Translations under genes and position numbers: made by a program | Shown: piece after piece, positions 1 through 124,000 of the stretch | Numbering within the stretch: the stretch's first letter is position 1 | Layout: every line of letters begins with the position of its first letter | Source: Octopus vulgaris | Lineage: Eukaryota | DNA: 124,000 nucleotides | Reading direction: 5' to 3' | Assembly (NCBI GenBank): GCA_951406725.2 | Contig: OX597819.1 | Location: forward strand, 25,192,001-25,316,000 | The notes under the pieces: generated by a model | What the model saw: only the letters and a program-made list of their open reading frames with translations | Database searches by the model: none | Told to the model about the DNA's origin: nothing

Positions 1-111
1 TTCCTAACACTAGCTGAATGATAACTAAGTTATTTTACTAAATACTTTGTTATACTTAAAATAATTGAAAGAAACACAGAGCATCTCAAAATAAATACAG
101 TAACGAAAGGG
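1..111 (-). mobile_element. piggyBac-type MITE (partial, cut by window edge)
   Basis: Reverse complement of the ~215-bp family at 18021-18234; ends GTAACGAAAGGG|TTAA. Confidence 0.75.
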
Positions 112-257
112 TTAATTTGTTTCCACTATTCTAGTGTGTTTCTTATTCAATTTTCCTTTTTCTCTTTTATTCTATTCTCTTCTATTTCTTATTCTATATT
201 CTCTGCTTCTATTGCATCTCTTCTCACACCAAGTCTCATCGTTTTCCGTACTTACAG

Positions 258-500
258 CCAAAGTAAAAGTGGTACCATGGAGCGACTGGGTGAAGACGAA
301 TACAACAAGAGGTGGATACTTTGAGCAGCGCTTCCGTTTTTCGTGCAGCGCACCAGTCCCGGATCGTCACATGATCCGAGCAAAGCACATGAAAAGCCAA
401 GTGCGTTTCTGCTTAAACAATGGAGTGTGTCACAACTCAGGTGAGCTTCGCAATCCTGTCGACATATACACGCCCGTAGATCGAGTCCTTCGCAAGTACT
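258..500 (+). CDS. SEMA5: Semaphorin-5-like coding exon (TSP1-4 region plus linker); donor at 500/501, possible alternative donor at 440/441
   Basis: Acceptor ...cttacAG at 256-257; translation (A)KVKVVPWSDWVKTNTTRGGYFEQRFRFSCSAPVPDRHMIRAKHMKSQVRFCLNNGVCHNS resembles the SEMA5A segment WTPVNISDNGGHYEQRFRYTCKA..D...EMRYC (recalled). Both CAG|GTGAGC (441) and ACT|GTAAGT (501) are phase 1. Confidence 0.9.
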
Positions 501-3500
501 GTAAGTTCAAAAGGAAACTATTCCGTAAATACTGCAACTGCCGGACACTTGGAGTCTTTCTAGTGTGTCAGAAATGTTCATAGTAGAAGTAGTAGTGGTA
601 CACCTAGCGGTATAAGTGGAGGAAATATAAATACAGACACATAACATGCAAACAACAACAAACAAACAAACAAACAAAAAGAAAATAAGTAACAAACAAA
701 TATATATTAATGTGATTGTGAATAACTAAGAAATTTTACATGTATACACCCACCTACATACATGCATACACACCATGCACACACATGCAAGTCCTCCTAT
801 ACACTCACCAAGGCGTATACATTGCATTACATGTGTAAAGTGTATGGCTTGGTTTGTTATATAAATATAATTATATATACCCATGTATATATTTCTAAGA
901 TATAATATGTCTATAAGTAACATATATATATAACATATTTATATATGTATATGTACATACACTTGTATTATCCATATATTCATATGCGTGTGTGGATATT
1001 TTGTACTATCCATATATTCATATGTGTGTGTGGATATTTTGAATTGAAGGAAAGAGAGATATTGTACTGCATGTAATTTTTTGTGTTTGCATTTTCTTCC
1101 CCACCATATACAATTTTCCCCCTTGACCCACTGGCTCTCCAGTTTTATTACATACTTGTTTGTTCACCTTTCACCACCAACACCAACAACCACCACCACC
1201 ATCGATTTTTACTATGGTTTTTAATATTTACTTCTCCTGTCAATCCTTGAAACCACCTTGACCATTTCCATCATCACTATCACCACCACCACCACCATGA
1301 CCACCACTGTATTTGTCTCATTGCTACAACCACAACCACCAACACTGTCACCTCTTATAAATATCAAAATCAAAGTTAGCTACTTTGTGGGTCTTCTATC
1401 ACTGCTTTAACAAGCATGGGAGACAACTCTGGACATGTTTCTCTTTTGTTATAGGCTCATCAGCAAAGTGTAGCCAATACTGTATTTACGAAAACAATGA
1501 AAACAATATTGTTTTATTTTCTCACTGTATAATTATTTCTGGTTAACATATTTAGTGTTCTGTACATTAGATATATTAACACACTATTTTAACTGCTGTT
1601 ATTTTTCATATGGAGGCATACCTGAATTATTTATTCTCTAGACAATTATAGATGCCTTTGACATGTATCTCTACTCTTGCAACCCCAATACCCAATGTAG
1701 ACATCATAATTAAATGAAAAAAGAATAATGTAAAGGACAAAAATAAATCCAAGGATGATCAAATTTGTTTGAAAATGAAGAAAGTTGAAAAGGGGCAAAC
1801 AGTTGCATGATGGGAAGAAGTAGTGAGTAAATAAAGTATAGATGTAAACAGTAAATTCTGGTTGAATGTTTGGTAGATAGAATGATAGTCATGCGAATAG
1901 TTTTTTTTTTTGTTTTTTGTAAACTGCATGAAGTGCATATATAATAATTTATTGTTGCAATTATACTTTCTATTTTCGTTATTATTCTTGTCATTATTAC
2001 CATCCATTATTTTCATTAACACCACCATCATCAATATCATTATCATTATCTGGATTGGCAGAAATAGTTGAGCACCAGACAAAATACCTTGTATTGGGGT
2101 TCATTTTCTTATCTTGACAAGCTCAATTTTTACCCTTCATCCATCTACAACCAATGAATTTAGTGCTGTTTAAATACCGAAGTTAATTTTATTGGTTGTA
2201 TCTTCTTTTAAAATTTATAATCTTGTGTCCACGTTGAAAATTATTATTATTGAGAGAAGAAGCAACATTATCGTTCATCCTTTTAAAGCTGATAAAATAA
2301 AATACGAGCCACACATTGGGATCAATCTAATTACTATAATCTTCATCTGAATTTGTGGCTGAATATGTGCCCATTATAGAAATTAAAGTACCTGATATTT
2401 GATTTTAAGTGTTGTAATCATTATAGTAAATTACTGGGCAACCCTCTTTGCCTTGCCACAATTTTGTTAAGTCTTGTTAAAAAGGCATCCTCATTACTTG
2501 TATCATTATAAGTATTTGTCAACATTATAACGTGCTATTACTGTTGTCATCATCATTATTATCATTATTAATGATAATTTCATGCCATCTATTTCATACT
2601 TTGATATTATGTATGTATTGTATTTTGGTATGTTTATCACCACCACAACCAGTACCACCATCATCAGCATCATTATGATGGTCCCCGTTTTCCTTGTTAG
2701 TCTACTTTTAGCATGTTCTTATATTGTGTATCTTTCTACAACATAGATTATTTATGTATATACTTACTGTTTGCTGACACAGTTGGTTTTCTACTGCTTC
2801 ACTTTACATTTAAAGTACCTGTTTGGTTTAATTTTATTTAACTTTCAGGATCTAATAAAAAAAATCTGCATTTAGCATATGGATTAGTTTTTCCTTTAAC
2901 TACAATGACAACGAGACTATTAATAACTGTTTCCGATTTAGGTGCAAGGCCAGCAATTTTGAGGCAGGTGGTAGTTAGTCAATTATATCAGCCCCAGTTC
3001 TTGGCTGGTACTTCATTTTATCATTCTCAAAAGGATGAAAGACAAAGTTAACTCTGACAGGATTTCAACTCAGAATGTAAAGAACCAGAACAGATATCAC
3101 TAACTTAATGATAATAATAATAATAATAATAATAATGATGATGATGATAATTCATTATTACTACAAGGGCAACAAATGAAGATACATAATAGGATAGAGT
3201 ATATAAAGTGAAAGGGATAGGATTTACATTGAAATGGAATGAAATGAAAAATTGACTGTATGAAGGGTATAAAATCTGATAATGTCCCTGAGGAGAACCA
3301 TCACTTAGGGCCATTCAAGGAAACCCAGAGATCCAGGATTACCTTGACTATTAAGGGTAAGTGTGCTCTCCAATCTGTACTCCCTGGCATACAGATGCAT
3401 GCTGAATGTAGGTTGAGTACAGCTACAACCATAATAATAATATTAATAATATTAATAATAATGGTAATGATATTAATAATTATTCCTAATATAGGTACAA

Positions 3501-3615
3501 AGCCAACAATCTGGGGGAAAGGGTCAGTTGGTTAACTGACCTTGTGTTACTTCACTGACACCTTACTTTTAAGTATTGGAGTTGAGTTAATTGACTTACC
3601 CAGAAATTTTCTCTC

Positions 3616-3647
<32 letters not shown>

Positions 3648-4667
3648 GAAGATGATGTAAAATTATTGTTGTGGTAATTGCTGTGGTGTGCCGATTGTAT
3701 GACTTAGTTCCGATTTTCATTTAGAACTATTTTGTGTTGTTGGTGCTTTTTAGGGAAGCATGAAAGTCAAAACTTATCATTTTAACCTTTCCCATGAATA
3801 TATAAGGCTTGTGAAATTTATATGTAAAAAAAACAAAAAGAACAAAACAAAACAAACAAATGAAACAAAACGATTTACTTTTACTAATATTATTAATAAT
3901 AATAATAATAATAATCCTTATAATAATGATATAATGATGCTGATTTTGTGGAATCAGAAAGTAACTTATAAAATCCTATGGTATATTTAGGTGCCCCTCT
4001 TTATGCTCTGATTTGAAATTCTACCAAAATCAACTATTCCTCTCATCCTTCTTGAAGTTGATAAAATAAAATACAAGTAGTGTACTGAGTTTGGAATCCT
4101 GCCATCCAGTTTAATGCCACCACCTGATTGGATACCTTGAGCAGAATCCACTGTTACAAGCTTTGGACCCTGTCCCTGGTGTTAAGGAAACCCTATAAGC
4201 TGTGATTTGCTTTTCTTCTTTTCTCTCCCAGTCGTCTTGGAGGCTGTGAAAAATGTCATGAGTGCTCTCCTGGTGGCATATTGCTTAAGAGGTGTTTGTC
4301 TCATGATTATGATTAGAGGGTTGTGTGTTCAGTTTATGGACTGGGTATCATGTTGTGTCCTTGAGCAAAACATTTCATTTCAATTAGCTTCAGTCTAATC
4401 ATCTGAGAATGAGTTACCAGCTGAATGAATGTTGACACAACCCTCTCACCTTTCATCTGTCATGTCCTGGGTGTTCCCCTGGACCAAGAATTGAGGTACT
4501 GAGAAGGTGTCCATGTCTGCTTGTGAGTACAAAAGCAACTGTGGTACATGCTGTCTAGTCATGCTTGCTCACAAAAGACAGCTGACTGTACTTGTAATTC
4601 TTGTCTTTTACAAGGATGACTTCGTGCACATAGTCGAACCAGTCTACTTACAGCAGATTTGTAGTTC

Positions 4668-4702
<35 letters not shown>

Positions 4703-4875
4703 CTTGTGAAAATTGTTAAAATCTCATCCTTAATCATTATTTGCTGCTGCTAATGCAATTCTGTTAGGATGAGTCATTAAATTTAAGAGAGACTCTCTTG
4801 AATATGTTTTCCTTTTTAATTGCTGCTATTATAATTTTGATCATCATCATCATCATCATTATTATAATCATCAGT

Positions 4876-5250
4876 GGAGGCGCAATGGCCCAGTGGTTAG
4901 GGCAGCGGACTCGCAGTCATAGGATCGTGGTTTCGATTCCCAGACCGGGCTTTGTGAGTGTTTATTGAGCGAAAACACCTAAAGCTCCACGAGGCTCCGG
5001 CAGGGGATGGTAGTGATCCCTGCTGTACTCTTTCACCACAACTTTCTCTCACTCTTACTTCCTGTTTCTGTTGTACCTGTATTTCAAAGGGCTGGCCTTG
5101 TCACTCTCTGTGTCACGCTGAATATCCCCAAGAACTATGTTAAGGGTACACATGTCTGTAGAGTGCTCAACCACTTACACGTTAATTTCATGAGCAGGCT
5201 GTTCCATTGATTCAGATCAACCGGAACCCTTGTCGTCGTAACCGTTATAA
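4876..5250 (+). mobile_element. tRNA-derived SINE, family B (GGAGGCGCAATGGCCCAGTGG...)
   Basis: Box A/B-like head; near-identical copies at about 16717-17020(+), 26100-26385(-), 27251-27440(+), 37420-37735(-), 38143-38455(+), 113215-113412(-). Confidence 0.85.
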
Positions 5251-5984
5251 CCCATATTATAATCATCATCTTGTTATAGATGTCATTGCCATCAACATCT
5301 CTATCATCACCTTTACCATTGTGGTCATCATGTTTATCAAATAGTTGTCATGGATGTGCTTGTAGTGGTAGCACTAATAATTCAAGGATTTGAAATGGAT
5401 TATCTTCATTATGAGTTTTGTATTAATTGTTATTGAGATTAAAACCATTCTTACTATGTCAGGAAATTAACTCGACTATGCCAGTCCATATAAAAATATA
5501 AATCCATTATATCTATGTTACAGTTAGTCATTATTGAAAGGAGTAATAAAATAATAAGTTTATTGTTGACCCTTTTGGAATTGATTAATTAAAATACCAG
5601 CCAAATACTGACATCACATACATGTCCCTCCAAAATTTCAATCTTTGTTGTTGTTGTTGTTGTTTTTATTATTATTTCTCTGTCTTTACGTTCTAAGTTC
5701 AAATTCTGCTGAAGTCGACTTTGCTTTCATCGTTTTAGAGTTGATGTAAAAGTACCAGTTGAGCACTGGAGTTGATATAATCAAATAGTGCCCCACCCCC
5801 ATCCCCAATTCAGGCCTTGTGCCTATAGCATAAAAGATTATTATTATTATTATTATTATTATTTGATGAAAACTCTCAGTTTATTTTGTTGGGTACGGTA
5901 GAAAGTGTAAGCTGTCTACAGCCAACAGACTAAGGTAACACTTGTTTACTGGTCATGCTTCAAGAATCTTGAGAATTATTGCTA

Positions 5985-6051
<67 letters not shown>

Positions 6052-7416
6052 GCTGGTGAGCTGGCTACATAGTTAGCATGTTGGAAAAAATGCTCTACTT
6101 ATACTTCTTCCAGCTCTTTACATTCTGAGTTCAAATCCTGGGAAGGTTAACTTTACCTTTCATCCCTCAAAGGTTGATAGCATAAGTACCAGTCAAGTGC
6201 TGGAGTCACTGTAATCAACTCTCCCCCCCACCTCTCAAAATTGCTGGCCTTGTTTAAAAAACTAGAAAAAATTATTATCTGTCATCATGATCACTATGTG
6301 AATCACCATTATTATTACTACTTCCTCAGTTTAGTCAGTTCTCAAAGTGATAAATACCTGGCCTCCTTTAAAATATCAATGAAATTTGTCTTTAGTCTCA
6401 CTTAAAACTTTTTATTAAGCAGAAGACAAATGTGCTTTACATCCATATAATTCTTCTTTGTTTGCTACAATGAGGACAAATTTAACCTCAGAAATGGTTT
6501 TAAGCTTGAAAAGTTTTTAAGTCATCTTAGTTTTATTAAACAGGCATAAGTGTGGTTGTGTGGTAAAAAGTTTGCTTCACAACCACATGGTTTTGAGCTC
6601 AGTCTCACTGTGTGGCACCTGGGGCAAGTATCTTCTACTATAGCCCTGGATCAACCAAATCCTTGTGAGTAGATTTGGTTGACAGAAACAGAAAGAAGCC
6701 TATTGTATATATAACCCATGCCAGCATGGAAGGCGGACATAAAACAATGATGATGATATGTATACATCTAAATGTGTGTGTTTGTGTTTCTCCTGCACCA
6801 CCACTACAACTGGTGTTTGTTTGTTGACACCCTTCTAATTTAATGTTTCAGAAAAAAAGAAATCAATAGAATAAGTACCAGGCTCAGAAAAAAGAAAAAA
6901 AACAAAGCCTAGGGGCAATTTTTTCAACGAAACCCTTCGAGGTAGTGCCCTAGCATGGCCACAGTCCAGTGACTGAAACTAGTAAAGTATAATAGAGAAA
7001 AAAATGGCAATTTGTGTATGCCATTTGCAAAATGCTACAGCCACCCTCACGCTCATCTCCTATGAGAAACAATGTACATAGTTATTACTGACTAACCCTA
7101 CCCACACATAGGTCATTATAAATAGCATGGCTTGATTACTCTGTATATTTAATGGGTTAAATTGTATTGGTTACTGTGTATTATTGTGTAACTATCTTGT
7201 GAATCCGGATGTAGCTCTATTGCAACAAGTCTTAGTTATTTAATGTGGAAGCTATGATAGGAAAAAAGACTGGAATAGTTACTGTTAGTTACATTTGATA
7301 ACTAGTTAATTACTCGGTGAACTTTACTTTTAAAGCAGTATATTCTTTCATAAGACATTGCCATTGGACTTCAACAATATGACATAACTATAGATAGGTC
7401 TCTTAATTATATGACA

Positions 7417-7825
7417 TACTCTTTACTCTCTTTTACTTGTTTCAGTCATTTTGACTGCGGCCATGCTGGAGCACCGCCTTTTAGTCGAGCAAATCGACCC
7501 CGGGACTTATTCTTTGTAAGCCCAGTGCTTATTCTATCGGTTTCTTTTGCCGAACCGCTAAGTGACGGGGACGTAAACACACCAGCATCGGTTGTCAAAC
7601 ACAGACACACAAACACACACACACATATACACACACATATATATATATATACATATATACGACAGGCTTCTTTCAGTTTCTGTCTACCAAATCCACTCAC
7701 AAGGTATTGGTTGGCCCGGGGCTATAGCAGAAGACACTTGCCCAAGATGCCACGCAGTGGGACTGAATCCGGAACCATGTGGTTGGTTAGCAAGCTACTT
7801 ACCACACAGCCACTCCTGCGCCTAT
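7417..7825 (-). mobile_element. tRNA-derived SINE, family A (GGCGCAGGAGTGGCTGTGTGG... GAGTAAAA tail)
   Basis: Internal (TA/TG)n and GAGTAAAA tail repeats; roughly 20 full or partial copies, e.g. 25455-25790, 30625-31020, 39415-39735, 45230-45645, 66350-66815, 67535-67940, 74366-75225, 80840-81240. Confidence 0.88.
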
Positions 7826-9095
7826 CATTTTTATAAAATATTGTATTGATTGAATAGAGAATCACTGTCTGTTATAAGTCTGTTTATTGTAGCACTAGGA
7901 TGGTTCAAGAAACTTATTTAACCTATCTGTTTAGTTTAGTATATTCTTGTTAATAATGATGGTGATTATAGTAATAGTAGTGATCGTAATTGTAACAAAA
8001 ATGGTAATGGTATGAGCGATATAGTGGTTAGGAAGGTGGTGGTGGTGGTATTCTGTTTGTGGTGGTTATGAGAACACATAATAATAATAATAATAATAAT
8101 AACAATAATAATAATAATAATAATAATAATAGAAGTGGTGGTTTTGGAGGTGTCAGTAGTTATTCATTGCTTTTGTTGTTGGTGTTATTGTTGGTGTGGC
8201 ATATATTTGTAAGTATCAACATGGTGGGTGTTGGGGGTTGAATATGAATCATAAAAAACAATATGGAAATCATGAATTATCTGTAACTGGTTAGCATCAT
8301 GTACTGCAAGGCTTATAATTGTGTAGTATGGAAGGAAGCAATGGATATGTGTGTGTATGTGTTCATTAGTTTGTTGAAGTCATCATGGCTAAGGTCATGT
8401 TGGACTAGCTCTCTCAGTGTATGTGTGTGTATGTATATTTGTCTACAGACACTATTATGTATGAGAGATACATTTTTAAGGTTCAAGAATTAAACTCAGA
8501 CTCTGACTTTCATTCACTCTCACCTATTCACGAGCAAAGTTCTTGAAAGATCTTCTTCAAACGACAAGAGAAATAACACATTTCACGAGGAATCTCAACC
8601 AAATATGAGGGCCACTGGTTTCATTAACAGGTTCAGTTAAGTAAAAGATTCATAATACTGGAAATTGGTGTTGGTGGTGTTGGTGTCGATGTTGGTTGTG
8701 AAGGGGAAGATGCCAGTTATTATTTCTAGTTAAGGGTTCGTGCTTGCTGAGAACTGACCAATGGAGTGGCTCTATTTTATATACTTCTGTTCAGTTTGCA
8801 GGCAACATTATCACTCTGAACATCATATGTTTGTTTGTTTGTTTGTTTATATCTATGTCTGCATGTGTGTGTGTATGTGTGTATATATGCATATATGTAT
8901 AATATAATGTAATTAGTGTATTGGTCCACCTAAATGTAATAATAGCTATTAATGTACAAAAATGTGAAAAAAAATTTAACATATCTATATAAATATTTAT
9001 ATATACATGTATAGATATATTCTCCACACACACACACACACACATACATATGAACATATACATGCTTTCTTGCTGCATATATTATAAAAGTCATG

Positions 9096-9129
<34 letters not shown>

Positions 9130-10068
9130 TACATGCACATGCATATATAAACACATAAATATTCATCCTATTGGATTCATTCATACAATGCATATGCATA
9201 TATTGACACGGACAAAAATCTCGATGCGTCAATGTTAGAAATATACCTGAATTATAGAATATTGATAATGCATAGATATTTGAACTGTTAAAAACACATA
9301 CACGCACACATATGTACATTTACTCATACACACATATATTTATATTTATGTGCTTTTACACAAACACACACATATACTTAGAGATATTCTGATATACATA
9401 TGTACACCTTATATATATACATATATATATCTATATATGAATATATACATATATATATATATCCATAAGTATATTTGTATGTATATATATATATATAGAT
9501 ATATATGTATATATATTTATATATATATATACATATATATGTATATATATACTTATATATATACATATATACGTATATATATTTAAATATATATACATAT
9601 ATATCTATATACTTATATATATATATATCTATATCTATATATATCTATATACATATAGATATATTATACATATATACATATATATATATACATACAAATA
9701 TACTTATGGATATATATATACATACATACAAATATACTTATGGATATATATATATATGTATATATTCATATATAGATATATATATGTATATATACATTAA
9801 TATATATATGTATATATGTATGTGTATACATATGTATGTATATGTATATATTCATATATAGATATATATATGTATATATACATTCATATATATATATGTA
9901 TGTGTATATATATGTATGTATATGTATCTATTCATATATAGATATATATATATGTATGCGTATATATATGTATGTATATGTATATATTTTTATTTATATA
10001 TACATATATATATATACACACATATATATTTATATGTATGCACACTCACATGTGTGTATATATACATG

Positions 10069-10131
<63 letters not shown>

Positions 10132-11974
10132 ACACATATACACAAATATTTATATAATAAGGATGTACCACTTACAAATGACTCTATAAATTAACTATGA
10201 TATTATTATATAGATCATCCCTATCGACTTTCTAGTTTTGTTCTATGCTCCTTGCTGTAAACTAAAAACAGCAACAAAATCATGTCATGTACAATTAAAA
10301 TATATAACAACAGCAACAACAACAAAAACAATTGTAAGAATGAAAATGACAAAAATGAACAAATAAATGAATGCAAGAAAGAACAATGAAAAAAATTATC
10401 CAAAAGAGACTTGGTTTGGATTGAACCTCCTTGACTTGCAAAAGTATTTTGGAAAATATCCACTCACTTTTGCATCATACCACAAAATTCTACAAGAATT
10501 TACATGGAATTTACATGGCTTATAGACTTTCCTATTGGATTTACTAAAAAAAAAAAAGAAAAAAAGAAATATTCTACAGACAATAATTGCAAACAGAAAT
10601 GGAAATTATCGATCAATACTCTTCTGTATTTATTATTATTATCATCATCAACATTATTATTATTATTATTATTATGGTGATCATGAATTTGTGTTATTCT
10701 TGAGTAATAAAAATTATGTACAGTCAGTCCTAAGGATGGAAGAATTTCTTTATCCAATTTTAGTTCTTGGAGATGGTCATAATTCTGTTTTTTGTTTTGC
10801 TCTCAATTATGCAATGACAACAGAACAGTTTTCAAATATTTCTTTTTGTAATTTTTTTTCCATTCTGGATGCTGCCTGAGCTTATTTAGCAATCAGGCTC
10901 AGCACATTACTGGTTGGTTCTATACTTAGGTATTGTTACTCTTGATAACTGTCTTTACTTTTAATAACCAATGGGTCATTGTGATTTCTAGTGAATACCT
11001 TTGCTGATAAAACAACAATAAGCTTGTATGTAATTTCAACTTCTTATCAGAATCTCCTGTTGTTAAAAAAATGGAAAACATAAACAAAAAAAAACAAGAA
11101 AAAAAAAAAACCGAAATACTAAAACATGTATGGGACAAAAAATGATGCTAAAGTGGAGAGGAAAAATGAATCACAAAAACAAAACGAGAAAAAAACATGA
11201 GTAATAATAATGATAATTAATAATGATAATTATAAGAGAAATAATGAGAAGACATTCAAGAAATTTTGGGATTTCAAATGAACAAATGTTTGTGAATATT
11301 TTTTTGGTATTTTTTTTACCTTGTCTTTTTTTTTGTCTCCTATTTTTATTGAAAATTTACAGAGAGTATTCGACATACACGCATAAATGAACACAACACA
11401 TATCCCAATAATATAATAATACAGCCAAAATACTCTCTAAGCTTTTAAAAGACAATTATAATATATCTTGAGAGGTAATATATCATGAAAGACTGGATAA
11501 AAAAACATGCATTATACAGTTTTACTTAATGTATAAATTATAATTATGATTATTAATTTTATTATTATTATTAATATGATTTTTATTCTAAAAACTGCTG
11601 CCTTGTTTTGAATCCAAGACTGCTGTTTTGTATATTGTTTTCCTTAATTTGTTTTGTTTTGTTGCATTTTCATTTTTTTTTTTAATGGTAATTCTTCTCT
11701 AGATAAATTGCAATAAACATAAAATTCATTACTTGGTGTTGTGATGGATAAACAACTAAAATCTTAGAAAAAAGAAAAAAAATTGAAATGAAGGAAAAGT
11801 GTGTGTATGTGACAATATAACCACAGGACTGAAAATCTGAAAATGTGAAATCTGTAAAACAATCTTCGTAGTAATAGTATGAATTAAGTTTAGGAACCCT
11901 GGTGGAAGGATACACTTGCTTCTAATATATACATACATACATATATATAATACATAATATATATGTATATACAG

Positions 11975-12014
<40 letters not shown>

Positions 12015-12230
12015 TTTTATTAATATTTAGCAGAAGCAACAGAGTGACTCAGAGGCCAAGGGTTTCGTGTGTTGGCACACAAGAAAATCTTAGACCTTCA
12101 GTCACTATGTTGCTTCGGTTAAATATAAATAAAAATATACACTTACTCATATTTTTCCTGTTTGTACCAACATACCTACATACATATATATATATTTATA
12201 TATATGTACTTGTGTGTGTATGCACATACA

Positions 12231-12269
<39 letters not shown>

Positions 12270-13929
12270 GTGTGTGTGTGTGTATGTTTGTATATATGTA
12301 CACTCAAACTATGTATCTAACAGCAAAAGAAGTAGGCCCCAATAACATGTAGAAAGTGAGTATTGGATATATATATATATATATATATTTGCGTCTGGTT
12401 GAACATGGGACCGTATCATTTCATAGATGTTTCTGGATTGACACTGATATGAATTGTAATGAAAAGTACTCAATACTCTTAAACTAAGTAGAAGAACTTC
12501 TGTTCAGATTCATGTCAGTATGAGTGGCTACTCAGAGTCTCTTGTTTGCATTTCTTTGACAATGAATGGGAGCAAGAACTTTGGGTAGTGACTTATGTAG
12601 ATTCAATTTTGAAAGGGCATCCTTCCCATAAATATGTGAGTACATAGATATACACACAAACATATGCACAGTCTTTGATTAACATCGTTTATAATACTGT
12701 TCAAAGAAAGCGTTATTAAGGATGATATGGAAAAGCTGATATACTTACATCCTAAAATAAATATGCATATATACTAAATATGTATACATACTGTGTGTGT
12801 ATGTGTATGTATACTAGAATAAAATGATATGGAATGAAAGCACTGTACATCACACTGCTGTGTATATTTAAGCAAAGCAGATTAATATTCTACCACTAGA
12901 TTTATTACTTATTTTTCCATGATGCATGAAGAAAGGTATTATTAACTACAGATCACCAAAAAGGCAATCACTGTATTTCTGAAAGCAAGTATATCATTGA
13001 TTTTAGAATTTCTGTTCAATGTTTAAATTGTTTACCAAAATGACATCAGTGAAAGCCACCCCCACCCCAACCACCACACACACATACATTTTCTCTGTGT
13101 GTCTCACACACACTCTTACATTGAGCTTCTAGATAGTTTTATCTATTTCATTGTACTTGCTAAGTATTTTTCAATTTGAGGGTTTTGTAAAGACACTGGC
13201 TCAAATTCTCTGTGGTGGGATCGAACCCAGAGCTAAGTGGTTGTGGAGTAAACTTCTTAACCAAGTCATGCATGCATCTGCAACTTGATTTGTTCATCAT
13301 GCAGTTATAGTCTATAGAAATAGTTTGGACAAATATTTTTTTAAAAATAGAATTAATCAAGGACTTGTAAATGAGTATGTGCTAGTATATACGTAATTCT
13401 ATGTGTGTGCCCATAAGGATTGTTTAAAAAGATGGTTAAAGAATTGGTCTACCAGATCTAGGGTGAAGAATTTGTGTTAACTGTTAATGTTTCATTGTGT
13501 TACAGAGCAAACACACTTTTAAATCTTTTAGCATTTTTTGATAAGTTAATGAAAGGAGGGTGAAGAGCCATGGTCATTATCTATGCAGACCCTTCCAGTT
13601 TTATTAGATTGATATGGCTGATGTCCAGGCTCAGTGTCTGCAGCTCAGTCCCCCTCCCCAAAAACAGAAACAAACAGAAGTGTTGGGAGGAAAGCAGTGA
13701 TAGGAAAGGGCATGTTTCAAATACTTGTAAGAGCATGAAGTCCTCTAAAGATACTGCTCAACTTGCTTAACTCTAGTGAAGAAATAACAGATTTTTTGGT
13801 GGGTGGGGGGAATATTAACTAATACACTGATGTCCTATCTTTTATGTTTGCCTGACATATTTCCTTTTTGCTTTGAAAATATTTAATTGGATGAGAAAAT
13901 TCATTATTGTAAAATGTCAATGTATCTGC

Positions 13930-14392
13930 TTCACAGCTGAGTTGCTAGACAGTGAAATAAGATACTAGTAATGCACACATAGGTTCACAGATGTGTGGCT
14001 AGGCAAAGGAAGAGGTTCATAACAATGTGCACATGGCTTCATAGTTGAGTGGCTAGACATAGGGACAGGAGTCTAGTGGTGTGTACAGGTTCACAGCAGA
14101 GTAACTAGGCATAGCAACAGGACCCTAGCAGTGTATATATAACTTCACAGTTGAGCTGGTTAGACATAGTAATGGGATTCTAGTAGTGTGTACATAGTTT
14201 CACAGCTGACTGATTAGGCATAGGAAGATATAGGCAGTGTATCCACCTGTTCACAATTGAATAACTGGGGAAGAGGGTACTAGTAGTGTATAATAATTTC
14301 ACAGTTGAGTAGCTATTCATAACAACAAGATCTAACTGTATATGCATATATAAGTGTGGCTTCACAGTTGAATGGCTAGACATAGAAAGAGA
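13930..14392. repeat. Old diverged ~54-bp tandem repeat, about 9 units
   Basis: Anchor TTCA(C/T)A(G/A) recurs at 13930, 13984, 14038, 14090, 14144, 14199, 14250, 14298, 14361, usually followed by ...GAGTGGCTAGACATAG...CTAGTAGTGT. Confidence 0.75.
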
Positions 14393-16678
14393 AAACATTT
14401 TCAAAACTACTTATTCTCACATGTCATATCAAAATATACAATTTTTTAACAATTAACTTCCATGCTTCAATAGGTGAATTGAAGCAAAACATATAAGGCA
14501 ACATCTGGAATCAGAAGAAACTTGTGTTAGTCAGTGATGGCTATAATTACTCTGTAGGGAAATTCATTGAAGAGTTTGTTAATTTGAATTACTTTGGGAA
14601 ATAAAAGTTCTACATAGCATCATTTGTAGTTTTTTAAGGAAGTGAATTAAAATGTGATGTAGATTCCTCTTTTCTCACAGTAAGTGAACTTACTGAAATC
14701 TTCATTCACTCTTCTATATTAATATAAGTATGGTCATAACTGAATAGTTGAAACCAGTAAAAAATAATGAATGAACAGAAACAACATAGAGTATTAAGTC
14801 CTCTTTAGTTTTGTAGATTACAAGGTAACCCTTCTAGTGCTGGTGCCTTTATGAAATTATAAATTTGTTTTTGGCCATTAAAATCTAATTGGCTTTCTTC
14901 TATTTGCTGCCACCCTGTTTCTGTTTGGTTAATTATTTTAAGGATTAGTTCATGGCACATAAAATATTATTGGAGAAAGAGCATTAGTTGCTTAGAGGTG
15001 TGACATGTGAATAAGCCATCTCACTGGTTATCTTGGTTGTTTTTTTATTTTAATTCCTTCGTGAAATAATGGTGAAAACTATGAAGAAAAAGCAAAGCAT
15101 ATTTAGAACTACCTTGATTTCATGTTTTCAGAATCAGAAATCTTGAATTATTTGATTTTCTTTGAGATTGTGATTAAATTGTGGTTAGATGGAAGTAACA
15201 GAGAAAATCAGAAAATGATGGAATGAGAACATTTGAAGATGAAATATATAAAAAAAAAAAAGACTCCAAAGAATTTCAAGTACAGTGAGAGAAAGAAAGG
15301 GAAGAAAATATGAAGGACTGAGAATGCAAAAAAAAGGCAAAAGCCAAACAAAGCAAGAAATATTGCATTGTAAAAAAAAAAAAATTATATATTGAAAACT
15401 AAGTTAATAGAAAATAAAATATGTACAAAACATGGACATGGAGTCATATGGTTTCTTAGTTGTGTTGGGTCTAAACTATAGCCGGTTTTAATTCATTTTT
15501 GTTTTGTTAATGTCCAGAAAATGGTCTTAAATGACTTTATGGTTGTCTATTTGACTTTTTATCATTATTATATTTTTTTAGTCAAAAGGAAAGGGCAGTG
15601 CCCATGACTGTTTACAGAGCTTTCAAGATTGATGGGAGGGTGGGAGGAAGTTATCTTCAAGCTGGAGATCTGGCCAAATGCTTCCAAAATACATCCGAAA
15701 TACCATGATAATGTGACTAGCACCTCTCAAATGTAAAAGAAATATTGAAATTATTTTCCTATTGATTATTTAAGTGTTTAAAAATGTCCATGGAGTACTC
15801 TTATTTTGAATGCACAAATATATGTTCCAAATATACATGTACGCGTGTGTGTGTGTTAATAAACATATAATTAGAAACAACCTCCTGTATTCAGTGAGTT
15901 TTGTAACATTTAATTATATTGTGTAACCAAATATTATTTAGATAGCTAATCCAAGTCCTTCTGGACTTGACTTAGCTTAACTATACCAGTGTTCACATAG
16001 TATGTATGAATGCAATGAGAAACATAGTTATTATATTTATTGTAAAGGCCATGGGAACTGTGCCTTCTCCAAGACAAAATTATCCAACCATCGTTTTCAA
16101 TGGGAATTTTCTCAGAAATTAGTACTTTGGCAGTATTATATTATAGCATGTCTTGACATAAAATACAGCTGGTTTTCAATTTCTGAGATAACCTGGTGGT
16201 TGAAGTGTTTAGCTCATGATCATAAGGTTATGGGCTCAATTTCTAGTGTGCTTCTTTTTCACATCTGAGTATTTCAGAGGATATTGACTAATATTTCACT
16301 CATCCACCCCCCAACTCCCATTTAACCATACATGTATATAAACTTTGAATTTTTATCATTTTATTTGCATTCTGATATCAAAATTTAAAACAAAAAATAG
16401 GATTAGTCTTGTAAGTGCCACCATTATCTGAATTAACAAATATCTGTCTGTCTGTCTATTGTGTGTGTATGCATACATACATAAAGGAAGAGAAACAACA
16501 TAAGAATAAATGATTATCTTTTGAACTTCATTAGTGTGCAACTGTTTCTGCTGAGATGCAGTGGACTCGGTTGAGTGTCTGAATAGCACCTTATAAGGTG
16601 CTTCATCAGAGCCTCGAATATGAAGTACAATTTATTTGGGAAAGAATTACATTTGTGTCTATACTGGGATTGGCACCA

Positions 16679-16714
<36 letters not shown>

Positions 16715-18020
16715 GTGGAGGCGCAATGGCCCAGTGGTTAGGGCAGCGGACTCGCGGTTGTAAGATCACGGTTTTGATTCCCAGACAGGGCCTTGTGAGT
16801 GTTTATTGAGCGAAAACACCTAAAGCTCCACGATGCTCTGGCAGGGGGTGGTGGTGATCCCTGCTGTACTCTCTCGCCACAACCTTCTCTCACTCTTTCT
16901 TCTGTTGGCCTGCCCGCTTAGCCAGTGGGGTGGCATCATTTGAAGGCTAAAACAATGTGAAGCACATTGTGACCAGCGATGTGTAGCAACATCTGATAGC
17001 CTGGTCGGTCACGGTAATCACAGTGATATATATATATATGTAAATTGGATTTTGTAAAAAAATGCAAAAAATAAAGAAAACGAATGATAGCTATTATACA
17101 TCTATACATGTTGTTATCAACAATCATGTACAAAAAACACATCTGTCTGCTAATATTTACATATTATTTAAAGTAGTACATCTGATCATCATATTGCAGC
17201 ACAGTTGTGTTTGGGGCCTCTACTTTCTATGTTTTAAACTGAACTTCATAATGGCTATAGTAAATATTGCTTCCTTACTCTTGTATTAATGCTAATTAGT
17301 TTAATGCAAGGGGTCAATTTTTAACATAATTTCTATTGAGTTTGTTTTTTCACTTGATTTAGACAAAAATTTGGCATGCTGATTAAAACTAGTTTTCTTC
17401 TACCACTTCAAGTTTTTTCCTGCAGTTTACTATCTGAATAAGGGCTGCTCTGCTGCTTATATTATTTTATTGATAATAGGTATAAAACCATAACCATCAC
17501 TAACAAGCAAGAATAAATTGATAGAAATTGATAGGAATCTATCATGTTTTTAGGTGCCTATATTGTTGAAAACAGACATAAGCATCTCTTCAGCCCTTCT
17601 TCCTGTTGATTCAGGAGAATGTGCATTAAAGATTTTGATTGCTGGAGGAAGAGAGAACTGTCCCAGCACTTGACTGGTACCCATTTTCAGCTGTGTAGGA
17701 ATAAAGTGTCTTACTCAAGGAAGCGATGGAGCCATCCAATCCTGGAATCAAACCTATGACCTCATGATCATAATCCTAACCTTAACTACTGGGCCATATG
17801 CCATCCACATATACTAATTATACTAGTTATATATTAAACCTTCTAACTTTTAAAAAAACTGTTGTCTCCTTAACCCATCCATCTTCATTTCTCAACCTAA
17901 CAATTACATAATATGATATGTACTAACCAACTGACCACCATAATCAAGATACTTATGAAAGAATTTCTTTCACAGTGCCACTCTTTTCTGGTTACTAGTA
18001 TTCTATTATTACTTACTTAA

Positions 18021-18234
18021 CCCTTTTGTTACTGTATTTATTTTGAGAGGCTCTGTGTTTCTTTCAATTACTTTAAATATCACAAAGAATTTAGTAAAAT
18101 AACTTAGTTATCATTAAGCTAGTGTTGGGAACATAAATTGTGACTAAGGTTTGGTGGAAGATTTTAATTCAAAACTTATGAAAACAAGACATTTGTATTC
18201 AGAGCCGGTTTCAGCCGGGTTGGTAACGAAAGGG
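18021..18234 (+). mobile_element. piggyBac-type MITE
   Basis: TTAA|CCCTTTTGTTAC...GTAACGAAAGGG|TTAA: CCC/GGG termini and TTAA TSD; further copies at 44096-44315 and 48063-48283. Confidence 0.85.
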
Positions 18235-18570
18235 TTAAGCCCTTCTTTCTTGATGGAGTAAAGGCCGTTAATGACTTTTCTCTACAGTTACTGACTATCA
18301 GCTGTCTTTTCTGCTTCTTTCTGTCTAGATTCCTGCTTTTTATTTTGCCGCACAGTATCATATGCTTTTCCCGAGAGAAGGCCTTCCTCTCTCCCAGATC
18401 TTGTTGTTTCTGCATTGTCATCAATGCTTCTGTAACTTTACTTCTCTTTTAGGTAGTGGTTGGTGGCTTTGTGCAAACCCCATTTTTACTTCTGGAAGAG
18501 GTAGTCCATTTTAGTTTGGCCACTATCTTTTGACTTGCCAAGAGCTTGCACTCCATTGGTATAGTTCTCA

Positions 18571-18803
18571 GGCGGCGAGCTGGCAGAAACGTTAGCACAT
18601 CGGGCGAAACGCTTAGCAGTATTTCATCTGCTGTTACGTTCTGAGTTCAAATTCCGCCGAGGTCGACTTTGCCTTTTATCCTTTCAGGGTCAATTAAATA
18701 AGTACCAGTTACACACTGGGGTCGATATAATCGACTTAATCCGTTTGTCTGTCCTTGTTTGTCCTCTCTGTGTTTAGCCCCTTGTGGGCAGTAAAGAAAT
18801 AGG
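18571..18803 (+). mobile_element. tRNA-derived SINE, family C (GGCGGCGAGCTGGCAGAAACG...)
   Basis: Flanked by a ~15-bp direct repeat GGTATAGTTCTCAGG (18558-72, 18802-16); other copies about 68510-68700, 89267-89498 and minus-strand copies at 87200-87555, 94690-94895, 95010-95190. Confidence 0.88.
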
Positions 18804-19280
18804 TATAGTTCTCAGGATTATTGAGGCACACAAGCCACCAAGGACTGGACCTTATCATGGGATATTATTATAATTGCTGTATATTCTGTTGAACAACATG
18901 GAAAAAAACTGAAAAAAATCATCTAAGGATTTGCTAATTATAGAATTTAGATCTTCATGATAATCTGTTCTGTCAAATTAAAGATTCAAAGTTTTCGTTT
19001 TTTAATTCTTCAATAGCTTTTAGTCATTGGACTGTGGCTATTCTGAGGAACTGTCTTTAAGGGTTTTAGTCTAGCATATCAGTCCTAGTAACTTACATAG
19101 TACATATTTCACTTTGAAAGATGTAAAGTGTAGCATGTCATAAAGGGAGATAATTTGCTGAATTTAAGTGCTGCTACATATTTCTATTCAAATATACTGG
19201 TTATTTACTTGACAAAGATCTAAACACACACACACACACACACACACAAGCACTCATACTATTCATCTGCGAGTCTCTTT

Positions 19281-19981
19281 GGATCTTTTCCTTTTGAACG
19301 GCAGACAATTTCTAGTTAACTAAACACTTTAAAACTTTGTATACTGGTAGAATGTGTCAAAATAAAACATTTTTTTCTCTTGGCTTTCTTGAGAAAATTG
19401 TAAGTTGTTTGTTTAACGTAGTTTAATTTTTCGAATTTTAACCAATCCTATGCGCTCTTTTGAGCTAAAATCATTTGCTGCATCTAAAACTGAGACAACA
19501 TCCTGTAACTAACCCTAACCCTAAATTTTTTTTTCTTAATTGTTAAATTAATTTAACTGTTACGCGTGTAAAAAAAACTAAAGCAATGGAAAATAATTTA
19601 AACAATTAACAAACAAAATAATTCTATAATTTTATACACACGCTTTCCGTTTATTTTACACGTGTAACAGTTAAATTAATTTAACAATTAAGGAAAAAAA
19701 AATTTATGGTTAGGGTTAGGGGGAGGTTTAGGGTTGGTTACAGGATGTTGTCTCAGTTTTAGACGCAGCAAATGATTTTAGTTCAATGGAGGTAATTGAT
19801 TGGTTAAAATTGCCAAAATGCTCGGATTTTCAGACGAAATGTCTTACAAACTATAGAATTTTCTCAATAAAACCAAGAGAAAATGATGTTTTATAAACAC
19901 ATTCTACCAGTATACGAAGTTTAAAACTTTTTAGTTACCTAGAAATTATGTTACAAACTGCCGTTCAAAAGGAAAAGATCC
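19281..19981. mobile_element. Fold-back MITE (~700 bp, almost entirely palindromic) with internal TTAGGG-like repeats
   Basis: GGATCTTTTCCTTTTGAACGGCAG... pairs with ...CTGCCGTTCAAAAGGAAAAGATCC; inner arms also complementary, with AACCCTAACCCTAA / TTAGGGTTAGGG. Confidence 0.85.
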
Positions 19982-20924
19982 GTCTCTTTTATTGAGATCC
20001 TTTTGTGCACTACTTTTATAACCCCTCATTATCATGACTGATGATTTTGACTGTACATGTTGGACAACACATTACAAGCTTTCTTATATTATATGTATTG
20101 CATATGCTACTATTGAGATGTTTTCTTTACTAGCAAAAATCACTTTGAGCATGAGTTACTGTAAGTCACTTACCTTATGCACGAGAGAATCTATGTTGCT
20201 CAACATGCAAGAAATGCCAGCACGATCTCTACAGAACACTTGTATTTTGTACAGCCAAAGTTTTTTTCTGTGATTGTTATAATATAAGAATATATCTCTT
20301 TATGGAAGCTCTACATGAGCCAATGAGAATGTCATTATGTGCTCATTCAACCGGCTAGAAATAGCAGCTAAATTACCCTAATTTCACATGTTACCATGTT
20401 TGGAAAAGAAAAATAACATTGATTTGTGTAGTCCTTGATGCATTGTCTGAAGAAAAAAAGACATGTGGTTACTGATGAAAGGCTCTGATCATAAGTCTGT
20501 TTATCTGAAGATCTACTTTCACAATATCGCAGAAACAATCTTCACAGAACATCCTGCATTACCAAATTCTGTTAATAATAACTGTCATGTTAACCTCTAC
20601 ACTAACTTTTTAGACACCCTTATAACTTTAATCCTTTTTGAGTAGTTGTCAGTTAGTCATAGGCTAAAGCAAACAGAATTCCCATTTTCAAAGGCATTCC
20701 AAGTAGTTCAGGTCTGACTATGTGGTGAAGAAACATGCTTTGCAACCACATGGTCCAGTCCCATTGTGCAACATTTTGAACTAGTGTCTTCTACTATAGC
20801 CCCAGGCTGATCAAAGTATTGTAACTAGATTATTTGACAAAATGTGAAAGAAACCCATACATACATACATACACATGCATGCATGTATATATATATATAT
20901 ATATATCATCATCATCATCATCAT

Positions 20925-21095
20925 CATTTAGCGTCCGCTTTCCATGCTAGCATGGGTTGGATGGTTCAACTGGGGTCTGTGAAGCCAGAAGGCTGCATCA
21001 GGCCCAGTCTGATCTGGCAGTGTTTCTACAGCTGGATGCCCTTCCTAACACCAACCACTCCGTGAGTGTAGTGGGTGCTTTTTACGTGCCACCCA
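20925..21095 (+). mobile_element. SINE/short repeat family E (after (CAT)n; CGTTTAGCGTCCGCTTTCCATGCTAGCATGGG...)
   Basis: Same sequence at about 24530-24650, 41519-41770 and reverse at 32598-33115. Confidence 0.75.
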
Positions 21096-22794
21096 CACAC
21101 ACACACACGCACACATATTCATATATCTATGTATAAATGTGTGTGTGTTTTTGTGTGTTTTAACTCTTTCTCTTGACATTGCCTGCTAATCATTAATGAA
21201 GGGTCCCTGTCTTTAAGTGTCATTTGGTCTTCTATAACATGTCTGGCCATCAATGCCCTTTAGCATTTAGCTTATTCAGTCAAATGCTAATGCTTATCTG
21301 CTCACATTCTTTTGGATCAATCTACCATTATTTCATTGCTTCAAGATGTCAATGATGTGATTGTTTATTTTGAGAATGATAATGTAGCATAGAGAGGGAA
21401 AATATTTAGGTTGGATATGACCAGTTTAAATCGCTAAAGGGTTAACATTTGCCTCAGTGAATTTTATCTAATCCATACAAGCATGGAAAAGTAAACTTTA
21501 AAAACAAAGATGATAATGATTCTAGATGTGACCTTCCCATCTTATTTTCACACATAATATATCCTAAGACAAAATTATACAAAAGAATTTCAGATTTGAC
21601 CATACCATCTTATTCTAAAACGTTATGTGTCTTGGACTACTTAATCTAATGTTGATGTAACTTTCTTTTCTCAAGACAACATTGTGTGATTTAAGAATGA
21701 TTTTGACTGATATTTTTAACAGGTGAAATGACTTGCAGTAGTTCCTATATTTACTCCTTGATTTTAGTAATACTAATTCTACTAACCACTACAGGACTGC
21801 TGCCTTAAGAATCCCATAACACTACAACTACTAAACACAGCTAATTCAACCATTTCCTTATATCCTTCATTTTGTCCAAAACTTCTCACCTTTTTGCTTC
21901 TATTTAATTTACTCTTTTTACAATATCTCTCTCTCCTCTTTCCCTGTACATCTTTTATTTCAAAACATATTCTCATTCTATACTTTCCATTTACTAAATG
22001 TTATTCACTTCTCTATTTATTTATTTATTCATTTATGTTATTATTTATTTTTCCACTCATTTTTATCTAATTTTTTTTATTTATCTTTTATTTTTATTTT
22101 TTCCTCTCATTTGAAATTCTTTCTTCAATGCAATTACAGTTTAGAAGGTTTCTTTAAATTTAGAATATTTCTTTGAGTTGGGTAAAGAAATGCATTTTAC
22201 AATGGCTAAGTGTGTTTTTTTTCATTTTATTTATTTTTACCTTTAATAATTCAATTGTAAAATCAGTGTAGGAAGATGTTGACTACAAAGTTTGATTTTG
22301 GCAATGGGATATATTTTACTCGAGGTCATATTGCTTGTAATAAATTTTTGAACTCACGAATTTTCACATTTGTACAAACCATTACAAAAATTAATTGCAC
22401 CTCTATATTTGCTATTATATTTACCTATTTTTACCTATGCAATATATATCTCAACATTACAACATATTTTGTATGGGTAAAATGCAATTAAATTTCATAA
22501 CAGTTTGTACAAAAGTAAAATGTACATGATTTCTGGGCAAGTGCATTCTACTACAGTGTTGGCTTGACCAATAAATTATTAGTAGAATATCGAAAACAGA
22601 AACTGTGTGGAATCTTATTATAACGAAGCTCACAACCAGGTGATTGTGAAGTGACCTTCTTAACCACACAACCATGCCATCTATTATTATTATTAGTATC
22701 AATCGAGTATCGAAGTCAATGTAATTGACTAGTCTCCTCCCCCAAAGTTTCAGGCCTTGTGCATATAGTAGAAAGGATCATTATTATTATTATT

Positions 22795-23307
22795 GAGTGA
22801 GAGAGCAGTCCATGCCATCAAAATGACACTGGGGTAAAATATACAAAGCCCAGTATACCCATCATGACTACCAGTCTGACGAGTGTGTACCAGGCACATG
22901 CATCACAGCCATATGTACGCGACATGGTGATCTCATATCAAGAAAAACAGCGCATGATCTTGTAGGTGGGGCCCAGTTAGAATTTTCTTCTGGTTGAGTA
23001 ACCCATCCCACTCAAAAGGTCCCTGAATAAGGGTTGTTTAAGGGTGTTGAACGAAACACCCATGTTTCCAGAGGCGAATTTCCCCAACTACTCCTGCTCA
23101 TGATCAGAGATGCACATATCGTCAGCCACTAAGGGACATGCTCAACTGGTTAAGGTCAAACAACTGACAAGCAAATCTGTGGTATTGAGCAGAATATTTG
23201 CTTTAGCCCATCTTTTATACCAAGACAAAACAAGGTACATGATAACACTTCCAATCAGTTAAGATCAGAAGCCATGAGAGCCACTGCTTGGCACTGCCTT
23301 AGCGCAT
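22795..23307 (-). mobile_element. ~520-560 bp non-coding interspersed element flanked by (TAA)n (family D)
   Basis: Reverse complement of 100330-100888 and 99758-100215; ATT/TAA runs on both sides of every copy. Confidence 0.8.
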
Positions 23308-23328
23308 TTATTATTATTATAATTATTA

Positions 23329-23371
<43 letters not shown>

Positions 23372-24673
23372 CGTTATTGTTGTTGTTGTAATGTCACAGT
23401 TAAGTGATAAATGCTTTAATGTTTAGGTAAATGTTTAAGGATTGTTGTTATAATACTTTACAATATCTGTCAAAGAAAGAAGCATGCTAATCCCTTGAAT
23501 AGGCAATCAGGAAGTTGTTATACTCAACTCACATAGTTAAATGACATTTACGAGTGAAGGAAATGCACTAGTGAGCAGCAAGTACAGAGGTATCATGTTG
23601 GTAGACAAGGTTATGAAAGTTATGGAAAAAAAATTATTACAAGATCAATCAAGAACAAGATAGACCTAATGAGATGCAGTTTGGCTTTGTGTCAAGAATC
23701 ATCAGTAATACTGGATTTCCAGTGAGACAGCTGCAGGATTGATACTTAAGTTGGATTAAGCCTCTGTACTCTAAATAACCTGGAGAAGGGCTTTGACGGA
23801 ATCCTATGTTCTTTCATCTAATGGTTACACAAGAAATTAGGGGAAGATGAATAGCTTGTGATAGTCGCATGTTATTCATTAAGGTGAGGATATAAAAATG
23901 CTTTCGTCTCCAAGTGCTGAGTACCCCTCTTACAGCACTGCACTTATTTTACAATAATCATCAAAGCATTATTAAATATATCTTTTATTTTCTTTCAGTG
24001 ACACCATTAACTTTAATATATATTTTATTTCTTTTCTTTCAGTTTATTTATTTGTTTATGAATTTTTCTATTGATTGATAAATCATATTCTTTTAATTCA
24101 TGCTTAATTAATATGCTTAATGAATGATAAAATTTGTATGAATTTTGTGACAATAATTGTCTCATAAAAGTGGTTTTCTTTTTTTTACATAAAAGCATAT
24201 ATTTCTTTGCCTTCACATACACAATAGATGCACGCATACACACACATATCCATTGGTTAAGTACTCAATGCAAAAGTAGAAAAGTGTAATGTCATAATTA
24301 ATCTGTGCTGATTCAGTCACCTGTTATCCTGGAGTTACTGCAACATATTGCTGAGCAATTGGTAAAGACAGGAAAAAACTGGTTAATCCAAATTTCTCTT
24401 GTCTCAGGAACCTAGTAAACTTGATATCTATGTATCTGTTTGTCTGTCTGTTTGTATATGTGTATGTGTGTCTGTCTGTAGGTCTATCTACATACTATTA
24501 TCATCATCATCATCATCATCATCATCATTCAACGTCTGCTTTCCATGCTAGCATGGGTTGGACGAATGACTGAGGGCTGGCGAACCAGATGGTGGCACCA
24601 GGCTTCAATCTTGATCTGGCAAAGTTTCTATAGCTGGATGCCCTTCCTAATGCCATGCCCTTCCTAACGCCAT

Positions 24674-24718
<45 letters not shown>

Positions 24719-26646
24719 ATATGTATGTGTGTGTGTGTATGTATGTATCATTATCATCATCATTTCATCCCATCTTTCATGTTGGCATGAATTGTTTAAC
24801 CACACAATTCATGTTGGTAGACAAGGTTATCAGAAGATTCAATTTTGTGCACCAAGGACTGCATCAAGCTCCATTATCTGTTTCATCATAATTTCTCTGG
24901 CTGGATGCCTTTCCTAACACCAACCACTTTATAGAGTGTTGTGGGTGGGTTTTTTTACATAATTCCAGCACTACTGATGTTGCCAAATAACAAGCAAGTC
25001 TAAGGAAAGAAAAAAAAACCCCTCTCAAATGAATGGGATTAAAATTAAAAAGTTGGTGACTTTGTATTGAGTGTTGAGAGACTAATGCATGAGAGAGACA
25101 GGTGTGGGTGTCTTGCTTCAGTGGAGATATGTGTCTACATTGCATTATATAAGGGTGGAAAAAATTATATAGCAGGAAAAAAATACAATGGTAGTGATGA
25201 CTATATGTCAAAGCATACTTTCAAGATACAGGAAGATGAGTATAAGAGAGAATACTGACAAAGAATCAGTAAGGATTTATCAGTAGATAAATCCAGTAGA
25301 GTGTGAGAGGAGAGTGACAGATGGTTAGTGATAGGTGTAGAGATGAATGTAGTGAATGGAATTTGGGTGGAGATGTGGTTGTTGGTAAATATCAATTTTA
25401 GAAAGAGGTGAAAGAATAAGAGTGACTGATGAAGGTGGAGGTGATAAGGAGGGCTAGGAGTGGCTGTGTGGTAAGTAGCTTGCTTACCAACCACATGGTT
25501 CTGGGTTCAGTCCTACTGCATGGCACCTTGAGCAAATGTCTTCTACTATAGCCTCGGGCTGACCAAAATCTTGTGAGTGGATTTGGTAGATGGAAACTGA
25601 AAGAAGCCCGTCATATATATGTATGTGTGTGTGTATATGTTTGTGTGTCTGTGATTGTCCTCCCCAACATTGCTTGAGAACCGATGCTTACAAAGAATAA
25701 GTCCTGGGGGTGATTTGCTCAACTAAAGGTGGTGCTCCAGCATGGCCACAGTCACATGACTGAAACAAGTAAAGAGTAAAAAGAGAGTAAGTGGGGAGAT
25801 AAACTGTATAATAGACCTGGTGGTAGATGAGAAAATATGAGGATGATTTGCAAGGTAAGTGAGAGAGAGAATAAGAAGAAAATAGATGCACAATAACAGA
25901 GATGGTTGCATAGGGGCAGTACATAGGGGTGGCTATAGTGACTGGAAGCCAAAGGAGTAGGGGACATGAATGGATGATGAGTAGGAGTGGCTGTGTGGTA
26001 AATAGCTTGCTTACCAACCACATGGTTCGGGGTTCAGTCCCACTGCTTGGCACCTTGGAGACTTCACAGCTTGATATGTATGCGTGTACGTATGTACATC
26101 ATGTGACCGACCAGTCCATCAGATGTAGTTACACATCGCTGGTCACAATGCGTTCGCATTGTTTTAGCCTTCGAATGACGCCACCCTGCTGGCTAAGCGA
26201 GCAGGCCAACAGAAGAAAGAGTGGTGAAAGAGTACAGCAGGGATCACCCCCCCCCTGTCGGAGCCTCGTGGAGCTTTTAGGTGTTTTCACTCAATAAACA
26301 CTTACAACGCTCGGTCTGGGAATCGAAACCGCGATCCTACGACCGCGAGTCCACTGCCCTAACCTCTAGGCCATTGCACCTCCACACGTATGTACATACA
26401 TTGCAAATATAGGTTTGTGTGTGTGTATATGTTAATACACAACTACACATGAACATACTGCGCATAAACACACGTCTGGGTTTGTTTGAAGTTGAATCAG
26501 GTCCCCTTGCATTCTAAGTGCACACACACACACACACACACACCATCATCATTAATCATTCAACCCATGCTACCATGGCCATTAAATGATGATGATGATG
26601 ATGATTGTTGATGATATATAAAATATTTGTATATTTGTTTATATGT

Positions 26647-26694
<48 letters not shown>

Positions 26695-28899
26695 CATGTG
26701 TATGTATGTATCTGTAATTGTGGTTTTAGTTCCTTTAACTTTGGCACCACAAGAGTGATAATTGTTTGATGTTCAGGGTTTGTTGTGGCTTACCATCTTT
26801 GTGTTATTTAACTTGTGTCTCTTAATAAATGTTACTAACTGCTTACACTTTGCACTAGCCTCATTTTTTTTTTCCACATGTACTGGCTGTCATTCTTCCC
26901 ACACCATGCACACATACACACGCACACACACACACAAGATCTGCAATTATGATGCTCTTTAATATCTCCTTACTACTGAATATATGTTTTTACATATAAT
27001 GAGATTGATGGTGGTGGTAGGAGAGGCTCTGTGTGGTCATACTCCACCTGCTAGAAATAACAGTCAAGTCTTTTAAAATTTATATGCAACTATCTTTAAA
27101 AAAAATGGACAAATTGGATGATGTGGTTTAAGGTGTTTTGTGCCTGGAAAAGTATGGGATGTTCATGTCTGGAATGCTTTTGAGCGTACATCTGCTAGAT
27201 CAGGACTGACCTATGGCTGAATAACAACAGCATCAGCAGCAGCTACAGCAGTGGAGGCACAATGGCCCAGTGGTTAGGGCAGCGAACTCGCGGTCAGAAG
27301 ATCGTGGTTTCGATTCTCAGACCGGGCATTGTGTGTGTTTATTGAGCAAAAACACCTAAAGCTCTACGAGGCTCCAGCAGGAGGTGGTGGCAACCCCTGT
27401 TGTACTCTTTTGCCCCAACTTTCTCTCACTCTTTCTTCCTATTTCTTGTCCCCAACTTCCTACGCAGTCGCTGAGCCTGGATGCGCATTCATCCATCCGT
27501 CGGTGTTGGGGGTTGCCCTGCTTTCTCTTCTACAGGTCTTACAAATAGCAAAGGACCACATTTCGGACTTCTCCCATCTCGCGAGCTCTGGGACGAAGAC
27601 CGTTCACTCAACAGCCACAGCAGCAACAGCAGCAACAATAATTCAAAGATCTATTATAGTGAGAGATTAAGAAGATTTTGTGATGTTCATGTCAACACTA
27701 GATATGTCAGGAAACTGAGTCAAAGAGAAATACAAGAAAGAAAATAGCAAATACTTGGCTGCAGTGCATAAGTGAGTGTTCCACATAAGTTATTTTGAAA
27801 TTTGTTTATTAGGAAACCATTATACAATGACTAAACCTGCTAGAAATAACAGCCAAGTCTATCTCAAATCACATTCAACTACTTAAAAAAAAAAATCGGA
27901 AGGATATGATATACACTGCATCAAAATATATACACTATATTAAAATATAAGTGGAATGATCATGTTGAAATAAAGTAAAGATGGGATGGTTGTTGCTAAT
28001 GGATTTTTGAACATACACCTGCTTCATCAGACCTGGGGCTAAACAACAAGAACTAATTTTGAATTTACAAAGTAATAAATCATTTTTACTGGTTAGGTAA
28101 TTTTTTTTTTTTTCTTTTCTGTTGTAAGACAAAATTCGATATTTCACTGTGATTTGTTTTGTATATGAAAATTAAGTCTAAAACAAGCTTACCAAAATTT
28201 TGTCTTGTGGTTTATATAATGAATCAATATTAGATTTTTCTTTGGAATAGATAATTTAACAATCATCTATTCAATCTTTATTAGCATTTTATGTCTGCTT
28301 TTCCATGCCAATATGGATTGAGTGTTTTTTTCTGAGATAGTGTTTTATGTTCAGAAGCCCTTGCTTTTGGCCATTTCTTTCAATATGCTGAAATGCAGTG
28401 TACCTGTCCAAAAAACCAGGACACACACACACAGTAAGCAATCATCTATTCCAATACTGATCAAATTTAAAATCTGTATTTAAAATTAGTATTTGAAGAT
28501 TATTGAGTTTGCAAATTCAGAAAAGAAAATGAAAATTTAAAACTGCAGATACTGAAAATGGCTACATAAAAGTTGTCCTGTTATATACATCAAGCCACAG
28601 ACCTCTAAGATTTAAAAAAATGATCTTAAAGGATCTGCAAACTTCATAATATATGTTAAATAGCAATGTTACAGAATCTCATAAGGAAAATGTCAAATGC
28701 TGACTTCCAGTTCACTGTGTACATGACCCAGGCATTGCATTCACAGAAACTGACAACACATAACTCATTGTACTGTGTAAATTTGTTGTATAGTCTAAAT
28801 TTGTATGGTGGACTGGAATATATCCCTTAAGATCATTGTATCATGCATATGACTAAACAAATCTTTTAAGACTGCTGTTCGACATACACTGATTTACTA

Positions 28900-29900
28900 A
28901 ATCATCATCAAGATCAAGATCCCTTAACTGATGCAGCCAATCATTGGGGTGCAACTCCAGAGACCTTTGCAATTAGCTGTTGCCACTGGTCTCTGTTCTC
29001 TGACATGCATTGCAGGATCACAGTGCTGTGACCTGTTCAGTCCTTCTGACATGCATTGCAGGATCACAGTGCTGTGACCTGTTCAGCCCTTCTGACATGC
29101 ATTGCAGGATCACAGTGCTGTGACCTGTTCAGTCCTTCTGACATGCATTGCAGGATCACAGTGCTGTGACCTGTTCAGTCCTTCTGACATGCATTGCAGG
29201 ATCACAGTGCTGTGACCTGTTCAGTCCTTCTGACATGCATTGCAGGATCACAGTGCTGTGACCTGTTCAGTCCTTCTGACATGCATTGCAGGATCACAGT
29301 GCTGTGACCTGTTCAGTTCCTTCTGACATGCATTGCAGGATCACAGTGCTGTGACCTGTTCAGTCCTTCTGACATGCATTGCAGGATCACAGTGCTGTGA
29401 CCTGTTCAGTCCTTCTGACATGCATTGCAGGATCACAGTGCTGTGACCTGTTCAGTCCTTCTGACATGCATTGCAGGATCACAGTGCTGTGACCTGTTCA
29501 GTCCTTCTGACATGCATTGCAGGATCACAGTGCTGTGACCTGTTCAGTCCTTCTGACATGCATTGCAGGATCACAGTGCTGTGACCTGTTCAGTCCTTCT
29601 GACATGCATTGCAGGATCACAGTGCTGTGACCTGTTCAGTCCTTAGTGTTGTTAGATCAGGATTTTCTCTGTCTGCTTCCCTTTTGCTCTCCCTCAATTG
29701 TGCCCCAAAGAATGGCTTTGCTCAGGGAGTTGTTGCAGGATATGTGACTGTACTGGGCAAGCTTTTGTCTTTTTACCTGTGAAAAGAGTGGTTCTTGTCT
29801 ACCTGCATATTTGTTGACTTAGTGTCTCACAATGCTATTCATTTCTTGTTGTGTGTGGCTGTGAGAGCCAGACTCTTGCAGCTGGCATTGTGCAAAGAAT
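28900..29900 (-). mobile_element. RTE-clade LINE 3' end (degenerate) containing the 46-bp array
   Basis: Minus-strand KRQKLAQYSHISCNNSLSKAILWGTIEGEQKGSRQRK...NRDQWQQL matches the typical RTE C-terminus; GATCTT/GAT tail near 28905. Confidence 0.7.
29001..29645. repeat. 46-bp minisatellite, 14 near-identical copies
   Basis: Unit TGACATGCATTGCAGGATCACAGTGCTGTGACCTGTTCAGTCCTTC; period checked (29001, 29047, 29093). Confidence 0.97.
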
Positions 29901-32597
29901 CCAGGTATTTGAGCACAAGTGCCCTTCAAGGCTGCTACATAACCCGCACACAGAGCACAAACCGAACAGCTAATTTACTACACAAATCCTTTAAAATTAT
30001 AGTTGCATATAATTAATTACTACACGAAGGGCATTGCACTACTTCTTGTAATATGCTATTTTAATTTTTCTTTAATGACTTAATCAGGGGAGGAAGATGG
30101 ATGCCCTTGACTCTTTGCAGGGGCCCCAAAGCTGATGGTTGGAGTGAAGAGAGAAAGTCATCTCCAGATTTGAGACCGTGACCAAATACATGTAAGAGTA
30201 AACTCTGCTAAGAGTACCTAATAACAAACCCTGGCAATGATTTAAGTCTACCAGTAAAAAGCAAATATAGACCAATTGAATTTCAAGCAGCTTCTATCTC
30301 ATAAATTCCACTCACAACTTACGGCTTTGGTAGAAGACCCTTGACCAAGTTGCTACAGAGTGGGATAGAACCTGAAACCATGACGTCTCAAAACAGACTT
30401 CACAAACACCTGACCATACCTATTTCTTTATTACCCACAAGGGGCTAAACACAGAGGGGAACAAACACCTGACCATACCTTTGCACGTGCACACACATAC
30501 ATGCATGCATGCACACATACATGCGTCCCCCCACACACACACACATACAGAGAAGATCCTCTTGTCTTAGATGACAGATGAGAGATCCCTAATTTCTTGA
30601 TGACCAACCTGCTCAGGTGATTTTTTTTTTCTTTTTACTTGTTTCAGTCATTTGACTGTGGCCATGCTGGAGCACCGCCTTTAGTCGAGCAAATCGACCC
30701 CGGGACTTATTCTTTGTAAGCCCAGTACTTATTCTATCGGCCTCTTTTGCCAAACCGCTAAGTGACGGGGACCTAAACACACCAGCATCGGTTGTCAAGC
30801 AATGCTAGAGGGACAAACACAGACACACAAACACATACACACACATATATATATACATATATACGATAGGCTTCTTTCAGTTTCCGTCTACCAAATCCAC
30901 TCACAAGGCTTTGGTCGGCCCAGGGTTATAGCAGAAGACACTTGCCCAAGATGCCATGCAGTGGGACTGAACCCAAAACCATGTGGTTGGTTAGCAAGCT
31001 ACTTACCACACAGCCACTCTTGCGATTTGTTAATAGTGATCAAATGTTTGTGCTGTTCATTAGCTCAATCGCTCTCTCATATTGACATTGTCTGTACAGT
31101 TAAACAGTGTGCTTCATGTCAGATGTTGAAGTGATTGCAGAGTAGCATGAAATGAGCCATTTTGCTCAAGGACACCACCTAATAGCCTTAAACAGGGAAT
31201 CTAATGAGCATCAAAGACAGTTGGTGCACTCCTGGCAGTCAGCTATCATAGGGTAGACAAACCCTTCTCAATTCAGTTCAGGCGAGACGAATTTGGATGT
31301 GTGAAATTTAAACAAAGAGTAAAGATGATGGTGTATAGAATATACACATTTAATACTTCTTATTCCAACACATTATAAAGATCTTATAATTTCTAGTCCA
31401 GCCCTAGACTGCTCTCATGCAAGAAATAGCAGCCAGATTTTCCCCAAAGCATACATTATCATCTTAAAGAAGAACGGACACCACCTGGTCTGAGAATTGA
31501 AACCACAATCTTGTGATGATCATGAGTGTGACATCCTAATCACTGAGACCATGGACCTTCACTATATGTGTGTGTGTGTATTCAATAGGATAAGGTTCAG
31601 CTACATTGGTGTTTAGATTATTGGCTGTGAAATAACAGATGATATAGCATGGACTAAATATTTAGCAATACATTCCAAATCAAAATCTTGTATACTGGAT
31701 GGGCAACTTTGCCTTTTATCCATATTTTAACACTAAAATCAATACCAGTTACATACTGCTGTTAATTCAGATAGCTATAGCCCCAGAAAATGTGCTTACA
31801 GAAGACAGGATCATGGAAAATTGAAGTAAGAGTGAATGTGAAATCTGGTTTTGTTGAATATATTTCTACAGAGAAGTGGCTTTTGAGTTATAGAAATAAA
31901 ACTGGTGTATACTAAAATCAATGCAGACAGCCTCTTAAAAGAAACAAGCATGAATATCTACCAAATCCCTTAAGACTGCATGAATTGAAAGTCTTTGATT
32001 TACTATGTGTGATGTGGTGTGACTTTATAACAGTTTGAATCCACTATGTGTTTATAAGTATAAATATACTTATATATGAATATACCAACACACAAACACA
32101 CACACACACACACATACACACACACACACATGCATGCATGCATACACATACTGACTTATACATATGTAGATTCATAATATAGCAATAAATATGTTTTGTG
32201 AATTACAGAGAAGAAATTCAATATCTGTTGTTGGAATAAGTGTTTTGTCAGGACTGCCATAACAGTGACACAAATAGTATATAAATGCCACAAAATACAT
32301 GAATAATTTATTTCTCATTAATTTCCATCCACCCCAGCCTACTTTTAACCGGACATATCACAGACCTCCCCCCCCCCCGCAAAAAAAAAACAATGAGCAT
32401 TATTTGAATGATTTGTGTTATCCAATATCTTTTCTAAACAAAGCATTGTTGCGTAGAGAAGTTAAAGGAGGAAAACACGTGCATCCAAATCTTATGGGTT
32501 TTTTTTAAAGATGGGTTAGACTTCTTTAAATAAATAGGAAGCACATTTAACAATAGATAATAATGGTTTTTCACATAAACCCAAGGATCTGAAATTT

Positions 32598-33000
32598 ATT
32601 GCCGGTGGCACGTAAAAACCACCATCCGATCATGGCCGTTTGCCAGCCTCGCCTGGCCTCCGTGCCGGTGGCACGTAAAAAGCACCATCCGACCACGGCC
32701 GTTTGCCAGCCTCGCCTGGCCTCCATGCCGGTGGCACATAAAAAGCACCATCCGATCGTGGCCGTTTGCCAGCCTCGCCTGGCCTCCGTGCCGGTGGCAC
32801 GTAAAAAGCACCATCCGACCGTGGCCGTTTGCCAGCCTCGCCTGGCCTCTGTGCTGGTGGCACGTAAAAAGCACCATCCGACCGTAGCCATTTGCCAGCC
32901 TCGCCTGGCCTCCCTGCCGGTGGCACGTAAAAAGCACTATCCGACCACGGCCGTTTGCCAGCCTCGCCTGGCCTCTGTGCTGGTGGCACGTAAAAAGCAC
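32598..33000. repeat. 63-bp tandem array (~6.4 copies) inside a family E element
   Basis: Unit GCCGGTGGCACGTAAAAAGCACCATCCGACCACGGCCGTTTGCCAGCCTCGCCTGGCCTCCGT. Confidence 0.92.
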
Positions 33001-33599
33001 CCGCTACACTCATGGTGTGGTTGGCATTAGGAAGAGCATCCAACCGTAGAAACATTGCCAGATCAGACTGGAGCCTGGTGCAGCCTTCTGGCTTCCCAGA
33101 CCCCAGTTGAAACGATGATGATGATGATGATGATGTATGATGAGGTTATGGGATATTTATGCCTCAACCAAGAACATTGTAGGTATGTTTTATTGACATA
33201 ACTAAAAAATAGCAGTGAGCTGAAAGAATTGTTGCCATGTTGGACAAGATGCTTAATAGCAGTTCTTCCAGCTTTACACTCTGAGTTCAAATTCTACCAA
33301 AGTTGATTTGCTTTTCATCTTTTCTGGGTTGATAAAATAAGTACCAGTTAAACATTGGGGTTGATGTAATAAACTATTCCCCTCCTCCAAAATTCCAGCT
33401 TTTGTGCCTGTAGTAACTAATTTATAATCAAAGTCAGTTCTTAGATTAAGCAACCAATAAATAATCGCTGCTCCATAGGACTTGAAGAATTAACCTTGCT
33501 TAATGTTTGTAGCTTGAATTTGTTACAAAATTTGAATGGTCTGGTCTATATTTTAGGGATAGAAATCCAATGTTGTGGAGTTCATGTTATGTATGCATG

Positions 33600-34060
33600 T
33601 TCATTATTTAGTTCAAACGTAAAATCTGTGCTTTTGTATGGCTCTGAAACATGGAGAGCCACTTGCAGCAACTACAAGAAGATCCAGACCTTCATCAACA
33701 AATGTCTCCAGCAGATCTTCCATCTGAAGTGGTTCGACAGAGTGCCAAACACCGACCTGTGGGAAAGGGCCAGCCAGGAGCCCATACATGTTCAGATTAG
33801 ACAAAGGAAATGGAGATGGATCGGGGACACACTACGGAAAGAACCCTCAAATGTGACCCGACAAGCACTTGACTGGAACCCGCAGAGGAAAAGGAAGCGA
33901 GAATGCCCGAAGCAGACATGGAAGCGGAGCATTTTGGATGAGCTCAGGACCACCGGCCTGACATGGGAAGCAGCCAAGAAACATGACAATGGTCGCAAAA
34001 AGTGGAAAACAACTGTTGAGGCCCTATGTTCCAGAAGGGGCAAAAAGGATTAAGAAGAAG
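33600..34060 (+). mobile_element. RTE-clade LINE, 5'-truncated 3' end
   Basis: SVLLYGSETW...FINKCLQQIFHLKW...RKWRWIGDTLRK...QALDWNPQRKRKRECPKQTW; GAAGAAGA tail. Confidence 0.92.
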
Positions 34061-35913
34061 ATGTATGTTCATTGAGTCTTGAACTGAAAGATGTTTATAG
34101 TTAACTAGGGGCAACTTGGAGCAAAATAACAGCCTTTTACCTGGTTTTAATTTTATTTAGTATCAGATCATCTCTGATCAAAATGAGATATGGAGTAAGA
34201 ACTTTCTAGCTATGACCATCTCGCGTTCCCTTCTAACGTAGCATATCTAGGACTATACTATCTACGTATGTTCTTCTTTAAGATGATAAGGTATGCTTTG
34301 GGGGAAAATCTGGCTGCTATTTCTTGCATGAGAGCAGTCTAGGGCTGGACTAGAAATTATAAAATCTTTATAATGTGTTGGAATAAGAAGTATGAAATGT
34401 GTATATTCTATACACCATCATCTTTACTCTTTGTTTAGATTTCACACATCCAAATTCGCCTCACCTGAACTGAATTGAGAAGGGTTTGTCTACCCTATGA
34501 TAGCTGACTGCCAGTGGGGCACCAACTGTCTTTGATGCTCATTAGATTCCCCGTTTAAGGCTATTAGGTGGTGTTGAAGTGTATTAGCTGATACTAGAGC
34601 ATTGAAAGAGAAATGGCTTTATTGGTTATCTGATAATTTTGGAGACACCTGACAACGGAAGGTATTCATAGTAGATCAAGACCAAAGGAATACATGGCAA
34701 GAAATGGTCATGTCATTTCATTAGAATGATGATCTTCATAGAAGTGATGATACAGAATTGAGAACAATGGTAATCTGTTGTTATATTGAGCATGTAGCTT
34801 CTAATATTGCCTTGGGTTGATCAATGCTTTGTGAGGGAAACTGGTGTGTGTGTGTAGTCATTTCCTCTACTCATATGAGATTACCTGAGCAAATAAATAA
34901 ATAAATGAAATGATGTCAATTTGTTTTCATTCCTGGCGAACATTATGATCTCTAGCTCTGTCCTCTCAAAAATAGTGGTATAAAATACAAATACCTTACT
35001 TGTAAAACAAACACGAGTTGGCTGTAGGAACCATGTCTGGTTATAGAAATAATGATTAAAATTAATATCCATCTAACCTATGCCAGCATAGGAAAACAGA
35101 TGTAAAGCAAATGAACGTATGAAAGAATATTGTAAGTGCAGAGTTTACAATTACTTGGGGAACATTAAATAGATACTAGACTTGTGAGATGTTCTGAAAC
35201 ATGTTATTGATGACATCCATGCTGGATCTAACCAAGATCAACCCAATCAGATTTGTTCTACAACAATAACAACTAAATCTACTACGAAAGGACTGAACCA
35301 GCACTAAGCTACTATTCACTACTACAACACTAATGGGATAGTGCACAGTTTTACCATCAATCTATTATTACCTTAATGAGAAACTTCAGTTTATTTGAGG
35401 TGTGATAAATTACATTAACTAGAAATCCATTAAATTCTATCATTAAACTAAGCTCTAATTGCTGATACGACTTCAGATGAGAGTAAGTTTGTGTGTAGAC
35501 GTTATTAACCTCTTTCCACATTAACCTACAAAATATTAAACACACCAGCAGCTATTTAATGTCATCAATTAGTACATTAGATGACAGTATGAAGTATCAT
35601 GAAAGTGACCAACTGGCCAATAAAAACATTAAATATCCGTCTCACCATTTGAGAACTCTCTTGATTTATTGGTTTAGATAAAGAACACAGACTTTAGGAA
35701 TTGATTTTTTTTTTTTTTTACTTTTCTCTCATTAAATTATGACATTTACTTATTGTATATTTGTTTGATATCTGTTTATCTGTTATAATAAATCTGTGAA
35801 TGAGAGTATTGCTTGTATACACTACACTTTTTCAAGATCAGTGACGAAAAGTCACTGGAAAAAGTGATATAAATATTTGCATTGGGACCCTTCCATCGAA
35901 AACCGGTGATTGT

Positions 35914-35958
35914 CGTGTGCTGATGACGGGTCAATATCCAGAAACTGCAGTCCGTGCG
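35914..35958 (+). ncRNA. Type-I hammerhead ribozyme motif (C.A variant at stem II base)
   Basis: CGTGTG-CTGATGA-C-GGG.TCAATA.TCC-A-GAA-ACTGCAGT-C-CGTGCG: palindromic stem III, GUC triplet, wobble-rich stem I. Confidence 0.6.
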
Positions 35959-37045
35959 TATCACTTAGGTTGACGAAGGAAGGATGACCTCCCTTTGCAA
36001 ATACCGATAGGGCACAGAAAGTGTGCCTCTAGCCAGCTGGAGAAGATGTTCTCCTGGGGCTACAAGCTACAGTAACATCCACCCTTAGTGGTTAGCCATA
36101 TTGAGATGGCAAATATACTTCACATTGTTTGTCTGTTATTTTGATTATATGAAGTCTTAACTGTAGAAAGTGTATTAAGGGGCAGGAGTAGCTTAGCTTA
36201 GTGTAGCCATCACTTGCAAGCAAGATTGATTTGGTAACACATACCATGCTTTCACTAACTATTATAGGTGCTTATATAGTTACAAGGAGACTCAGGCACC
36301 CACTCAGCAGTCCCAACCTTTACCCAGCATTAAAACCAGGATGTGAATGCCAAAGGAAGAAAGGACTGAACCAGCACTAAGCTACTATTCAGCTTCAGCT
36401 AAGTAATCTAGGGCAGTGCTCTGCAAGCTTTTTTCACTTGCAGTATGCTTGTATTCTTTTCAAAATGTAGTGGCACACCTGAGCTAAAAATATAACTAAA
36501 AGTATAGGAAAAATAATTATATTCAGGTTACACTGCGGCACACCTGGCATCATCTCGTAACACACCAATGTGCTGTGGTATGCTGGTTGCAGAGCACTAG
36601 TCTAACACAAAGCGAAGTAAAGTTCTTTGCTCAAAGATACAACACATTATCTGATTGTGAAATTGAACCCAAGACTTTATGATTGTGGTCCCAGCACCCT
36701 AACCACTAAGCCTGTTAGCTTTTAGTACACAGAGTATCTAACATAATAAGAGATACTGCTATGCATTTATTCATATTTCTATACTAGCATGAGTTAAATG
36801 AATACATATTATTAAGACATTGTTTTACAGCCAGATGTCCTTCCTGTGACTAACTCTTACCTGTTTATCAAGTGAATGAGAGTTCATTCCACTTGAATTT
36901 GGAAGTTCTTGAGCTACTGGATGATTTGTTGACAGGGAAAGGTCAACAAAGGTTATCAGCCATGGCTAGGTGATTTTCATACAAAACACAAAATCTAAAG
37001 ATTCACACATGCACACATGTATATAAATATATGCCCTCTGCCATT

Positions 37046-37108
37046 AAAGCCTGACGAATCATCTATAGAGCTTAAGTGCATTATGGATGTGAAACCATTG
37101 GTCACTCT
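37046..37108 (+). ncRNA. Degenerate hammerhead motif (core intact, stem I damaged)
   Basis: CTGACGA 37051-57, extended stem II, GAAA 37091-94, ACCA.T.TGGT stem III, GUC; stem I AAAGC/ACTCT has two mismatches. Confidence 0.45.
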
Positions 37109-37732
37109 GTGACTGGACATATATTTAACTGTATGTAAATACATTACTGCTCTACACTTTAGAGCGTGCTTTTTTTTCGGATATATGATCCACTGATGAT
37201 ATATATATATATGGGCATGGCTGTGTGGTTAGGGAGCTTGCTTCCTAGTTACATGGTTTCGGGTTCAGTCCCACTGCGTGGCACTCTGGGTAGGTGTCTT
37301 CCACTATAGCCTCGAGCCGACTGGAGCTTTGTGATTGAATTCGGTAGGTGGGAGTTGCTGCCGTGTGTGTATATGTGCGGGTAGGTGCTTGTGCCTCTCC
37401 GAAAGAGAGAGAGGGATATCACGTGATCTTGTGACTGACCAGGCTATCAGATGTTGCTACACATCGCTGGTCACAATGCACTTCGCATTGTTTTAGCCTT
37501 CAAATGACACCACCGCGCTGGCTAAGTGAGCAAGCCAACAGAAGAAAGAGTGAGAGAAAGTTGCGGCGAAAGAGTATAGCAGGGATCGCCAATACCCCAC
37601 CCCACTGGTGGAGCCTCGTGGAGCTTTTAGGTGTTTTTGCTCAATAAGCACTCACAACGCCTGGTCTGGGAATCGAAGCCGCGATCCTATGACCGCGAGT
37701 CCGCTGCCCTAACCACTGGGCCATTGCGCCTC

Positions 37733-37765
<33 letters not shown>

Positions 37766-40139
37766 CAGTCTGTCTGTTCAACATGTTTCATTCAATTTCC
37801 ATCTATAAAATTCACTCACAAGCATTGGTTGATCTGGAGCTATAGTAGATAATACTTACCTAAGGTGCTGTGCAGTGAGATTGGGTTTGAAAATAATCGT
37901 CAGTGAAATAAACTTTTTAACTACAGCCATGACCACACCTTGCTAGGTTGCTTCATTTCCATGTTTATAACATTTCAGAAAATTCTTGACATCATGCCCT
38001 CAACTTCACTTGCCTAAAAATGATTTACTTTTGTATCTCATTCTACTAAAGACCTAGTTGGTTTACTAAAGGCTTACTTCTGCTCTATGATACACTTTCT
38101 GCTGTTGAGATTTCATATAATGAAAATAATAACTAAGATGGTGGAGGTGCAATGGTCCAGTGGTTAGGGCAGCGGGCTTGCGGTTGGAGGATCACGGTTT
38201 CGATTTCCTGACCGGGCGTTGTTTGTGTTTATTGAGCGAAAACACCTAAAAGCTCCACGAGGCTCTGGCAGGGGGTGGTGGCGACCCCTGTTGTACTCTT
38301 TCACCACAACTTGCTCTCACTCTTTCTTCCTGTTTCTTGAGTAATGCTGCCATGGACTGGCGTCCCGTCCAGCTGGCAGGGGGAACACATATGCCACAGA
38401 GACTGGGAAACCGGGCCCATGAGCCTAGCTAGGCTTGAAAAGGGCACATAAAATAAAAATGTTAACTAAGATGTCATAATAGAATAAGCATTAAGGAAAA
38501 ACTACAACAATGGTTATTGAGTTGGAAGGAAACAATACCAATCAACTGTGGTAACTTAGGTTTGTCATGAGACCTAGGACTCATAAGGCCTGAGCTAAAC
38601 TTAGTTTGCATGGTGTATAAGTGACTGGGATTACAAAACTTCCCACTGGATGGGCTACCAGTCCTTTAGAGAATTAACTCTAAAGGATTGGTTAGAGTCC
38701 TTTAGAGATTTAAAACTGAGAGGACTGAACCAATGTGAAATGAAATCATCGTCATCATTCAACATCCGGTGTCCTCTTATGCCTGACTTCACTCTCAGAA
38801 CAATACCAATGTGTCAAACATGTACACTTACATTACACATATAGCAGAACATACTAGCCCCTTTGCATGTCCTCTGCGTTCAGGGCCCACGTCTCACTAT
38901 CATGTAGAATTGCTGTCCATATACATGCATCATACACTCTTCCTTTCACTCGGAGAGAGCACCACCCAGTCTAATAATCTGAAACATGATTGTAAGTTCC
39001 TGAGTGCAACACCCTTATCTCTAGGCCATGCACCTTAACTCTTTGACAGCACCCCAGAAAAAAAGAAAAAATCTTTTTCAGCACCTGAGCACTGTATATA
39101 ATAATTTTATTATTATAGTATTAAGATAAGCTATTTTTAAGTCTCAGTCAGAGAGAGGGTTACACTGTTGACCCCTACTGCAAGGTGTCTGAGGTTAATG
39201 GGAGCAAAATGGCAGATAAACCACAATTAATGGCTTATTCTCAAACTAGAGACCTGCTCTGAATGCTTATAGCAGAGTAGTCTCTGCTAAAGTCACACAT
39301 GGTCAGATGGTGGTGTTCAGCTAGGTGTTTGCTGATGATTTCAAAACAGAATGAAATGATATACATAACTACCTATTACTAATAGAAAAAAGAAAACTAT
39401 TCAGAAAAACTGCTATAGCCCTGGGCCAACCAATGCCTTGTGAGTGGATTTGGTAGACTGAAACTGAAAGAAGCCTGTCGTATATATGTATATATATATA
39501 AGTGTGTGTGTATATGTTTGTGTGTCTGTATTTGTCCCCCTAGCATTGCTTGACAACCGATGCTGGTGTGTTTACGTCCCCGTCACTTAGCAGTTCGGCA
39601 AAAGAGGCCGATAGAATAAGTACTGGGCTTACAAAGAATAAGTCCCAGGGTCGATTTGCTCAACTAAAGGCGGTGCTCCAGCATGGCCGCAGTCAAATGA
39701 CTGAAACAAGTAAAAGAGTAAAAGAGTAAAGAGAGTAGATATGTATATTCTGTGCATCTTCCTTGTTCCATTTAGATTTAGGATTTGAACTCCTCACTCT
39801 GTCATGATTTATCATTCATCAACAAGTGATTATCTCCCTTAAAGTAACTGCCACCCAGGTACCACATGTTCAAAAGACTCAAGTGTTTTCAGAATAATGA
39901 AATGCATTTCAGAAACATTTTTGAATTCATTATAAAAAAAATCAAATAGACAATGATAATAATTCAAGATATATAATATGTAAATATACTTTTAGCTTAT
40001 ATTATATCATTTTGCGATAGACCTGAGTAAGTCTTTTCCAGTTTTGGATAAATTCTTAGCAAGGTTAATCCCTTGCAGATGGATTTAGTACTGACAGTTT
40101 GTGCTGTGTACTGGTATTAGATGTACAGTAACTACATAA

Positions 40140-40290
40140 TTTTTCATATAAAGAACTTTACAGTGTTTTCACAAATACTTCTCAGTGTGGTATATTTGAA
40201 AAACCACAGTGCCACACAGAACAGGACATCACACTGCTCTCACACAGTGTCTTGATGTGGTCGATACCACTCCCCGTCTGCAAAGAGCCT
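40140..40290 (-). mobile_element. Possible piggyBac transposase C-terminal Cys-rich remnant
   Basis: Frameshifted EQCDVLFCV / CGFQIYHT resembles C..CDV.LC...CF..YHT; short and degenerate. Confidence 0.35.
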
Positions 40291-41151
40291 ACAAGAAAAT
40301 GAGTTAGTTTTATGTTATGAATTTTTAAAGCAGCGGTGAGGGGCACCCCTCATCCAATTCAAACTTGAAACCTTTGATACTCTTTGCTAATGGTGTCTTT
40401 AATAAATGATAAAAACAAACAAACAAATGATTTGTATCTTAATACCAAAACAGTTATTTAATACACATCACATATTTATGAATTTGTAACATTAAAAATA
40501 CATTATTTCTTTTAGTGCAGATGTCCTCTCCATGGTTTCTTAACTTACATTTCACTCTTGGTTCTACAAACGTTCCCTACCCTTGATTTAATGAAAGTGA
40601 GAGCAGTGAAGTATCACAAGCAGTTGAGCTCTGATCACATATATGTGACTAGTGATATTTAGTTACGTTCCTCAATGTACTGAGTTCAAATTATGTCAGG
40701 GTCAGTTATGTTGTTTATCCCATATATCAAGATGATTTCAAATGACTTATCCTTTGAAAGGCTGTGACCCAAAATCCATAAACTAGATGATAGTGTATAG
40801 ATCCAATGATTTTATAAGCTGTTGATGGAAAACTAAATGAAAGGGAACTATAACTGAACTAATATATACATACATATATATATAAATCTTTAGGTAAATA
40901 TATTCAATAAGAATATTATATACTGAGTGCTCCATTGTATAAAAATATTAATACTATTAAAGTATTTATATATTTAATACCAGCGATATATACATATATT
41001 TTTTTATAATATATTATCATTAATAAAGAAAACCAATATCCAAACACATCATAACGATATACCCCCGTGAAAGAAATTCTTGTATTAAAAATATAAATAT
41101 AATGTATAAAATAAATTTGATAATTTAAAAATTTTGAATCAATTATTTAAG

Positions 41152-41243
41152 CATCTTACGATCGTTTCGCAGAAGAGTTGTCCCTATAATGAAATCCTAT
41201 ATTGATAAGCATTTATAGACAACCCGTCTGCTCTTCAGAGATA
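41152..41243 (-). ncRNA. Type-I hammerhead ribozyme with long stem II
   Basis: Minus: TATCT-CTGAAGA-GCAGA...TCTGC-GAA-ACGATCGT-A-AGATG; stem II extends via GGG/CTC, TTGTC/GACAA, CTATA.ATG/CAT.TATAG. Confidence 0.8.
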
Positions 41244-41839
41244 TAAAATATGAATATTGTATAATACATCGAATAATAATCTTAAAAAAAAATTGAAGTA
41301 AAATTGTAAAATGGTGTTTGTTTGAAATGTAAAATCTTATTTATTTTATACATTATATTTATATTTTTATATTTATTTATTTATATATATTTTTAATAGA
41401 ATAATTTCTTTCACACGGGTATATCGTTATAATGAGTTTGGATATTGATTTTCTTTATCATTAATAATAATAATAATATATTATTAAAATATATATCATT
41501 ATCATCATCATCATCATCGTTTAGCGTCCGCTTTCCATGCTAGCATGGGTTGGACGGTTCAACTGGGGTCTGGGAAGCCAGGAGGCTGCACCAGGCCAGT
41601 CAGATCTGGCAATGTTTCTACGGCTGGATGCCCTTCCTAACGCCAACCACTCCGTGAGTGTAGTGAGTGCATTTTACGTGCCACCGGCACAGGTGCCAGG
41701 CGAGGCTGGCAACGGCCACGAACGGATGGTGCTTTTTATGTGCCACCGGCATGAGGCCAGTTGGGGCGGCGCTGGGTATGTATATGTATCTGTATATATG
41801 TATATATATACATATATATATATAGATATATATATATAC

Positions 41840-41870
<31 letters not shown>

Positions 41871-41894
41871 CATACATATATATATATACATACA

Positions 41895-41980
<86 letters not shown>

Positions 41981-42162
41981 ATTGTTAAAGAGGACAACAA
42001 ATACTAAAGCAGGACAAACACTTCAAATCATATACAATATTGTTATTGGAAAAAATTCAAAGGCTAACAGCTGTTTCTGGGATATCCCTGAAGATGGGAT
42101 ATTCCCTCATCACAGACAAATAAGGAAAATGAGTATGGCCAAAACCTATCAAAGTATATATA

Positions 42163-43020
42163 CAGGGTGCCATGGGTAAATTCTCGCCATTTTATACTTT
42201 TAATTTTGTGCATGCGCATTGTTTGTTTTTTGATTTTGTCGACTACACAGTATAGTAGGGTCAATTGGGCACTGTCTGTGAGAAAAAACAGCACAATGAT
42301 GCAATTCACTCTGCCAGAAATTTGGAAACAACATGCTTGGTATTCACACTGGAAGCTCCAATACGGACATTTCAGTGCAATCTGAAGACATGTACTGGGA
42401 GTGATATAAATCAAATATCCAGGCAACATCATGGTTTTTGGAGTGATCACTAGTGATGGCGATGTTATGTCTCCATCCATCTTCCCACATGGCCCCAGAC
42501 TCAACATGGAGAGGCCTACATCAAATGCCTAAAGGAGGTAGTGCTGCTCTGGGTCAAGAGGGTGCTTGCTGGAAGACTCTATGTCTGGTAACAGGACTCT
42601 CCACCATGCCGCACAAAAAAGAGAACCCAGTCATGGCTGTCAGACAATTTCTGTGACTACATCACCCCTAATGTCTGGCCACCTAACTCGACAAATTGCA
42701 ACCCCTTTGATTATTAGGTGAGAGCACAGTTGAACAAGAGACCAATAATACCTCTTGTTATACCAAAGATGAACTGAAAGCAAGGATTATGGAAGCATTC
42801 ACCAACTTAAATAAGGAAGCTGCCCAGAAGAGTTGCAGAGATTCAAAAGTCATCTGGCGGTCGTGGTTGAAGCCAATGGCGATTTTATTGAGTGAATTTA
42901 CTCTTTAGTATTTCAAGATATTTTTATGTAATTTTGGTAAATATATCTGTTAAAATGAGATGTCAGTGTTATTTTCATTTTTGCATAGTTTAGAGATGAC
43001 AGCTTATTCACCACACCCTC
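42163..43020 (+). mobile_element. Tc1/mariner remnant (internally deleted)
   Basis: TA|CAGGGTG start; frameshifted MVFGVITSDGDVMSPSIFPHG and WPPNS..CNPFDY motifs. Confidence 0.75.
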
Positions 43021-43036
43021 ACTATATATATGCATA

Positions 43037-43385
<349 letters not shown>

Positions 43386-43482
43386 ATAGCAATGGTAAGA
43401 CAACAAAAGAATGAAAATGTCCTTGATATTATATAAATAGAGGAATTTATTTGTAATATTGTGACAATTATTTGGTTACCAT

Positions 43483-43543
43483 AATAAAACTCCAAGTTTC
43501 GGATGTTGGGGCGGAAACCTGCACCAGCATCTCTTCAGTTATC
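43483..43543 (-). ncRNA. Type-I hammerhead motif (intact core), left arm of a palindrome
   Basis: Minus: GATAA-CTGAAGA-GATG...CATCC-GAA-ACT.TGG.AGT-T-TTATT; GUU triplet. Confidence 0.65.
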
Positions 43544-43576
43544 GTGGCAATTAAAATATATTATTTTAATTGCCTT

Positions 43577-43636
43577 GATAACTGAAGAGATGCCGGTACA
43601 GGTTTCCGCCCTGATATCCGAACTTGGAATTTTATC
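43577..43636 (+). ncRNA. Hammerhead motif with a core deletion (GAAA to GAA), right arm of the palindrome
   Basis: GATAA-CTGAAGA(43582-88)...TATCC-GAAC...TTATC; one A missing from the GAAA element. Confidence 0.5.
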
Positions 43637-43654
43637 ATGGCAACCGAATAGTTG

Positions 43655-43695
<41 letters not shown>

Positions 43696-45390
43696 GTTAA
43701 ACCAAACATGAAAACACAAAGAGAACACACAACAACGTGAGGACATGTTGAAACGTCTATATATATATATATATATATATATATGTAATAAAATATTTTT
43801 ATTTGTCTGAAGTTGAAGCTTCACTACATTCACTACTCTAAGCTTTTTACTTCTGGGTATTAATACTATTTCCTTGAATTCTCTCAAAAATCAGAAACTA
43901 CAAGAAACAACAGTTTTGAAATAATATAACTGTTTATGCATCGTTATTTCTACATCACAAATGATAGAAAAGCCTTCAGTATAAGTCAAGGCGTATAATT
44001 ACTGTATTTATTTGAGTATAAGTTGCACTATTCTATACTTGATTTTAATGGAAAAAACTAGGATGTGACTTATACGTGAGGTAAAGCGAAGACAGCCCTT
44101 TCATTACTGTATTTATTTTGAGATGCTCTGTGTTTCTTTTAATTATTTTAGATGTAACAAAGAATTTAGTAAAGTAACTTAGTTATTATCAAGCTAGTGT
44201 TAGGAACGTAAATTGTGACTAAGGCTTGGTGGAATATTTTAATTCAAAACTTATGAAAACAAGATATTTTACCACAGAGCCAGAGCCGGTTTTGGCCAGG
44301 TTAGTAACAAAAGGGTTAAAAGGAAAATTATTTTTTTTTACCAAGATTTAGCACTGAAATAGGGGTGCAACTTATACAGGAATACAAGTTATATATGAGT
44401 GCATCTGGTACATGAGTAAATACAATATATATATTGTATTCAGCTGATATTTCACTTTGTCACTACTTGGAGTTTATAATACATACTTTCAAAGATAAGT
44501 GTGAAAAATCCAGTAATATTGAATTGAATCTGTTATGTTTTTGTTGCCATTTAAATGCTTTTCCACCTGATCATGTAGCACCATTGACCTCGGTTACACC
44601 CCAACACATCTTTGCTTATACTAAACTTCACTGAGCACTGTGTGTGTGTGTGTGTGTTTGCAATGAAGTAAGTACCTGTTTAATTTTTTGTTTCTCTGTT
44701 AGATGTAAGTATTGTTGATTTTTATTTTATATTTCTGTCCTAAATTTCCTCTTTTAATATTTCCTCTCTTGTTTGTGCCATCTTTTGGCTTTCTCTTTCT
44801 TACTCACACTTTTTCTAATTTTTTTTTCTATTTTTTCCAACTTGTCTTGAATTGATCTCTGCCTTTCTAATACACGTTATTGCTTTTGACTTCTTAAAGT
44901 CAGTTTTGGTGATGGCCACATTTTTATTTATTTATTTATTATTTTTGTATTTTTTTTTTTTGCAAACTGCTTTGTTACATAAAGATATTTATAAAGCAAA
45001 CTAATTTATAATATTCAGATTTGTGTGTATAATTACTTTCAGAATAAATTGATATCCAACGCCTTATTTATACGGTTATTTTGTGCACGCATGTGTGTGT
45101 GTGTGTATGCATGTGGGAGATAATCTTAAGCCAGTTTCTTTATATAATTTAAAGTAATGTATAGATTAGTTCTCACTAATTTAATAGCAATTAATACTTA
45201 CTGACAGAAAATCCACATTGCCACTCCATAGGCGCAGGAGTGGCTGTGTGGTAAGTAGCTTGCTTACCAGCCACATGGTTCCGGGTTCAGTCCCACTGCG
45301 TGGCACCTAGGGCAAGTGTCTTCTACTATAGCCTTGGGCCAACCAAAGCCTTGTGAATGGATTTGGTAGACGGAAACTGAAAGAAGCCCG

Positions 45391-45431
<41 letters not shown>

Positions 45432-46499
45432 TATGTTTGTGTGTCTGTGTTTGTCCCCCCCAACATCGCTTAACAACCGATGTTGGTGTGTTTACGTCCC
45501 CATCACTTAGTGGTTCGGCAAAAAGGACCGATAGAATAAGTACTAGGCTTACAAAGAATAAGTCCTGGGGTTGATTTGCTTGACTAAAGGCAGTGCTCCA
45601 GCATGGCCGCAGTTAAATGACTGAAACAAATAAAGGAATAAAAGAATTGCCCTTTAAAATATTTCTTCTCCTTTTCTTTCATTTTTCTCTGCTCTCCTGC
45701 ATTTTCTCTGTACATAGAGCCTCTACATGGTTGTCAAAGTTGCTAGAAATGACAGTCAAATCTTTAATCACATCATACCACAAATGAAGATACACTGATT
45801 AATTAAGTCCTATATATACTCTATACTTACATTAATCAAATTTAGCATTAGCCAATGCGGAAGCTTCTACATGAGTGGTTCTTAACCTGGGTCAACATGA
45901 CCATTGGGAGTTCATGTAAGATTTAGGTGTTAAAATATGTGCCATAAATTAGTTATACTTTACAATACACAAAATATTTTAGCAATTTCTTAAATACAAT
46001 TCTGGCTTGATATAATTTTGACTGGGGACTGTAAGCTGGACTCAGCCCAGAGTTAATAAGATGCCAACCCTGGCTCTATATGTACTATGTGTGTGTGTGT
46101 GCGCGTGAATGCGTGGGTGTATATATTCCCAAAATATATTTATTATCTAATTATTGTTATTTGTTTCCAAATAAACTGACAGCATGCCATTGTTAATAAT
46201 GATAAGAAGAACATTTCTTTATAATCTTTGAAGCTTCATACTCAAAACTGTGCTGAATAAAAAAGCCTTTCACTCACATTTGTGTCATTTTTATAAAGAC
46301 ATTTCTTATTTGTTACATATTTTCTTCATCAAATGTCTGACTTATGCAGCTTATTTCAGTCATTACGATTAACACAATATAACTGGTATTAATATAAGTG
46401 TGCGAGCGTGCGCATATATATATATATATATATATACCAAAAGACCTATCTATAAATGCTCTAATATCTACACAGCCTTGATTTTTTATCTTATTACAT

Positions 46500-46997
<498 letters not shown>

Positions 46998-47676
46998 TCG
47001 AAACTGCACCTTCACAAACATCATTTTATACAGCTTTGCTTCATAAATTCGCACGACATTTAATAAATGTATTTTCGTGTTTACAAATATTTAAACATGT
47101 GTTGCATGTATGTACTTATTTAAAAATCTATGTGTATCTATCTATCTATATATATATGAGTATGTGTTCCTAATTGTGTGTTATTGTTTGTATGTATCAC
47201 AGTTTATATGTACATATACATATATATATACATTCGCTTGGAGTACTTACGTAAAAATTTGTTTTCAAGGGAGATAACACTCATCAATACACTTGAGAGT
47301 TACTTCCCTTATACTAATCGCGCTTTCTCGCATTTATTTCTCCTATTTTCTTTCGTTTCCTTAAATTTTTACCGCTTTTTTTTTGCTGGTTCTGGATCAA
47401 CTTTACAATCTATGGAAACTATAATAGAATTACTAGAATTTTCTCTGATACTCACTCTCTCTTTCTCTTTCTCTCGCTTGCATACATGCTCTTACATGCA
47501 ATACACAAGAAACACGCTAATGCGACTATTTCTACTTGGTTGAGAGACATGCTTGAAATAGCAGCTAAATCTCCTTCAAACAACATCCTATCTTATAAAA
47601 AAAAAAAAAAAATGAAAAAAATCCCCAAACCCAGAAACAAAAGAAAAAAGATGAGATACTCATAACCAGAATTGGC

Positions 47677-48343
47677 ATCTTTTCGGTTTGAACGGCAGTT
47701 TTTTCTAGCGGTGTCATATGAAATTGTCACCCATAATTATAACCCTAGAATCGATCTATTGCATTTCGATCTGTTTTAGGGTTAGGATTAGTTAGGGTTA
47801 GGGTTAGGGTTAGGTGTGGAGGGAAGGGTATCTTTTTTTTTCTTCACAAATGTAAATAAACCCAATCTGTTTCTTAAACGAGGGACATATTCATACGGCA
47901 CAGAATGTTTTTTTTTTACCTCAATAGACGTCACTGATTGGTTGAAAATGCAGAAATTGAAGAAAATCAACAACAAATATCTTACAAACTATAGAATTTT
48001 CTCAATAAAGCCAAGAGAAAAATATGTTTTATAAACACATTCTACCAGTATATGAAGTTTAACTCTTTCGTTACCATATTTATTTTGAGATGCTCTGTGT
48101 TTCTTTCAATTATTTTAGATGTAACAAAGAATTTAGTAAAATAACTTAGTTATCATTAAGCTAGTGTTAGGAACATAAATTGTGATTAAGGTTTGGTGGA
48201 AGATTTTAATCCAAAATTTATGAAAACAAGACATTTGTCCTACAGAGCCAGAGCCAGTTTCAGTCGGGTTGGTAACGAAAGGGTTAAAATGTTTTAGTTA
48301 CCTAGAAATTATGTTAAAAACTGCCGTTCAAACTGAAAAGATC
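47677..48343. mobile_element. MITE related to the 19281 fold-back, with (TTAGGG)n, carrying a nested piggyBac MITE (48063-48283)
   Basis: Termini ATCTTTTCGGTTTGAACGGCAG / CTGCCGTTCAAACTGAAAAGAT; nested element sits in a duplicated TTAA. Confidence 0.82.
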
Positions 48344-48623
48344 CCAGAATTGTTTCGAACAGAGCTCTACTCTATCTGGGCGAAACTAAAACGTTAACAA
48401 ATAACGAATTGTATGATAATGCATTCTGTTAGCACAATAACATTTTGGAACAATTTTAATATCTAAAACATTAATGATGATCAGATTTGATAGTAACACA
48501 TACATACATAAATAGAGTAAATTAATGCATAACAAATCAAATGACTTCTCTGATTGATAACATTAATTGATCATTAGTTATAACCATTAAATAATTGTGC
48601 GTGTATGTGTGTATGTATGTATG

Positions 48624-48670
<47 letters not shown>

Positions 48671-49019
48671 TCGATTAACGTCCATTAACCGTGTAGGTAT
48701 GGGTTAGACTATGTAATATATGTATATATGTATCTAAATATATATGTATACATATATATATTTAAATATATATGGACACAAATGTATATATACATATGAA
48801 TATATAAAATGCATACCTGCATACAAACATATATATATATAATGTATGTGTGTCATTTCAAACATGTATAGAAATGTATATATATATATATACATACAAA
48901 TACACACATACACATATATATATAATGTAGGTGTGTCAATTCACACACATATAGAAATGTATGTACACAAATATATTTATATATATATATATATGAATAT
49001 ATAAATACATACATACATG

Positions 49020-49051
<32 letters not shown>

Positions 49052-50587
49052 TACACACACACACACACACACATACACACAATATACATATCATCATAAT
49101 CATCAATTAACATTAATTTTTCCATGATGGTATGAGTTGGACTATATAATATATTTGTATTTATGTGTATAAATATATATGTATGTCAATCCACACACAT
49201 ATAGAAATGTATGTATGATTTTATATATAAATATATATATATATGTGTGTGTGTGTATATATATGCATTATTTAACACACATACATGCACACACATACAT
49301 ATGGATGCACACCTTATATCCATGAAATTAGGGAAAATCTATTTTTTATTATAAAATGTGAATGTAGAAAAATTCATAAACAATCTTATTTCTGAATCTA
49401 TTTGATACTTTTATCTCTTTTTTCTCATTAATTGCTTTGCCTGCTTCGTTAATTTCTTTGCTTTCTGTCTGTTTCTTTTGAGCTTTAAATTAGCATTATT
49501 CAACTATTTCATCTCCTTATCCAACTGAAAATCTCTTGAAACATTGACAATCAAATGTATTTAAATGAATCAATTTATAAGATTCTGTATTTTTCTTCAT
49601 ATTAACTAAGTATTACTTGAGTAAAAATGGAAGACCTACTAATTATTATATACATAATACAAAATATATTCTAAGATAATGTAATGTTAATAAATTTTTT
49701 TTTAATATAGTATATTAGTATAATATCATAATTATCATAATAATTTAAATACATAATTACTAATTTAAACATAATTACTAATTATCTTATATTGAGCTAA
49801 ATTCAATTTTTCTGACTAAAAAGAAAAACAATAAATAAATGATTGAGAGCCAAAGAAACATATTTTTACTTACATCTCTGAAGCATGATGAAGAAAATTT
49901 CAGAATAAATTATGTTTGTAATTGAAATGTTTTCATTTTATGTAATTTAACTTAATACTTGTCGTTTATAAATCCTCAAGAATATTTTTCTAAATTTTCA
50001 ATGCTTTTTTAAATCAAAGGCGCTAACTGCCTATTGTTTTTCCTACATTTAAATGCTTAGATATTTTATTATTTTAGAAGTTTTAAAATATAAAAATTAA
50101 AAAGTACTTTTTTTACAATGGTTTTTAAGTAATCCATGTAACTAAATTGATTTGGACATCAATTGAAGAGAGGACACATCATTTTATTATATTCTTAATA
50201 ATCCTAATCTTAATAAAAAAAAATCATCCAAATATGATATTAGGCTTGCAGGCAATATTTCTATGTTAACAATGAACTTGCTTTTAAATGTTAAAAAAGA
50301 GAGAAAGGGAGCTGTGGTTGAAGTACCTGTTGAATTGTTGTGTGTGTGTGTGTGTAATATTTTATTTTATTATTTTATGTTATGTAGCATAGCCTGAAAC
50401 ATAATACAAAATACCAAGTTTGCTGGAAATCTTTGAGAAAACCACAACATGACATATCTTTCGTCTGTCTTATTGCTGAATCTCTTGTCTCTCATAAGGC
50501 TTTACTTTCTGTATTTCTTTTTTTATTATTATTATTATTATTATTTTACAAAGTTTATATTTATATTCTTTTCCTTCATTCCACTAG

Positions 50588-50752
50588 ATAACAAATGGTC
50601 TAAATGGAGTAGCTGGACAAACTGCAGCTCTAAATGTGGCGGAGGTCTTCGGTACCGCAAACGTAACTGTCTTTCTTCTCACCCAGAGGTGTTGGCTTAT
50701 TGTAAAGGACCCCAAATGGAAGTGATGCATTGCAATATGCAACCGTGTCATG
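50588..50752 (+). CDS. SEMA5: Semaphorin-5-like exon, thrombospondin type-1 repeat
   Basis: Pyrimidine tract plus AG at 50586-87, GT at 50753; 165 nt, phase 1/1; NKWSKWSSWTNCSSKCGGGLRYRKRNC...CKGPQMEVMHCNMQPCH is a canonical WSxWSxW/CSxxCGGG/RxRxC TSP1. Confidence 0.93.
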
Positions 50753-50786
50753 GTAATTTAACCTTCTATGACAGCTTGACAATTTT

Positions 50787-50824
<38 letters not shown>

Positions 50825-51496
50825 ACTTTTCAATGATTTAATGAGATTTATAACTTTGGATAATTTCTTACAAATTCATCACTTTCTCCTCTTTACAAGA
50901 GAATCATTAAATATAACATAACGTAATATATTATAATACAATATAATACACTATAATGTAATATAATATAATAGAATATAACAACACAATAGAATACTGA
51001 ATATAAAATGGCACTAATATTAACCTTTTGATTCCAACCCACCTGAGACTGTCTTTGGTTCTATGATATATAAAATTTCTCTTTTAAAGTGATCCAAATT
51101 AAAGCCTGTTAAAATCTCACGTTAATCATGTTCCAAACACCTGCTTGATTATGACATTAGTCATTTTACTAAATTCTTCATTATTTTCAAAATCATTTGA
51201 GGTAAAGGCAGTGGATTTCTGGAGAGACATGGAAATGAAAAGGTTAAAGCATACAAGCAACTATTTTATTTTATGAATAAATTTGTCTTTTGGTGAAGGA
51301 ACATATTATAGAATAAATTGTATTTGATAAGATGAGATTCATTGAAACCTGTAATATTTTCTTTATATAATTTTCTAATTAATTTTTTATTAAATTCCCT
51401 CTTAAACTGAAATGTCTTAGACTTGCTTCTGTGCTATTTCCACCTCCATCTTTTATATATAAAAATTTGATTTGTATAGATCTCTAAGCTTTTTTC

Positions 51497-51545
<49 letters not shown>

Positions 51546-51546
<1 letters not shown>

Positions 51547-52680
51547 TAGCTGGTGTACCTGGTAATTCCTGGGGGTAAAGATGTTCTATTGAAATGCTTT
51601 ATAACTCTAAGAAAGCAATTTCATTATAACTTCCACAAAAGGTGTATTTTCCATCATGAAAAAAATATTAAAAAAACTGTCAGCTGGAGGAGGGAGAGAT
51701 TGCTGGAGGTTGGCAACTCTCATGCCATTGCATAATTTTAGGGGATCGAGGTTTCTTAAAAGCATAACTGGGGCTCCAACCTTTAGATGCAATTCATGCA
51801 GTGGTAGACCTGAAGGTGCAAGGCTATTGAAGAATTCAACGGGGTAATGAACAGCATCATTGGTGTGGAGTACAATATCAATTGACATGTATGTGCGACG
51901 ATTGTCAAGCAGTTGTTCCAGAAGGTGATTGTTTATGCCATCGACTGCAACATTTTTTGGCACCAAAATTGCAGTTTTCTCAGTTTTCTCAGCCAACAGT
52001 GGTCTGTGAATTGTGTGTTCAGATTGGGGAAAACTCTCACCAATAGTTCGTGTATATTTGACACCAAATTGCCAAAGGGTAAACTAATCTTCCCCTTCTG
52101 CTCAATAATTACAGAACCAGTTCCAATATCCATTAATTGCCTGCAGAAGTTCTGCATGTGTGCATCACCACCTAACTGCACTCTCATGTTTGTTGTGAGT
52201 TTCAACTTTCTAACCTTGCCCCAAAGGTATGAAGATTTGAGGCTCACACTTACCTCATCTGCTCTCGTCCCCTTTCGAATGACTGTGAGTGTTTGTCGAA
52301 AGTCTCCTGCAAGGAGTACTGTTAGGCCACCAATTAGTCTTGAGTTGCACCTCGGATCTTGAAGTAATCTGTCAAAAGCCCCCTTATGACTCATTGTTGC
52401 TTCATCCCAAATGATCAATTTGCACTCAGTGGATGACTTTGAGATCAGGCAGCTCATCCATCCTCCCCTGAGCGCATTTCAAGCTATTCACATAGGTATG
52501 AGTTGAATGAAGCATTGTCTGTAATTTTTGCAATCAGACGTTTGTCAACACCTTCATTCAGCCTGCACCATTGGTCAACTTCCTCATCGTCACCTCCCAT
52601 AAAATACACCTGGACAAATTTCAGCTCAGCATCTGGTAAAGCTCTTAGGCTTCCCACTTAATTATAGCATTGACACCTGA
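51546..52680 (-). mobile_element. Helitron fragment: PIF1 helicase, N-terminal remnant and 3' CTAG end
   Basis: IIWDEATMSHK...LLAGDFRQTL...TTNMRV; PVEFFNSL.PSGLP.HEL.LKVGAPVMLLRNLDP.KLCNG; KFVQVYFMG near 52600; minus strand ends CTAG|T at 51546. Confidence 0.92.
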
Positions 52681-53498
52681 TTTTGATATCAGAAAAAAAA
52701 TAAAAGAAAGAAAATGGAGAAATTGATTTATAAATACTGATTTATTGAAACAAATCTAGTTTTGAACAATATCAAACTCATAGAAGCTGCAATTGTTCCC
52801 ATGTACAATTAATTAATTCAAATAATTAATAATCCTCTGAATAACCCTAAACTTTAACTTTATACAACATAGCAATATTGTTTACAATATTTAACTATAG
52901 TACTACATGATAAGATTTCCCCTATTTCATTATCAATGGCCTGCTAGTGGCCAACCCCTTTAATTGTCAGTTAACATCTTGATTTAGGTTTTTCCTTTAC
53001 CAAATCTCATGATATTTCTTCTAATAAATCTTGATTTTTTTATGACTATACCCACTATGATTTCTGTCTACTCCCACAGCCCTACCCCAAACAGACACTG
53101 TCCCTTGTTCTCTCGGCTTTAGATATACAAGGATTTGATAAAACTAGTCTATAAATTAAAACTGACCCCATAAAAAACAGTGACAAGCAAAATCTGTAAC
53201 AAGTCTCTCTTCCTGATACCTTAGTAGCTTCTAAGCTGAAGTGAAGGCAGCATGTTCTTTGTCTATCTCCATAACTTCTTGGAGATTTTAAGTAAAATTA
53301 TACTAATGTGTCCATCTGTTTTAATTTAATTAAATTCTGTGTCTTTGTGCAACTGAGGATTGCTCTGTATTTAAATTGATGAAATGGTTGCATTGTTCAA
53401 TTAAATGAAGTTGCGTGAAATGATTGTACTGCATTACCTCTGGATATTCTTGTTGCTTATTTAGATTTATGTGTATATATATGTATATATATATAAGC

Positions 53499-53536
<38 letters not shown>

Positions 53537-53609
53537 TTGGAAATGGATGTATGCCATTCATTCATACAGTAATATAAATAAAATATATATATAGGCATAT
53601 ATACATACA

Positions 53610-53664
<55 letters not shown>

Positions 53665-54547
53665 GTATGTATGTATATACATATATCGGTACAGGACAAC
53701 ACATGTGCATTTATATATGCATATACATATATATGCATATGTATATATATGTATATGCATATACATATATATCCATATGTATATATGCATATAGATATAT
53801 ATGAATATATATGAATATATATGCATATATATGTATATGCATATATATATATATGCATATAAATATATATGCATATATATATATGCATATATATGTTTAT
53901 GCATACATATGTATGTGCATATATAAATGCATATATATATGTGTATTCGCATATATATATGCAAATATATATATATGCACATATATATATACATACACAT
54001 ATATATATGTATATATACATACACACATATACGCATACACCGCAAAAGCATATATTTCCATTTTTTTTTGAGTAGGTTTCATGTCTTTGTGCACATGTGT
54101 GTGCACATGCCTGTACATGTGTTGGTGTCTGAGGTAATAGCTTTCTTTTTTTTGACGACGAGGCAGCATTTCCGAATAGGTATGTAGCCTCAAGTGATTC
54201 GAATAATCACAAAAGCATCCGCACCTGCACCATCAAGTAATTCCTAATAGATATCAGTGCTATACAGGTTTAATTAAAACTTTGGCTTGCAACAGCTTAC
54301 AACTGTCAAGGAGATTTAAAGTATGAGACACAAAATAATAAGAAGAAATACGAATTCTAATGAAACTCGTAAAGAGATCTCAGGCTAAGACGTTGGCATC
54401 AAAGTGAAGTTGAGTCTTGTTAGGTTATAAAGTAATTTGATATTTTGATATGAATACATATGCATATGTATACATATGTGTGTTTTAGTATGTATATATG
54501 CAAATATATATATATATAAACGCACGCACATTTTATATATAATATAT

Positions 54548-54711
54548 AGTCGCAGGAGTGGCTGTGTGGTAAGTAGCTTGCTAATCAACCACATGGTTCC
54601 GGGTTCAGTCCCACTGTGTGGCATCTTGGGCAAGTGTCTTCTGCTATAGCCCTGTGCCGACAAATGCCTTGTGAGTGGATTTGGTTGACGGAAACTGAAA
54701 GAAGCCTGTCG

Positions 54712-54752
<41 letters not shown>

Positions 54753-55613
54753 CTGTGTTTGTCCCCCTAGTATTGCTTGACAACCGATGCTGGTGTGTTT
54801 ACGTCCCCGTTACTTAGCGGTTTGGCAAAAAAAGAGACCAATAGAATAAGTACTGGGCTTTCAAAGAATAAACCCCGGGGTTGATTTGCTCGACTAAAGG
54901 CTGTGCTCCAGCATGGCCGCAGTCAAATGACTGAAACAAGTAAAAGAGTAAAGAGTATATATATATATATATATATATATTACTCTTTTACTCTTTTACT
55001 TGTTTCAGTCATTTGACTGCAGCCATGCTGGAGCACAGCCTTTAGTCGAGCGAATCGACCCCTGGACTTATTCTTTGTAAGCCTAGTACTTATTCTATTT
55101 GTCTCTTTTGCCAAACCGCTAAGTTATAGGAACGCAAACACATCAGCATCAGTTGTCAAGCGATGTTGGGAGGACAAACACAGACACACAAACACATACA
55201 CATACATAAGTGTAGGAGTGGCTGTGTGGTAAGTTGCTTGCTTACCAACCACATGGTTCCAGGTTCTGTCCCACTGCGTGGCACCTTGGGTAAGTGTCTT
55301 CTACTATAGCCTCGGGCCGACCAAAGTCTTGTGAGTGGATTTGGTAGATGGAAACTGAAAGAAGCCCATCGTATATATGTATATATATATGTGTGTATGT
55401 GTTTGTGTGTCTGTGTTTGTCCCTCCCCAACATCATTTGACAACCGATGCTGGTGTGTTTACATCTCCGTAACTTAGCGGTTCGGCAAAAGAGGCCGATA
55501 GAATAACTACTAGGCTTACAAAGAATAAGTCCTGGGGTCGATTTGCTCGACTAAAGGCGGTGCTCCAGCATGGCCACAGTCAAATGACTGAAACAAGTAA
55601 AAGAGTAAAAGCG

Positions 55614-55645
<32 letters not shown>

Positions 55646-56605
55646 TAATCCTACAGCAGGCTAGAACCTTCTCCAGGAGGAAATGTATACACCACAGAAT
55701 GGCTAAGGAAATACCTTTGGCATTTTTTGTGTATGTGCGTGTATGTATGTGTGCATGCATGTTTCTCCTAATGGCAAATCAATGAATGCATACTTAAAAG
55801 TGCATATTTGTTAGTATGTGTATGCATGTACTTACACATCACTTTTGTGTTTAGACACAAAACACACATCTACATATATGAATGTAAATGATACATATGT
55901 ATCCATCTACATATGCTAGTAAGTATGTATGCACATATACATCTGTAAGTGCAAATTTGTGCATCTGCACATAATATATATAAGGTATATATAGGCGCAG
56001 GAGTGGCTGTGTGGTAAGTAGCTTGTTTACCAACCACATGTTTTCGGGTTCAGTCCCACTGAGTGGCACCTTGGACAAGTGTCTTCTACTATAGCCTCGG
56101 GCCGACCAAAGCCTTGTGAGTGGATTTGGTAGACGGAAACTGAAAGAAGCCCGTCCTATATATGTATGTATATGTATGTGCGTGTATGTTTGTGTGTCTG
56201 TGTTTGTTCCCCTAGCATTGCTTGACAACCGATGGTGGTGTGTTTATGTCGCCGTCACTTAGCGGTTCGGCAAAAGAGACTGATAGAATAAGTACTGGGC
56301 GTACAAAAGAATAAGTCCCAGGGTCGAGTTGCTCGACTAAAGGCGGTGCCCCAGCATGGCCGCAGTCAAATGACTGAAACAAGTAAAAGAGTAAAAGAGT
56401 AAAGAGTATATGTTACCTATTTCTGCCTACCCATATTTCCAACTCTCATTCTACCATGAAATAAGTTGGGTTTCTGGCTGTGTGGTAAGCAGCTTGCTTA
56501 CCAACCACATGGTTCGGGGTTCATTCCCACTGTGTGGCACCTTGGGCAAGTGTCTTCTACTATAGCCTCAGGCCAACCAAAGTCTTGTGAGTGAATTTGG
56601 TAGAG
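54548..56605. mobile_element. Cluster of five family A SINEs (one inverted)
   Basis: Copies about 54548-54955(+), 54980-55200(-), 55212-55610(+), 55993-56405(+), 56475-56605(+, partial). Confidence 0.88.
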
Positions 56606-57010
56606 GGAACAAGAACAGGACAGTGGAGACAGACAAGGAAACCGAACGAAAACAAACATGGAGGGTTATGCGACTCAATACTGTTTTCTCTCTTATCCTT
56701 TTCTCTAATTCTCTTTTCTCCACTTCACCGTTTTCTATCTGTCCCTCTCTTTTTCCCCTCTTTCTCCTTTTCTCTCTCGTTGCTCACACATAGCCATTGT
56801 CCATTTTTCTTTTCCTCCCGTGATCATCTGTCTTTTCTTTCAAGACTGTTCTAAGGACTAGACATATACTATCTCTTTTCTACCTTTTCCCTTGTCAAAG
56901 AAGATATTTCTCCAGCGTTCGCTATTTTACGCTCGTTCTTGTCTAACAGTCCACCATGTTTGTTTTCGTTTGGTTTCCTATATATATATGTGTATACACA
57001 TATATATGTA

Positions 57011-57051
<41 letters not shown>

Positions 57052-57159
57052 ATACATACATACATAGATACATACATGAATGTATGTATGTATATATGGA
57101 TATGCCTTGGTTTTGTCATATGGAAGAACAATATATTAAAACTTATAGAAATTCCTATT

Positions 57160-57480
57160 TCTGTGTGATACAGGATAATGGCGATGACAATATAACTGCG
57201 CTACTGCTGACACCTAAAACTGCCCAACTTAGAACGAAAATGAGAACTACCTGGACTCTAGTAAAAGAATTTCTGTGAGACAATTTTGTTAGACCCTTAT
57301 GGAACCAGTCTTCATTTCTTGACAAACACCATACAGTAATCAAGTTGTCTCTCGAATGTAATTCTATGAAGCTTTCACGAAACTCAGAGTCATGTGTCTT
57401 CATTTTATTAGTGTGATCATCCATAAATGATATTACACACCTATCCTTTTCCTTGTGGTTGAGTAGTCTATTTTTGGAAT
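57160..57480 (-). mobile_element. Degenerate APE-type LINE endonuclease remnant (tentative)
   Basis: Minus [36 protein letters not shown] loosely follows the TRID.IF.S...V....I...LSDH pattern. Confidence 0.35.
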
Positions 57481-57609
57481 ATGAATCACATCTGATCATG
57501 TATACACACACACACACATATGTATTTATGAATTTATCTGTGTGTATATCTAGATTTATATTTAGATATACATACGAGTGCGTGAGTTTATATATACATA
57601 CACACACAC

Positions 57610-57651
<42 letters not shown>

Positions 57652-57855
57652 GTGTATATATATATATGCATATATATATATATACATATATATATAACAC
57701 ACACACACACACACACAAATATATATACACACACACACACACACACATATGTATACAACCCTCCTTCTTTCCTTCTTTCCCGAGCGTCCAATAATACTAT
57801 ATTTGTTCTACGTCCTCGTGTTGTGTTTTTTTTTTGTGCTTTCTTGTTTGTATTA

Positions 57856-57891
<36 letters not shown>

Positions 57892-57957
57892 AAGCGACAA
57901 GTTCGCCAAGAGGTAAAGTTCCTTCTTTTTAGTGTTTCCAAGTCCAAATTGAGAAAT

Positions 57958-58020
57958 TTTGAGCTGACGAAAGAAATGCTGATTTTATTTGGCTAATCTT
58001 GAAACGTTGACGTACTCAAA
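57958..58020 (+). ncRNA. Type-I hammerhead ribozyme, sense strand of semaphorin-5 intron
   Basis: TTTGAG-CTGACGA-AAGA..GCTGA.TTGGC..TCTT-GAA-ACG.TTGA.CGT-A-CTCAAA: perfect 6-bp stem I, full core, GUA triplet (cut after 58014). Confidence 0.8.
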
Positions 58021-58201
58021 CGATCTATGTACTTGTGATATTTTTCTGTATTTACCTCCAAACCTTCGTGAGCTGTCTGGAGTAAACATTATCTGAGAGA
58101 AATTTTCTTTAAGTAGTAGAAATGGCTAAAAAAATTTTTTTGGCTGCTATTTCTACTACGTCCAGTATGTGGCAAAGTAATTTATTTTACTAAGCCCTAA
58201 T

Positions 58202-58246
<45 letters not shown>

Positions 58247-58607
58247 CATACATGCATGTATACATACATACATATATATATATAAGTATATTGTGCTCAC
58301 ACACATTTTCTCTTTGTCATTCTGTAATTCTGTGTGTCTATCCTGCTTTCTCTTTCTCACTCACTTACTCACCCACTCACTCACTCTCTCACTCACTCAC
58401 ACACCCTATCTCTATGTATATGTATAGGGTGGGAGAGAGACAGAGAGAGGAAGAGATATTATAAAACTAAGATTAATTAAGTAATGCTGGTTTCAGAATA
58501 AGCAACACATACATTAACTATATTAAATATGAACTATCCCGCATCTGTCTAGCTATCTATTTGCATGTGTGTACGCATGTGCATATATGTATATGTATAT
58601 ATATCTA

Positions 58608-58638
<31 letters not shown>

Positions 58639-58658
58639 ATATATATATATATATATAT

Positions 58659-58735
<77 letters not shown>

Positions 58736-58857
58736 GTACACACACATATGTACATACATACACATACATAGATATATGTTTATTCATCTGTTTAAACACA
58801 CACACACACGTACACATGTTTGCATATGTAACTATATGAAACATATTTTCATTATAG

Positions 58858-59004
58858 ATTCTACAGGGAAAGTTCCGTGGTCCCTTTGGTCAGCTTGCCA
58901 AGCAGAAGGAATTCGTTATCGCTACAAAATCTGTGGGAAGAAGGCGAAACATTATGGACATTGTAATGGACATAATGTTGAAATTGTCCAGTGTTTTACA
59001 CCTG
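58858..59004 (+). CDS. SEMA5: Semaphorin-5-like exon, last (truncated-type) TSP1 repeat
   Basis: AG at 58856-57, GT at 59005; 147 nt, phase 1/1; DSTGKVPWSLWSACQAEGIRYRYKICGKK...HCNGHNVEIVQCF parallels SEMA5 TSP1-7 (WSEWSDWSECEASGVQVRARQC..CSGNTTESRPC). Confidence 0.9.
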
Positions 59005-59022
59005 GTTAGTATAAGTATATAT

Positions 59023-59069
<47 letters not shown>

Positions 59070-59164
59070 TATATATGAGAGATAATGGTGTCATTGAGAC
59101 TCAAAGGTGTCAATGCTCTAATATCTACACAGCCTTGGTTTTTTATCTTATTACTCAAAAAATT

Positions 59165-59201
<37 letters not shown>

Positions 59202-59229
59202 GAGAAAGAAGCAACAAGAATGGATTAGT

Positions 59230-59320
59230 TTTTAGTACAATTGTTTCATTCAAAGACAGGCTTTATTACAAGTTGCAAAAATTGCAGCAGATAAAAGTGT
59301 CCCGTACTCATCAGCTAAAA
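59230..59320 (-). ncRNA. Type-I hammerhead, long stem II family (stem II partly decayed)
   Basis: Minus: TTTTAG-CTGATGA-GTACGG...GAAT-GAA-ACAATTGT-A-CTAAAA; homologous to 83912-83999 including the downstream AATCCATTCTTGTTGCT. Confidence 0.72.
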
Positions 59321-59921
59321 TACATATGAGTTCTCCAAACATCTTAGTGAGTGAGGCTATACTCATGAAGTATTGGAGATAATTTCATTTAAGGCAGATT
59401 TAGGTTGCAAGCAGATTTCCAAAGTTCCTTAATGATGATGCACAGACTTATCACAGGTTCTTAAAAGCTTATTAGCTTCACAGAGAAGATGAAGATGAAT
59501 TAATCCGTAGTGTAGATTTAAATTTCCAGAGATATGAGGAGGATGATGCACAGACTTATCACAGGTTTATATATATATATCAGGCACGAGTTAGTTGATA
59601 AGAAGACACACGTTGGACGAAGCGCGGGCAAACGGTGGGCGTAACTCGGACTCTCTCTATTGCATTGAGCAGTCGTAGTAGATCGGAGTTATCGAAAAGC
59701 CGTCGTCTCAGCGGCGGCGAGTTCGTCGAGTTTCTACAACTTCTACAAAGAACTACACAGATGATTTGCTTAGAGTGATTAAATGTTTGTGCTGTACATA
59801 AGCTAAATTCCTTCATTAAATTTACATTGCCTGCATAAATGCACAGCGTGGTATGGTAAGAACATTAGACTAATACCGAAAAATACTTTGGGAATGAGAA
59901 CCCAGGTTCGAAATTCCTTAA

Positions 59922-59965
59922 GACACCCGATGAAGTATGGAGAGTATATCTGCCCGAAACGTGTT
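59922..59965 (+). ncRNA. Inactivated hammerhead motif
   Basis: ACAC-CCGATGA (U4 to C), damaged stem II and a deletion after GAAACGT; same family as 60984-61105. Confidence 0.5.
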
Positions 59966-60983
59966 AACAACAAACAAGATGAGGACAAATATCTGTCAAT
60001 TGTAAATAAAAGGTTCTGAGTTAGGTGAAGAATAAATAATATAATATAATATATATATCAAGGGTTGAACTGATAGAATACAACGAGAAAATTTTAGACG
60101 AAAGCAGAGCAAACGGAAAGCTAGACAAAAACTTAACGGACGGGGAAAATAAGCAAAGGCACGAAACATGGAATATTCGCAGCTGAGTTTTCCTCGTCAG
60201 TCAATGAGCCAAAATATCATCGTAGTTTCGCCCCACTATCATTGAGACCACTCAATCTTGAAGGCGCCAGTGCCGTTAATAAGCTACTGGTAAAAAGCTA
60301 GCGAATGTATACTGAGACAGAAACAAACAAAACATTATATAAATGCAAAAGTTATATAAATACAATAGTTATGTTATATTATTCTGTTAAGAACTTAGTA
60401 GAGTACAGCATAAAGCTCGTCCACCTTCATATTTCACCCTGTGCTATCCAGCAGTAGTATTATACGTACTTCCAGATTTCCGTTTGAGCTTCTGTAGGTG
60501 TGAACAGATAACTGAAAAAAATTGAAGTCAAATTATTTCTACACAACATAGTTCTCCAGGCGTGTAGGTACATGTATGTGTATGTATTTGTATGTGTATT
60601 AGCGCACAGATTTATTTACATTTTCTGTAAATCTGTCTAATATATTTAAAAACGTAAGGCAGCGATCTGGACAAAATGCTTAGTAGCATCTCGTCCCGTT
60701 TTACATTCTGTGTTCAAATTCTGCCAAGGTAGACTCTATCCCTCATTCTTTCGGGTTCGACAAAGTAAGTACCTGTTAAGCACTGGGGTCAATGAAATCG
60801 GCTTACCCCTCCCCGAACTTGCTGGCCTTGTGCCCAAATTTAAAACCAATATATTAAAAACGTACACACAAACATATATTTATATAAATATCTATATTTA
60901 AGAGATAAGGAATTATTACATTATATGCTTTATTTACATTATTTACATTCGACGGATATTTGTCCTCATCTTGTTTTGTTGTT

Positions 60984-61029
60984 AACACAACGTTTCGGCT
61001 GATATATCCTCCAGCCTTCTTCAGGTGTC
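60984..61029 (-). ncRNA. Minimal hammerhead (intact core), left arm of a 218-bp palindrome
   Basis: Minus: GACAC-CTGAAGA-A-GGCTG..CAGCC-GAA-ACGT-T-GTGTT. Confidence 0.7.
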
Positions 61030-61059
61030 TTGGGAAACCCAGGTTCGAAATTTCCCCAA

Positions 61060-61105
61060 GACACCCGTTGAAGGCTGGAGGGTATATCAGCCGAAACGTT
61101 GTGTT
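61060..61105 (+). ncRNA. Hammerhead with mutated core, right arm of the palindrome
   Basis: GACAC-CCGTTGA-A-GGCTG..CAGCC-GAAACGT-T-GTGTT (U4C and A6U). Confidence 0.55.
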
Positions 61106-61377
61106 AACAACAAACAAGATGAGGACAAATATCCGTCGAATGTAAATAATGTATATATTTATATATTTACATACATCAGGCTTCCGTCTCCTAAATCCAC
61201 TCACATGGCCTTGGTTGGCCTAAGCTGTAATAAAAGATTCTAGCCGATGGTGTCACGCAGTAGGATTGAACTGTGAACCATGTGGTTTGGGAGGCAAACA
61301 TTTTACCACACAACCACGCCTGTGCCTCAGTTTGGTTAATTATTTTTCATCCTGTCTTATTTTTATCTTTTTACCAG

Positions 61378-61775
61378 AATATGACACCAGTTATGTAACG
61401 AGCAGCCACTACCCATCCTTCGCACTGATCCACCTAATTGCCGTGGCTGTAATAGGTTTCACTATAGGAGCTCTATTGACCGGCACCATACTGCATCATA
61501 TCCACAAGTGCCAGACCAGTCGAAAAGTGCGCATTACCAAACAAAAGAACGAAAAAGCCCAATGTAATATCAATCACGCGCCTTTCACATTATCATCATC
61601 ATCGTTGTCACAAGCCAGTCTCGTCTATCTGAACAATGCCCCATCATGTCAACCCATAATGCTCCCGCCGCCGCCACCAATCTCCAATAATATCAATGAG
61701 CTGAACATCAATGAGTTTTCAACGCTGAAGAGAAACTGTGACCTGAGGACTAATTTGGCACTGAATGACCTTTGA
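61378..61775 (+). CDS. SEMA5: Semaphorin-5-like terminal exon: transmembrane helix and cytoplasmic tail, stop TGA
   Basis: AG at 61376-77, phase 1; FALIHLIAVAVIGFTIGALLTGTIL resembles the SEMA5 TM (F..FHMIAVG); tail has LPPPPP and ends LRTNLALNDL*. Confidence 0.9.
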
Positions 61776-61925
61776 TCACATGACTAAGTTGTGGTTATGG
61801 GGACAGTGGTAGCGATGGTAATGCTGTGTGTGTGTGTGTGTGATAGTGCCGTTGGTGTCGCGAATACAAAGATAATTGATATAACACAGGGAGAGTGAGT
61901 GAGCGATAGAGTGAGAGAAAGAGAA

Positions 61926-61995
<70 letters not shown>

Positions 61996-62916
61996 TAAAA
62001 CGAAAACGGGAGAGGGTGACTGAATTTGTAAAAGTATTTATATGAAATTAAATGAAAAATAAAGGAAAAAAAAAAAAAGGGAGAGAGAGGGAGAGAGAAT
62101 GGGTAGACAGAGACAAAGAAGGTAGAAAGAGTCGATAAAAGAGAAAAAGAAAACTAAGGGAGCACTTTTCATTGTATAATGCATTATATACATGAACACG
62201 GACAAATGTGTGTGTCTGTGTGTGTACGTGTGTTTGTGAGTATGTGTGTGTGTGTACGTGTGTTTGTGTGTGCGTGTGTATACTCTTCCAGCATGAAGTT
62301 GCATTGAACTCTTTTATGCTTTTGTATCACATGAGCAAAAACCACACACAGATACACACACGACCACACACACACACACACATACACACACACATACATA
62401 CATGCACACACATGCAGACGCGCACACATGCCTCACTCACATAATTTTGTGCATTTACTCAGTGTGTAAATTGATCACTACTTCAACAAGTGTAACGGAG
62501 TCCATGTTTCACTGACGAGGTCATTAGACCGAAACATTCCTAGAGTTATCTCCCATACCTGTCAGACGATATTAGTAATTTACTAAAATCGTATTTCTTT
62601 CGAATCAGCTCAATAATCCTCCACCCATTAAATATGTTTCTAATAACTTAACTACAAGTAACATTTTATTCTTTTAGCCGTTGCTTGTTTCAGTCATTGG
62701 ACTACGACTACAGCGGGGCGCCGTCTCAAAGCGTTTTAGTCCAAGATATTGACTCCTACTCCAGTATTTATCTTAAAGCCTGGTACATATAGTATTGGCC
62801 AGTTTTACCGAACCGCAAAGTTGGGGCAACTTAAACAAACCAACACCTGTTATCAACCAGAACAAACACATAGGTGCCATGCAGTGGGACTGAACCCACA
62901 AATGTATATAAACATG

Positions 62917-62991
<75 letters not shown>

Positions 62992-64274
62992 GTGTGTGTG
63001 TGTGTGTGTACGTATATATCTATGTGTGTATATATACGTATGTTTGTGTATGTGTACGTACGACGAGCATCTTTCAGTTTCCGTCTACTAAATCCACTCA
63101 CAAGACTTTGATCGAACCGGGGCTATAGTAGAAGACATTTGCCCCAGGTGCCACGCAGTGGAACTGAACCCAAGATCATATGATTAGGATGCAAGCTTCT
63201 AACTATATAGACATGCCCGCGCTTATAAATTTCAAACTGGAAGAAGCTGTTGTGGTATGGAGTAGAAGGACGGCGTATCTTTTTGGCTAAAACGCTGTCT
63301 TGTAGAGAGCGATGCTTCTGATGGCATCCAAATAAAATAAAAATAAAAACAAACATCTCTTCATTTAGTCCCATAATCAGAAAACATCTCTTTCCTACCC
63401 ATATGCAAACTAATACAGTTCTCTCACAGCTGTTTTGCTGTATCTTTCTACCCGTGTCTCTCTTTCCTTCTCTCCTCCATCTCTCTGTCTCTCCTTCACC
63501 TCCCTGACTTTCTCTCTCTTTCTGTTCCTCTCTCTGACGAAAGTTTCTTCTTGGAAAGTCAGTCTTTTTCTTTGCTGAAAGAGAAAATCAATCTATTCCT
63601 TTGAAGTGTTTATAATCTCTAATTACCGACACAGTCTATCACTGTTTACCTCCGATCTTACTGTTTACTTACTTGATATAATTTCACATCTCTCATACTT
63701 TCTGTCTCTCCGTATTATTGCATTAGTGTCCTGTTATTATTTGACAATCAAACAAAATCTTCATTAACTTTAATAAAAATCGTTGTCATTGAAAGCGAAA
63801 TGAAAGAAAAAAAAAATTAAAGAAAGAACATAAAATCCCACATCAGCGTCCCAAAATAATGGGAATAGGGAAAATAAATGCGTATGTAGAGAGTTAATCT
63901 ATGAATAAACTAAAACACACACAAATACAGCGCTATTAATAATTATCTATCTACCTATTCACTTAAATTCGCACGTGTGTACATGTATATGTGTGCGTGT
64001 GTGTGTGTGTGTTTAACTGGATGACAGAGTACTTAGCATCAGAAAGGGAGATAATGAACTCCTTCAAAGAATTTATGTTAATTAAGACAACAATTATAAA
64101 ACCAGAATTAGAATCTCAAAGAACGCTTGGATGAATAATTGTGGACTTTCGTCGGCATGAAACCTTAGGTTTTATGAGATTATTAAGATCCATTACAAAA
64201 ACCACACACACACTCATGCACATATATATATCTGTATCTATGTATGTGTGTACGTGTGTATGTATATGTATGTT

Positions 64275-64306
<32 letters not shown>

Positions 64307-64418
64307 TACACATATGTGTCTATGCATGTGTGTCTCTATGTGTATTTGAGAATAAACTGAAGTAATTTCTGAAATATTCTGTAACATGGAGATCTTTAGA
64401 AGCAAGATTCAACGTGTA

Positions 64419-64461
<43 letters not shown>

Positions 64462-65791
64462 AATAAAATATATGTATGTATGTGAATGTGCATGCGTTAA
64501 CAAATTGGGAAGCAAATATTGCGTCTTTGTTTGTGGCAATACTGTTTTCAGAGCTGTCTCCTGTATCAAGTAAGACGTTGGCGAAGTTAGACAAGATCCT
64601 TGTAGATAAGGAGCCAGAATGCAAGGCTTCAGATGGGAATAAATGTCAACTTACAGACTATATGATGCACAAGAGAAGGCATCTTTTCCTTTCTTGCCAC
64701 AAATTTGGTTGTGGATAGTCCTCTCAACATAAAAAAAAAAAAAAAAACAGAAATCAATATATGTGGGCGAAAATATCCAGAACAAATTTATGAAACCAAT
64801 TCTTTCAAGAAGAAATATTTCGTAATTATCTCCCTTGCCAACATTCATCTGAGAGAACATTTAACAGTAAAAAAACAATCAACAATAACAACAATCAATC
64901 GTACAAAGAAGACCTGCTATGTCTTTCTTTTATATAGTTTTTATTTTTTTTTTATAATATTTTTATAGTCATTTCGCCTTGGGCCACAACAGTTCGTTCA
65001 GTTGTACGTCGGCAATTTCCGGTATCTGGGTCCAAGTTCATTATAATGTTTATTTCCATGGACTTTTTCATATGACCCTCATTTGTTTCTTTTTTTTTTT
65101 TTAATAAATATCGTTTTTTTTTGCATTTGTTTTGTTGATTTGGTGATATAGGGCGAGAGCGATAGAAAACATTAGTTTTAAAACTGATGTTTAATCAACT
65201 CAAAGAAGCAACGTTGAGGTTGTTTAGTCTGACGCGTTTACTAGTCAGCCAGCACCCGGTGTCTGCTTAAGAAACCATTACATTTTGTATTATCTACATT
65301 GTTATAAAATTTATAAATACATACATAAATAAATAATAAATGAATAAATAAAAATATGTAATTAAATACACGTCTGTATTTATTTTATTTTTGCATATCT
65401 TTTACTGATTTCAGTCATTGGAGAACAGCTATGCTAGTGAAGTCCTTTGATTCCTGTTTTACTCTACAGGACTCCCTATAGCCATTTGATGTTTAAATAG
65501 AATCCTACTGCATTTTTATAATTAAAGGAATTGTATAAAAGAATGGTTAAAATGTTTTGTGTTTGTAAGAAGTATTATTAATTTGATGCACATAACTTTT
65601 AACAACAAAATCTTATATGGACACCCAAGGATCATATGGACCCCAAAGGGTCATATGCCCTCCCCCCACCAAGGGCTATTTGGTCTCCAGTTGAGAACCA
65701 CTGGTTTCGACTATCCTATCGACCTATTACATATTTCAATCTGGTTCTTAGTTGATAGACTTCTGACAACCGGGCACAAGTCGACACTTGT

Positions 65792-65853
<62 letters not shown>

Positions 65854-66583
65854 GAGGGTGTGATGAAGATGAATAAACTGTCGTCTAAATTACGCAAAAA
65901 TGAAAATAATACTGACGTCTTATTTTAACAAATATATTTACCAAAATTACATAAAAATATCTTGAAATTCTAATGAGTAAATTTATTCAATAAAACTGCC
66001 ATTGACTTCAACCACGGCCTCCAGACGACTTCGGAATCTCCTTCAAATCTTCTGGACCGTCTCCCTGTTTAAGTTGATGAATGCTGCCATAATCCTTGCC
66101 TTCAGTTCATCTTAGCTTTATTTGCTTCGAGATTCGTTGTTCCAAATAGCTTTATTTGCTTCGAGATTCGTTGTTCCAAAATGAATTATTTCACTTTCAC
66201 GAAATTTCTAAATTCCTATGATATACCAACAATATATACCTTTTAGGAGTTCCGGTCATTTGAATTAAGATATGCTGGGATACCAACTAGAAGTGATTTT
66301 CTTTTAAGATCATCGTTTCCATCTTGTCTTTATTTCTATATACTCTTCACTCTCTTTTACTCTTTTACTTGTTTCAATCATTTGACTGCAGCCATGCTGG
66401 AGCACCGCCTTTAGTCGAGCAAATCGACCCCAGGACTTTATTCTTTGTAGGCCTAGTACTTATTCTATCGGTCTCTTTTGCCGAACCGCTAAGTTACGGG
66501 AACGTAAACACACCAGCATCGGTTGTCAAGCGATGTTGGGGGGGGGGGAAACACAGACACACAAACACACACACACACACACA

Positions 66584-66629
<46 letters not shown>

Positions 66630-68326
66630 CGCATACACACACATATATACATATATACGACGGACTTCTTTCAGTTTTCGTCTACCAAATCCACTCACAA
66701 GGCTTTGGTCGGTCCGAGGCTATAGTAGAAGACACTTGCCCAAAGTGCCACGCAGTGGGACTGAACCCGGAACCATGTGGTTGGTAAGCAAGCTACTTAC
66801 CACACAGCCACTCCTGAATATTGATAATTATTTTATCGATCATTTGTTCCAATAACTAAATTATACAACACCGATTTACACATACATACATACATACATA
66901 CATACATACATACATACATACATACATACATACATACATTTTCAAACATGCGTACACATAATGTAAGCAAATAGGCTTCAGCACAGTTTTGCTCACCCTA
67001 AGTATACATACAGAGAACATGATGTCGTGCAGTGGCATTGTATCTGAAAACCACAAGATTGCTTAAACACATCAATTAATTTATGTTCGTCGTAGCTTTT
67101 CTTGTAAGAATGAAAGGCAATACAGAATACAAATGAATAATGGGATGGAATGCAAAAGAAATAATGTAAATATTCTCTAGAATCTTCATATTTTGTTTTC
67201 TTTTCATATTCCTATATCGAAAAGAATGTATATATTACTAAAGCAGAGTTTAAATAATATGCACCTGCTCGTATCGTTTATCAATAACGTTTACTGATGC
67301 TACACACTCGCTTACACACATATATACACACACACAGCAGACACACGTATACTCTAACACGTTCACATTTTCACTCATGCCTACACATACACACACACAC
67401 ACACACACACATACATGTGCTCACACATTTTCTCAAGCACAAATATATGCACATACACAACTATTAAAATGTTTAACAAAAGCCATCTTAATACTGATGA
67501 ATATTCTTTGTACACATTGTCAACAATTATTGACGTAGGAGTGGCTGTGTGGTAAGTAGCTTGCTTACCAACCACATGGTTCCAGGTTCAGTCCCACTGC
67601 GTGGCACCTTGGGCAAGTGTCTTCTACTATAGCCTTGAGCCGACCAAAGCCTTGCGAGTGGATTTGGTAGACGGAAACTGAAAGAAGCACGTCGTACATA
67701 TGTATAAATATATAAGTATGTGTTTGTATGTCTGTGTTTGTCCCCTCCCCAATATCACTTGACAACCGATGCTGGCGTGTTTACGTCCCCGTAACTTAGC
67801 GGTTCGGCGAATAAGTACCGATAGAATAAGTACTGGGCTTACAAAGAATAAGTTTTTGGGTCGATTTGCTCGACTAAAGGCGGTGCTCCAGCATGGCCAC
67901 AGTCAAATGACTGAAACAAGCAACAAGAGTAAAAGAGTAAAGCCACAAACGTACACATGACCGCCTATGATAACTGGTACTTATCAATTCCTGCAGCCTG
68001 TTCGAATTGTTACCGTAGCGGATAAAATGTTTAGCAGCATCTCTTTCGACTTTGATTCTTTCTGAGTTTAACTGCCACTAAGGTCGACTTTTGCCTTTCA
68101 TCCTTTCGGGGTCCATAAAATAAGTACCAGCTGAACACCGGAACTGATGTAATTGACCTCCTCCTCCTCCTCCTCCTCCTCCTACCTCAAAATTGCGGGC
68201 CTTGTGCTAAAATTAGAAAGAGCTATCGATTTCCCAAGGGACATGCAAAGCAATTTCAAACATGAGGAGATCGGGGCTGAAAGAGTAAAGAGACAATCAT
68301 ACACACACACACGCACGCGCGCACAC

Positions 68327-68362
<36 letters not shown>

Positions 68363-68864
68363 GTACCCGCCAACACGCCCGCCAGCACGCCGCACGCCCA
68401 CACGACTACCCACCCGCCCGACCGCCCACACGACCGCCTGACCGCTCGACCACCCACCCACACACACACACACACGCACACGAGCATACACATACATTGC
68501 TGCGTTACTTAATGTCGTATTTCGTCTACCGTTACGTTCCGAGTTCAAATTCTGCCGAGGTCGACTTTGCGTTTCATCCTTTCGGGGTCGATAAATTAAG
68601 TACCAGTTGCGCACTGGGGTCGATATAATCGACTTAAATTCGTTTGTCTGTTCTTGTTTGTCCCCTCTATGTTTAGCCCCTTGTGGGTAGTAAAGAAACA
68701 TATATACTCTACGTTACTTAATGTCGCAGGAGCGATAAAAGTGTACGCAATACATATCACAGAGGATATAGTTTTTTTCGTAAATTATAACTGAAGCTGA
68801 GAGTTTACCTGATCCCACGCCCGCGCGCACACAAACACCCGCACGCACGCACGCACACACGCAG

Positions 68865-68902
<38 letters not shown>

Positions 68903-69715
68903 GCACACATAGCACCAAAATTGTGAAACCTTTGAAACGCGTACTCTATAGATGTGCGACCGATAGTGTTTACAATATTCGAGTTGCTTTTAATTCGAAA
69001 TTCAGCAACTTGGAAGCTTGGTTGGTTGGCCGGTTCGAGAATGGGAGTCTTGGTAGTCGGTCTTCTATGACAATTGAGTGTCCGCGCTAAGCTCGGCATC
69101 AATATGGTGCTGAAGAGGGAGCTCATCAGGACCAGGTTGTCTAAGGAGGGTCGCTTCGGCCCAGGGCGGATACGCAACAGGCAAAAGACTCTGTGTCGAG
69201 CTGTAGTGGGATCGCGCCTGTAAATAGTCGTCGGCTGGCAGCCTATCCGATATAATTGAACTCCAACCTTTTTAGAAAGAGCCAAAAAAAAGAAAAAGGC
69301 GGTGCTCCATCATGGCCACAGTCAAATGAATGAAACAAGTAAAAGAGTAAAAGAGTAAAAGAGTATGTGCCACGCTACAGCATATCAGCGAACAGACTTC
69401 ACAGTATAGGCATATATGTCGTAGACCGGTGATTCAGTACGTTTCGAGGTGAACCGAGTAAATGATGCTGAAGAGCGGTAACGATAGCGAAATATCGATA
69501 CCTGTCATTCTAGTTTATATCGAGTGCGTTGTCTCGTCACCTCGGCGTCGAGTCGGGAGCTTTTCCAAGATGCTATACCATAGCATATAGGTGTATAAAC
69601 AAAACATATACACTATGTATAATGTACACATATGCACGCACGCACGCACGCACGCTTGCACAGATGAATACGCGCCCGCATATAGACACACGCACATACA
69701 CACACATGCACACGT

Positions 69716-69762
<47 letters not shown>

Positions 69763-69767
<5 letters not shown>

Positions 69768-69985
69768 TTACGATTGGTTGCAGAAAAGTTCCTGGCTTTG
69801 TGTAAAAGAAAATACAGGAGGATCCATTAATTATGATTTTATCCAACATATTCCCCTCTCAGATTCACACACTTGTTGCGGTGGTTCTTCAGTTCTTTTA
69901 GGCACTGTAAATGAACTCGGAAGGTTGGGCCTCCAACCAGGCCTTTCGCAACACCTTTAAAGCCAGGAACTTTTCAGCAGCCCCT
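69763..69985. mobile_element. Short mariner-derived MITE
   Basis: Termini GCAGAAAAGTTCCTGG / CCAGGAACTTTTCAGCAGCC; reverse-oriented copy at 80146-80352. Confidence 0.65.
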
Positions 69986-70289
69986 TGTGTTTATTTGTTA
70001 TATGCGTCGTGGGTATGACATCAAACTGCATCCCGTGAGGAGGTTCCTCTTAGGATATATAAACATGTATACGTATGTGTACGTATATATCTTTCAGTTT
70101 TCGTCTACCAAATCCACTCACAAGGCTTTGGTCGGGCCGAGGCTATAGTAGAAGACACTTGCCCAAAGTGCCACGCAGTGGGACTGAACCCTGAACCATG
70201 TGGTTGGTAAGCAAGCTACTTACCACACAGCCACTCTGGAGTTGTAGGGAGCGTGGACTTGTCTCTTAATTATTACTGTACTCGGATCT

Positions 70290-70520
70290 GTTCTCACCCG
70301 GAAAGGTAGTTCCAATCAGGTTTCCAACTATGGAATAAATAGATTTCCAAGAGGTAGAAGAGGTTTCCGTTACTTTTGACAAAGCCATGGGGAAGGCAGC
70401 TCTTTTTGGAGAAAGATACACCGACATAAAACTTGTAATCAAAAGAGTACCAGTCATCTTGCAATACTTGTCACTGGAATCCATAATAGCAGCCGAGAGA
70501 GTGGCAGAAGTATTGTACAA
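70290..70520 (+). mobile_element. Probable LINE ORF1 remnant (tentative; similar remnant at 69000-69270)
   Basis: Higher-GC, stop-interrupted reading ...TDIKLVIKRVPVILQYLSLESIIAA; only loose similarity to the Tx1-like ORF1 at 91.5 kb. Confidence 0.3.
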
Positions 70521-71108
70521 GCTTTTGTCACTTATTCAATGATGCACAGATGTCTCACTATCATTTCATTTCTTGATCCGTTTGTATTTTATAACGTGCA
70601 AAACAACCCCCGTCCAATGGACGGTGCTGAGCTGTCAAACATTTAAACCAAATTTTCTCAAAACAACTTGTCCGACCGTCCCATAGGCCTCCCCTTTAAG
70701 AAACACTGATTTAACCTAAATTTGAGACACCAACAAAAGAAGAAATAAAGATAGACTTTTTTCTATTCCAAAGAAAAGCGATTTTATTCACACAAATATG
70801 CAACTGAAGAGTTTAAAGTACCAGTAATGATAAGGCTGTTGACTGAGAGAACACAAACATGGTTTAAACAGTAAGCTTGGCAGGAAAGAAACGCGACTTT
70901 AAGCAGTACAAAAACAACAAAAAATGGAAGGTTCAGTTATGTACAGGTTGACGGAAGAAAAGCAGGACAAAAATGGGATGGAGGATGCCCGAGATCCTAG
71001 AAGACAGACAGACAGACAGACAGACAGAACGGATTTTATATAATAGATATATTACGGAGATGTACTTGCATAGGAAGTGACTTCTTCCGAGATCGTGTGC
71101 TGAAGATG

Positions 71109-71383
71109 ATCGCGTGGAAGATGTTCGTAAGCCATTCAAAATCACACAAAAACCGTTAGTTTCACTTCAACATTTAGCTTTCATTTGTGTCAAAATATTT
71201 TCGTCGCTTTGAAACCGCGGCTTGTTTATTGACAAAACTTCGTGCTGCATATCAAAGTTTTGTCAGTGAACAGTTCGTGCTGTCAAAGCGACGAATATAT
71301 TTTGACACGAGTGAAATTTAAATGTAGAAGTGAAACTAACGTCCTTTGTGTTTTCTTAAATGGCTTACAAACATCTTCCACGC

Positions 71384-71387
<4 letters not shown>
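71109..71387. mobile_element. Fold-back MITE, ~280 bp with ~105-bp arms
   Basis: CGTGGAAGATGTTCGTAAGCCATT...AGTTTCACTTC pairs with GAAGTGAAACTAAC...AATGGCTTACAAACATCTTCCACG. Confidence 0.82.
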
Positions 71388-71432
<45 letters not shown>

Positions 71433-71520
71433 CAGGTATGTCATATTTTCCGTTTGGTTTCTTTTTATTTAATCCTGAATATATCATTTATGTAACGCAT
71501 GTACTCATTAATTTTTTTTA

Positions 71521-71578
<58 letters not shown>

Positions 71579-71594
71579 TATATATATATATATA

Positions 71595-71982
71595 CTAGCA
71601 GTATCGCCCGGCGTTGCTCGGGTTTGTTTCGACCCGCTGGAATTGGAATTTTTGAAAAGTAAAAATTCTGCATTATGTAGCTTGTTATTCTCTTCAAGTG
71701 AACATTTTTCTGGTTGAAATACATCGAAAAGTGGCGACACAGCAGTGAAAAAATCGTAAAAATAGGGATTTTCATAGAAAAAAAGCACCTTTTTGATGTA
71801 AATAACTTTTGGTGTTAACATGGTCCGATTTGAAGTTCATCTTCTACGGAAGGAAGAGCAACCCTTCTATCATACTCTCAATTTTGGTCAACTTGCGCCG
71901 CAGGGTCTCGGAGGAGATAGTGTTAGTTGAAGGCTACCAAACCTGCCGCACACAGACAACTTCAGCTTTATATATAGAGAGA
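71595..71982 (-). mobile_element. Non-autonomous Helitron
   Basis: Minus strand starts A|TC, ends CCCGAGCAACGCCGGG hairpin then ATACTGCTAG|T; second element with the same ends at 78202-78600. Confidence 0.85.
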
Positions 71983-72662
71983 TAACACACACACACACAT
72001 CAATACACATACATACACACACATACACATGTATGTATATATGTACATCTGTCCACTTCTTGCCATATTTTTATCCTTCACTTCCTACACACACACACAC
72101 ACTCACACACACACACACATACACGCACGCATGCACACTTACACACACACACATACACGCACGCATGCACACTTACACACACACACACACACACTTTCTT
72201 AGCTTACAATTTCTTTCTTTCAACAATTGACAACTGAAGTACGTTCGCCAATGAATACTACCAAAAGTTAGCGACAGATCTCTGTTTCCTTTTTTATGTT
72301 GAGGATTGGTTTAAGCATTAATAAGAGGAAGTAGCAGAATGTGTGATGTTGAATAAGAGTTGCAGAAAGAGGATATGATAGTGGTATACACTTGCAAAGA
72401 GAAAGTAGGAGAAAGTGTGGTAATAGCAGGAGTAAAGCATTTGAAATGAGAGAGGCAAATCGTAAAATATTGAGTTTTCTCGAATTTTTGCTTAATTGGG
72501 GGTGAAATTGAAAAAATGTATAAGCCATAATCCAATCGAATCTACTTCGAAAAATCATAGGTAAATTCCAATTGAAGAAATTCTATATTGTACAATTGTA
72601 TTAAAAACAAACATAGTCAGAGGCAGAGAAAATCTGCCTTTTATCATAAGAGATATAATATA

Positions 72663-72693
<31 letters not shown>

Positions 72694-73036
72694 AGAGAGA
72701 GATTTCTGTAACGTACCATCCACCCAATTGCACTGAAGCCTTCAGTCGCTTCCCGCAGCTATAGTGGAAAACATAATCGCCTAAGGAAATGCGTTTTATG
72801 TTTGTAAATGACTGTGTAGTTAAGAAACTAGCTTTGCAATCCCGTAGTTTCGGGTTCAGTTCAGATGTGTGGCACCTCGACCGAGCGTCTTCTAATATAG
72901 TCCGGGGCCGGTCAATGCTTTGTTAAGTGAATTTGGTAGAAGGAAGCTGTGTAGCAGATAGTTTTCTGCACACATTTATACGTAAATGTGTGTGTGTGTG
73001 TGTGTGTGTGCATGTGTGTGTGTGTTTGTGTGTGTT

Positions 73037-73089
<53 letters not shown>

Positions 73090-73622
73090 GAGAGATTTGT
73101 TTTGTCCCCACCATCTTTGTTTACGCGCCTCCGTAACTTAACTGTCTGACATAAGCGAGTGATAGAATAAATAGCCCCCCCCCAAGAATTATTTGGATCG
73201 ATTTGTTTGATTAAACCCTTCTAGACGGTATCCCAGCATGGCAGGAGTCCTATGATTAAAACAAGCTAAAGATAAAAGATAAGACATGAATATATTTGTA
73301 CATAATCTCTGAGTTTTTATCTCCATCACTCCCTCCCTTTCATTATCTCTGTCCCTTTCGCTTATTTGTCTTCATTCACTGCCCCCCCTCCCAACTCCAC
73401 CAGTAGAATAAATCCATTTCTTTATTTAGTTACATACATGAATTAAATACTTCCAGAAATAACAATTTCTTTCAAGAAACATTACGATTTAATCCTGTGG
73501 AGATATAGAATTATATACAGATGTAACTGAATTCATATATATATATATATATATTGATAAAAATGGTAAGATAACAAAAAGAAAGAAAGAAACTTCGATA
73601 TTACGTAAGATAGAGGAATTTA

Positions 73623-73659
<37 letters not shown>

Positions 73660-73666
73660 CATATAT

Positions 73667-73701
<35 letters not shown>

Positions 73702-73712
73702 CATACATATAT

Positions 73713-73766
<54 letters not shown>

Positions 73767-74153
73767 ATATATACATACAAACATACAAGCATACATATAT
73801 ACATACATACAAAAATACATACATATATTTACATACAAATAATTATATTTATGTATGTCTGCATATATATATATATATGTATATATATACATATATATAT
73901 GCAGACATACATAAATATAATTATTTGTATGTAAATATATGTATGTATTTTTGTATGTATGTATATATGTATGTTTGTATGTTTGTATGTATATATATAC
74001 ATATATATATATGCATCATATATATATCATTATATAAAAGCATAATTATATATATATATATATATGTGTGTGTATGTCTGTCTGTGTGTTTGTGTATCGG
74101 TGGTACACAGGTATGTAAGTGTGTTCATATGTATATAAAAATATTCTTGGACT

Positions 74154-74186
<33 letters not shown>

Positions 74187-74784
74187 CAAGGGCACACACA
74201 CATACATACTCACACACTATTTAAAGATCATGTTTTAATGTTCTAAACATTAAAACGAATATATTTAACAGGGAATTATTGAATACAGGATGCGACATAA
74301 TCACATCCGATTTAAGAATAATTATGCGCAATGCACGTTATGTAATCAATAACTTATATATATATAGGCGTAGGAGTGGCTGTGTGGTAAGTAGCTTGCT
74401 TACGTACCACATGGTTCCGGGTTCAGTCCCACTGCGTGGCACCTTGGGCAAGTGTGTTTTACTATAGCCTCGGGCCGACCAAAGCCTTGTTAGTGGATTT
74501 GGTAGACGGAAACTGAAAGAAGCCTGTCGTATATATGTATATATATGTTTATATGTATGTCTGTATATGTTTGTGTGTCTGTGTTTGTCCCCCTAGCATT
74601 GCTTGATAACCGATGCTGGTGTGTTTACGTCCCCGTCACTTAGCGGTTCGGCAAAAGAGACCGATAGAATAAGTACTGGGCTTACAAAGGAATAAGCCCT
74701 GGGGTCGATTTGCTCGACTAAAGGCGGTGCTCCAGCATGACCGCAGTCAAATGACTGAAACAAGTAAAAGAGTAAAAGAGTAAA

Positions 74785-74817
<33 letters not shown>

Positions 74818-75259
74818 CGCAAGTGTGGCTGTCTGTTAAGAACCACATGGTTCCGGGTTCAGTTCCACTGTGTGGCACATTGGGCAAGTGTCTTCTACTA
74901 CAGCCTCGAGGCAATCAAAACCTTGTGAGTGGATTTGGTTGGCGGAAACTGAAAGAAACTTGTATATATATATATATATATACATATGTATGTGTGTATG
75001 TGTGTATGAGTGTTTATGAGTGTGCGTCTGTGTTTGTCCTCCCCGCCATCGCTTGACAACCGATGCTGGTGTGTTTATGTCCTCGTAACTTAGCGGTTCA
75101 GCAAAAAATATGATAGAATAATTACTAGGCTTACAAAGAATATGCTCTGGGATCGACTAAAATCCTTTAAGGCGGTGCTCCAGCATGCCCAGAATCAAAT
75201 GAGTGAACCAAGAGAATAAAAGAACAACACACACTCACACACACACACGTATACATATA

Positions 75260-76493
75260 CAGGGTACGTAAGGTATATGAGGAGATACCTTTTTTGGGTC
75301 ATTGCTGCATTGTTTCATAAAATAATAATGGCAGACCCTTAACTTACTCAAGAAATGAAGAGGCATGCTGTTATTGTTGTTATAAAGGCGGAGCATAGCG
75401 ATTTAGAAATATCTCGATATTTACAAGTTGCTAGATCTGTCGTCTATAAAGTTTGTAAGGAGCTAGAAGACTGAAGATGGAAACGCATCACCAGTATCAC
75501 AGCATAAAAAGCATTCTAAACGCTCTGAAATCATCTGAAGACATGAATTCATCCATTAAATTCAACAGACCATTGATTACAATCCTAGAAAGTCCATGAA
75601 GTCAATTGCAAAAGATCTCCATGTGCCAGAAGGAACAGTCAGAAATGTTGTCCACGAAGTCATCAGATATAAGTCTTATATGATGAGGAAAGGTCAATTT
75701 GTCAGAAAAAGCAAAAGAAAATCACTACATGAGATCTAAAAGGCTCTTAAACAAACTGAAAAATCCAGCGCAAGAAGATTTGATTTCGTTTTTCTCAAAT
75801 GAGAAAAACTTCGACCAAGATCAAAAAGTTAACAGAAGAAATGACAGATGGTTATGTGCAGACCCTTTTAAAGTTTCAAGTGTTATGCATACAAAATTTC
75901 CAGTCACTGTCATGGTTTTAGGAGTTGTCAGCAATGAAAGACATATGATACTACCTTATTTCTGTCTACAAGGCCTTAGAGTTAGCTCTGCCACCTATAT
76001 TGAGGTCATCGAAATAATTGTCAAGCCCTAGATAGTGTATGCAATGGAAGCCTAAAAGTGTTTTAGTAAGAGTCTGCACTATCACACATGGCTCTAGTAA
76101 CACAGGAATGGATGACCGAAAATTTTGATGATCCTATAACCCCTAACATTTGGCCTCCTAATTCCCCAGATCTCAATCCATTGGACTATTACATTTGGAG
76201 TATTACTGAGAGAGAGGTAAATGAACACGCCCAATAACACCAAAGATTCTTTGAAAGCTGCTATAGTCAAAGTAATGTCCAAAATGAACCGGAACCACTT
76301 GATCCGAGCATGTAGATGATTTAGATCTCATATAGAAGCAGTTGTTGAAGCTGAAGGTGGCTTTATTGAATAACATTACAAAGAAGAAGGTTTATTTTTA
76401 TCCTCATAGCATTTTTTAATAAATAAAGTTATCTCTTATAAGTTTTTTTTTTTTATAAGCATAAATCTGTCCTCAAATATATTACGCACTCTG
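75260..76493 (+). mobile_element. Degenerate Tc1/mariner transposon (probably maT/DD37D-like)
   Basis: TA-flanked imperfect TIRs CAGGGTACGTAA / TTACGCACTCTG; FFSNEKNFDQDQKVNRRNDRW, KFPVTVMVLGVVS, WPPNSPDLNPLDY; stops and frameshifts. Confidence 0.88.
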
Positions 76494-77652
76494 TATATAT
76501 ATAGGCGTAGGTGTGACTGTGATAAGAAGCTTTCTTCCCAACCACATGGTTCTGGGTTCAGTCCCATTGCGTGGCACCTTGAGCAAGTGTCTTCTACTAT
76601 AGCCTCGAGCCGACCAAAGGGTTGTAAGTGGATTTGGTTGACGGAAACTGAAAGAAGCTTGTCGTATATATGTATATATATATAATTCAATGGTACAACA
76701 GTGTAAGAGTTTGCTTTGAGATATACTTAGATTGTGATTTCTGCAATGTGCTGCATAAATTGTCAAGTAGATGAGAGGCATCTTTGCCTCCACAAATTCA
76801 GTTGCAAAGTGTTGAGTAAAGTTATTTGGTTGCAGACCTCATTTAAGTCTTTTTATTATCACTGGGTCACACATAGTCCCCAGATGGTAACATTGATTTC
76901 AAGGCCTTCCCAGATGAGTGACTGGTTATTCAAAGACATTTATAGATTGTAAATTTATTCTGTTCAGTTAAATTTCAGTATAGTGGTCCTTTGCAAACTC
77001 CAGATGTGACATTTTCATTTCACCTTAGCCCTCACGTCACACATTTGTTAATGTTTACCTCAGTTGGGTGACGCCCTAACAATTGCTATAGTTCCATAAT
77101 GCATCTTACAGCTGTGCCTGTCACCTGGATGGTGAGGAATCCTACATTGGGAGTGGTAACGACTAGGGTAGGGTAGCAGACTGCTTATTGTGATCATTCG
77201 TCTTTTGGTTCCCTGTAGCTTTGCTCTCTTTTACAAACCCAGTGAACATACATATATTTCCTATTTCAAAGAAATTCAAACAATAGATATAAGACCCAAG
77301 TTAAAAACATTCCCAAGAATTCAACTTCTCTGCTTGACATTAAGACACCCACCCCCAATAGGGGCCTTAACTCACACATTTTAGAGCTCCATGACCTCCA
77401 TTTTTCAGGATCAAAATCCTTTTAACGGGTTCTATAAAACTGGAATTTTGGAATCTGTACATAAAAATCAGTAGTATAGGATACATGTGTCGTGATTATT
77501 ATTTCTTTAGGGTGTGTTAAGAGGGAAAGAACCCTCGTCTGCAATTTTGATGAAATTCAAATCATAGCTATTCCAGTTCATTACAGAAAATATAACAGAA
77601 AAGTCTACTTCTTCAATTGCATGTAACACGGACAATGCCGGTATCTCTGCTA

Positions 77653-77688
<36 letters not shown>

Positions 77689-78201
77689 ATCCTTTTATTA
77701 ATTCATTTGTTTCAATCATTTGACTGCGGTCATGCTGGTGCACCGCATTCAAGTGTTTTTGTTGAACAATTCGACTCCAGGACTTATTTTAAGGCCTAGT
77801 ACTTGTTCTATCGGTCACTTTGCCGAATCGCTATGTTACGGGACGAAAAGACACCAACACCGGTTGTCAAGCGAAGTGGTGGTTGACAAATACACACACA
77901 CACACACACACACGACGAGCTTCTTTCAGCCAAATCCACTCACAAGGCTTTGGTCAGCCCGGGGGCTTCAGTAGAAGACACTTGCCCACGGCGCCTTGCA
78001 GTGGGGGTTGAACCCAGAACCATGTGGCTGGAAAGCAAGCGATGCGACGAACGACGGCTTCCACAGGGTCATAAACGATCCTTCGTCGGCTTCGACAATG
78101 AATATATCTCGTCGGCTGACCCACTGAGCTACTTACTCATTAAATGAACGTGTAAACGACTGAGTATCTGGCCATGAGTACACACCTACTTATATACTCT
78201 A

Positions 78202-78600
78202 CTAGCAGTATCGCCCGGCGTTGCTCGGGTTTGTAAGGGAAATAACTATATAAGCATTTTTAGAGAGTTATAGCCAAAAAATAGCAAAAAAATGCGTTAA
78301 AAATGGAAAAAAATGATGGTAAATTTTTTTAAAAGTCGTTGACTCATCGTAGACATTTTTAGAGAGTTACTTCCCTTATATAATAGCGAAAAAAATGCAT
78401 TAAAATGGAAAAAAATGAAGGTAAATTTTTTTTTTAAATCGTAGACTCATCGTAGACGCGCGCTAATACCCAGAAGGACTCGATATGAATCACGACTATA
78501 AGATACCCGGTTTTGGTTAAACTGTACCGCAAAATGTGGGAGTAGTTAGGAATCTAAATCGTAGGAGACTGACACACAACTTCACTTTTATATATAAAGA
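78202..78600 (-). mobile_element. Non-autonomous Helitron with an internal tandem duplication
   Basis: Same 5' TC and 3' hairpin-CTAG ends as 71595-71982. Confidence 0.82.
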
Positions 78601-79417
78601 TATATTTCTTGTGTGCATATGAAAACCTGCGTACATATTTGTGCGCTCGCGCGTGTGCATGTGTGAGTATGTGTGTGCATGTAGGTAATTTAACAACTGT
78701 CTTTTTTTCTTAAAATATATTTTTAACGTTATTGATTCCTGGTTAGGTTTGAGGAACTTAATATTTCTTCCACAAAGCCTTTTCTAATCCATTTCTATTA
78801 AAAAAAGGTAGATTCATAAAAGCATTTGTATTGATTTTCATTATGGACACGTGTTCTTTTAATATAAGTTCACAGGCAGTATCAGCATCAAGGTGGAATT
78901 ATATGGTTTATAGGTAGAATCTAATCAATGTGCTTCCATAAGTTTTCATGAACTCGATTTCACTGTCAGGGATTCGGTCGGATCAAATCTGTGAGAAAAG
79001 GCAGCTGTTTATGATGCTGCACTGCAGGATCGAACCTGTAACTTTATGATTGCAAAGTGAAGTTATTCACCACGCAGCCATGTCTGCAATCGTAAGGTTT
79101 GGTAAAGGTAATTATTGCGTGACCTTATCAGAGAGAAGAGGGGTGGGGAGGAGAGAAGGGGAGGAAGAGGATGATGAAGACGAGGAAGAGAATGAAGAGG
79201 AGAGGAAAGATAAGGAGGAGAAGGATGACGAGGAGATGAAGGAGGAGGAGGAGGAGGAGGAGGAGAAGAAAATGAAGGAAAGTCTTGTGTAGAATTGTCT
79301 CTACACATTGTAGAGTAGTAGCAATATTTAATGCACACACACGCATATATATATATGTAGAGAGAGATAGAGAGTTAGATAGATAGAGAGAGATGGATAG
79401 ATAGATAGGTCGGTAGG

Positions 79418-79454
<37 letters not shown>

Positions 79455-79492
79455 CGTTAAATGCAACTACTCTTTGTGCACTTCTGTCGCTC

Positions 79493-79525
79493 TCTCCGAC
79501 GAAGGATCAAACCCGAAACGTCAGA
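79493..79525 (+). ncRNA. Minimal hammerhead with U4C core mutation
   Basis: TCT-CCGACGA-A-GG.ATCAAA.CC.C-GAAAC-GTC-AGA. Confidence 0.5.
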
Positions 79526-81003
79526 TTCCGCCTGTCTCCTCATATCATAGAAACATATCGACACGCATGAATATCCATCTATATAAATGTGTGTGTGTGT
79601 GTGTTTGTAAGTGTGTGTATCTGCGTGTGTGTGCATGTGTGTAGTGCATGTGCATGTATGTGCTGAATATATCTATCCTCGTGAGACACTGAATGCTGTG
79701 GTTGATCGTCGATTCAAGCTATTGCTGATAATAACAATGTGACCCTTAACAAATACCTAGATGAATGATGAATAAAAAAATTACGCTTGTTTTCTATAAT
79801 GGCGACATCTGTAACTGCAGTGAAGCAGGTTATATAATACTTAAACTATTGTGACTCAATGTTCTAAGTAAACATTACTTAAATAAACATCTACTATGAT
79901 AGACAATACGACAAGCTGTGTCTGCTCGGTGACAACTACAACGGCAACCGTTTCTTTTGAACTTGCTGATTGTAAAACAATCAACCGTTTCTTTTGAACT
80001 TGCTGATTGTAAAACATTTATGACCCTGTGGAAGTCGTCGTTCGTCGCATCGCTTGCTTTCCAGCCACATGTTTCCGGGTTCAAGCCCCACTGCAAGGCG
80101 CCGTGAGTAAGTGTCTTCTACTGAAGCCTCCGGGCTGACCAAAGCGGGGGCTGAAAAGTTCCTGGTTTTAAGGGTGTCGCGAAAGGCCTGGCTGGAGGCC
80201 CAAACTTCCAAGTTCTTTTACAGGGCTTAGAAAAATTGAAGGACTACTGCAGAAAGTGTGTGAGTCTGAGAGGGGAATATGTTGAGTGAAATCGTAATTA
80301 ACTGATCCTTCTCTATTCTCTTTTACTCAAAGCCAAGAACTTTTCAGCAACCCTTCGTAAAACTATGAATAAGATAACCTTTTGGGGGGGACACTTGACA
80401 AGCTGGAAACAACAGCCAAATATTATGTCACACAATTTCATGTTACCATCATAAAACAGGAAGGACACGTCGGATGATAGTCATAAAGTACACAATAGTA
80501 ATAAGCGAAAAAACACACACAAACAAAAGAGACGTGAAGACTTTGACTGGAGCGTCTTTGATCATAGGATCTGCTTGTTTGATAAGGGCTACACAACAAC
80601 AACAACAAAAACAGAAACAACAACAACATTGACAACACCGATAAAAATAACTGCAACAATAACAACTACAATAATCCCTCGTCGTATCTCGGTTCATCTA
80701 TCGAGGTCCGCGTATTACGGTTCACTGATCGTGGTTTATTATCTAAGCTTACGTCGAATCCTCCTTGGTGTTATTTTGCCTTTATAATATTTATAAATAT
80801 ATACCAATTATTAAAAAAATATATATATATATGCAGTATAGGCGCAGGAGTGGCTGTGTGGCAAGTAGCTTGCTTACCAACCACATGGTTCCGGGTTCAT
80901 TCCCACTCCGTGTCAACTTGGGCAGCTGTTTTCTACTATAGCATCGGGCCGACCAAAGTCTTGTGAGTGGATTTGGTAGACGGAAACTGAAAGAAGCCCG
81001 TCG

Positions 81004-81040
<37 letters not shown>

Positions 81041-81504
81041 GTGTGTCTGTGTTTGTCTTCCCAACATCGCTTGACAACCGATGCTGGTGTATTTTCGTCC
81101 TCATCACTTAGCGGTTCGGCAAAGGAGACCGATAGAAGAAGTTCTAGGCTTACAAAGACTAAGTCCTGGGGTCGATTTGCTCGACTAAAGGCCGTGCTCC
81201 AGCATGGCCGCAGTCAAATGACCGAAACAAGTAAAAGTGTAAAGAGTAGTGTTTTTACTTCGCAGATCTTCATCTATCGCGGGTTGAAGGGGGTTGGAAC
81301 GTAACTACAACGATAGCCGAGGGATTACTGTACACTGTAACACAGCAACACCGACAATAACCACAGCAACAACTGTAACAACTACAACAACTACAACAAT
81401 AACTACAAGAACATAAACAACAACAACAACACTAACAAACGTGTGAATTTCACATGAATTTCTGATTCATTTATGCCTAGAGTGAGTTTGGTCAGTAAGC
81501 GGCG

Positions 81505-81912
81505 GTGGAGGCAGCGGTTTTGGCGGCAGCGGCGGTGGCACCAGCGGTGGTGGAGGCAGCGGTGATGGCGGCAGCGGCGGTGGAGGCAGCGGTGGTGGAG
81601 GCAGCGGCGGTGGAGGCAGCGGCGGTGGAGGCAGCGGCGGTGGAGGCAGCGGCGGTGGAGGCAGCGGCGGTGGAGCGGCGGTGGAGGCAGCGGTGTTGGC
81701 GGCAGCGGTGGTGGGGGCAGCGGCGGTGGAGGCAGTGGTGGTGGCGGCAGCGGCGGTGGTGGCGGTGGAGGCAGCGGTCGTGGCAGTGGCGGTGGAGGCA
81801 GCGGTGGTGGCGGCAGCGGCGGTGGTGGCAGCGGAGGTGGAAGAAGCGGTGGTGGGAGTGGCGGCGGTGGTGGCAGTGGTTTTGGAGGCAGCGGTGGTGG
81901 TGGCGGCAGTAG
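81505..81912. repeat. GC-rich 15-bp repeat (GCAGCGGCGGTGGAG)n, degenerate
   Basis: Period 15 at 81601-81670; explains the EAAAV/poly-P/HRRC ORFs. Confidence 0.9.
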
Positions 81913-82456
81913 TAGCAAAACAACGACACCTATACCCGACAGAGCAATGAACACCACAGTTCCCTTTTAACCCCTAAAGCAACAGGGTTTTCATAGCCGG
82001 CACGTACACCTTTGATGAAAAGTTTGCTCGGGCAAAGTGGAGCTGGGGCAATACAACAACATGTGCACAAAAAACCAATTAAGTTTGTACTAAAATATCT
82101 AAAGAAAAAGGTAAAGAGTCAAAAGATTGCACCTAGAAAGTTCCCCTCCGAAGTACAAGTCTGAGCAAGGTTGTTTTGTGGAAGACCAGCAGCCACCCCT
82201 GCATACCAGCCTCTCTCCACGCCACCGATGTTATCAATGGAAAAGGCAAAGACCGATACAGCTTGGCACCCGTGACATCACAACTCATTTCTAGAGCCGA
82301 ATGAGCTGGAGCAACGTGAAATAAAGCGTCTTACTCAAAAACAGAACACAGAACCCGGTCCAGGTATCGAACTTACTACTTCATGATTGTGACCCCAACA
82401 CCTTATTTAAAATAGCATTATATATATACATACATACATACATATGTGTGTGTGTG

Positions 82457-82528
<72 letters not shown>

Positions 82529-82554
82529 AAAAAAGCAACAAGAATGGATTAAAA

Positions 82555-82642
82555 TCTCGGTACGATCGTTTCGTACGAGGACATCTTTAATAAGCTACAA
82601 AAAATGCAGTGAATACAGATGGCTCGTACTCGTCAGCCGAAA
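82555..82642 (-). ncRNA. Type-I hammerhead (exact inverted copy of 83912-83999)
   Basis: Lies in a 122-bp perfect inverted repeat (82524-82645 / 83909-84030). Confidence 0.85.
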
Positions 82643-83911
82643 AAAATATCAGAGAATTCCCAAACATCAAAAGGGGTAGATACAAAAGAGGTTGTAAGAT
82701 TAACTGCATTGAAGAAAGTTCGATTCATGGAGATCCGATGAAAGGTTTTAAACCTATAGAATTTATGCATGTCTACATATAGCTCATATTGAATATTTGA
82801 TCAAGTTGTATGAAGAAATTTTCGGATACAGTCATGCAAAATTTCTGAAAATCCGAGTAAGAGGCAAAGTGACTGCCACATCATGTAGAGGAAAGTCTGA
82901 GTAAAAACATAGTGACTGTCATATCGTGTAGAGGAACAGATTGTTATTGAAATTTACAAGAATCGCAGATAAGTTCGATTTTTTGGAGATCTGATGAAAA
83001 GGTCTTGAACTTACAAAATTTGTGTATGTCCTTATAGTTCGTAATCCAGTTTTGTGGAGAGATTTAGGGTACAATCATGCGAAAATATCAGGGAGTCCGA
83101 ATGAGAAGCAAAAATGACAGTCTTATATTGTAGTGGTTCAGGTAGTTAATGAAATTTTCAAGAATCACAGAAAGAGGAGGAAGGGGGTAGGAATTTAATC
83201 AGTTACTGCTATTTAAGCTGTCAAAGAGAAAGGAAAGGGGAAGCTAAGGGGATGGGCACAATTTGATACTGACAAAAAAGTCTAAGTTTGTTTGGAACAA
83301 ATTCGAACTGAGGTCAACAATTTATTTCTTTATTTATAAATGTTACTATTAATAGATTGTCAGGTTACAAAGAGGTCATTAGAAAGGAAAGAAAAATGGG
83401 GTTGTTATTAAATGAAATTAAACTATTATATTATTATTATACTAAACTATAATACATACATAATGTTATTAAATGAAATTAAACAATTATATTAATATTA
83501 TACTAAACTATAATACATTACACTATATTATATTATATTATTTTGATATATTCCATCACAATACACTACGATAGGTCTGGTATTAGCAGAATTAATTTTT
83601 AAAAGTTTAAAAGAAATTAAGAGAATTAACTAACTAATATTTGTAATGGGATAAAAAATAGACTAAGAAATGGAGATAAAAATAGAGCAAAATTTAATTT
83701 ATTAATAATATGGTCCAATAGAAATAAATCAAATAATTTAAGTCAATAAGTATTAAATAGTACCATCAGAGAGAGAAAAATTATAATCATAGCTAGTTAG
83801 AACTTATCTTTCCAGTTAAATATATAATATACTATGTAGGAGTGATATGTAAGTCAAAATGAATTTTATGTAAAATAATTCCAGTATACAGTTATCAATT
83901 GAGATATATTT

Positions 83912-83999
83912 TTTCGGCTGACGAGTACGAGCCATCTGTATTCACTGCATTTTTTGTAGCTTATTAAAGATGTCCTCGTACGAAACGATCGTACCGAGA
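83912..83999 (+). ncRNA. Type-I hammerhead ribozyme with long stem II
   Basis: TTTCGG-CTGACGA-GTACGAG...CTCGTAC-GAA-ACGATCGT-A-CCGAGA; G10.1-C11.1 intact; GUA, cut after 83993. Confidence 0.87.
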
Positions 84000-84146
84000 T
84001 TTTAATCCATTCTTGTTGCTTTTTTCCTATTTATAATCACCCCACTTGTCGTATGGTTAACACCATATAGATATCCGGTGCATCCTAGTTAAGGACCATA
84101 TTCATGTGAATTCTTTAGAATTCACTAGAATCTCAATTACTTAACC

Positions 84147-84195
<49 letters not shown>

Positions 84196-85257
84196 TAATA
84201 AGAAAAAGGCAATATTAGCCCATTAATATCATCTTAATCTTATCGGCAAGGCTCTCATGCAGATATCTCGGGGTAAGTTTTGGTTTGAGTGGCTCTGTGA
84301 ATCTTCAACTTTACTGGGCTTACAACAGCAATGATGAGAGAATTACTAGGTAGGTATACAATAAAGTGCACTAATAGGCGTAGGAAATTAACAGCATATA
84401 CAAAAATAAATTGAGGTTCATTTATTCATTAGTGAGAAATTACATCTATTTGTTAACGTAGTACAGTGAATTAAATGAAAGTTTCCAGTTGTAAGGGAGA
84501 TAACTCTCATGACACTATTAATAACGAGATGTTATCGTTCAGACAACGTCACAAATTTATGAAGTCTGCAGTGAAAGATTTAACGATTGTAACCTTTAGA
84601 ATTCAGATTACTCCGTCAAAAGTAATACTTATCTATTCACATTATTTTGAATAGTTCATTCATTATTTTGTAACGTCGACATTTTGATGATATGATTGTA
84701 TATTTTTAGAATGACATTGTAGGACAGGTATGCGAAGCTACATCTGGCCAGTTTGAACATGAAGCAGGTAGAATACTTGGGCCAGATGTGGCCGATTTAA
84801 GCACAAATGGGTTACATTTAGAAAACGTTTGGTACTGACCCAGGCCACATAATCGATCCTTGTAGGAATAAAGAATAGAAAAATATGAACGGAACCCTTG
84901 AAAACATAGTCGGACAACACTAAGAATGTACATAAGAATATACGTTTGAAATTTGGTTTTCTGCTCACCCGTTTTTTTTTTTTTTTTTTACCACAAGCCA
85001 CATTGCGGTTAAAGGACATGCTAGAAGTAGCAGCTAAGCCTGTTCAGATCACTCTCCACTACTTTCAAAATATGAAGGACACTGTATAATATAATTGCTG
85101 TAATTCACTTCGAGATGCAAAAATTGTTAGTATAACAATAATTTATAACTGTGGAAATAGACACGAAATTTGGTGGTCGTAGGTTCGATCTATCCTTGCA
85201 TATAAAAGCTAGGAAATGTATGGATACTCTACCAATTTTGCATAACCACTGACTTTT

Positions 85258-85258
85258 T

Positions 85259-85301
<43 letters not shown>

Positions 85302-85430
85302 GCTACCACCACCACCACCACCACCACCACCACCACCACCACCACCACCACCACCACCACCACCACCACCACCACCACCACCACCACCACCACCACCACC
85401 ACCACCACCACCACCACCACCACCACCACC

Positions 85431-85487
<57 letters not shown>

Positions 85488-85503
85488 GCTACTACTACTA
85501 CTA
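85258..85503. repeat. Compound (CTA)n-(CCA)n-(CTA)n microsatellite
   Basis: Direct reading. Confidence 0.95.
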
Positions 85504-85599
85504 CTTCAGAGTAGGCCCATTCACACGATCCATTTTTCTCAATATTCATCCACCTTGCAACAAAATTCCTGGAGGGCAGTACTTCTATCTCTACCCTCA

Positions 85600-87055
85600 C
85601 TTTCCTTTTCAAGTGGGACTTAAAAAAGTCGATGAGGGCTCCGCCGAAGTGGAAAGTGTCTGTCTACAGTCCTTTCAGCCTCGTCTACCACACTACCTCT
85701 TTCGTTATAGCCACTAGGCAGAGGAAAATTGCCTTTCTCTCCCGGCCAAAAGAAGGCGGCGCGGCGATACTCCCAATGGATTCAGTTGACAACCGGATCC
85801 ATCCTACACGTGACAACAGCTGTTCGACAAAGCTCCACAAGTCAGTAACGCACGGACACTGGACGAGTGCATGCAGGACGGTTTCATCGCCCTACGTACA
85901 TCTCGGACAGGTCCATCTGAAAGCACTTCCATGTCTATAGAGCTTTCTCGAACCGGTAGAGCTCTCCGGTAGTATTGCCAGGCCAGTGATTTCTGGAACT
86001 TATCCATAGGCCCTGGCCCTAAAGTCCTCTGGAAAAGACCAGTCAATTGATCCCTCTCGACACCCAGAATTTCCCCGAATACATCGTCACTCTTTCCCTC
86101 TACTAATCCCCTATAGAACTCTATAGTAGAACTTCTACTGATCGCGTTGCTCGACTGGCAGAAGGCTGTGAGCGCTGGCCGACACTCTAGTTGCTAAGCG
86201 CCCTTTCTTGATCTGCGCTTGAACCAGGACTGCAACTCCGTCAGTGAGACGAGCTGCAGAAAGTCCCGTTTGACGAACGGCAACGGTACTTGCTCACCGT
86301 TAAGGAAACGCTGGAGATGACCAAGCCTCAGCGCATGTCTGCATATCCTTAGCCATGGCATGCCCAGTGCTCCACTTAACGGCTGTTGACAGCAGATGGA
86401 CCGCCTGACGAGCGGAACATGTCCCTTCCATAGGAAGTGGAGGAGCAAGCGCTCCAACTTTATCAGGCACGAAGTGGTGTAAAGGACGACGGTCAGGTGG
86501 TAGAAGATGACGGAAGCGATGTACGCATTCGCCACCTCCACTCGTCCTTTCAGGGACAGGCTCCTCTCTGCCCATTTCTGGGTGAGATTGGCTACCTCCA
86601 CCTAGTTCTAGTCCACCTCCAGGTGGACTAGAACAAATTCGCCGGGAAGGACGCGTTCAGCTTCCAATATCCTGGGCCCCGTCTATGGATCCGACGACTT
86701 TGAAATGTGGATAACTTATACTACTTCTATCTACATCTGGAAATCCTCTTTAGGCTTGCCCATGTTCACATTGGCTCATTTGGGAAATCCGGTGGGTACC
86801 TGTTAGCCAACTGGAAGTGACTGATCAGGCTGGCGAAGCTTTTACTCCCCCTCTCAGCTAATTCCACTCTATACAGGCGTGCGCCAAGATGGCGTTCCAG
86901 TCATTCACTAACATTAAAGAGCGTGATGTCCCAAGAGAAACCTCCAAACGTCTGAAGAAATCTGGCTGCCCCACCCCGTGGGACGTAAACAGCGACTAGT
87001 CTAAAGGCATCACATTCACTGTCGCTCACGTCCAGGACCACCAACTTACTCCCCA
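85600..87055 (-). mobile_element. Tx1/L1-like LINE derivative lacking RT
   Basis: Endonuclease piece (FRLVAVYVP...LVNDWNAIL) near 86850-87050 joins post-RT text (KWAERSLSLKGRVEVANAYIAS...) and a CPRC..ET.LHAL zinc finger. Confidence 0.8.
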
Positions 87056-87589
87056 GGTCCAGGAACTTTGGAGGCAGGGGGTTCGTAGATTACATCGACC
87101 GCAATAAGGATGAAAAACAAAGTCGACCTTGGCGGCATTTGAACCTTCGTTCTTTCGGGCGTAAAAATAAAAATAAAAATAAAAATAAATTTTATATATG
87201 GAGCGGGGGCTAGTCAATTATATCGGTTTCAGTGTTCGACTGGTAATTATTTTATCGACCCTGAAAGGGTTGAAACAAAAATCGACGTCCGCGGATTTGG
87301 AACTCAGTACTTAAAGACGGACGAAATGCCGCTTAGCATTTTATTTTGCCAGCTCGCCGCCTTTTTGCACGAGGCCAGCAATTTTGGGGGAAGTGTTAAG
87401 TCGGTTACATCGATCCTAGTATACAACTAGTACTTATTTTATTGATGAAAAACAAAGTTGACCTCGACAGAATTTGAACTCAGAACATAGAGACGGACGA
87501 AATGACGCTAAGCATTTTTCTCGGCGTGCCAACGATTCTGCCAGCTCGCCGCTCTCAAGGAAATAAAAATAAGAATGATTGTGTGTATA

Positions 87590-87640
87590 TATGACATACA
87601 TACATACATGCATACATGCATACATACATACATACATACA

Positions 87641-87674
<34 letters not shown>

Positions 87675-88057
87675 CATACATCCATCCATCCATACATACA
87701 TCCATACATACATACATACATACATACATACATACATACATACATACATACATACATACAAATATATTTAAGTTCGTATGTATGTATACATGTATGGATA
87801 TATATATGAATATATATGTACATATATATAGAAAAATATATGTATGTATGTATGTATCTATCTATCTATATATGCATATACATACACACATACATATATA
87901 CATACATACATACATCCATACATACATACATACATACGTACGTACCTACGTACATACATACACACAAACATACATTTGCACATACATACATACATACATA
88001 CATGAATACATGCATACATACATCATACATACATACATACATACATACATACATACA

Positions 88058-88091
<34 letters not shown>

Positions 88092-88206
88092 CAGACATAT
88101 ATACAAATATATTTAAGTTCGTATGTATGTATACATGTATGGATATATATATATGAATATATATGTACATATAAATAGAAAAATATATGTATGTATGTAT
88201 GTATCC

Positions 88207-88260
<54 letters not shown>

Positions 88261-88533
88261 ATATATATATCTATCTATCTATATACGCATATACATACAC
88301 ACACATATACATACATACATACATACATACATACATACATACATACATACATACATACGTACGTACGTACCTACCTACCTACCTACCTACGTACATACAT
88401 ACACACAAACATACATTTGCACATACATACATGCATACATGCATACATACATACATACATACATCATACATACATACGTATATACATACATATATACAAA
88501 TATATTTAAGTTCGTATGTATGTATACATGTAT

Positions 88534-88578
<45 letters not shown>

Positions 88579-89120
88579 TATATATGTACATATATATAGA
88601 AAAATATATGTATGTATGTATGTATGTATGTATCTATCTATCTATCTATATACGCATATACATACACACACATACATACATACACACACACATGCATACA
88701 TACATACATACACACACATACATACATACATACATACATATACACATATACACATATATACATACACACATACAAACATACATACATACACACATACATA
88801 CATACACACACATACATACATACATACACACATACATACATACATACATACATACATACATACATACATACATACATACATACATACATCCATCCATCCA
88901 TCCATCCATCCATCCATCCATACATACATACCTACATACATACATACATACACACTTGCATACATACATACATACATACATACATACACACACACATACA
89001 TACATACATACATACATACATACATACACAGATACATCCATCCATCCATCCATCCATCCATCCATCCATCCATACATACATACATACATACATACATTCA
89101 TACATACATACATACATGTA
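87590..89120. repeat. (TACA)n/(TCCA)n/(TCTA)n compound tract with a three-copy tandem duplication
   Basis: Anchor ACAAATATATTTAAGTTCGTATG at about 87759, 88103, 88496. Confidence 0.9.
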
Positions 89121-89508
89121 TAATCCAACAATAATAGACGTCACTCATAAGCAAGTATGCTTTGGTACTATGGTCTGTCTCTCTAAATGTCTTAAGGCCC
89201 AAATGTAGTCACGAATAGAAATATTCTTATTACCCTTGACCTAGCGGAACATCAAGGAGGCGTAGAGGCGGCGAGCTGGCAGAAACGTTAGCACACCGGG
89301 CGAAATGCTTTGCGGTATTGCGTCTGTCGTTGCGTTCTGAGTTCAAATTCCGCCGAGGTCGACTTTGCCTTTCATCCTTTCGGGGTCGATAAATTAAGTA
89401 CCAGTTACGCACTGGGGTCGATATAATCGACTTAATCCGTTTGTCTGTCCTTGTTTGTCCCTTCTATGTTTAGCCCCTTGTGGGCAATAAAGAAACAGAT
89501 AATACATA

Positions 89509-89554
<46 letters not shown>

Positions 89555-90497
89555 CTCTCTCTCTCTCTCTCTCTCTCACAGAATGAAGCTCGATATTATA
89601 TGTCTATCACCGAACTCATATATCAATACCTTTCTGGCACGTCCGTTTATTAGTATTTCTTTATCTTCCGTATATATTTGCTTCTTTTGTATTTCCTCAG
89701 TTATTAATCTTTGCTTTTCCTCTTTTCATTGCGAAATAGTAAAATACTTTAAAAACGAATGATGCAGTCTTGAGATGAAATATTTCTTAATTTCTTTCTG
89801 TTTGCAACAGTGTTGGCATTTTGCCCTTTGTATATTCGTCGTCGCTTTACGCCTACATATTCCTGCGGCTCATATTATTAATGTTTGTGTGCTTCAACCT
89901 TAACATTTTAGATGTCTCTACGTCTATACCTTTATCGTTAACACATTTGAAAGATGTATCTTCAATTGATAAGTGTGAAATATTTATAAGTAGGCACATT
90001 TTCTGTCTGGACAATTTGCCTTTATCGCTCTATAAAAATTTGCCACAAAATTTATGTGCGTTTGTCATTTTCAGACTCCCTCATTGTATAATATACCTTG
90101 TATCTTCTCCGCCAATTTTGTAGAATTGCAAGAAAGAGTTCCCAAAGCACAGAACTGTCATCTCTCTTGTGTTTGTTGATATATTTCCGTTTTATTTAAC
90201 TTGAAAAGAATGTGACAAACAAACTCTTTGTTATACTTTTGTGGTCTCAAGACAACCATGGCCTTACTTTTATTATAGCATTTAAGAAAGTACCTTGGAG
90301 TGAGAGAGAGGGAGAGAGGGAGACAGAAAGAGAGAGAGAGAAAGAAAGAGAGAGAGAAAGAGAAAGCAGGAGAGTGAGGAAGAGAGAGAGAGAGAGAGAG
90401 AGAGGAAGAGAGACACTGGTTTTCTGGTATCATCGACCAATAAATAATATCTGAACTTAAATATTTGTGGTGTTTCAACTGTTATTATCCCTGCAGC

Positions 90498-90538
<41 letters not shown>

Positions 90539-90556
90539 TATTATTATTATTATTTA

Positions 90557-90587
<31 letters not shown>

Positions 90588-90849
90588 AATTATTATTATT
90601 ATTATTATTAATATTATTATTATTGTTGTTGTTGTTGTTGTTGTTGTTGTTATTGTTGTCATTGTTGTTATTGTTGTTGTTGTTGTTGTTGTTGTTATTG
90701 TTGTCATTGTTGTTATTGTTGTTGTTGTTGCTGTTCGTCAATCGATACGTGTTGCTCATCGCCGCGTAAGTTTTGCTATTATTTATATTGTTATACATTG
90801 TTTTACATTGTACATTTGTTACTGTTACTTAGTTAAACAAACCAGGGTC

Positions 90850-93800
90850 TTGGAGAACTGGTTAGTTCTTTCCCATTTAGGAGCTATTTTTTTTGTTGCT
90901 AAAATCAAAGATGGCGAACAAAAACCGTCCATCCGCTGAAAATAACAGCGGGGTATCCGCAAGACAGAAGTGCCGAGTTGAACAAGACAGCGACTGTTTA
91001 GCAACAACAACAAGATTAACGCACGTGGAACGTATGAAAATGAATTCCCCTTACTTCTTTCTTCCCTTTTACCACCGCAGAAACAAGAGAAGAAAATCAC
91101 TAAAACATCAACAACACAAGCGAAAACACTTCCAACGCCACCGCTACCACCGTTGCCAGCAGCAGCAGCAGTAATAGTAGTGGTAGCAATATCAACAATA
91201 CGAGAGACAGTTAGGGCAGCAGCAACAGCGCTGGTAACAACAACAACAACAACAGCGATAGCAAAGGTAACAACAGCGATAGCAAAGTTATCAACAACGC
91301 CAATAACACCAGCCAAAACAATTACAACAACAGCAGCAGAAGTAGTAGGAGCTGCAGCAGCAACAACAGCAACGACAGCAACAACAACAATGCCCACGTT
91401 ACCAGCAACAACAAAAACACTTTCGCAGCGGCAGTAGCCAAAATGAGACCACAATTCAGCCTAGGTCTCACAAACAAAGATGAAATGTTTGCTCAAGTCT
91501 GGAAACTCACCAAACAAGAGCTAACCTGGGCAAATCTAACTATTCCGGCAGGAGCCATCGAAGAAGTGGAGAGAAGGGCAGTATATTTCATATGCATCTT
91601 AGGACAGAAGAAAAAAGTGGCTTTAATAGCACAAGCAGATATTGAAGCTGCGCTGAGATGTATCAGGAATGACACCGAATACATAGCGAGAAGCTGACAA
91701 TACGACACCGTTTCTATTCTTTTGTAAGTCAGAAGCCCTCGCTATGAAGCACTCAATGACTCCTTGCAAAACCATCTAGATCATAATGGGAAAAAGAACA
91801 GCTCGTGTCGCATTCCCAGGATTCCACCAGAACTTGATAAGTGGTGGGTTCTGGGATGCTTAATCGAGCAAGGGTCAGATACTGTCCCAATGGAGGTGAC
91901 AAAAACTGCCAGGTAGGACTAGTTTGGGGTTGACCTGGAGATACTTCTCCAGATCGGACCAGAAAACGCAAAAAAATCTTGGAGGGTAATACACATAATG
92001 ACTGAAGGCAAAAGATCACATTGTTTCGTTTGTGGAGAAACAACCCATTTTCGAGCTTCTGCCATCAAGTGATAAAAGGTGCAAGGGATTGAAGGTCTCC
92101 ACTGCTGCCTACGCCGAGGTAAAGACCACAACCAGCACCAGCACCCCGATCGTGAAACCTATATCGAAACTTTTAAAGTGGTTCCCCCACCACTAATTAC
92201 GGAAGTCGAACCACCCGAACTTAACGAGACACTGGAAGGTGAGTAAACCTTTCTTCTCTCTTTTTAGCTTGCGAACATGACCATATTAAGAGTAGGAAAT
92301 TTAAATGTTCGACGACTATCAGATCTTTGCATCTGTTAGTCTGCCGAGAATGGGAAATGGGGTGGCAGTGCTGTTAAGGAATGATCTGGATCTCGCGATA
92401 AGGTCGATCTTCGGGACCTTTGACGGTAAATTGGTGGACCTGGACTTGAGCAATAGTGAAGGTGGTGCCTTCAGACTGGTGGCCGTATACGCCCCTACCG
92501 GTGCCAAACGGCCGAATTTCTTTAGGCGTTTCGACGCTTTTCTGGGTACGTCTCACCCTTCACTGTTAGTGGGAGACTGGGACCGTATCTTAGACGCACG
92601 CTGGGATTGTGTGGAAATAGCTGATAGAAGCATGGGGTACAAAAGTCTCAAGTACCTGATCAGCCAGTTCCAGCTGTCTGACAAGTACCGACGAGATTTC
92701 CGTAATGCGCCAGTGTGGACCTGCACCAACCGTATCGGGTCATCTAGATCGTTTATAGTCAGGATTTTCAGTAGGAAAATAACCAGTGACTGTGTAAAAT
92801 GTTCCCATTTTAAAACGGTCGTCTATTCAGATCCAGAGTTTGTAATCTGTACGATAGGCCTAGATAAGACGCGTAGGTAAGGACCCGGTTACTGGAAGCT
92901 GAACATGTCGTTTCTGCTACGTAAGGCGTACTGGGACCGGGTCAACAATTTAGTTAAGCAAAAGTTGACAGGGGTGGGGATTGCCAACAACAAGTGGTGG
93001 GGCCTCTCAAAAGAGAGATTGAAGTAATATCGATAGGGTTTAGCAAAGAAGTGGCGTTAGAAAAATAGAAAGGGAGATGAGCTAGTAGCTAAGTTAGACG
93101 AGGCTATTTGTAGTAGCATTGCAACCAACCTGCTAGCAGCGAGAATGGCATTAGACTATTTCTTCAATGTGAAACAGGAAGTTTGCGTTGTCAGAGCTAA
93201 GGCGCGTGATCTGAGAAACGAGGGTACAAAAGCTGTTCGATGGACCCAGGTGGCAGAGGCACAGCGTGGTAAAACAACAATTCGGTTTTTGACGAACCGA
93301 GAGTGATACGGGCTGAGCGATTCCTGGCAGATGTGTGAGGCCTTACATCAGCACTTTGCTCAGTTGTTCGCGAGGAGTAGCGGGTGAGAGATGGTAGCGG
93401 ATTTCAGTCATTACATCGACGGCTTTCCACGCCTCTCGACGGCTTTCCACGCCTCTCGACGGCTTTCCACGCCTCTCGACGGCTTTCCACGCCTCTCGAC
93501 GGCTTTCCACGCCTCTCGACGGCTTTCCACACCTCTAGACGGCCGACGCCGAGCGCTGCGAAAAGCAGATAGTTTCAACCGAAATTCAAGATGCCCTTCA
93601 GGATGCCCTTTTCGGATGGTCTGCCCTATGAGCTTCACGGAAATATGCCAGACTTGTTCAATCTCCTCGAAGCGCTCTACTGCAACTGGCTGCAGAACGG
93701 GTGTGCTCCCAGTTCTGTGAGCAGGGGTGTAGTGACGCTGATAAAGAAAGACGAAAACAAGAGTGGTACACTAGATAACTTCAAGCCCATAACTCTGCTA

Positions 93801-94257
93801 AACACAGAGTTTAAAATTTTGGCGAAGGTGTTAGCGAAGTGGTTGGCGCTTGTCGTCAACGATTTGGTTGGGGAGGCGCAAATCTGTGCAATCCCGACCA
93901 AGTCCATTCGCGACAACCTCCATCTAATGCGATACATCATAGAAAGGGTAAGGTGTAAACCTGGGGCTCTGATCAATTTAGATACATCGAAAGCATTCGA
94001 TAGAGTCGACCATCTGTACCTGTAGGCTGTTATCAAAGCAGTTGGCTTCGGCCCCGTCTTCAGAGGTTGGATCGCTTGCAATGCACAGTGGCATCTGTTC
94101 AGTGGTCAAAGTTAATGGCCACCTCTCGGAGCAGTTTCAGATCTCCGGATCGGTCCGTCAAGGGTGCCCTTACACCTCCTTTCTGTACGTATTGACTCTT
94201 CAGCCTTTATTGCAGAAGCTGGTGCAGCTGCAAGGCATTCCGCTCGAACCTGGTCGC
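90850..94257 (+). mobile_element. Tx1/L1-like non-LTR retrotransposon, degenerate, 3'-truncated
   Basis: ORF1 from ATG 90911 with CFVCGETTH knuckle; ORF2 IRVGNLNV, FRLVAVYAP, LLVGDW, YWKLN, PITLLNTEFKILAKVLA, LDTSKAFDRVDH, SVRQGCP; many stops. Confidence 0.9.
93415..93545. repeat. 20-bp tandem repeat (~6 copies) inside the Tx1-like ORF2
   Basis: Unit CGACGGCTTTCCACGCCTCT. Confidence 0.92.
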
Positions 94258-94680
94258 AGAAGATCTGGCATTTCAAGGCAGTTACAATACCAGTGATTAT
94301 AGGAGCACTTGGAATGATAAAAAAATAAAGGAACTGAAAATTATTTGAGGATAATCCCTGGCTCATCGTCTATGCAGAACGTGCAAAAGATTATCGTAAC
94401 TGGTACGTCACACGTGTTAAGAAGAGCAGTCCCACTGTGAATTTTCTTTCCTTTATTTCTTCTTCATTTTCTTTGTTTTCATTTTTTTCATTGTTTCTTC
94501 CCATCTTTTTCTCTCTGTCTTTCTTTCCCTTTTTTTATCTGTCACATGACTTTGTAAAAATAAAACGATCTGGTGTCCTTATTTTAATGGCTTATCAATG
94601 TATACAGGGAATGTCTTTGTCCTAGGTGTCGGGAAGACATTTGACAAGAAATGGAAACAAAATTGAAAGAAGTGGATAAT
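94258..94680 (+). mobile_element. R4/Dong 3' fragment (subfamily 2)
   Basis: IWHFKAVTIPVIIGALGMIKK...TGTSHVLRRA plus a 3' UTR homologous to 99300-99420. Confidence 0.82.
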
Positions 94681-94893
94681 GACAATGATTTCAAATTTTT
94701 GCACAAGGCCAGCAATTTTGGGAGAGGGGATAAGTCGATATCATCAACCTCAGCATTCATCAGGTACTTATTTTATCACCCCGAAACGATGAAAAGCAAA
94801 GTCGACGGAATTGGAATTCAGAATGTAAAGACGGAATAAATGCCGCTAAGCCTTTTGTCCGGTGTGCTGACGATTCTGCTAGCTCACCGCCTT

Positions 94894-94938
<45 letters not shown>

Positions 94939-95212
94939 AATAATAATAATAACAACAATAATAATAATAATAATAATGATAATAATAATAATAATCCTTT
95001 CTACTGGAGGTGCAAGGCCTGAAATTTGTGGGATGGGGACTAGTCGATTATATCGACCTCAGTGTTTCACTGGTACTTAATTTGTCAACACAGAATGGGT
95101 GAAAGGCAAAGTCGACCTCGGCGTAGCGACGGGCGAAATACCACTAAGCAATTCGTCTAGCGCTCTAACGATTTTGCCAGCTCGCCGCTTTAATAATAAT
95201 AATAATAATAAC

Positions 95213-95268
<56 letters not shown>

Positions 95269-95330
95269 TAACAATAATGATGATGATGATGATGATAATA
95301 ATAATAACAATAATGATGATGATGATGATG

Positions 95331-95430
<100 letters not shown>

Positions 95431-95445
95431 CAACAACAATAATAA

Positions 95446-98400
95446 GCCGACTACGGCTGCTATAATGGTACGATTATAATTGTAACGGCAATGATGGCCG
95501 TCTCCCCACGAGCCAATCAAAGCTAAAAAATGATAACATTATCGTAGCACCAAAATGTTTTTGGAAACTAAAAGGAAAACTAAATCAGTATACCAAATCG
95601 CTTGTCCTATGGTTAATCTGGAAGCGCGTCCTCCAGGGAAGAGCCAGCCTGGGATCGAAAAGTCATCAACTGGCACAAACTCTTCTCCGAATACGGACAT
95701 GGATGGTCACTTGAACGGGAAATCCCCCAAATCGAGCCCTCCAAGTTCACCACCACAACCACCACAGAAAGAAAAATGTAAGCGGAACAAATGGACCCGA
95801 GAAGAGTATAAAGAAGTAATATACGCTTATTACTATGCATTAGGTAGGCCATCTCAAGAGAGACACACCGCAAACTCTTACAGTATATGGAGAACACGGA
95901 ATCAAGACAGTAGGCCCTATTTGGACGAGAACAAATTAGCAAATGTGAGGAGGGATATCTTTAGAAATAACAGACTCACAGACAGTGAAATAAGCGCGAT
96001 CAAGCACGCAACGGAAAATGACATAAATATAAGACACAAAGGAAATGAAGAAGCAAATGAACAGTATAGCCCACCACGAGGCTTAATTGAAAGACTGCCA
96101 TCTGACCAAAGTACGCAAAGGCCTGAAGATACAAGAAATTCTATTGTACCTGTTAAAGATAGCCAGGAAAACGAAAGAACAACAGTAACTGAAGATCTCG
96201 CATTTGCTGAAGAACACAGAGAGTCTATAGCAGAAATGAGGCAGAAAATCCTGAATACGCTTGAAGTTGTAAGACATACAAGTATGAATGATAGAGAACC
96301 GCTTCATAAACTCTCAAATACAAACCAAAATAAAAAACAAATCCAAATTGGCAACTATGTAACAAATGAAATAATACGAGAATTAAAACCTGATTTTACT
96401 GAGTTAAATGAAATTATTTACGCTTCTGCTAGGGCAATTGAAACCAGCTGTATGCCCCCGAAAAAACAAAGAAAACAAAACCTGGGAAGAAATCAAACTT
96501 GGAGAAGTAAAATTGAAAAAGAGATTGAATTTATGAGAGGGGAAATATCAATATTAAATGAACTAATATGTGGAAATGATGTAAGATCCAGAACAGGAAG
96601 AAAGATGAAGAGAAAATTTGGATCCTCACCAAGAGAAGAACTGATATCAATAAAAGAAACGCTGAAACAAAAAGTCCAAGCAAAAGCCCAAAGAATACGA
96701 AGATTTGAGAAGAGAAACAAGTTTTACAAGCAAAATAAGCTGTTCACATCCAATGCCAAAAAATTCTACAGAGAAATAGGGAAGGAGAAAGTAACCGTTA
96801 AAGACCCCCCTCCCATGGAAGAAGTTCAAAACTTTTGGAAAAGGATTCGGAGTGACAAGAAGACGTACAACATAAATGCAGACTGGATTATACAAACTGA
96901 AGGATCCTACCAAAATTTATAACAACAAGCATGGGAAGACATCACAATAGCAGACCTAAGAAAGGCACTCACGAAGGCCCATAATTGGAAATCCCCGGTA
97001 AAGATAGGGTGCCGAATTTCTGGCTCGCATCGCTCCCGTGCGCACACGGTAAGCTAGTTCAGCTGCTCAATGGAATTATGAGAGACCCAAAGAAAACACC
97101 TGAATGGTTAGCAAGTGGCATTACTTACCTACTCCCAAAGAATAACGAAACCAACCTTCCAAAAAACTATCGGCCTATAACCTGTCTATCCACCACGTAT
97201 AAAATCCTAACATCTATCCTGGCGGAGAAAACATATGCATTCATGGAGAAGAACGATATTTTCCCCATTGAACAAAAAGGGTGCCGCCGAGGCTCTTACG
97301 GATGCAAAGATCAACTGCTAATCAATCGTATGATCCTTGAGAACTGTCACAACAAGCGCAGAAATCTCAGCACCGCATGGATTGACTATAAAAAGGCCTT
97401 CGACAGTATACCGCATCCATGGATCTTGAGATCGCTGGACATCTTCAAAATTTCCCCTGTGATTTCAAACTTCCTGAAGCACAATATGTCGTTGTGGAAT
97501 ACGAATCTCCAATTATACCAATCTAATGGAGTACTTGCCTCAGAAAATATAAACATCAACTCTGGAATTTTTCAAGGTGACTCAATTTCACCTTTAATAT
97601 TCTGCATAGCCCTAATACCCCTTACAAGTGAATTAAACAGAACAGGGTATGGGTATAAAATTGCCAATAAAAAAATAAGCCATCTATTTTATATGGATGA
97701 CTTAAAACTTTATGGTAAAGACAATAATGAACTTGAAGGCCTATTGCGCACCGTGAAATCATTCAGCGATGACATCGGGATGGAGTTTGGACTTGAGAAG
97801 TGTGCCAAGGCCACTTTCCAGAAAGGGAAAGTGAAGACCACAAATTCAGTCGTGTTAGATGTTGACACAGTCATAAGAGAGCTTGAGCAAGAACAAACAT
97901 ACAAATATTTAGGGATAAATGAAGGCTCTGGTATTCAGCATGCAAGCATGAAAGAGAAAATCAGGAAGGAATGTTATAGGAGAGTTCGTGCAGTCCTGAA
98001 ATCTGAACTAAATGCACGTAACAAGGTGTTAGCTATAAATTCCCTAGCAGTTCCAGTTGTTACTTATAGCTACAATGTGTTGAACTGGAATATGAGTGAA
98101 GTAAAGAATATAGATAGAAAAATACGCAAGCTGCTGAGTTGTAATAGGATGCACCACCCAAAGGCAGACGTAGATCGCCTTTACCTTCCCAGAGCCCAAG
98201 GAGGTCGAGGCCTGATCCAATTTGAACTAGCTTACAAAACAACCACAATTGGACTGGCCAAATATCTCGAAATATCGAATGACTGGATGCTAAAGCTCGT
98301 GGAAAATCACGAGAGGCGAAAGAAGCTTCATTCTATCATCAAGGAAAGCAAAAAATTTGCTATTGATCTCGTGCAGGATACCCAAACTGAACAACCCGAG

Positions 98401-99420
98401 GGAAGTACGGCAACTATTGCTGCAAAGAAGGTGAAAATGATGGCAATGAAAAAAGCGCACGAGCAATTGGCTGATAGGTGGGAGGAGAAACCTCTGCACG
98501 GCAAATATGTGACCCGCAGCAAACAAGCTGATGTTGACCAGAAGCAAACCCATCAGTGGCTGCGGAGCTCAGGGCTAAAAGCAGAGAGCGAAGGTTTCAT
98601 CCTGGCTGCTCAAGACCAAAGCCTATCAACCCGGAACTACCAGGCCAATGTGATGAAAAATGGAGCAGACCCAAAATGCCGATTCTGCAACGACATGATT
98701 GAAACAGTGGACCACCTTATCTCTGGATGTAAAGTCTTAGCACCAGTGGAGTATAAATTAAGACATGACAGAGTTGGCCAATATCTCCACTGGCTAATAA
98801 GTCGGCATTACAATATCAAAACTGCCGACAAGTGGTATAATCACCACCCTGAGGCTGTAACTGAAGGAGAAAATGTAACCATTCTGTGGGACTTTCCAGT
98901 ACATACAGACCGAACCATCAAGGCCAATAAACGAGATATTGTTGTGAAAGACCAAAACAATAAAGTTTGCTTATTGATCGACATGAGCATCCCCTGTGAT
99001 CATAATATCTCAGGGAAAGAGTTTGACAAGCTCAGAAAATATAAAGACCTACTCATTGAAATTGAGAAAATGTGGCATCTCAAGGCGGTTACAATACCAG
99101 TGATCGTAGGAGCACTAGGAATGATCAAGAATGGAACCGAAAATTATATGAGAATGATCCCTGGCTTACCATCCCTGCAAGAAGTGCAAAAGATTGTCTT
99201 AACTGGTACATCACACGTATTGAGAAGAGCGTTGTCGATGTGAGAACTGTTGCTGCTCATGCATTTTAATTTAACTTAAAAAAAAAATAAAAAAAAATGA
99301 ACGAACTACTGAGTTTGGTTTAATGGCCTACCAATATACACTATGAGTTTCTTTGCCCCAGGAGTCGGGAAGACACTCGGCAAGAAATGGAAGAAAATTT
99401 GAAAGAAGAAAAAAAAAAGT
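95446..99420 (+). mobile_element. Near-full-length R4/Dong (restriction-like endonuclease) non-LTR retrotransposon in (TAA)n
   Basis: KRNKWTREEYKEVI N-terminus; RT KAFDSIPH, FQGDSISP, HLFYMDDLKLY; CRFC..ETVDHLISGC, RHD, IDMSIP. One in-frame TAA (96920-22), one 1-bp frameshift near 96995, PD motif reads KRD; TAA runs on both sides. Confidence 0.95.
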
Positions 99421-99445
99421 AATAATAATAATAATAATAATAATA

Positions 99446-99732
99446 GAGGTAACTAGAATGTGGAATCTGAAAACAGAAACAATTCCTATCATAGTAGGTG
99501 CATTAGGCATGATAAAAAATATTCAGACAAATACATAACAAAAACACCAGGACTTACAAACACATATAACATACAGAAAATTGCACTACTAGGCACTGCA
99601 CACATCCTACGCAGAACACTTTCCATACAATAACCATCAGAGCATCACAACAAATCACAGCACATACCCAAGGCACACAGAGCTGTGCTCGGTAGTGAAG
99701 TGAAAGCACGCTATAAAAATAAAACTACTGAG
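99446..99732 (+). mobile_element. R4/Dong 3' fragment (subfamily 3)
   Basis: EVTRMWNLKTETIPIIVGALGMIK...QKIALLGTAHILRRTLS*, distinct 3' UTR, TAA-flanked. Confidence 0.85.
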
Positions 99733-100215
99733 TAATAATAATAATAATAATAACAATGATACCAGACTAGCTCACATGGCTGCTGATCTTAACTGATTGG
99801 AAATGTTATCATGTACATTGTTTTGTTTTGGTATAAAAGAGGGCCTACAGCAAATATTCCGCTCAATACCTCAGGTTTGCATGTCAGTTGTTTGACCGTA
99901 ACCAGTTGAGCATGTCCCTTAGTGGCTGACGATATGTGCATCTCTGATCACGAGCAGAAGTAGTGGGGGAGCATCATAGCTGTGTGTTGAAAGGAATTCT
100001 TAGAGGTTTGGATAATTCACCTTTGTAAACATGGGTGGTTCGTTCAACATCCTTGAACAATCCTTATCTTGATATGAGATCACCATATCGCGCACATATG
100101 GTTGTGATGCATGTGCCTAGAGTACCCTTATCAGACGGGTAGTTATGATGTGTATACTAGGCTTCGTATATTTTACCCCAGTGTCAATTTGATGGCATGC
100201 GCTGCTCTCTCACTC

Positions 100216-100247
<32 letters not shown>

Positions 100248-100329
100248 TAATAATAATGGTAATAATAATGATAATAATAATAATAATGATAATAATAATA
100301 ATAATGATGATAATAATAATAATAATAAT

Positions 100330-100888
100330 ATGCCCTGATGCAGTACCAGGCAGTGGCTCTCATGGCTTCTGATCTTAACTGATTGGAAGTGTTATCATGT
100401 ACATTGTTTTGTCTTGGTATAAAAGATTGGCTACAGCAAATATTCTGCTCAATACCACAGATTTGCTTGTCAGTTGTTTGACCTTAACCAGTTGAGCATG
100501 TCCCTTAGTGGCTGACGATATGTGCATCTCTGATCACGAGCAGAAGTAGTGGGGGAGCATCATAGCCATGTGTTGTTGAGAGGGATGCTTTGGGGTTTGA
100601 ATAGTTCACCTCTGGAAACATGGGTGGTTCTTTCAACATCCTTAAACAACCCTTATTCGGGGACCGTTTGAGCGGGATGGGCTACTCAACCTGAAGAAAA
100701 TTCAAACTGGGCCCCACCTGCAAGGTCATGTGCTGTTTATCTTGATATGAGATCACCATGTCGCGCACATATGGTTGTGATGCATGTGCCTGGTGTACCT
100801 TTATCAGACGGGTAGTCATGATGGGTATATTGGGCTTCGTATATTTTACCCCAGTGTCACTTTGATGGCATGAACTGCTCTCTCACTC
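100330..100888 (+). mobile_element. Family D TAA-flanked element (a deleted copy lies at 99758-100215)
   Basis: ATGCCCTGATGCAGTACCAGG...GCTCTCTCACTC|AATAATAAT. Confidence 0.8.
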
Positions 100889-100958
<70 letters not shown>

Positions 100959-101005
100959 TACCAAGTTACACTTTTGAAATAGCATAAGATATTTGTGTGT
101001 CTTTG

Positions 101006-101118
<113 letters not shown>

Positions 101119-101479
101119 GCACATGGCTGAAGTGCATAAAAGAATAAAAGACACACACACACATATATATATGTTTCTTTCATTCACTGATGTAATCTTC
101201 GTAATTATTATGCATTCAATTATTAGAAATTGTTTTTGGGCTGTCATTTGGAATATCGATAAACACCAGCTGCTGCTGCTGCTGCTTCCCTCATTGCTGC
101301 TGCTAGTGCTGCGGTTGTTTCTGCAGTTGCTGCCGTTGTGTTCTACGTGACAAAAATTAAAGAAAGAACAAAAAAAAAAAACAAAAAAAAGAAAAGAAAT
101401 CCAACTCTGATGACATTTCTGTTTATTGATTTCTGGTGTATAATATCAACCAGAGCAACCTCTGAAATAGCAAAATAGG

Positions 101480-101896
101480 AATGGTTACTGGGTTACAAGG
101501 GTTATCATCATCATCCTCATCCTCCTCATCATCATCATTATAGTAGACGCAGTCGTCGTCGTCGTTGTCGTCGTTATCACCCTCTTCATCACAGTCCTTG
101601 TCATCATCGTCTCATCAATATCATTGAAATCATCATCGTCATCATCATCATTGTCGTACATTTTCTTTCTCCCACTCCCCCTCCTCCTCCTCCTCCTCAT
101701 GATCATCACCGCGACTAGCATTGTTGTCGTCGTTGTCCTAATCATCGCCATCGCCGTCGCCGCAGCCGCCACACCCACTACCACCACCACCACTACCATC
101801 ACCACCACCACTTTCTTCTTCTTCTTCTTCTTCTTCTTCTTCTTCTCCATCATCATCATCATCATCTTCATCATCACCATCACCATCATCACCACC

Positions 101897-101962
<66 letters not shown>

Positions 101963-102230
101963 GTCATCATTATCATCATCTCCTGCTGCAGCATCGGTAC
102001 TTGCAGCAAGTTCAGCAGCCCGTCGTCGTCGTCCTTGTTATAATCATCACCATTGTCTTTATAATTGTTACAAATTCCAAAGTGTGCAACTACCACCCTT
102101 ACGATGCGCCATCCCCCACCATTACCACCACCACCACCACCACCACCATCACCACCATCACCACCACCGCCGTCAAAAGCTGTAGTACTACGATGGTCCC
102201 AAACACACTAGCAACAACATCAATCCTCAT
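101480..102230. repeat. Mosaic trinucleotide low-complexity tract (CAT/CAC/CTT/CCT/CGT)
   Basis: Direct reading. Confidence 0.9.
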
Positions 102231-102769
102231 TCTCATCCTCATTCATTCCAGTTTTGGTTACTGACGTTTCGGTATCACGTTTGACATCACAGAGAAACTT
102301 GATCCCTCTCTCTTCATCCCACTTTCTCCCCCTATTCTCCCCCCTCTCTCTCTCTCACACATGCTCATACACATTATTTCATACATGCACGCAAGGAACG
102401 CACCCATTCTTCTGTCTCTTTCTCGCTCTAACATACATAAAGTTTTGTTTTGTATGTGATTGTTCCAATCATTCTTACGTACGCACACCCATCTCTCATC
102501 GATCGATTCCTCCATCCATCTACCCATCCATCCACCCATCCATCCATCCATCCATCCATCCATCCATCTACCCATCCATCCATCCATCCATCCATCCATC
102601 CATCCATACATACATACATCCATCCATCCAGTCAGCCAGCCAGTCAGCCAGTCAGCCATCAACCCATCCATCCATCCATCTACTCATCTATACATCCATC
102701 CCTCCCTTCATCCCTCCCTCCCTCCCTCTCTCCCCCATCCATCCACCCAAAGATCCATCCATTACACAA

Positions 102770-103220
102770 TGGCATACATCCGCTCCTGTTGTTCAGAGTA
102801 AAGGTTGGCATCGATGGTTCGAGCCTCCAGAATGAACTCGTAGAGAATGATACCCATCATAATGCCACAAGAGACGTAGAACATCACCTCTTGTTCGAAA
102901 CATCCACGTTTGGTGGACAGTTTCCGAAAGCTGGACATTCCTTCACCACTGTTTATTCACGTTAGGATTGTGGAAAAAAATATCTCTATCGGATTATTAC
103001 ATGTTCCGATCCATGGATCATTTCCTACGCTTGCGAGGCTTCATCAACCAAGAGGACGTGGAAGATTCAGCGAAGGAGTCCTTCACCTCGAATGACAGCA
103101 ACTGGTATCAGAATGAGATCAAAGATCTGGCAGAAAGGTAACTTCAGACGGTGCAGCATGAAGGCCTCTACTTCGAAGCTAGGCTAAAGCAAATAAGTTA
103201 CCAAAATATTACAAAACTTT
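102770..103220. mobile_element. mariner transposase remnant with an internally inverted segment
   Basis: Plus SDYYMFRSMDHF...NQEDVED...WYQNEIKDLAER; minus [23 protein letters not shown] at 102785-102895. Confidence 0.65.
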
Positions 103221-103740
103221 TGTGTCAGCACAATATTAATTATTACTGCAATAAGGAACAATAATCCTTTAATGAAAGATAATAGATAGCTGAGAATATC
103301 GATACACACACATAAACATACAAACACACAGACATACACACATACGCACACACATACATTCCCCCTTCCCCTTCCCCTCCTCTTCTCCCCTCTTCTCCCC
103401 TTTCTTTCTCCCCCCTCCCCTTACCCCCCTCTTCCCTCATCTCCTCTCTCTACACTACACCATACGACTTTACACATCACATCATATATACATACACACG
103501 TCCAGACCTCTCATACGCACTAATACTCTCTCATACACACACACACACTCTTCTCATACACACACACACACACTCTTATGTTGGAGCGAGGTCATTCAAC
103601 CCTATTATCTCCCCTAATTTCACTCTTGCGTCTCATGTTTGATCTTTGACTTCTGGCCGAAATCAGATCGCCATGTTGATTCGCTAGCCTCTGCACGCAT
103701 ATTTTTTTCTCTCCTTCTTTCTGTGTTTTTTCTCTGTGTA

Positions 103741-103778
103741 TCTTTCTGTTGAAGAGCGTAGGCTCGAAACGTTAAAGA
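103741..103778 (+). ncRNA. Minimal hammerhead, CUGUUGA core variant
   Basis: TCTTT-CTGTTGA-A-GAGC.GTAG.GCTC-GAA-ACGT-T-AAAGA, inside a ~240-bp repeat also at 121812-122005(-). Confidence 0.65.
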
Positions 103779-104971
103779 CTTGTTTTATTTATATTTCCTG
103801 AGCGCCATACGAATACACTTGTTTGTTTGTATTCCAACTGCCTTCGTCTTTTGTTTATTTCCGTAAACCTGCCTTCGTCTTTTGTCTATTTTCATAAAGC
103901 TTCCCACATACATATACTTTTGTCTGACACAGGGACAAAAGTAAAGCTACTAAGGTGGCCACACTACATATAATAAAGTGGAAAATAGTCGAAAAGGCAT
104001 CCACACCATATGTTTATGGATAAAAAAAATGTAAGCTATGCATCACTGAACGAACTCAAATCCCCTAACTCTAACTCTGCTGTATTCTAGAGCCGAAATT
104101 TTCAGCGGTTGTAAGCATATGGCAAAGTTCTTGATGGTGAATTGGAAAGTACCTCCCTCTCCGGATTGACTAATAGACTCTAAGGCACTATTCTTTCAGC
104201 CTTATATTTCACGATATAAGGAGGAAATAACTCTAATTCTTCCCTTTTGATTCTTTCTTATTTGCTTTTCGTTTTCCGGTTTTTCAACCTTCCACCTTTC
104301 ATATCTACTTCTTTCACGCCTTTTCTTGCTGTTTCTCTCATCCTATTCTATTTTTAGATCGTCATACTATGTGGGCAGAGTCGGATTATTGTGTTAGGAC
104401 GCCAGCCGTGATAAAAAAAAACAATGGTATGCTCTCAAAACATGAAACTAATGGTAGCACATAAAATCATGTATTGCATTTATTTAATTATATATATATA
104501 TATATGCATACACATATATATATATATACACATACATAAATATATATATATATATACATATATACATAAATATATATATACATATATATATATACATACA
104601 TACATACATACATACATACATACATACATACATACATGCATACATACATACATACATACATATATACATAAATACATACATGCATATATATATATCTAAT
104701 GAGGATAAAATTTCTTTCGAAAAAAATTTTATCAATGGCCAGCATATCAAAAAATACCATTAAAGGTTAAATTTATAAATAATTCATAAATGAGGGCAAA
104801 GGAAAAAATTTCTAATGCCAAATATGCCGAAAAATTGGACATATTGTCCATTAACCATATTGTCCATTAACCATATTGCGTTTTGTGAAAAAATTATATG
104901 GTTAATGGACAATATGTCCAATTTTTCGGCATATTTGGCATTAGAAATTTTTTCCTTTGCCCTCATTTATG

Positions 104972-105030
<59 letters not shown>

Positions 105031-105293
105031 CCTAGCAGGCAATAAAGGTAAGGAATTTTCAGAGAAGCACGCAACCCAAGTGTTCTGTTCTATCAACGCT
105101 GTCGGATTCCAAACTAATACCGAAATTCTTTAGGTGTAGAAAATACTCGTTTCACAGCGGTAAAACCGTTATGTGGGTGTAATTCAAGTAACAAGACAAA
105201 GAAATACTTTAACACATCTTTAATGATCAGTAAAGATGTGTTAAAGTATTTTCCTTGTCTTATTACTGGGATTATATACATACATACATAAAT

Positions 105294-105358
<65 letters not shown>

Positions 105359-105999
105359 TGTGTGTGTATGTGTGAGTGTGTATGTATGTGTATATATTTC
105401 TGTGTACATATGTGTGTATGTCATCATACATAAACCACACCCGGTGATAGAACCATGTTATTGGAAATTTGCAAAACATTTTTCTGTTCTGCAATCACTG
105501 CTTTTCACATGTTTGTGAATTTATAGTTCTACTACTGGGCTATTCAAAACATTTCCCATAGAATATTTTATACGTATCTTTCACAGAAACACTTCTATGC
105601 AAAATGTACTTTATCGATAAAGTTTGATTCATTGAAATTTGTTTGAATTTTTTCTATCTCCCCTTCTTGTTTGGAATTGATAGCAATTGCCACAAGACAT
105701 TTGCTTATGTTTTTTTTTTCTCTCGAAAAGAAGATAATTAAAAATTTATCTTTTATGGTAGTTGATGTTTTTCATTCGTTTTATTGTTCATATCAATGCC
105801 ACAAGCCACTCTGAGTGATTACTTTTTCAGTTCAATTTGATTTAAATCAAACAAATTACCTTAGGCCATAAGTGACATATACTTTGTATATGTTTAAATA
105901 TCACATCTACAGGTTCCAAGGTACGAATGTACTAATCTCTCCAACTGAAACATAAACAGGTGTCCACGGCTACCCAATTGCTTCCAGACAGTCATCATC

Positions 106000-106495
106000 A
106001 TCATCATCATCATTGTTCCACCGTGGTCGAGACAATGGAATTTACCATGCTACGCCAGACTTCACGGTCCATCATGGCATTACGGAGGTCCTGTCGCTGG
106101 ATGCCTGTATCCCTGGAGATTACATCAGGGTAGGAGAGTGTGCGCCCTCTGGTATTGCGAGTAGATGGCTTCCAGAGGAGAAGAGTAGAAATTACTTCTT
106201 TTTCAGCTCTACAACAATGTCCAGCAAGCTGGACTCTCCTACCTTTCACAAGAGATGACACAGGTGGTAGTTTCCCATATATTTGCATTTTGGTTGGATG
106301 GCGCTTCTACGAGAGATTTTGAGCTCTCATAAAGAGGCGAGTGTAGGTTCCATCCAACCGCCTCTCAAGCTTCTTTGATAATGTCCAGGTTTCTGAGCCA
106401 TATAGTAGAATTGGTTCGACAGTGGCTTTGAAGATTTCAAGTTTGAAGTCTCTACTTAGATTTGATGACCAGATCTTATCTAAACAGTATGCCAA
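106000..106495 (-). mobile_element. RTE-clade LINE 3' end
   Basis: EPILLYGSETWTLSKKLERRLDGTYTRL...RRVQLAGHCCR...MDREVWR; (TGA)n tail. Confidence 0.92.
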
Positions 106496-107571
106496 TTTCG
106501 GAGAAATCGCGCCTGTTTGAGATTATCTCCCTTCTCAGCGGAAGTTACTCGTAATTTCAACAAACCGTTTATTTATTCGTGTCTCAAAAAGGAAAATACT
106601 TTTCATAAGTCAAAAATTTAACTTGCATGGTTCATTTATCCTCACTTATCACTTATTTGTTAATCCCTGATCCGGGATAACACAGTGCACTCATTGTAAT
106701 TCGCATTACGCTTATCATAAATTTATTTCTGATAACACTGGCCGCAGATCAGTCGAAGATTATTCTTGGCCAACAAAAGCCCGCTCCATCAACCATCCGC
106801 AGTGCTCATAACAACTTGGAATCTCGGAAGGAAATCCATTTTCCCATATGTTCTATCATATCATTCAGTTATCACTAATTCCTTTAATGCAGCGTATTAA
106901 TATACATGTATTTAATAGATCTTCATTCGTCTTTATTACTCGTACGTATCTGTACATAAAAAAAAGGACAAGTCAAAAGAGCCTGGAGGATTGTGTGCAT
107001 GCAGTACAGCACAGAAGGAACTGGAGTGACCAAGCAAGTCGACCAGTGGCCACATTTGGCCGAATTAAAACTAATTAGAATCAACGTAGAATCAACTAAT
107101 TAGAATCGACGCCTCACATATTCTCACTATCCTTATCTAAGTTAGTCTTCTATTTCAGTTTCAACCTTATCCTAATCACTTTATCTCCGTATGGCTTCCA
107201 GTTAAGCTGGACTAGAGTGTTTTTCTAATATACATGTATGCGTGTGTGAGTGGATATGTATGTGTGAGTACGTACATGCACACATATGTTTGTGTGTGTA
107301 TATGTGCATGTACGTATACATGGTTGTGTTTGTACGTATGTAGACGTTATGAACGCAGGAGGTTTATGTCTATATATTATGAGACTATATATAGTTGCGT
107401 GTATATATATATATGGTTGCGTGTATTCTTTATCCTTTATCTTCATTTTGTTTTTCTACCTATTAGAATAAATTCCCTTTTATTCAACGGTTTTTCATAG
107501 CGTCTATTGTCATTAATAGCCGACGAGAATGCATCGTAGCTCTTCGCTCCGACATTCGAAACTCCGAACAC

Positions 107572-107618
107572 TACAATGACATGGATGTTTCTGGGTCTTA
107601 ACCCGTCGTCAGCCCAGG
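107572..107618 (-). ncRNA. Hammerhead C.A variant, stem I 3' strand lost
   Basis: Minus: CCTGGG-CTGACGA-C-GGG.TTAAGA.CCC-A-GAA-ACAT.CC.ATGT-C. Confidence 0.55.
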
Positions 107619-107819
107619 ATAGTGAGATCTGCTGATTGAGGCGACTGTCACGTTAAGTTGACAGTATACAACCACTCTATTGCTCCACCACCGCTCAAGT
107701 CTCTTTGAGACATTTAGAAATTCAATATTTCTAATTACGGTGACCAGTGAATAGATTTCACTGTAAATATATATGTTTGTGAAGGCTAGATAGGCGCCTC
107801 AATCAGCATATCTCACTAT

Positions 107820-107866
107820 CCTGGGCTGATGACGGGTTATGGCCTAGAAACATGCGTGTCCTCAGG
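107820..107866 (+). ncRNA. Type-I hammerhead, C.A variant
   Basis: CCTGGG-CTGATGA-C-GGGT..GCCT-A-GAA-ACAT.GC.GTGT-C-CTCAGG; 6-bp stem I, GUC. Confidence 0.7.
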
Positions 107867-108083
107867 TGTGAATCTTGGCTGGTAGGGATGCTTGTCCCCC
107901 CATTCACAAATTTAAAGACACAGAAAATGTGTCAAAGCCGAAGGAAGCGTTCGATGCTTCCTAGGGATAAACAGCGGTGGTGTAATTCCCATACGGGACT
108001 GTCAAGTTAATTTGACAGTATACAATCACTCTATCACTCCACCACCGCTCATGTCTCTTTGAGACATTTAAAAATTTAATATT

Positions 108084-108130
<47 letters not shown>

Positions 108131-108504
108131 CATATATCTTTATGTGCGCGCGTGTGTGTATGTGTATGTGTGTGTCTCTGTTCTGTGTTTATCTCCCACC
108201 ATCGCTTTGATAACTAGTGTTGGTGTGCTTACGTCACTGTAGCATAGCAGTTCGGCCAAAGAGCCCGATAAAATAATTATCAGGCTTAAAAAAAATAACT
108301 ACTGGGGTCGATTTATTCGACTAAAAAATTCCCCAAGGTGGTGCCCCAGCATGACCGCAGTCTAATGACAGAAAAGTGAAACATAAAAAGATAGGGCTAC
108401 ATAGACATTCGTTTCTTTGAAACAGTTATAGTTGTTACATTTGGAAAAAGGAACGGCTACGTAAGGCTCCCACGTTGTCTTAGTTATGCTATAGAGTTGT
108501 TGAG

Positions 108505-110505
108505 AGTGGCAGTAGTGTGTTGTGATGAAGGTATCAGTGGGAGTGTGTGTTGTGATGAGGGTAGCAGTGGGAGTATATATTGTGATAAAGGTAGCAGTGG
108601 GAGTGTGTGTTGGGATGACGGTATCAGTGGGAGTGTGTGTTGTGATGAGGGTATCAGTGGGAGTGTGTATTGGGATGAGGGTAGCAGTGGGAGTGTGTGT
108701 TGTGATGAGGGTAGCAGTGGGAGTGTTTGTTGTGATGAGGGTATCAGTGGGAGTATATATTGTGATAAAGGTAGCAGTGGGCGTGTGTGTTGTGATGAGG
108801 GTAACAGTGGGAGTGTGTATTGTGATGAGGGTAGCAGTGGGAGTATTTGTTGTGATGAGGGTATCAGTGGGAGTATATATTGTGATAAAGGTAGCAGTGG
108901 GAGTGTGTGTTGGGATGACGGTATCAGTGGGAGTGTGTGTTGTGATGAGGGTATCAGTGGGAGTGTGTATTGTGATGAGGGTAGCAGTGGGAGTGTGTAT
109001 TGTGATGAGGGTAGCAGTGGGAGTGTTTGTTGTGATGAGGGTATCAGTGGGAGTATATATTGTGATAAAGGTAGCAGTGGGCGTGTGTGTTGTGATGAGG
109101 GTAACAGTGGGAGTGTGTATTGTGATGAGGGTAGCAGTGGGAGTATTTGTTGTGATGAGGGTATCAGTGGGAGTATATATTGTGATAAAGGTAGCAGTGG
109201 GCGTATGTGTTGTGATGAGGGTAACAGTGGGAGTGTGTATTGTGATGAGGGTAGCAGTGGGAGTGTTTGTTGTGATGAGGGTATCAGTGGGAGTATATAT
109301 TGTGATAAAGGTAGCAGTAGGAGTGTGTGTTGTGATGACGGTATCAGTGGGAGTGTGTGTTGGGATGAGGGTAGCAGTGGGAGTGTTTGTTGTGATGAAG
109401 GTATCAGTGGAAGTGTGTGTTGTGTTGAGGGTAGTAGTGGAAGTATGTGTTGTGAAGAAGGTAGCAGTGAGCAGTAGGAGTGTGTGTTGTGATAAAGGTA
109501 TCAGTGGGAGTGTGTGTTGTGATGACGGTATCAGTGGGAGTGTGTGTTGTGATGACGGTACCAGTGGGAGTGTGTATTGTGATGACGGTATCAGTGGGAG
109601 TGTGTGTTGTGATGACGGTACCAGTGGGAGTGTGCATTGTGATGAGGGTAGCAGTGGGAGTGTTTGTTGTGAGGAAAGTATCAGTGGGAGTGTGTGTTGT
109701 GTTGTGGGTAGCAGTGGGAGTGTGTGTTGTGTTGAGGGTAGTAGTGGAAGTATGTGTTGTGAAGAAGGTAGCAGTGAGCAGTAGGAGTGTGTGTTGTGAT
109801 GAGGGTAGCAGTGGGAGTATATATTGTGATAAAGGTATCAGTGGGAGTGTGTGTTGTGATGACGGTATCAGTGGGAGTGTGTATTGTGATGAGGGTAGCA
109901 GTGGGAGTGTTTGTTGTGATAATGGTAGCAGTGGGAGTTATTGTTGTATTGAAAGTATCAGTGGGAGTGTTTGTTGTGATGAAGGTAGCAGTGGGAGTAT
110001 ATATTGTGATAAAGGTAGCAGTGGGAGTGTGTGTTGTTATGAAGGTATCAGTGGGAGTGTGTGTTGTGATGAGGGTAGCAGTGGGAGTGTTTGTTGTGAT
110101 GAGGGTAGCAGTGGGAGTGTGTGTCGTGTTGGACGTAGCAGTGGGAGTGTTTGTTGTGATGAGAGTAGTAGTGGAAGTATGTGTTGTGAAGAAGGTAGCA
110201 GTGAGCAGTAGGAGTGTGTGTTGTGATAAAGGTAGCAGTGGGAGTATATATTGTGATAAAGGTATCAGTGGGAGTGTGTGTTGTGATGAAGGTATCAGTG
110301 GGAGTGTATGCTGTGATGAGGGTAGCAGTGGGAGCGTTTGTTGTGATGAGGGTAGTAGTGGGAGTGTGTGTTGTGTTGATCGTAGCAGTGGGAGTGTTTG
110401 TTGTAATGAGGGTAGTAGTGGAAGTATGTGTTGTGAAGAAGGTAGCAGTGAGCAGTAGGAGTGTGTGTTGTGATAAAGGTAGCAGTGGGAGTGTGTGTTT
110501 GTAAT
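108505..110505. repeat. 30-bp minisatellite, ~66 copies, with a recurrent 37-bp variant
   Basis: Consensus GTAGCAGTGGGAGTGTGTGTTGTGATGAGG; +7 variant starts at 109461, 109768, 110195, 110442. Confidence 0.96.
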
Positions 110506-110934
110506 AATGATAGCAGTGTGTGAGCGTATGTGCATGTGTGTGTGTGCGTGTGTGTATGTGTGTGTGTGTTGTAATGATAACGCTAATAACGTTGGTGATG
110601 GTTGTTACGCAGATTAATGTATGTTGGTTGGGGATGTTAGTTGTTATAAAAAACAGAGGCGGTGGTAGTTGCAGGGCTGAGTTCGGAGATGAATGGGGCT
110701 AGTGGAAATAGAAGTCGTTGTAACGTTGTTGTGGGATGAATATTGTGATGAATGAACGTGTTGACTTGCGTTAATCATATTGGTAGCTGCATTGGAAACC
110801 ATAGTAATATTTGTGAGCTTTTTGAAGGTGGTCGTAGAGTGACGACAGCTGTTATGATGTAGCGGTGGTAAGAGTAGTGGTTGTAATTACAATGGTGTGT
110901 TTTGAGATGAAGTTAGTAGTAGTAGTCGTATTAT

Positions 110935-113000
<2,066 letters not shown>

Positions 113001-113758
113001 AGAATGTGTGTGACAACTTGAAGATCCACCCACCCACCACACGTGATAGACTGGCGGTTGCACGGGCGCGAAAGCTACGTTGTTATCCTCATTCCGTAAA
113101 CGGTGGCTTTTAACGGGTGGAGAGCTGAACCATTCTGGGGCACAGAGGATTCGCAATCTAGACAAGGTTCTGAAAGTTTACCACATCATAGTGGGTTACA
113201 CCATGGTCCCGCTGCTTTGTGGCAGAAGTAGAAAGAGTGAGAGAAAATCGTGGTGAAAGAGTACAGCGGGGTTCACCCTACCCCCGCTTGAGCTTCGTGG
113301 AGCTTAGGTGTTTTTGCTCAATAAACACTCACAATGCCCGGTCTGGGAATCGAAACCGCGTTCTTACGACCGCGAGTCCGCTGCCCTAACCACTGGGCCA
113401 CTGCGCCTCCACTTGCTGCTGCTGTTGCTTTTGTAGTCGTTGTTGTGTTGCTGGTGGCGGCGGTTGTTGTTGGAGGTGCTGCTAATGGTGTGGTTCTTGT
113501 ATTTGATGCTGTTATTGTGATGGTAGTAGTTATTTAGAAAATATCGAAGACGTAGTCATAGTGATTGTTGGAACGGTTGTAAACCTCATGTTGCTGTTTG
113601 TATTGCGGTGGTGGCGGTGGTAGTTTTGGTGACAGTACTAATGGTTGTGTTGCTGTTAATGTATTTCTTTGGTCAGTGCTGATCGATCGAAGATAACTAA
113701 AGTACACGGCAGCAGTAGTAGCAGTAGCAGTAGCAGCAGCAGTAGTAGCAGCAGTAGT

Positions 113759-113802
<44 letters not shown>

Positions 113803-113879
113803 TTATTTATCTTCAGCTCAGCTCTTCGAGATAAAGGTAGTAGTACTAGATACGGTGGAGGTGGACGTGATGGTCAAGT

Positions 113880-114270
113880 AGCTAACTTATATTCTTCTGC
113901 AATTGTCACTTAGAGTGTCCGCTTGATCTGAATCTCTTGGTATCTGAGATACAAGGAGGAAAAAAGCCATTCGATGGGCCCAGTTGACAGAGGCGTAACA
114001 TGGCAGCAAAGCAACGATTCGGTTTTTGGCAGGCCGTAATGGGCGCATGTTACTCGACTCCAAACGGAGATACTGAAACTGCGACATGTCCAGCATTTCA
114101 TTGACGATTAGCAGGTGCGGTTGCAGTTTGTTAGCCTCACTTTTCTGCAGCTCGTCTCTTTGACTGAGATGCAGTACTGGATCAAGCATAGACTGAGACA
114201 GGGTGTCTGGTGCCTAGTGTATCGTTAGGTAAAGACGCTAAAGTTTTCGAAGCAGTTGTCCGTGAATATC
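113880..114270 (+). mobile_element. Tx1/L1-like fragment joining pre-RT directly to post-RT sequence
   Basis: 113960-114040 resembles 93230-93310; 114080-114220 reads LRHVQHF...FLQLVSLTEMQYWIK like 86194-86340(-); second copy of the latter at 115030-115140. Confidence 0.65.
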
Positions 114271-116329
114271 CTTTTCATCTTCGATTTTGAATGTAACGTT
114301 TAAATCTGATAAGTAGATGACATTCATAGCAGTATGTAGATGTATAACCAACGTACAGGAGGTGTAGTTTCCGAAATAGTTATCTTTAATATTCATCTAC
114401 TCGTTGATTTTATAAAGAAAATAAAAAGTGCTCACCTGAAGAGTAGATGAACTTTAGCGCTCAATTTCAATTAGTAGTTGTCCTGAGGAACAATGTGGCT
114501 ACATTGAATCCTAGATTTTGCATCGTGCTGCTGTTTCTTATAGAATTTAGTTATCAAGCAGCTGTTTTATACAACAGTTCATTTCCTTATTTTTCTCAGT
114601 CTGCTCAAGAGCAATGGTCCTGCAGATACAGATTACGACACCCAGTTCATATTATATACCTGACGTTCTGGAAGGTTACAATATGGCAATGTTTAGCAGA
114701 GATAATTGATGGGAATCAAAAAGTGGATGGGGGTAGTCAATTAGAGAGATCGTACGTACCCTTCATTCACTTTTGACACAAAATAATCTGATAATTATGG
114801 TTTTAGGTGACATATCAATATCCTGTTATAAGGCATGGGTTTCGTGAGTTTTTGTTTGATACTTTGTTTAACATCTTCTTAAAATGCTATGGCGTTTATT
114901 ATGTATAGTCCTTGTTGTTTACCTTAGATCTAGCCCGATCATGTAGAGCTATGATGAAAGATATTCCATTCATGACAATTCTGTTTTATTCAGACATTGT
115001 GTGTCTTGGTCTACATTGCTCTATATATCATTATAATTTGACGATTAGCAGGTGTGGTCACAGTTTGTTAGACTCACTTTTCTGCAGTTCATCTCTTTAA
115101 CTGAGCTGCAGTCCTGGATCAAGCGTAGACAGACGACCATGATTTCGAGAAGACTAATTCTAACAAATTGAACGATCACATAGAGACTCCCTCATTTGAG
115201 GGACTGATGCTGGAAGGATGTAATGTATTCGTCATCCTTTCACACACAGTTTGCAGTAGACTCTCAAGATTTTCCTTCCATTCAATTTCCTTGTCATTTA
115301 ACTTGTCAATTCTTCCCCGTATAGACTTCCAGGAGATTTCAGCTTGTACAGTTGATAAGTATATGTCATTTTCAGCTCTTACATCTATCTAATGGGATAT
115401 CTTTTACAGTAATGATTCTGCTTTATTATGTTCAAACTATGGCAGACAGATTTAGAATATTTCATGAACAGATTATTTAGTCATTTGCTTTCAAAATACG
115501 TAGGTTTGTATTTTCGACCTTCATCACTAGCAAGCTCCTGTTTCAAGTTATGCAGGCTATAACTTAAAATTCTAAATACAGGTTGTAATTTAAGATTTCA
115601 CGTTCCGTGTCTCCAAACAGTTCTAAGAATTCTTTTATTCATTTCTGAAGGTTAGTAAATGTATTAACTGTGTTACTATTTATATGTATTGTAACGTATC
115701 ATGTATAAATAAGTGAGGATTTGTGTATGCATGTATGTGTATGTGTGTATATGTATGTATGCTAGCTTGTATGTTTGTATGTATATATATGTAAGTATTT
115801 ATGTATATATGCATGGATATGTGTCTGTCTGATTGAACATACGTGTGTGCATATATATGTATTCATGAAAGAAATTCCAGCTTAGACTGATTTTCCTGTT
115901 TCATTATTTGCAATTTTTACAATTTTACAATTTAAGAATATTGAAATAAACTAGTACTTTCATGCACTACGCAACCACCAGGTTTATGTAGTGACAGTCG
116001 TGTTCCGCAATTGACAACTGTAGTGAAATCGTTGGGTTTATCCTTTAAATACCCCCCGATGTGCTTCAGCAGGCTGAATCTTACGAACTGTGTTTTGACC
116101 AATCAGTATGTGGCTTAGATATCACGGTTTGGTAAGCAAGACAACTGAGTTCTAGGGTAAGTATTTCGACCAATTAGTATGTGACTTAGACGTCACGGTT
116201 TGGTGAGCACGTCAAGGATAATTTACTCTGGTCGCACCTAAAGAAATAATTGTTTGGCTATATTTTGCAATGCTGTAAACAAAATTACTGTTTTCTTCGA
116301 AAATTTTCCCTTACACTCAATAATAATGT

Positions 116330-118320
116330 TAGGCCAAATACTAAGAAATCAGAGATATCTGCACTTAAACGCCTACAAAACGATAAAACAGAAATCATTA
116401 AGCAAGCAGATAAAGGGGGTGCAATTGTTATAATGGATGCAGAATACTACAGGGATTTAGTTGAGGACCAATTGTAGGACACAACATTCTTCTGTGAAAT
116501 ACCTGCAAATATAGACCACCGCATCATGAAAAAAGTCAATAACCTGGCTTAAAAACAATACAACTCACTCAACATTGACGAAAGAGACTACATTACCAAT
116601 TTCGAACCAAAACCCAGCAACTTCTATGGCTTACCAAAAATACACAAGTCAAAAGAAATTCAAACATGCAGTAAAGGAACAAGAAAGTGAGTGCTTAAAA
116701 TTACTACACCCGAAAGACCTAAAACTCAGACCTATTATAGCTGGTTCACTATGCCCTACATAGATACGCATACATACATACATACATACATACATACATA
116801 AATACTCACTTATGTATACACGATACGATACAATACATATAAATATTAACAGTTAATAAGTTTACTAACCTTCAGAAATGAATAAAAGAATGCTTAGAAC
116901 AGTTTGGAGACACGAGACGTGAAACCTTAAATTACAACCTGTATTTAAATTTATTGACATAATATTGACACCATTTTGAAACCATTATGTACCCACATGC
117001 CTAGTTTCATCCTGGATGATATCGACTTCCTGTCCCACCTTCCCAAAACAACGGAATCAAATTAACCTTTACTTAGTTTTGATGTAGTAAGCATTTCTAC
117101 CAATATTGCACATAATTTAGGAATAAAGGCGATTAAATACCGGGTGGAAAAACATAAAGTGATTCCCAGTAGATTCACGGTGCCATTTATATTAAACGCT
117201 GTCCAACTTATTCTTGAATATAACACATTCTTTTTCAATTGAAAGAACTACATTCAGGTTAGAGGCACAGCAATGGGAACGAGATTTGCTCACGTTTATG
117301 CGAACGCCGCAATAGGATATTTAGAAAACAACTCTATCAAAGAGTAGAGGAAATCTACGGCATTGAATTTAGAAGGTATATTGAAGATGCACGGAAGAGA
117401 TATCTTGACGATTGCTTCATAATCAGGACAAACTCTCTAGATAATCTGGAAGAATTTAATAACCTCCTGAACAACCTGCACCTAACTCCCCAATTACAAA
117501 GGAGATGAATAATAACAAATTACCATTTCTAGACATAATGATGATTAAAAAGTGATATCAACATCACCACTGATATGTACAATAAACACACAGACACGCA
117601 CCAATACCTGAACTTTAAAGCGTGCCATCTAGCACATAAAAAACGCAATATCCCATACTGCCTAGCCAGGAAAATTTGTACCATTGTGAAAGATGTAAAT
117701 ACTAGAGACAAACGCCTAACAGAACTCAAAGAATTTCTCCTTACACAAAAATGGCCTGTCTCTACTTATAGAAAATGGTATACAGCGTGCTATAGAAATA
117801 CTCATACAACGTAGGGCAACCCCCAAAAAGAGGAAAACAAGAACAAGTCACACTATTTATAGTGACACACAATCCGTGTCATCAAAATATCTTTAGCATT
117901 GCACAAAGCAAACTTACCGATCATTGCTCAAAGTAATAAATTAAAGGATATAATCACAGATCGTGCTATGATTCCAAGTAAAAGAAAGCCGAAGAACTTG
118001 AAACAATTATTAACAAAGGCAAAGATTGATCTAAGCAACAATGACGAATCATCAATCGCATCTAAATGCAATGATAATCGCTGTGGTACATGTCAATTAA
118101 CACACGCCGGTCAATATATGAACACAAAAATCAGAAGAATATTTTCCAATGGAAATATGAACTGCAAAAGCAGAAATTTAATTTACTGCATCAAATGCTC
118201 GAATTTTGCAGATATATACGTTGGTCAGACTGGAAATGCATTGCGGGAACTTCACCCAAGAGTAGGGTGTCATTCTTCTCTACAGTCCAATAGAGAAAGT
118301 GAACCCATTACTGCATGATA
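116330..118320 (+). mobile_element. Penelope-like element (RT plus GIY-YIG), degenerate
   Basis: IIKQADKGGAIVIMD, PKIHK, LRPIIAG, SFDVVS, GTAMGTRFA, RYLDDCF, LPFLDI, KHTDTHQYLNF, CKSRNLIYCIKC..IYVGQTG; multiple stops and frameshifts. Confidence 0.92.
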
Positions 118321-121171
118321 ATATAAAAAAGAATTGCTAATTCCCCTATACAGATAGATCGCTTATTACATAGAACTATCTAGCTAGATACATAAAAACA
118401 TAAATAGATTAGACAGATAGTGATAATAGATAAAAAGATTAATACATGCATATACATAGATTGATAAATCGAGACAGATGGAAAAATGAAAATATAAAGA
118501 GATTAATAAACAGTTATTCTTTTATTTGAGACTTGACGCTAATTGGTTCAATCTGCAAGATGTCGTTACAGAGCTAAAATTCTACTTTTGTATCACATAT
118601 TACATCACATATTAAGAATTTAATTCAACGTAAATAATACAAAAATAAATAGATAAAAAGATATATATATATGTATACATAATTTAATATACACAGTATT
118701 TAAATATGAGCTGCTATTAGTTTCATTCGGTGAGACTGTGAAAACACATTAAGCATTAGAATAAGTTCTCCTTCCGGGGGTCATATCGACACCCAGGGTC
118801 GATTTTTTGGATTCTCTAGCATATATACCTGCAGATCCACTGCAGGAATACTCACTTTTGCCAGGTGAATGGACTGAAGCAACGTGGAATGAAGTGTTAT
118901 GCTCAAGAGCCCAACGCCCACTCCAAAAATCGAAATCACAATCTTACGATCAGGAATCCAACACCCTAACTACACACATACACACACATAAGAGAAGTAA
119001 ATGGAATTCACAAATCCAGAAGGATACCAATAAAACACCCAGTGTTAAACGAATTTGGTCAACTACAGCCAAGAATCAGATATCAATAAATGCAAGTAGA
119101 ATACGATTCCAAAATAATGCCTCATGTTTAACAAGTAAATCCAGAATATCGTTTAGAAGAATTTCAAGAAATTCGGAGTGTCAGACAACAAAGATCAGAA
119201 TGGAGAAAATCAAATGTTTAATAGGTAATTAAACTGTAGCAATAAACATTTTAGCCATTTTGAAATGTGGCGCGAATTGGCAATATGACGTAATGTCTTT
119301 GCCGAAGAATTATCATTTTCGTTTTTTTCCCATTGGTTAATATAACTGCTCATATAAAGATTCTAGAAGTTTCGAAAAGAATGTTTGTCCTGAATTTCGA
119401 TTCTTTTTGGTCAGGTTGAGCAGTTATAAAAGCCCTGGATTTGGGGAGAAACTTTAGTGTTCATTGGTGTCACATAACTCCACGTCACTCACTTTTTTGG
119501 AGGCATCGGTAAATTTTATGCCATGTCTACGTTAATCACAAATCTATTTTGATTTGTTGGTTAACGTATTAGATAGAAAGAAGAAATTAGCTAAGGAATT
119601 TATAGTCGTTTTTCTTCACGACGAAGTTATCTTTCTTTCTGTTAAAAAATATAAAATGTTATATTTGTATAATAAAACATAATTAAAAGGAAATGTTTCT
119701 CTTCACGTTTGTTTTTCAACTAAGCATAGATAAATATGCATTTCTGTAATCTTTGATTTATGTTTCTTACAGCGGTTTAAAGGATACGATTAAAATATTC
119801 AACATACATTGTCGTTGATGTAGCGTTCCATGCGTATATGTCTAGATGACGCTATAACTGCAGTTAGGGTTTTAGATATAATGATAACACTTGAGTATAA
119901 GTGACGTTGAATCATTATATTCTCCCTTACTCAGAGAAAAGCCTAAATAAATAATATAACCTAAGAGAAGGCTTAAGGTAGAATAACCGAAAACCGCCGT
120001 AACACCATATAACACCGACGATCGTTTTTGTTGTGTCAACATATTTAGATATAAAAGATATCAGTCAAATTAATATATCCGAAAATATATGTTAATACAA
120101 CGTTATCAAAGCAGTCCAAAATTGGTTAAATTCAATAAGATCTAAAAAAATATCTCTTGGAGACGAACACATACAAAAAGAACGTTAAGAAGAAGTGTAA
120201 CAGAAAAGTCATTTTAGTACTTGACTTTTGATGATGTCAGTAGATAAGGAAAATATAAGAATAAACATAGGAATTCTACCTTCCGACAATTAGAAACTTA
120301 GAAATTCGATGTCACAACAATTATCTATCTATTAAATATACTAAATATTTTTAAGAAAAATTATGCGTATTATGTTATATGAAAAGCAATTATAATTCAT
120401 GGGTTATAGAGAATTGAAGTATTTAAATGCTTTTCTATATTTGTGAGAACATTTCAATGTAAAATTACCTTTATAATTTAATAATATTAATTTAGAATTA
120501 ATTATATAATATGTATCCTCAAAGCAAAGATCACATTTGAAATTACCAGTACTGTACGGTGGTGCGTAACTAATAAGGGACAACTTTAAATCATACTTAA
120601 TGTTCCTATGCTTTAAGTTCCAAATGCACTTTTATATATACATAAGGTCCTGGGTGGGTAGAAAGATAGGGTATTTCCAATGCAGTACTCGACTCAAGCT
120701 TCAGGCAATCTACTCCAGACTAACATCGAAATTCTTCCGGTGTAGAGAATTGAAGTTTCACAGCGGTAAAATGGTTGCGTGCGTTTCGTGAAGAGTAAAA
120801 TATAATCTAAAGGAAAAGTTTAAGAAAGACTTTAAAACATTTTTAACGATCAGTTACACTTATCTCGGTACCAACTTTGCTTTCAATGCCAGTTAACGAA
120901 AAAAAGTCCAAGTGAAAATTTACGTAATATTTACGGTTTTAAATATTCATGGCACTTCTTCAGACCTGCATCAAAGATGTACTCTTACATTAACCTACCT
121001 TTGATGAAGGTCTGAGGAAGCGCCACTCTAATGTTTAAAATCGCAAATGTTACGTAAGTTTTCAGTTGGAACTTTTACGTGAACCGACGTTGAAAGCTAA
121101 GTTGGTACAGAGATAATTGTACCTGATAATTAAAGATGTGTTAAAATCTTCCTTTGTATTTTTATTTGGAT

Positions 121172-121233
<62 letters not shown>

Positions 121234-121725
121234 TGTGTGTGTATGTGTGTGTATGTGTGTGAGAGAGAGAGAGAGAGAAACTGGGAAAAGTGTCAGGCAT
121301 TGTAAAATGTTATAAAGACGCCGTAAAAATGTCCTTAAGTAATTTCCTTCCTAGTTGACAAATAAAAACAAACAAAAATCAAATGAAAAAAAAACCAAAA
121401 AAACAAAGTCTACCGGCAATTATTAGTGACTCTCAAAGAAAAGGGAAGATAATTTCAAAGCAATTAACAATTAATCTTTCAAAGTTAATTGAACATGCTT
121501 CGATGAAGGAAAACATGAATTTTGTTAACAGTCAAGAAGCAAGGAATGTTTAAGCTTTCATTCCTATTGCTGTTTTATTTAAAACATTCTAATAATTGAA
121601 TTTCACGCATTGAATTAACTAGGTTTCCATTATTGTTTAGCTCCTAGTCAACACTGCCATGAACAATCTGAACTAAATTATCTTATGTAACCCTTCCCAT
121701 CTTCTGTTTTGATATATATATATAC

Positions 121726-121813
<88 letters not shown>

Positions 121814-121909
121814 CGGGAAGCTTTATGAAAATAAACAAAAGACGAATGCAGGTGGAATACAAACAAACAATTGTATTAGTATGGCGCTCAGGAATATAAA
121901 TAAAACAAG

Positions 121910-121947
121910 TCTTTTACGTTTCGAGCCTACGCTCTTCAACAGAAAGA
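121910..121947 (-). ncRNA. Minimal hammerhead, CUGUUGA core variant
   Basis: Minus: TCTTT-CTGTTGA-A-GAGC.GTAG.GCTC-GAA-ACGT-A-AAAGA (GUA). Confidence 0.65.
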
Positions 121948-122011
121948 TACACAGAAAAGAAACACGGAAAGAAACAAGAAGAGAAAAAAATGCGTGCAGA
122001 AGCTACCGAAT

Positions 122012-122070
<59 letters not shown>

Positions 122071-122361
122071 TATGTTTATTCCCTCCCTGCTTGAGGTTAC
122101 CGTGGTCTTTTCCGTAGGCTTTTCTTTCCGCGGATAAACCTAATCTTGCTTTTTACATTTTAAAAATTCTTCTGTGATATACGATCACTTTTGATCGGAA
122201 TTTTATTTTATTTTATTTATTTTCGAAAAGGAAAGCTCAACATTTGTATTTGTGCCCTCTGTGTTCAGCCCTGTGTGGCCAATAAAGAAAGTTATATAAA
122301 TATATATATATTTACATTATTTACATTGGACAGATATGTGTCCTCATCTTGTTTGTTGTTT

Positions 122362-122406
122362 ACACAACGTTTCAGCTGATTTACTCTCCAGTTTTCATCA
122401 GGTGTC
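122362..122406 (-). ncRNA. Hammerhead motif of the 61-kb family, stem II partly decayed
   Basis: Minus: GACAC-CTGATGA-A-AACTG..CAGCT-GAAACGT-T-GTGT. Confidence 0.5.
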
Positions 122407-122864
122407 CTGGTAGAATTTTGAACCCTACCTTGGGTTCTCATTCCTAAAGTATCTTTTACTGACGTTATTATTAAAATATGTCCCTTACATATTTCAACTT
122501 CCAAAAACAAATTCGCTTCAGTTACTGTGGAGAAAACGTTCCCTCTTATGGCAAGAGGTGAAAAAAACACTATGTTTGCGCAGTGCTGTTCTCTATCAGA
122601 TTCTCAAACACGTTTCTAGTTCTTTAACAGTTATCAATGGGAAATACTGAAGAGAGATAACTCTGGCCAGGTTTTGAAGCCGTAGCTTGAATTAAAACAT
122701 AGTCAACAACATTGACTGGGTTACACTATTAGGCTTGCGTGGTCGAAAGAAATTCAGCAGGGTTTTATTCCCCTACCCCAGTAACTGCAGTGAATTTGTC
122801 ATTAGAAATTGAAAAATATCTGAAGGCTATTTTAACACTGACACTAGCGAACTTCCACCCACCT

Positions 122865-123250
122865 TATGCATATAGGCATGTTTACACTAACAAAAAGGGT
122901 AAAGCCCCCCCCCGCTTCGGTTATAAATGACCATGAGATTGCACCTAGGAATTATCCCCCCAGAAGTACAGGCCCGGACAATGTTGTTTATGGAAGACCA
123001 GCAGTCACCCACGTATGCCAGCATCCCCTCTCCACGCCACACCACCAGTGTTATCCAAGGGAAAGGCAAAGGCCAATACAGCTTGGCACCAGTGACATCG
123101 CAATTCATTTCTACAGCTGAGTGAATTGGAGCAGCGTGAAATAAAGTGTTTTGCTCAAGAACACAACTCACACAGCCTGGTCCAGGAATCAAACTCACTA
123201 CCTCATGATTGTGAGCCTGGCGCTCTAACCACTGAGCCATGAGCCTTCAC
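122865..123250 (-). mobile_element. tRNA-derived SINE (another family; copy at about 82150-82400)
   Basis: Reverse complement starts GGCTCATGGCTCAGTGGTTAGAGCGCCAGGC...; shared body with the 82-kb copy. Confidence 0.75.
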
Positions 123251-124000
123251 AATTTTTTAATGGTAATAATATTAAAATTTGATATGTTTATTTTGTAATT
123301 CTACTTTTAATACTTCGGCAGTTTACAGTGAAACTGTCAACAATACAAACCACTTTCAGTTTTTATTTGTTTAGGCTTTTGCTAAATTTTTCCAGCCATT
123401 GGAGTGCGGCCATGGTGGCGTATTGCCTTGAAGTGTTTAGTCGAACAATACCTCCTCTGTACTTAGCGTTTCGGCAAAAAAGACCGATTGATTAATTTAC
123501 CAGACTAAGAAAACAAAAAAACACCTCTGTACTTTCTCTTTTTAAGTAAGGTAATTAATCTATCGGTCCTTTTTTGCCGAAACGCTAAGTTATGGAGATG
123601 TAAACAAACCAACGCCAATTGTCAAGCTATGAGAAGACAAGCACAAAAAAACATACACACACACATGCAAGTATTCATATACAGACTAAATTCTACGCAG
123701 TTTCCACTTATTAAATTCATTCACAAGACGTAGGTCAACCTGGTGCTATAGCTGAAGCCACTCAACGAATTCAAAACTAGATGGCTGCGAACCAGATGTC
123801 TTAACTGCGCTGCTATGGCTGCATTGATCGATGAAGAAAGACAAAAAACGTAAAAATGGTTTGTAGCATAAAGACAATGCAGAGTCGAATAAATCGAGCC
123901 GAAGTATTTGACTGGTATCTTACATTATCATAGTTGGAAAGAATTACAGGTAGTCATCCTCTTCGGAATTTTGAAAGTTGATTGTGAAGACATTTTAACT

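What the first reader, a model, noticed from the sequence alone, without database searches (positions are those of the whole stretch)
57958..58020. Apparently intact hammerhead on the sense strand of the semaphorin-5 pre-mRNA
Seen: complete core, perfect 6-bp stem I (TTTGAG/CTCAAA), 3-bp stem III with a UUGA loop and GUA site, about 840 nt upstream of the acceptor at 58858. Caveat: the pair closing stem II is A-U, not the usual G-C. Inference: co-transcriptional cleavage could affect splicing of the downstream TSP and TM exons, lower Sema5 output, or yield transcripts lacking the TM exon.
Basis: partly seen in the sequence, partly recalled or inferred. Interest (0 to 1): 0.75.

Follow-up and report, generated by a model that had tools for sequence, protein, structure and literature searches.

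The report
Lone hammerhead-like motif in Sema5 intron
A 63-base stretch inside an intron of a cephalopod semaphorin-5 gene really does spell out the minimal hammerhead ribozyme consensus, but nothing beyond the consensus supports it, so it is most likely an unselected look-alike that cuts slowly or not at all in the cell.

Summary
Window 57958-58020 (+) reads stem I UUUGAG/CUCAAA, core CUGACGA...GAAA, a 30-nt stem II closed by A-U, stem III ACG-UUGA-CGU and a GUA site, with cleavage after 58014. It lies on the sense strand of the 8.1-kb intron between two TSP1 exons of a SEMA5-like gene, 843 nt from the acceptor.

Such a match is uncommon by chance. Shuffles and decoys gave 0/300 and 0/600. 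Random sequence gave about 2.5e-4 to 4e-3 per window, which still means about 5 to 90 per 2.7-Gb genome.

Nothing independent supports a working ribozyme:
- No Rfam hammerhead model matches.
- The 10.1-11.1 pair is A-U.
- The helices are AU-rich, and no loop-loop or pseudoknot contact was found.
- The hammerhead fold is 3-4% of the ensemble alone and 1e-4 to 1e-5 with native flanks.
- There is no tandem or second copy.
- Orthologous introns could not be retrieved.

A true minimal-hammerhead repeat family elsewhere in the window looks different and folds correctly.

My estimates are about 60% unselected match, about 27% relic or solitary genuine hammerhead, and about 5% regulator of Sema5. Interest is low to moderate until cleavage or conservation is shown.

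The parts
57958..57963 (+). Helix I, 5' strand (UUUGAG, positions 2.6-2.1)
   Evidence: Pairs perfectly with 58015-58020. Pair probability is 0.84 in the isolated 63-mer but 0.008 or less with 100 nt or more of native 5' flank.
57964..57970 (+). Core box 1, CUGACGA (C3-A9, N7 = C)
   Evidence: Direct reading. CTGANGA occurs 73 times in the window on both strands, against 47 in shuffles.
57971..58000 (+). Helix II element, 30 nt: AAGA/UCUU (4 bp, closing pair A10.1-U11.1), 3x3 internal loop, GCUGA/UUGGC (5 bp with 2 G-U), loop UUUUAU
   Evidence: Constrained fold. The closing pair is A-U rather than the highly conserved G-C (PMC4209133, PMC3088659).
58001..58004 (+). Core box 2, GAAA (G12 A13 A14 A15.1)
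   Evidence: Direct reading.
58004..58013 (+). Helix III hairpin ACG-UUGA-CGU (A15.1-U16.1 plus 2 bp, tetraloop). The 10-mer is self-complementary if two G-U wobbles are allowed.
   Evidence: Direct reading. Pair probability is only 0.13 in the isolated RNA and 0.3 or less in context. This form (2 bp plus tetraloop) is the one described for invertebrate type I hammerheads (PMC7229834).
58014..58015 (+). Predicted scissile bond: after A17 (58014), before C1.1 (58015). Triplet GUA.
   Evidence: Position follows from the consensus numbering. No cleavage data exist.
58015..58020 (+). Helix I, 3' strand (CUCAAA, positions 1.1-1.6)
50753..58857 (+). Host intron (8,105 nt, phase 1) of the SEMA5-like gene, rich in microsatellites and repeats
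   Evidence: GT at 50753-50754 and AG at 58856-58857. The flanking exons 50588-50752 and 58858-59004 both hit Pfam TSP_1.
58858..59004 (+). Downstream exon encoding the last TSP1 repeat
   Evidence: Pfam PF00090 at E 2.8e-6. Splice sites read.
61378..61775 (+). Last exon: transmembrane helix, cytoplasmic tail and stop codon
   Evidence: ORF and splice acceptor. 56-59% identical to cephalopod ORFs P0002 and P0003.

Best explanation
The 63 nt are a solitary sequence that happens to satisfy the minimal (core plus three helices) hammerhead consensus. It is not a maintained ribozyme.

Shown:
- The consensus is complete and lies in the sense pre-mRNA.
- The helices are short and AU-rich.
- The stem II closing pair is A-U.
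- No element that could dock helix I on helix II was found.
- The element is single-copy in the window.
- Secondary-structure modelling puts the hammerhead fold at 3-4% of the ensemble in isolation and 1e-4 to 1e-5 once 100 nt or more of native flank is present.

Inferred:
- As a 'minimal' hammerhead it could show slow, Mg-dependent self-cleavage in a test tube.
- At sub-millimolar free Mg2+, and in competition with alternative folds, cleavage would be far slower than the time needed to transcribe the remaining 843 nt and splice the intron.
- It should therefore have no measurable effect on Sema5 splicing or output.

Its origin is most likely chance in AT-rich intronic DNA. A decayed retroelement hammerhead is the main alternative origin and is listed as a rival.
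For: 1. No hammerhead family of Rfam 15 matches at gathering score, nor at E<=10 in 601-nt or 91-nt searches.
2. The MFE of the 63-mer is not the hammerhead fold (z = -0.88). The hammerhead fold is -9.2 against -9.6 kcal/mol and 3% of the ensemble, with stem III pair probability 0.13.
3. With native flanks the stem I probability falls to 0.008 or less and the full-fold fraction to 1e-4 to 1e-5, at 15, 25 and 37 C.
4. A10.1-U11.1 replaces what is described as the most conserved pair of the consensus apart from 15.1-16.1 (PMC3088659; PMC4209133).
5. Loop-loop or pseudoknot contacts raise activity by orders of magnitude at low Mg2+, and a human intronic hammerhead lacking its pseudoknot is inactive at 0.5 mM Mg2+ (PMC3088659). 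I could find only trivial 4-bp A-U complementarity here.
6. There is no tandem repeat and no second copy. The only similar stretch is a 39-nt block at 62584-62621 (-), which has a 2-nt insertion in the core and no downstream half.
7. The flanking (TA)n arrays are not special, because there are 62 such arrays in the window.
8. A bona fide minimal-hammerhead repeat in the same window (60978-61034, -) has the bulge, G10.1-C11.1 and a 6-bp helix II, and folds into the hammerhead shape as its MFE (frequency 0.37, z = -2.2). The candidate resembles it only in the 9-mer GAAACGUUG.
9. Chance matches of this quality are expected at about 5 to 90 per 2.7-Gb genome. The literature also expects consensus matches by chance in large databases (PMC3088659).
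Against: - The match is rare for one window. None of 300 shuffles and none of 600 decoy descriptors reach it, and the rate in random sequence is 2.5e-4 to 4e-3 per window.
- All 13 helix pairs are Watson-Crick, and no all-Watson-Crick hit appeared in 1 Gb of random sequence.
- A 6-bp helix I and a 2-bp helix III with a quasi-palindromic tetraloop are the canonical form of invertebrate type I hammerheads (PMC4209133, PMC7229834).
- Hammerhead-bearing repeats demonstrably exist in this genome, so a relic origin has a real prior. One of those copies also carries A10.1-U11.1.
- The Rfam negative is weak evidence, because Rfam also misses those repeat hammerheads.
- Thermodynamic models ignore tertiary contacts and co-transcriptional kinetics.
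- Conservation could not be tested at all.
Confidence: 0.62

Rival explanations
1. The motif is a relic or solitary copy of a retroelement-borne type I hammerhead (non-LTR retrozyme, SINE or Penelope-like element). It descends from a real ribozyme, may still cleave weakly, is not selected for any role in Sema5, and has at most incidental effects.
For: - The window holds a family of minimal hammerheads in short repeats (4 copies, 2 with intact cores), so such elements are common in this genome.
- Metazoan type I hammerheads sit in low-GC repeat units of about 300 bp and have a 2-bp helix III capped by a tetraloop (PMC7229834). The unique segment here is 313 bp at about 30% GC, lying between (TA)n arrays that are the preferred target of some Penelope-like elements (PMC8557442).
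- The helix III 10-mer ACGUUGACGU is self-complementary with two G-U wobbles, as expected for hammerheads that work as dimers (PMC4209133).
- The low per-window chance rate also fits this reading.
Against: - There is no tandem partner and no second copy in 124 kb.
- There is no sequence similarity to the hammerhead family present in the window.
- There is no bulge after A9, no G10.1-C11.1, and the helix II is long and irregular instead of compact.
- (TA)n flanks occur about every 2 kb here.
- The 313-nt segment is only mildly structured (z = -1.95), and most of that comes from an unrelated hairpin.
Confidence: 0.27
2. The motif is a maintained intronic ribozyme that cleaves the Sema5 pre-mRNA co-transcriptionally. 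It thereby lowers full-length output or favours transcripts that lack the last TSP and TM exons, in the manner proposed for the vertebrate intronic hammerheads and the CPEB3 ribozyme.
For: - Sense strand, intronic, complete core, and 843 nt upstream of the acceptor.
- There are precedents for intronic self-cleaving ribozymes: the RECK and C10orf118 hammerheads (PMC3088659), and the CPEB3 ribozyme, whose half-life matches the transcription time to the next exon (PMC10274809 abstract).
- All flanking exons are phase 1, so exon loss would stay in frame.
Against: - Everything listed for the best explanation applies here too. Most important are the missing tertiary stabiliser, the A10.1-U11.1 pair, the weak helix III (monomers with such helices cleave poorly; PMC4209133, PMC7229834) and the negligible predicted population of the fold in context.
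- From my own knowledge of published minigene work (Dye et al. 2006; Fong et al. 2009, not re-read here), ribozyme cuts inside introns do not prevent splicing unless cleavage is very fast.
- No conservation evidence is available.
Confidence: 0.05
3. The motif is an intronic box C/D snoRNA. It would have terminal stem UUUGAG/CUCAAA, a C box within CUGACGA, an internal CUGA as D' box, and a D-like UUGA near the 3' end.
For: The only Rfam matches over 57958-58035 are to C/D snoRNA families (snoR12, ceN111, snoR60, SNORD57), spanning exactly the same terminal stem. Animal snoRNAs are typically intronic.
Against: - Scores are 11-14 bits against gathering scores of 39-47, with E values of 2.8-8.
- The C box deviates from RUGAUGA at two positions.
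- There is no CUGA D box next to the terminal stem. The nearest candidate is UUGA, 4 nt away from it.
- The resemblance follows from the known similarity between CUGAUGA and RUGAUGA.
Confidence: 0.02

Closest known systems
Minimal hammerhead ribozyme (core plus three helices, without peripheral tertiary contacts)
   Same: All invariant core nucleotides are present, along with the A15.1-U16.1 pair, an NUH site (GUA), three helices, and type I topology with helix I open.
   Different: A10.1-U11.1 replaces G-C. Helix II is a 30-nt irregular AU-rich element. Helix III is only 3 bp. Activity is untested.
Canonical metazoan type I hammerheads of non-LTR retrozymes and satellite repeats (Schistosoma, newt/axolotl, mussel, coral)
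   Same: Type I topology, a 6-bp helix I, a helix III of 2 bp plus a tetraloop that is (quasi-)palindromic, and a low-GC context of about 300 bp.
   Different: It is not in tandem repeats and has no second copy. It has no recognisable loop 1/loop 2 interaction, no compact 4-bp helix II, and no G10.1-C11.1.
Minimal hammerheads of Penelope-like elements (Cervera & de la Pena 2014), represented in this window at 60978-61034 (-) and 122355-122410 (-)
   Same: CUGANGA...GAAACG core with a C15.2-G16.2 palindrome, and a longer than usual helix II. They share the 9-mer GAAACGUUG.
   Different: The candidate has no extra nucleotide between A9 and 10.1. It has a helix III hairpin and a different helix I. 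It shows no sequence homology to that family.
Vertebrate intronic hammerheads HH9 (RECK) and HH10 (C10orf118), and the intronic CPEB3 HDV-like ribozyme
   Same: Solitary motif on the sense strand of an intron of a protein-coding gene. The proposed effect on pre-mRNA processing is the same idea.
   Different: Those ribozymes are conserved across mammals or amniotes, are stabilised by tertiary or pseudoknot contacts, and have been shown to cleave. None of this is shown here, and the Rfam models for them do not match.

Membership tests
Hammerhead ribozyme (any type) | Invariant core: C3 U4 G5 A6 N7 G8 A9, G12 A13 A14, A15.1-U16.1, H17 | tested here: met
   Direct reading at 57964-57970, 58001-58004, 58013 and 58014.
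Hammerhead ribozyme (any type) | Three base-paired helices radiating from the core | tested here: met
   Helix I has 6 bp, helix II has 4 bp plus an extension, and helix III has 3 bp including 15.1-16.1. All are Watson-Crick. They are formally present but weak: the full fold is 3-4% of the ensemble.
Hammerhead ribozyme (any type) | G10.1-C11.1 closing pair of helix II (highly conserved, not absolutely required) | tested here: not met
   The pair is A57971-U58000. The conservation is stated in PMC3088659 and PMC4209133. Natural exceptions exist (U-U in PMC3088659, compensatory changes in PMC2837043).
Hammerhead ribozyme (any type) | Tertiary contact between helix I and helix II (loop-loop or pseudoknot), needed for activity at physiological Mg2+ | tested here: inconclusive
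   Helix I has no internal loop or closing stem. Only trivial 4-nt A/U complementarity exists between loop II and the flanks (inspection). Such contacts cannot be excluded by sequence alone.
Hammerhead ribozyme (any type) | Match to curated covariance models (Rfam Hammerhead_1, _3, _II, HH9, HH10) | tested here: not met
   There is no match at gathering score and none at E<=10 in 601-nt and 91-nt searches. Caveat: the repeat-borne minimal hammerheads of this window are also missed.
Hammerhead ribozyme (any type) | Conservation of the core with covariation in the helices among homologues | not testable with these tools
   No orthologous intron or paralogous copy could be retrieved.
Hammerhead ribozyme (any type) | Site-specific self-cleavage giving 2',3'-cyclic phosphate and 5'-OH ends | not testable with these tools
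   This needs a bench assay or RNA-end mapping.
Metazoan non-LTR retrozyme type I hammerhead | Located in tandem repeats of about 150-450 bp | tested here: not met
   Tandem Repeats Finder shows only microsatellites in 56000-60000. BLASTN of 57890-58212 against the window finds no other copy.
Metazoan non-LTR retrozyme type I hammerhead | Short helix III (1-2 bp beyond 15.1-16.1) capped by a small palindromic loop | tested here: met
   CG-UUGA-CG. The 10-mer ACGUUGACGU is self-complementary with two G-U wobbles (sequence; criterion from PMC4209133 and PMC7229834).
Penelope-like-element minimal hammerhead | Extra nucleotide between A9 and 10.1, G10.1-C11.1, 6-8 bp helix II, no helix III hairpin, and occurrence in families or near other copies | tested here: not met
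   A bulge reading gives worse pairing. The closing pair is A-U, and a helix III hairpin is present. There is no homology to the family copies at 59.9, 61.0 and 122.4 kb.
Box C/D snoRNA | C box RUGAUGA and D box CUGA juxtaposed by a terminal stem | tested here: not met
   The C-like box CUGACGA has 2 deviations. There is no CUGA next to the 3' stem strand (UUGA lies 4 nt away). Rfam snoRNA scores are 11-14 bits against 39-47 needed.

The most novel reading that the evidence does not exclude
The motif is a genuinely active, evolutionarily maintained solitary hammerhead in an intron of a cephalopod axon-guidance gene. It would be the first invertebrate counterpart of the vertebrate intronic ribozymes (HH9, HH10, CPEB3). 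It would tolerate an A10.1-U11.1 pair and tune the ratio of full-length, membrane-anchored Sema5 to truncated or degraded transcripts in neural tissue.
Probability: 0.05. Interest if true: 0.7.

Novelty: not a real feature. Interest (0 to 1): 0.27.

Why it matters
If the motif were an active, conserved ribozyme, it would extend gene-embedded self-cleaving RNAs from vertebrates to cephalopods. It would also tie one to a neural guidance receptor, in a lineage known for unusual RNA-level regulation.

As it stands, the case mainly shows how far a clean consensus match can be from a demonstrated ribozyme. The motif is simple enough that a cephalopod-sized genome should hold a handful to dozens of equally good matches by chance.

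The more solid by-product is that the same window carries a real, multi-copy family of minimal hammerheads in short repeats. That family gives a local picture of what genuine hammerheads look like in this genome.

Tried and rejected
1. Rfam at gathering score and in permissive mode gave no hammerhead hit. I then found that Rfam also misses the true minimal-hammerhead repeats of the window, so I gave this negative little weight.

2. 'Insertion into a (TA)n microsatellite', as for Penelope-like elements, was rejected as evidence because the window has 62 pure (TA)n arrays, roughly one every 2 kb.

3. 'Retrozyme monomer folding into a rod' was not supported. The 313-nt segment has z = -1.95, driven by one hairpin.

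4. The 39-nt block at 62584-62621 (-) that resembles the 5' half (BLAST E 0.003) does not extend and lacks an intact core. At most it hints that the 5' half belongs to an old repeat.

5. The C/D snoRNA reading was rejected.

6. Every route to orthologous DNA failed:
- The spliced C-terminal SEMA5 fragment found only a cuttlefish partial model, and its locus L001 lacks the orthologues of exons B-D. It also found a 911-bp Logan contig covering the last exon only.
- Exact look-ups of 10 ORFs found nothing.
- An ORF spanning the motif found nothing.
- phmmer of the last exon against cluster representatives found only a short ORF.
- Pattern scans of metagenome and viral contigs found nothing.

7. 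The reverse-transcriptase ORF at 96985-99240 found nothing above 68% identity and no octopus names, so the species could not be fixed.

Full report
**What is there.** Window 57958-58020 (+) reads UUUGAG-CUGACGA-[30 nt]-GAAA-CG-UUGA-CG-UA-CUCAAA. In hammerhead numbering this gives:
- Helix I of six Watson-Crick pairs (57958-63 with 58015-20).
- Core C3-A9 at 57964-70.
- A helix II element at 57971-58000: AAGA/UCUU, then a 3x3 internal loop, then GCUGA/UUGGC with a UUUUAU loop.
- G12 A13 A14 A15.1 at 58001-04.
- A helix III hairpin: A-U, C-G and G-C with loop UUGA.
- A GUA site with the scissile bond after A58014.

The topology is type I. A descriptor scan that I wrote finds this locus as the only hit in the window on either strand, apart from one weak match at the loosest setting.

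**Context.** The + strand carries exons of a semaphorin-5-like gene.
- Exon 258-440 hits Pfam PF23260 'SEMA5B-like TSP-1' at E 2.7e-23.
- Exons 50588-50752 and 58858-59004 hit TSP_1.
- Exon 61378-61772 encodes a transmembrane helix and cytoplasmic tail followed by a stop codon.
- All junctions are phase 1 with GT/AG.
- The closest named protein is SEMA5 of the cuttlefish Acanthosepion pharaonis, 83% identical on the first of these exons.

The motif is therefore in the sense transcript, inside the 8,105-nt intron 50753-58857, with the cleavage site 843 nt upstream of the acceptor. I could confirm 'cephalopod' but not 'octopod'. A reverse-transcriptase ORF of the window finds nothing above 68% identity and no octopus names.

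**Is it more than chance?** For a single window, yes. For a genome, no. Thresholds below are minimum base pairs in helices I, II and III.
- None of 300 dinucleotide shuffles reaches 6, 4, 2.
- None of 600 decoy descriptors with permuted core strings, run on the real window, reaches it. Nine of 600 reach 4, 3, 2.
- In 1 Gb of random sequence of window composition, 3 hits reach 6, 4, 2 when G-U is allowed. That is 7e-4 per window and about 16 per 2.7-Gb genome.
- In the same 1 Gb, 17 hits have at least 12 pairs distributed in any way (0.004 per window, about 92 per genome). None has only Watson-Crick pairs.
- Ranked by the energy of the hammerhead fold, 1 of 61 random hits is as good as the candidate's -9.2 kcal/mol (2.5e-4 per window, about 5 per genome).

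Whether this counts as significant depends on how many windows the first stage read, which I do not know. Perreault et al. say explicitly that consensus matches are expected by chance in large databases (PMC3088659).

**Independent support for a ribozyme: none found.**
- No Rfam hammerhead model matches, even at E<=10 in a 91-nt search.
- The only weak hits over the motif are C/D snoRNA models at 11-14 bits. They reflect the CUGAUGA/RUGAUGA resemblance and fail the D-box test.
- The 63-mer's MFE is not the hammerhead (z = -0.88).
- The hammerhead fold is 0.4 kcal/mol above the MFE and makes up 3% of the ensemble, because GACG of the core pairs with CGUUGACG and stem III is populated at only 0.13.
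- With native flanks, helix I is out-competed. Its probability is 0.2 or less with 50 nt of 5' flank and 0.008 or less with 100 nt or more. The full fold drops to 1e-4 to 1e-5 at 15, 25 and 37 C.
- These are secondary-structure models. They ignore tertiary contacts and folding kinetics, so they count as evidence rather than proof.
- The 10.1-11.1 pair is described as the most conserved pair of the consensus apart from 15.1-16.1 (PMC3088659) and as a hallmark that separates real motifs from random ones (PMC4209133). Here it is A-U.
- Peripheral loop-loop or pseudoknot contacts raise activity by orders of magnitude at low Mg2+, and a human intronic hammerhead without its pseudoknot is inactive at 0.5 mM Mg2+ (PMC3088659). 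I found no candidate contact beyond trivial A/U complementarity.
- Monomeric hammerheads with such short helix III cleave poorly (PMC4209133, PMC7229834), and there is no second copy to form a dimer.

**Points in its favour.**
- A 6-bp helix I and a helix III of 2 bp plus a tetraloop are exactly the form described for invertebrate type I hammerheads (PMC4209133, PMC7229834).
- The helix III 10-mer ACGUUGACGU is self-complementary if two G-U wobbles are allowed.
- All 13 helix pairs are Watson-Crick.
- The unique segment between the flanking (TA)n arrays is 313 bp and low in GC, like a retrozyme unit. However, (TA)n arrays occur about every 2 kb here (62 in the window), and the segment is only mildly structured (z = -1.95).

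**A local yardstick.** While scanning with a relaxed descriptor I found a real hammerhead-bearing repeat family in the window.
- 60978-61034 (-) reads CCCAAGACAC-CUGAAGA-a-GGCUGG...UCAGCC-GAAA-CG-UU-GUGUUAAC. This is the Penelope-like-element 'minimal' architecture: an extra nucleotide after A9, G10.1-C11.1, a 6-bp helix II, no helix III hairpin and a CG palindrome.
- It has an inverted partner with a dead core at 61055-61111 (+).
- A further copy at 122355-122410 (-) has an intact core and, notably, A10.1-U11.1.
- A degenerate copy lies at about 59915-59975 (+).
- The intact copy folds into the hammerhead shape as its MFE (frequency 0.37, z = -2.2), unlike the candidate.
- Rfam does not detect this family either, so the Rfam negative for the candidate carries little weight.
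- The candidate shares only the 9-mer GAAACGUUG with the family. That 9-mer occurs 4 times in the window against about 0.9 expected, and 3 of the 4 occurrences are the family itself.

**Conservation.** This would be decisive, and I could not test it.
- The protein collections hold only a partial cuttlefish SEMA5 model, whose locus stops before the relevant exons, and a 911-bp contig covering the last exon.
- Exact look-ups and ORF-based searches around the motif found nothing.
- DNA pattern scans of metagenome and viral contigs found nothing.

**Mechanism and verdict.** My weighting is as follows.

| Explanation | Weight |
|---|---|
| Unselected consensus match | ~0.6 |
| Relic or solitary copy of a retroelement hammerhead, possibly still weakly active | ~0.27 |
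| Maintained ribozyme that modulates Sema5 | ~0.05 |
| C/D snoRNA | ~0.02 |

- Even if the RNA cleaves in vitro as a minimal hammerhead, the functional inference needs cleavage to compete with transcription of 843 nt and with splicing. That is a matter of tens of seconds to a few minutes.
- The CPEB3 ribozyme illustrates this kinetic matching (PMC10274809 abstract).
- From my own knowledge of published minigene work (Dye et al. 2006; Fong et al. 2009, not re-read here), only very fast ribozymes in introns disturb splicing.
- A minimal, AU-rich hammerhead with A10.1-U11.1 and no tertiary stabiliser is not expected to be fast at cellular Mg2+.
- The finding is therefore a legitimate candidate for a cheap bench test, but it is not evidence of ribozyme control of Sema5.

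Noticed in passing
window 60978-61034 (-), 61055-61111 (+), 122355-122410 (-), ~59915-59975 (+): This is a multi-copy family of short repeats carrying a Penelope-like-element-type minimal hammerhead: CUGANGA, one extra nucleotide, a 6-bp helix II, then GAAACGUU followed by helix I. Two copies have intact cores. The 61-kb pair forms a ~220-bp inverted repeat, and the 122-kb copy ends in (TA)n and has A10.1-U11.1. All copies have a tRNA B-box-like GGTTCGAAATTCC just upstream, which suggests a SINE-like element. Rfam does not detect them.
   Followed up: partly
window 68986-69271 (+): A full-length metazoan SRP (7SL) RNA gene lies about 7 kb downstream of the SEMA5 stop codon. It scores 188.9 bits against a gathering score of 70 (E 1e-49) and is followed directly by a TTTTT run.
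   Followed up: partly
window 58113-58159 (+): A strong 47-nt hairpin, AGUAGUAGAAAUGGCUAAAAAAA/UUUUUUUGGCUGCUAUUUCUACUAC, sits about 100 nt downstream of the motif. Its energy is -20.8 kcal/mol (z = -5.5, 0 of 200 shuffles as good). It gives only a chance-level miRNA model hit, and it is unexplained.
   Followed up: partly
window 62504-62538 (+) and 62584-62621 (-): A second hammerhead-like half-motif, CUGACGA-GGUC-AUUA-GACC-GAAA, has a G-C closing pair but sits inside a simple hairpin with no helix I or III. About 60 nt away, on the other strand, is a 39-nt block similar to the 5' half of the candidate (BLAST E 0.003) with a 2-nt insertion in the core. These may be fragments of an old repeat, downstream of the SEMA5 stop codon (probably 3'UTR).
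   Followed up: partly
window 95537-99240 (+) and 92305-94293 (+): Long ORFs of non-LTR retrotransposons lie downstream of the gene (461 aa and 752 aa; the 752-aa ORF matches RVT_1 relatives). The best database relative is only 68% identical. Many copies of a short interspersed repeat (recurring translated motif ...GCVVSSLLTNHMVPGSVPL...) and 62 (TA)n arrays fill the introns.
   Followed up: partly
window 258-61775 (+): The four C-terminal SEMA5 exons are all phase 1 and span 61.5 kb, with one intron of about 50 kb. The database holds no octopus SEMA5 fragment in the 163-518 aa length range that could be searched, and the cuttlefish model P0001 runs into repeat-derived junk after the exon equivalent to 258-440.
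   Followed up: partly
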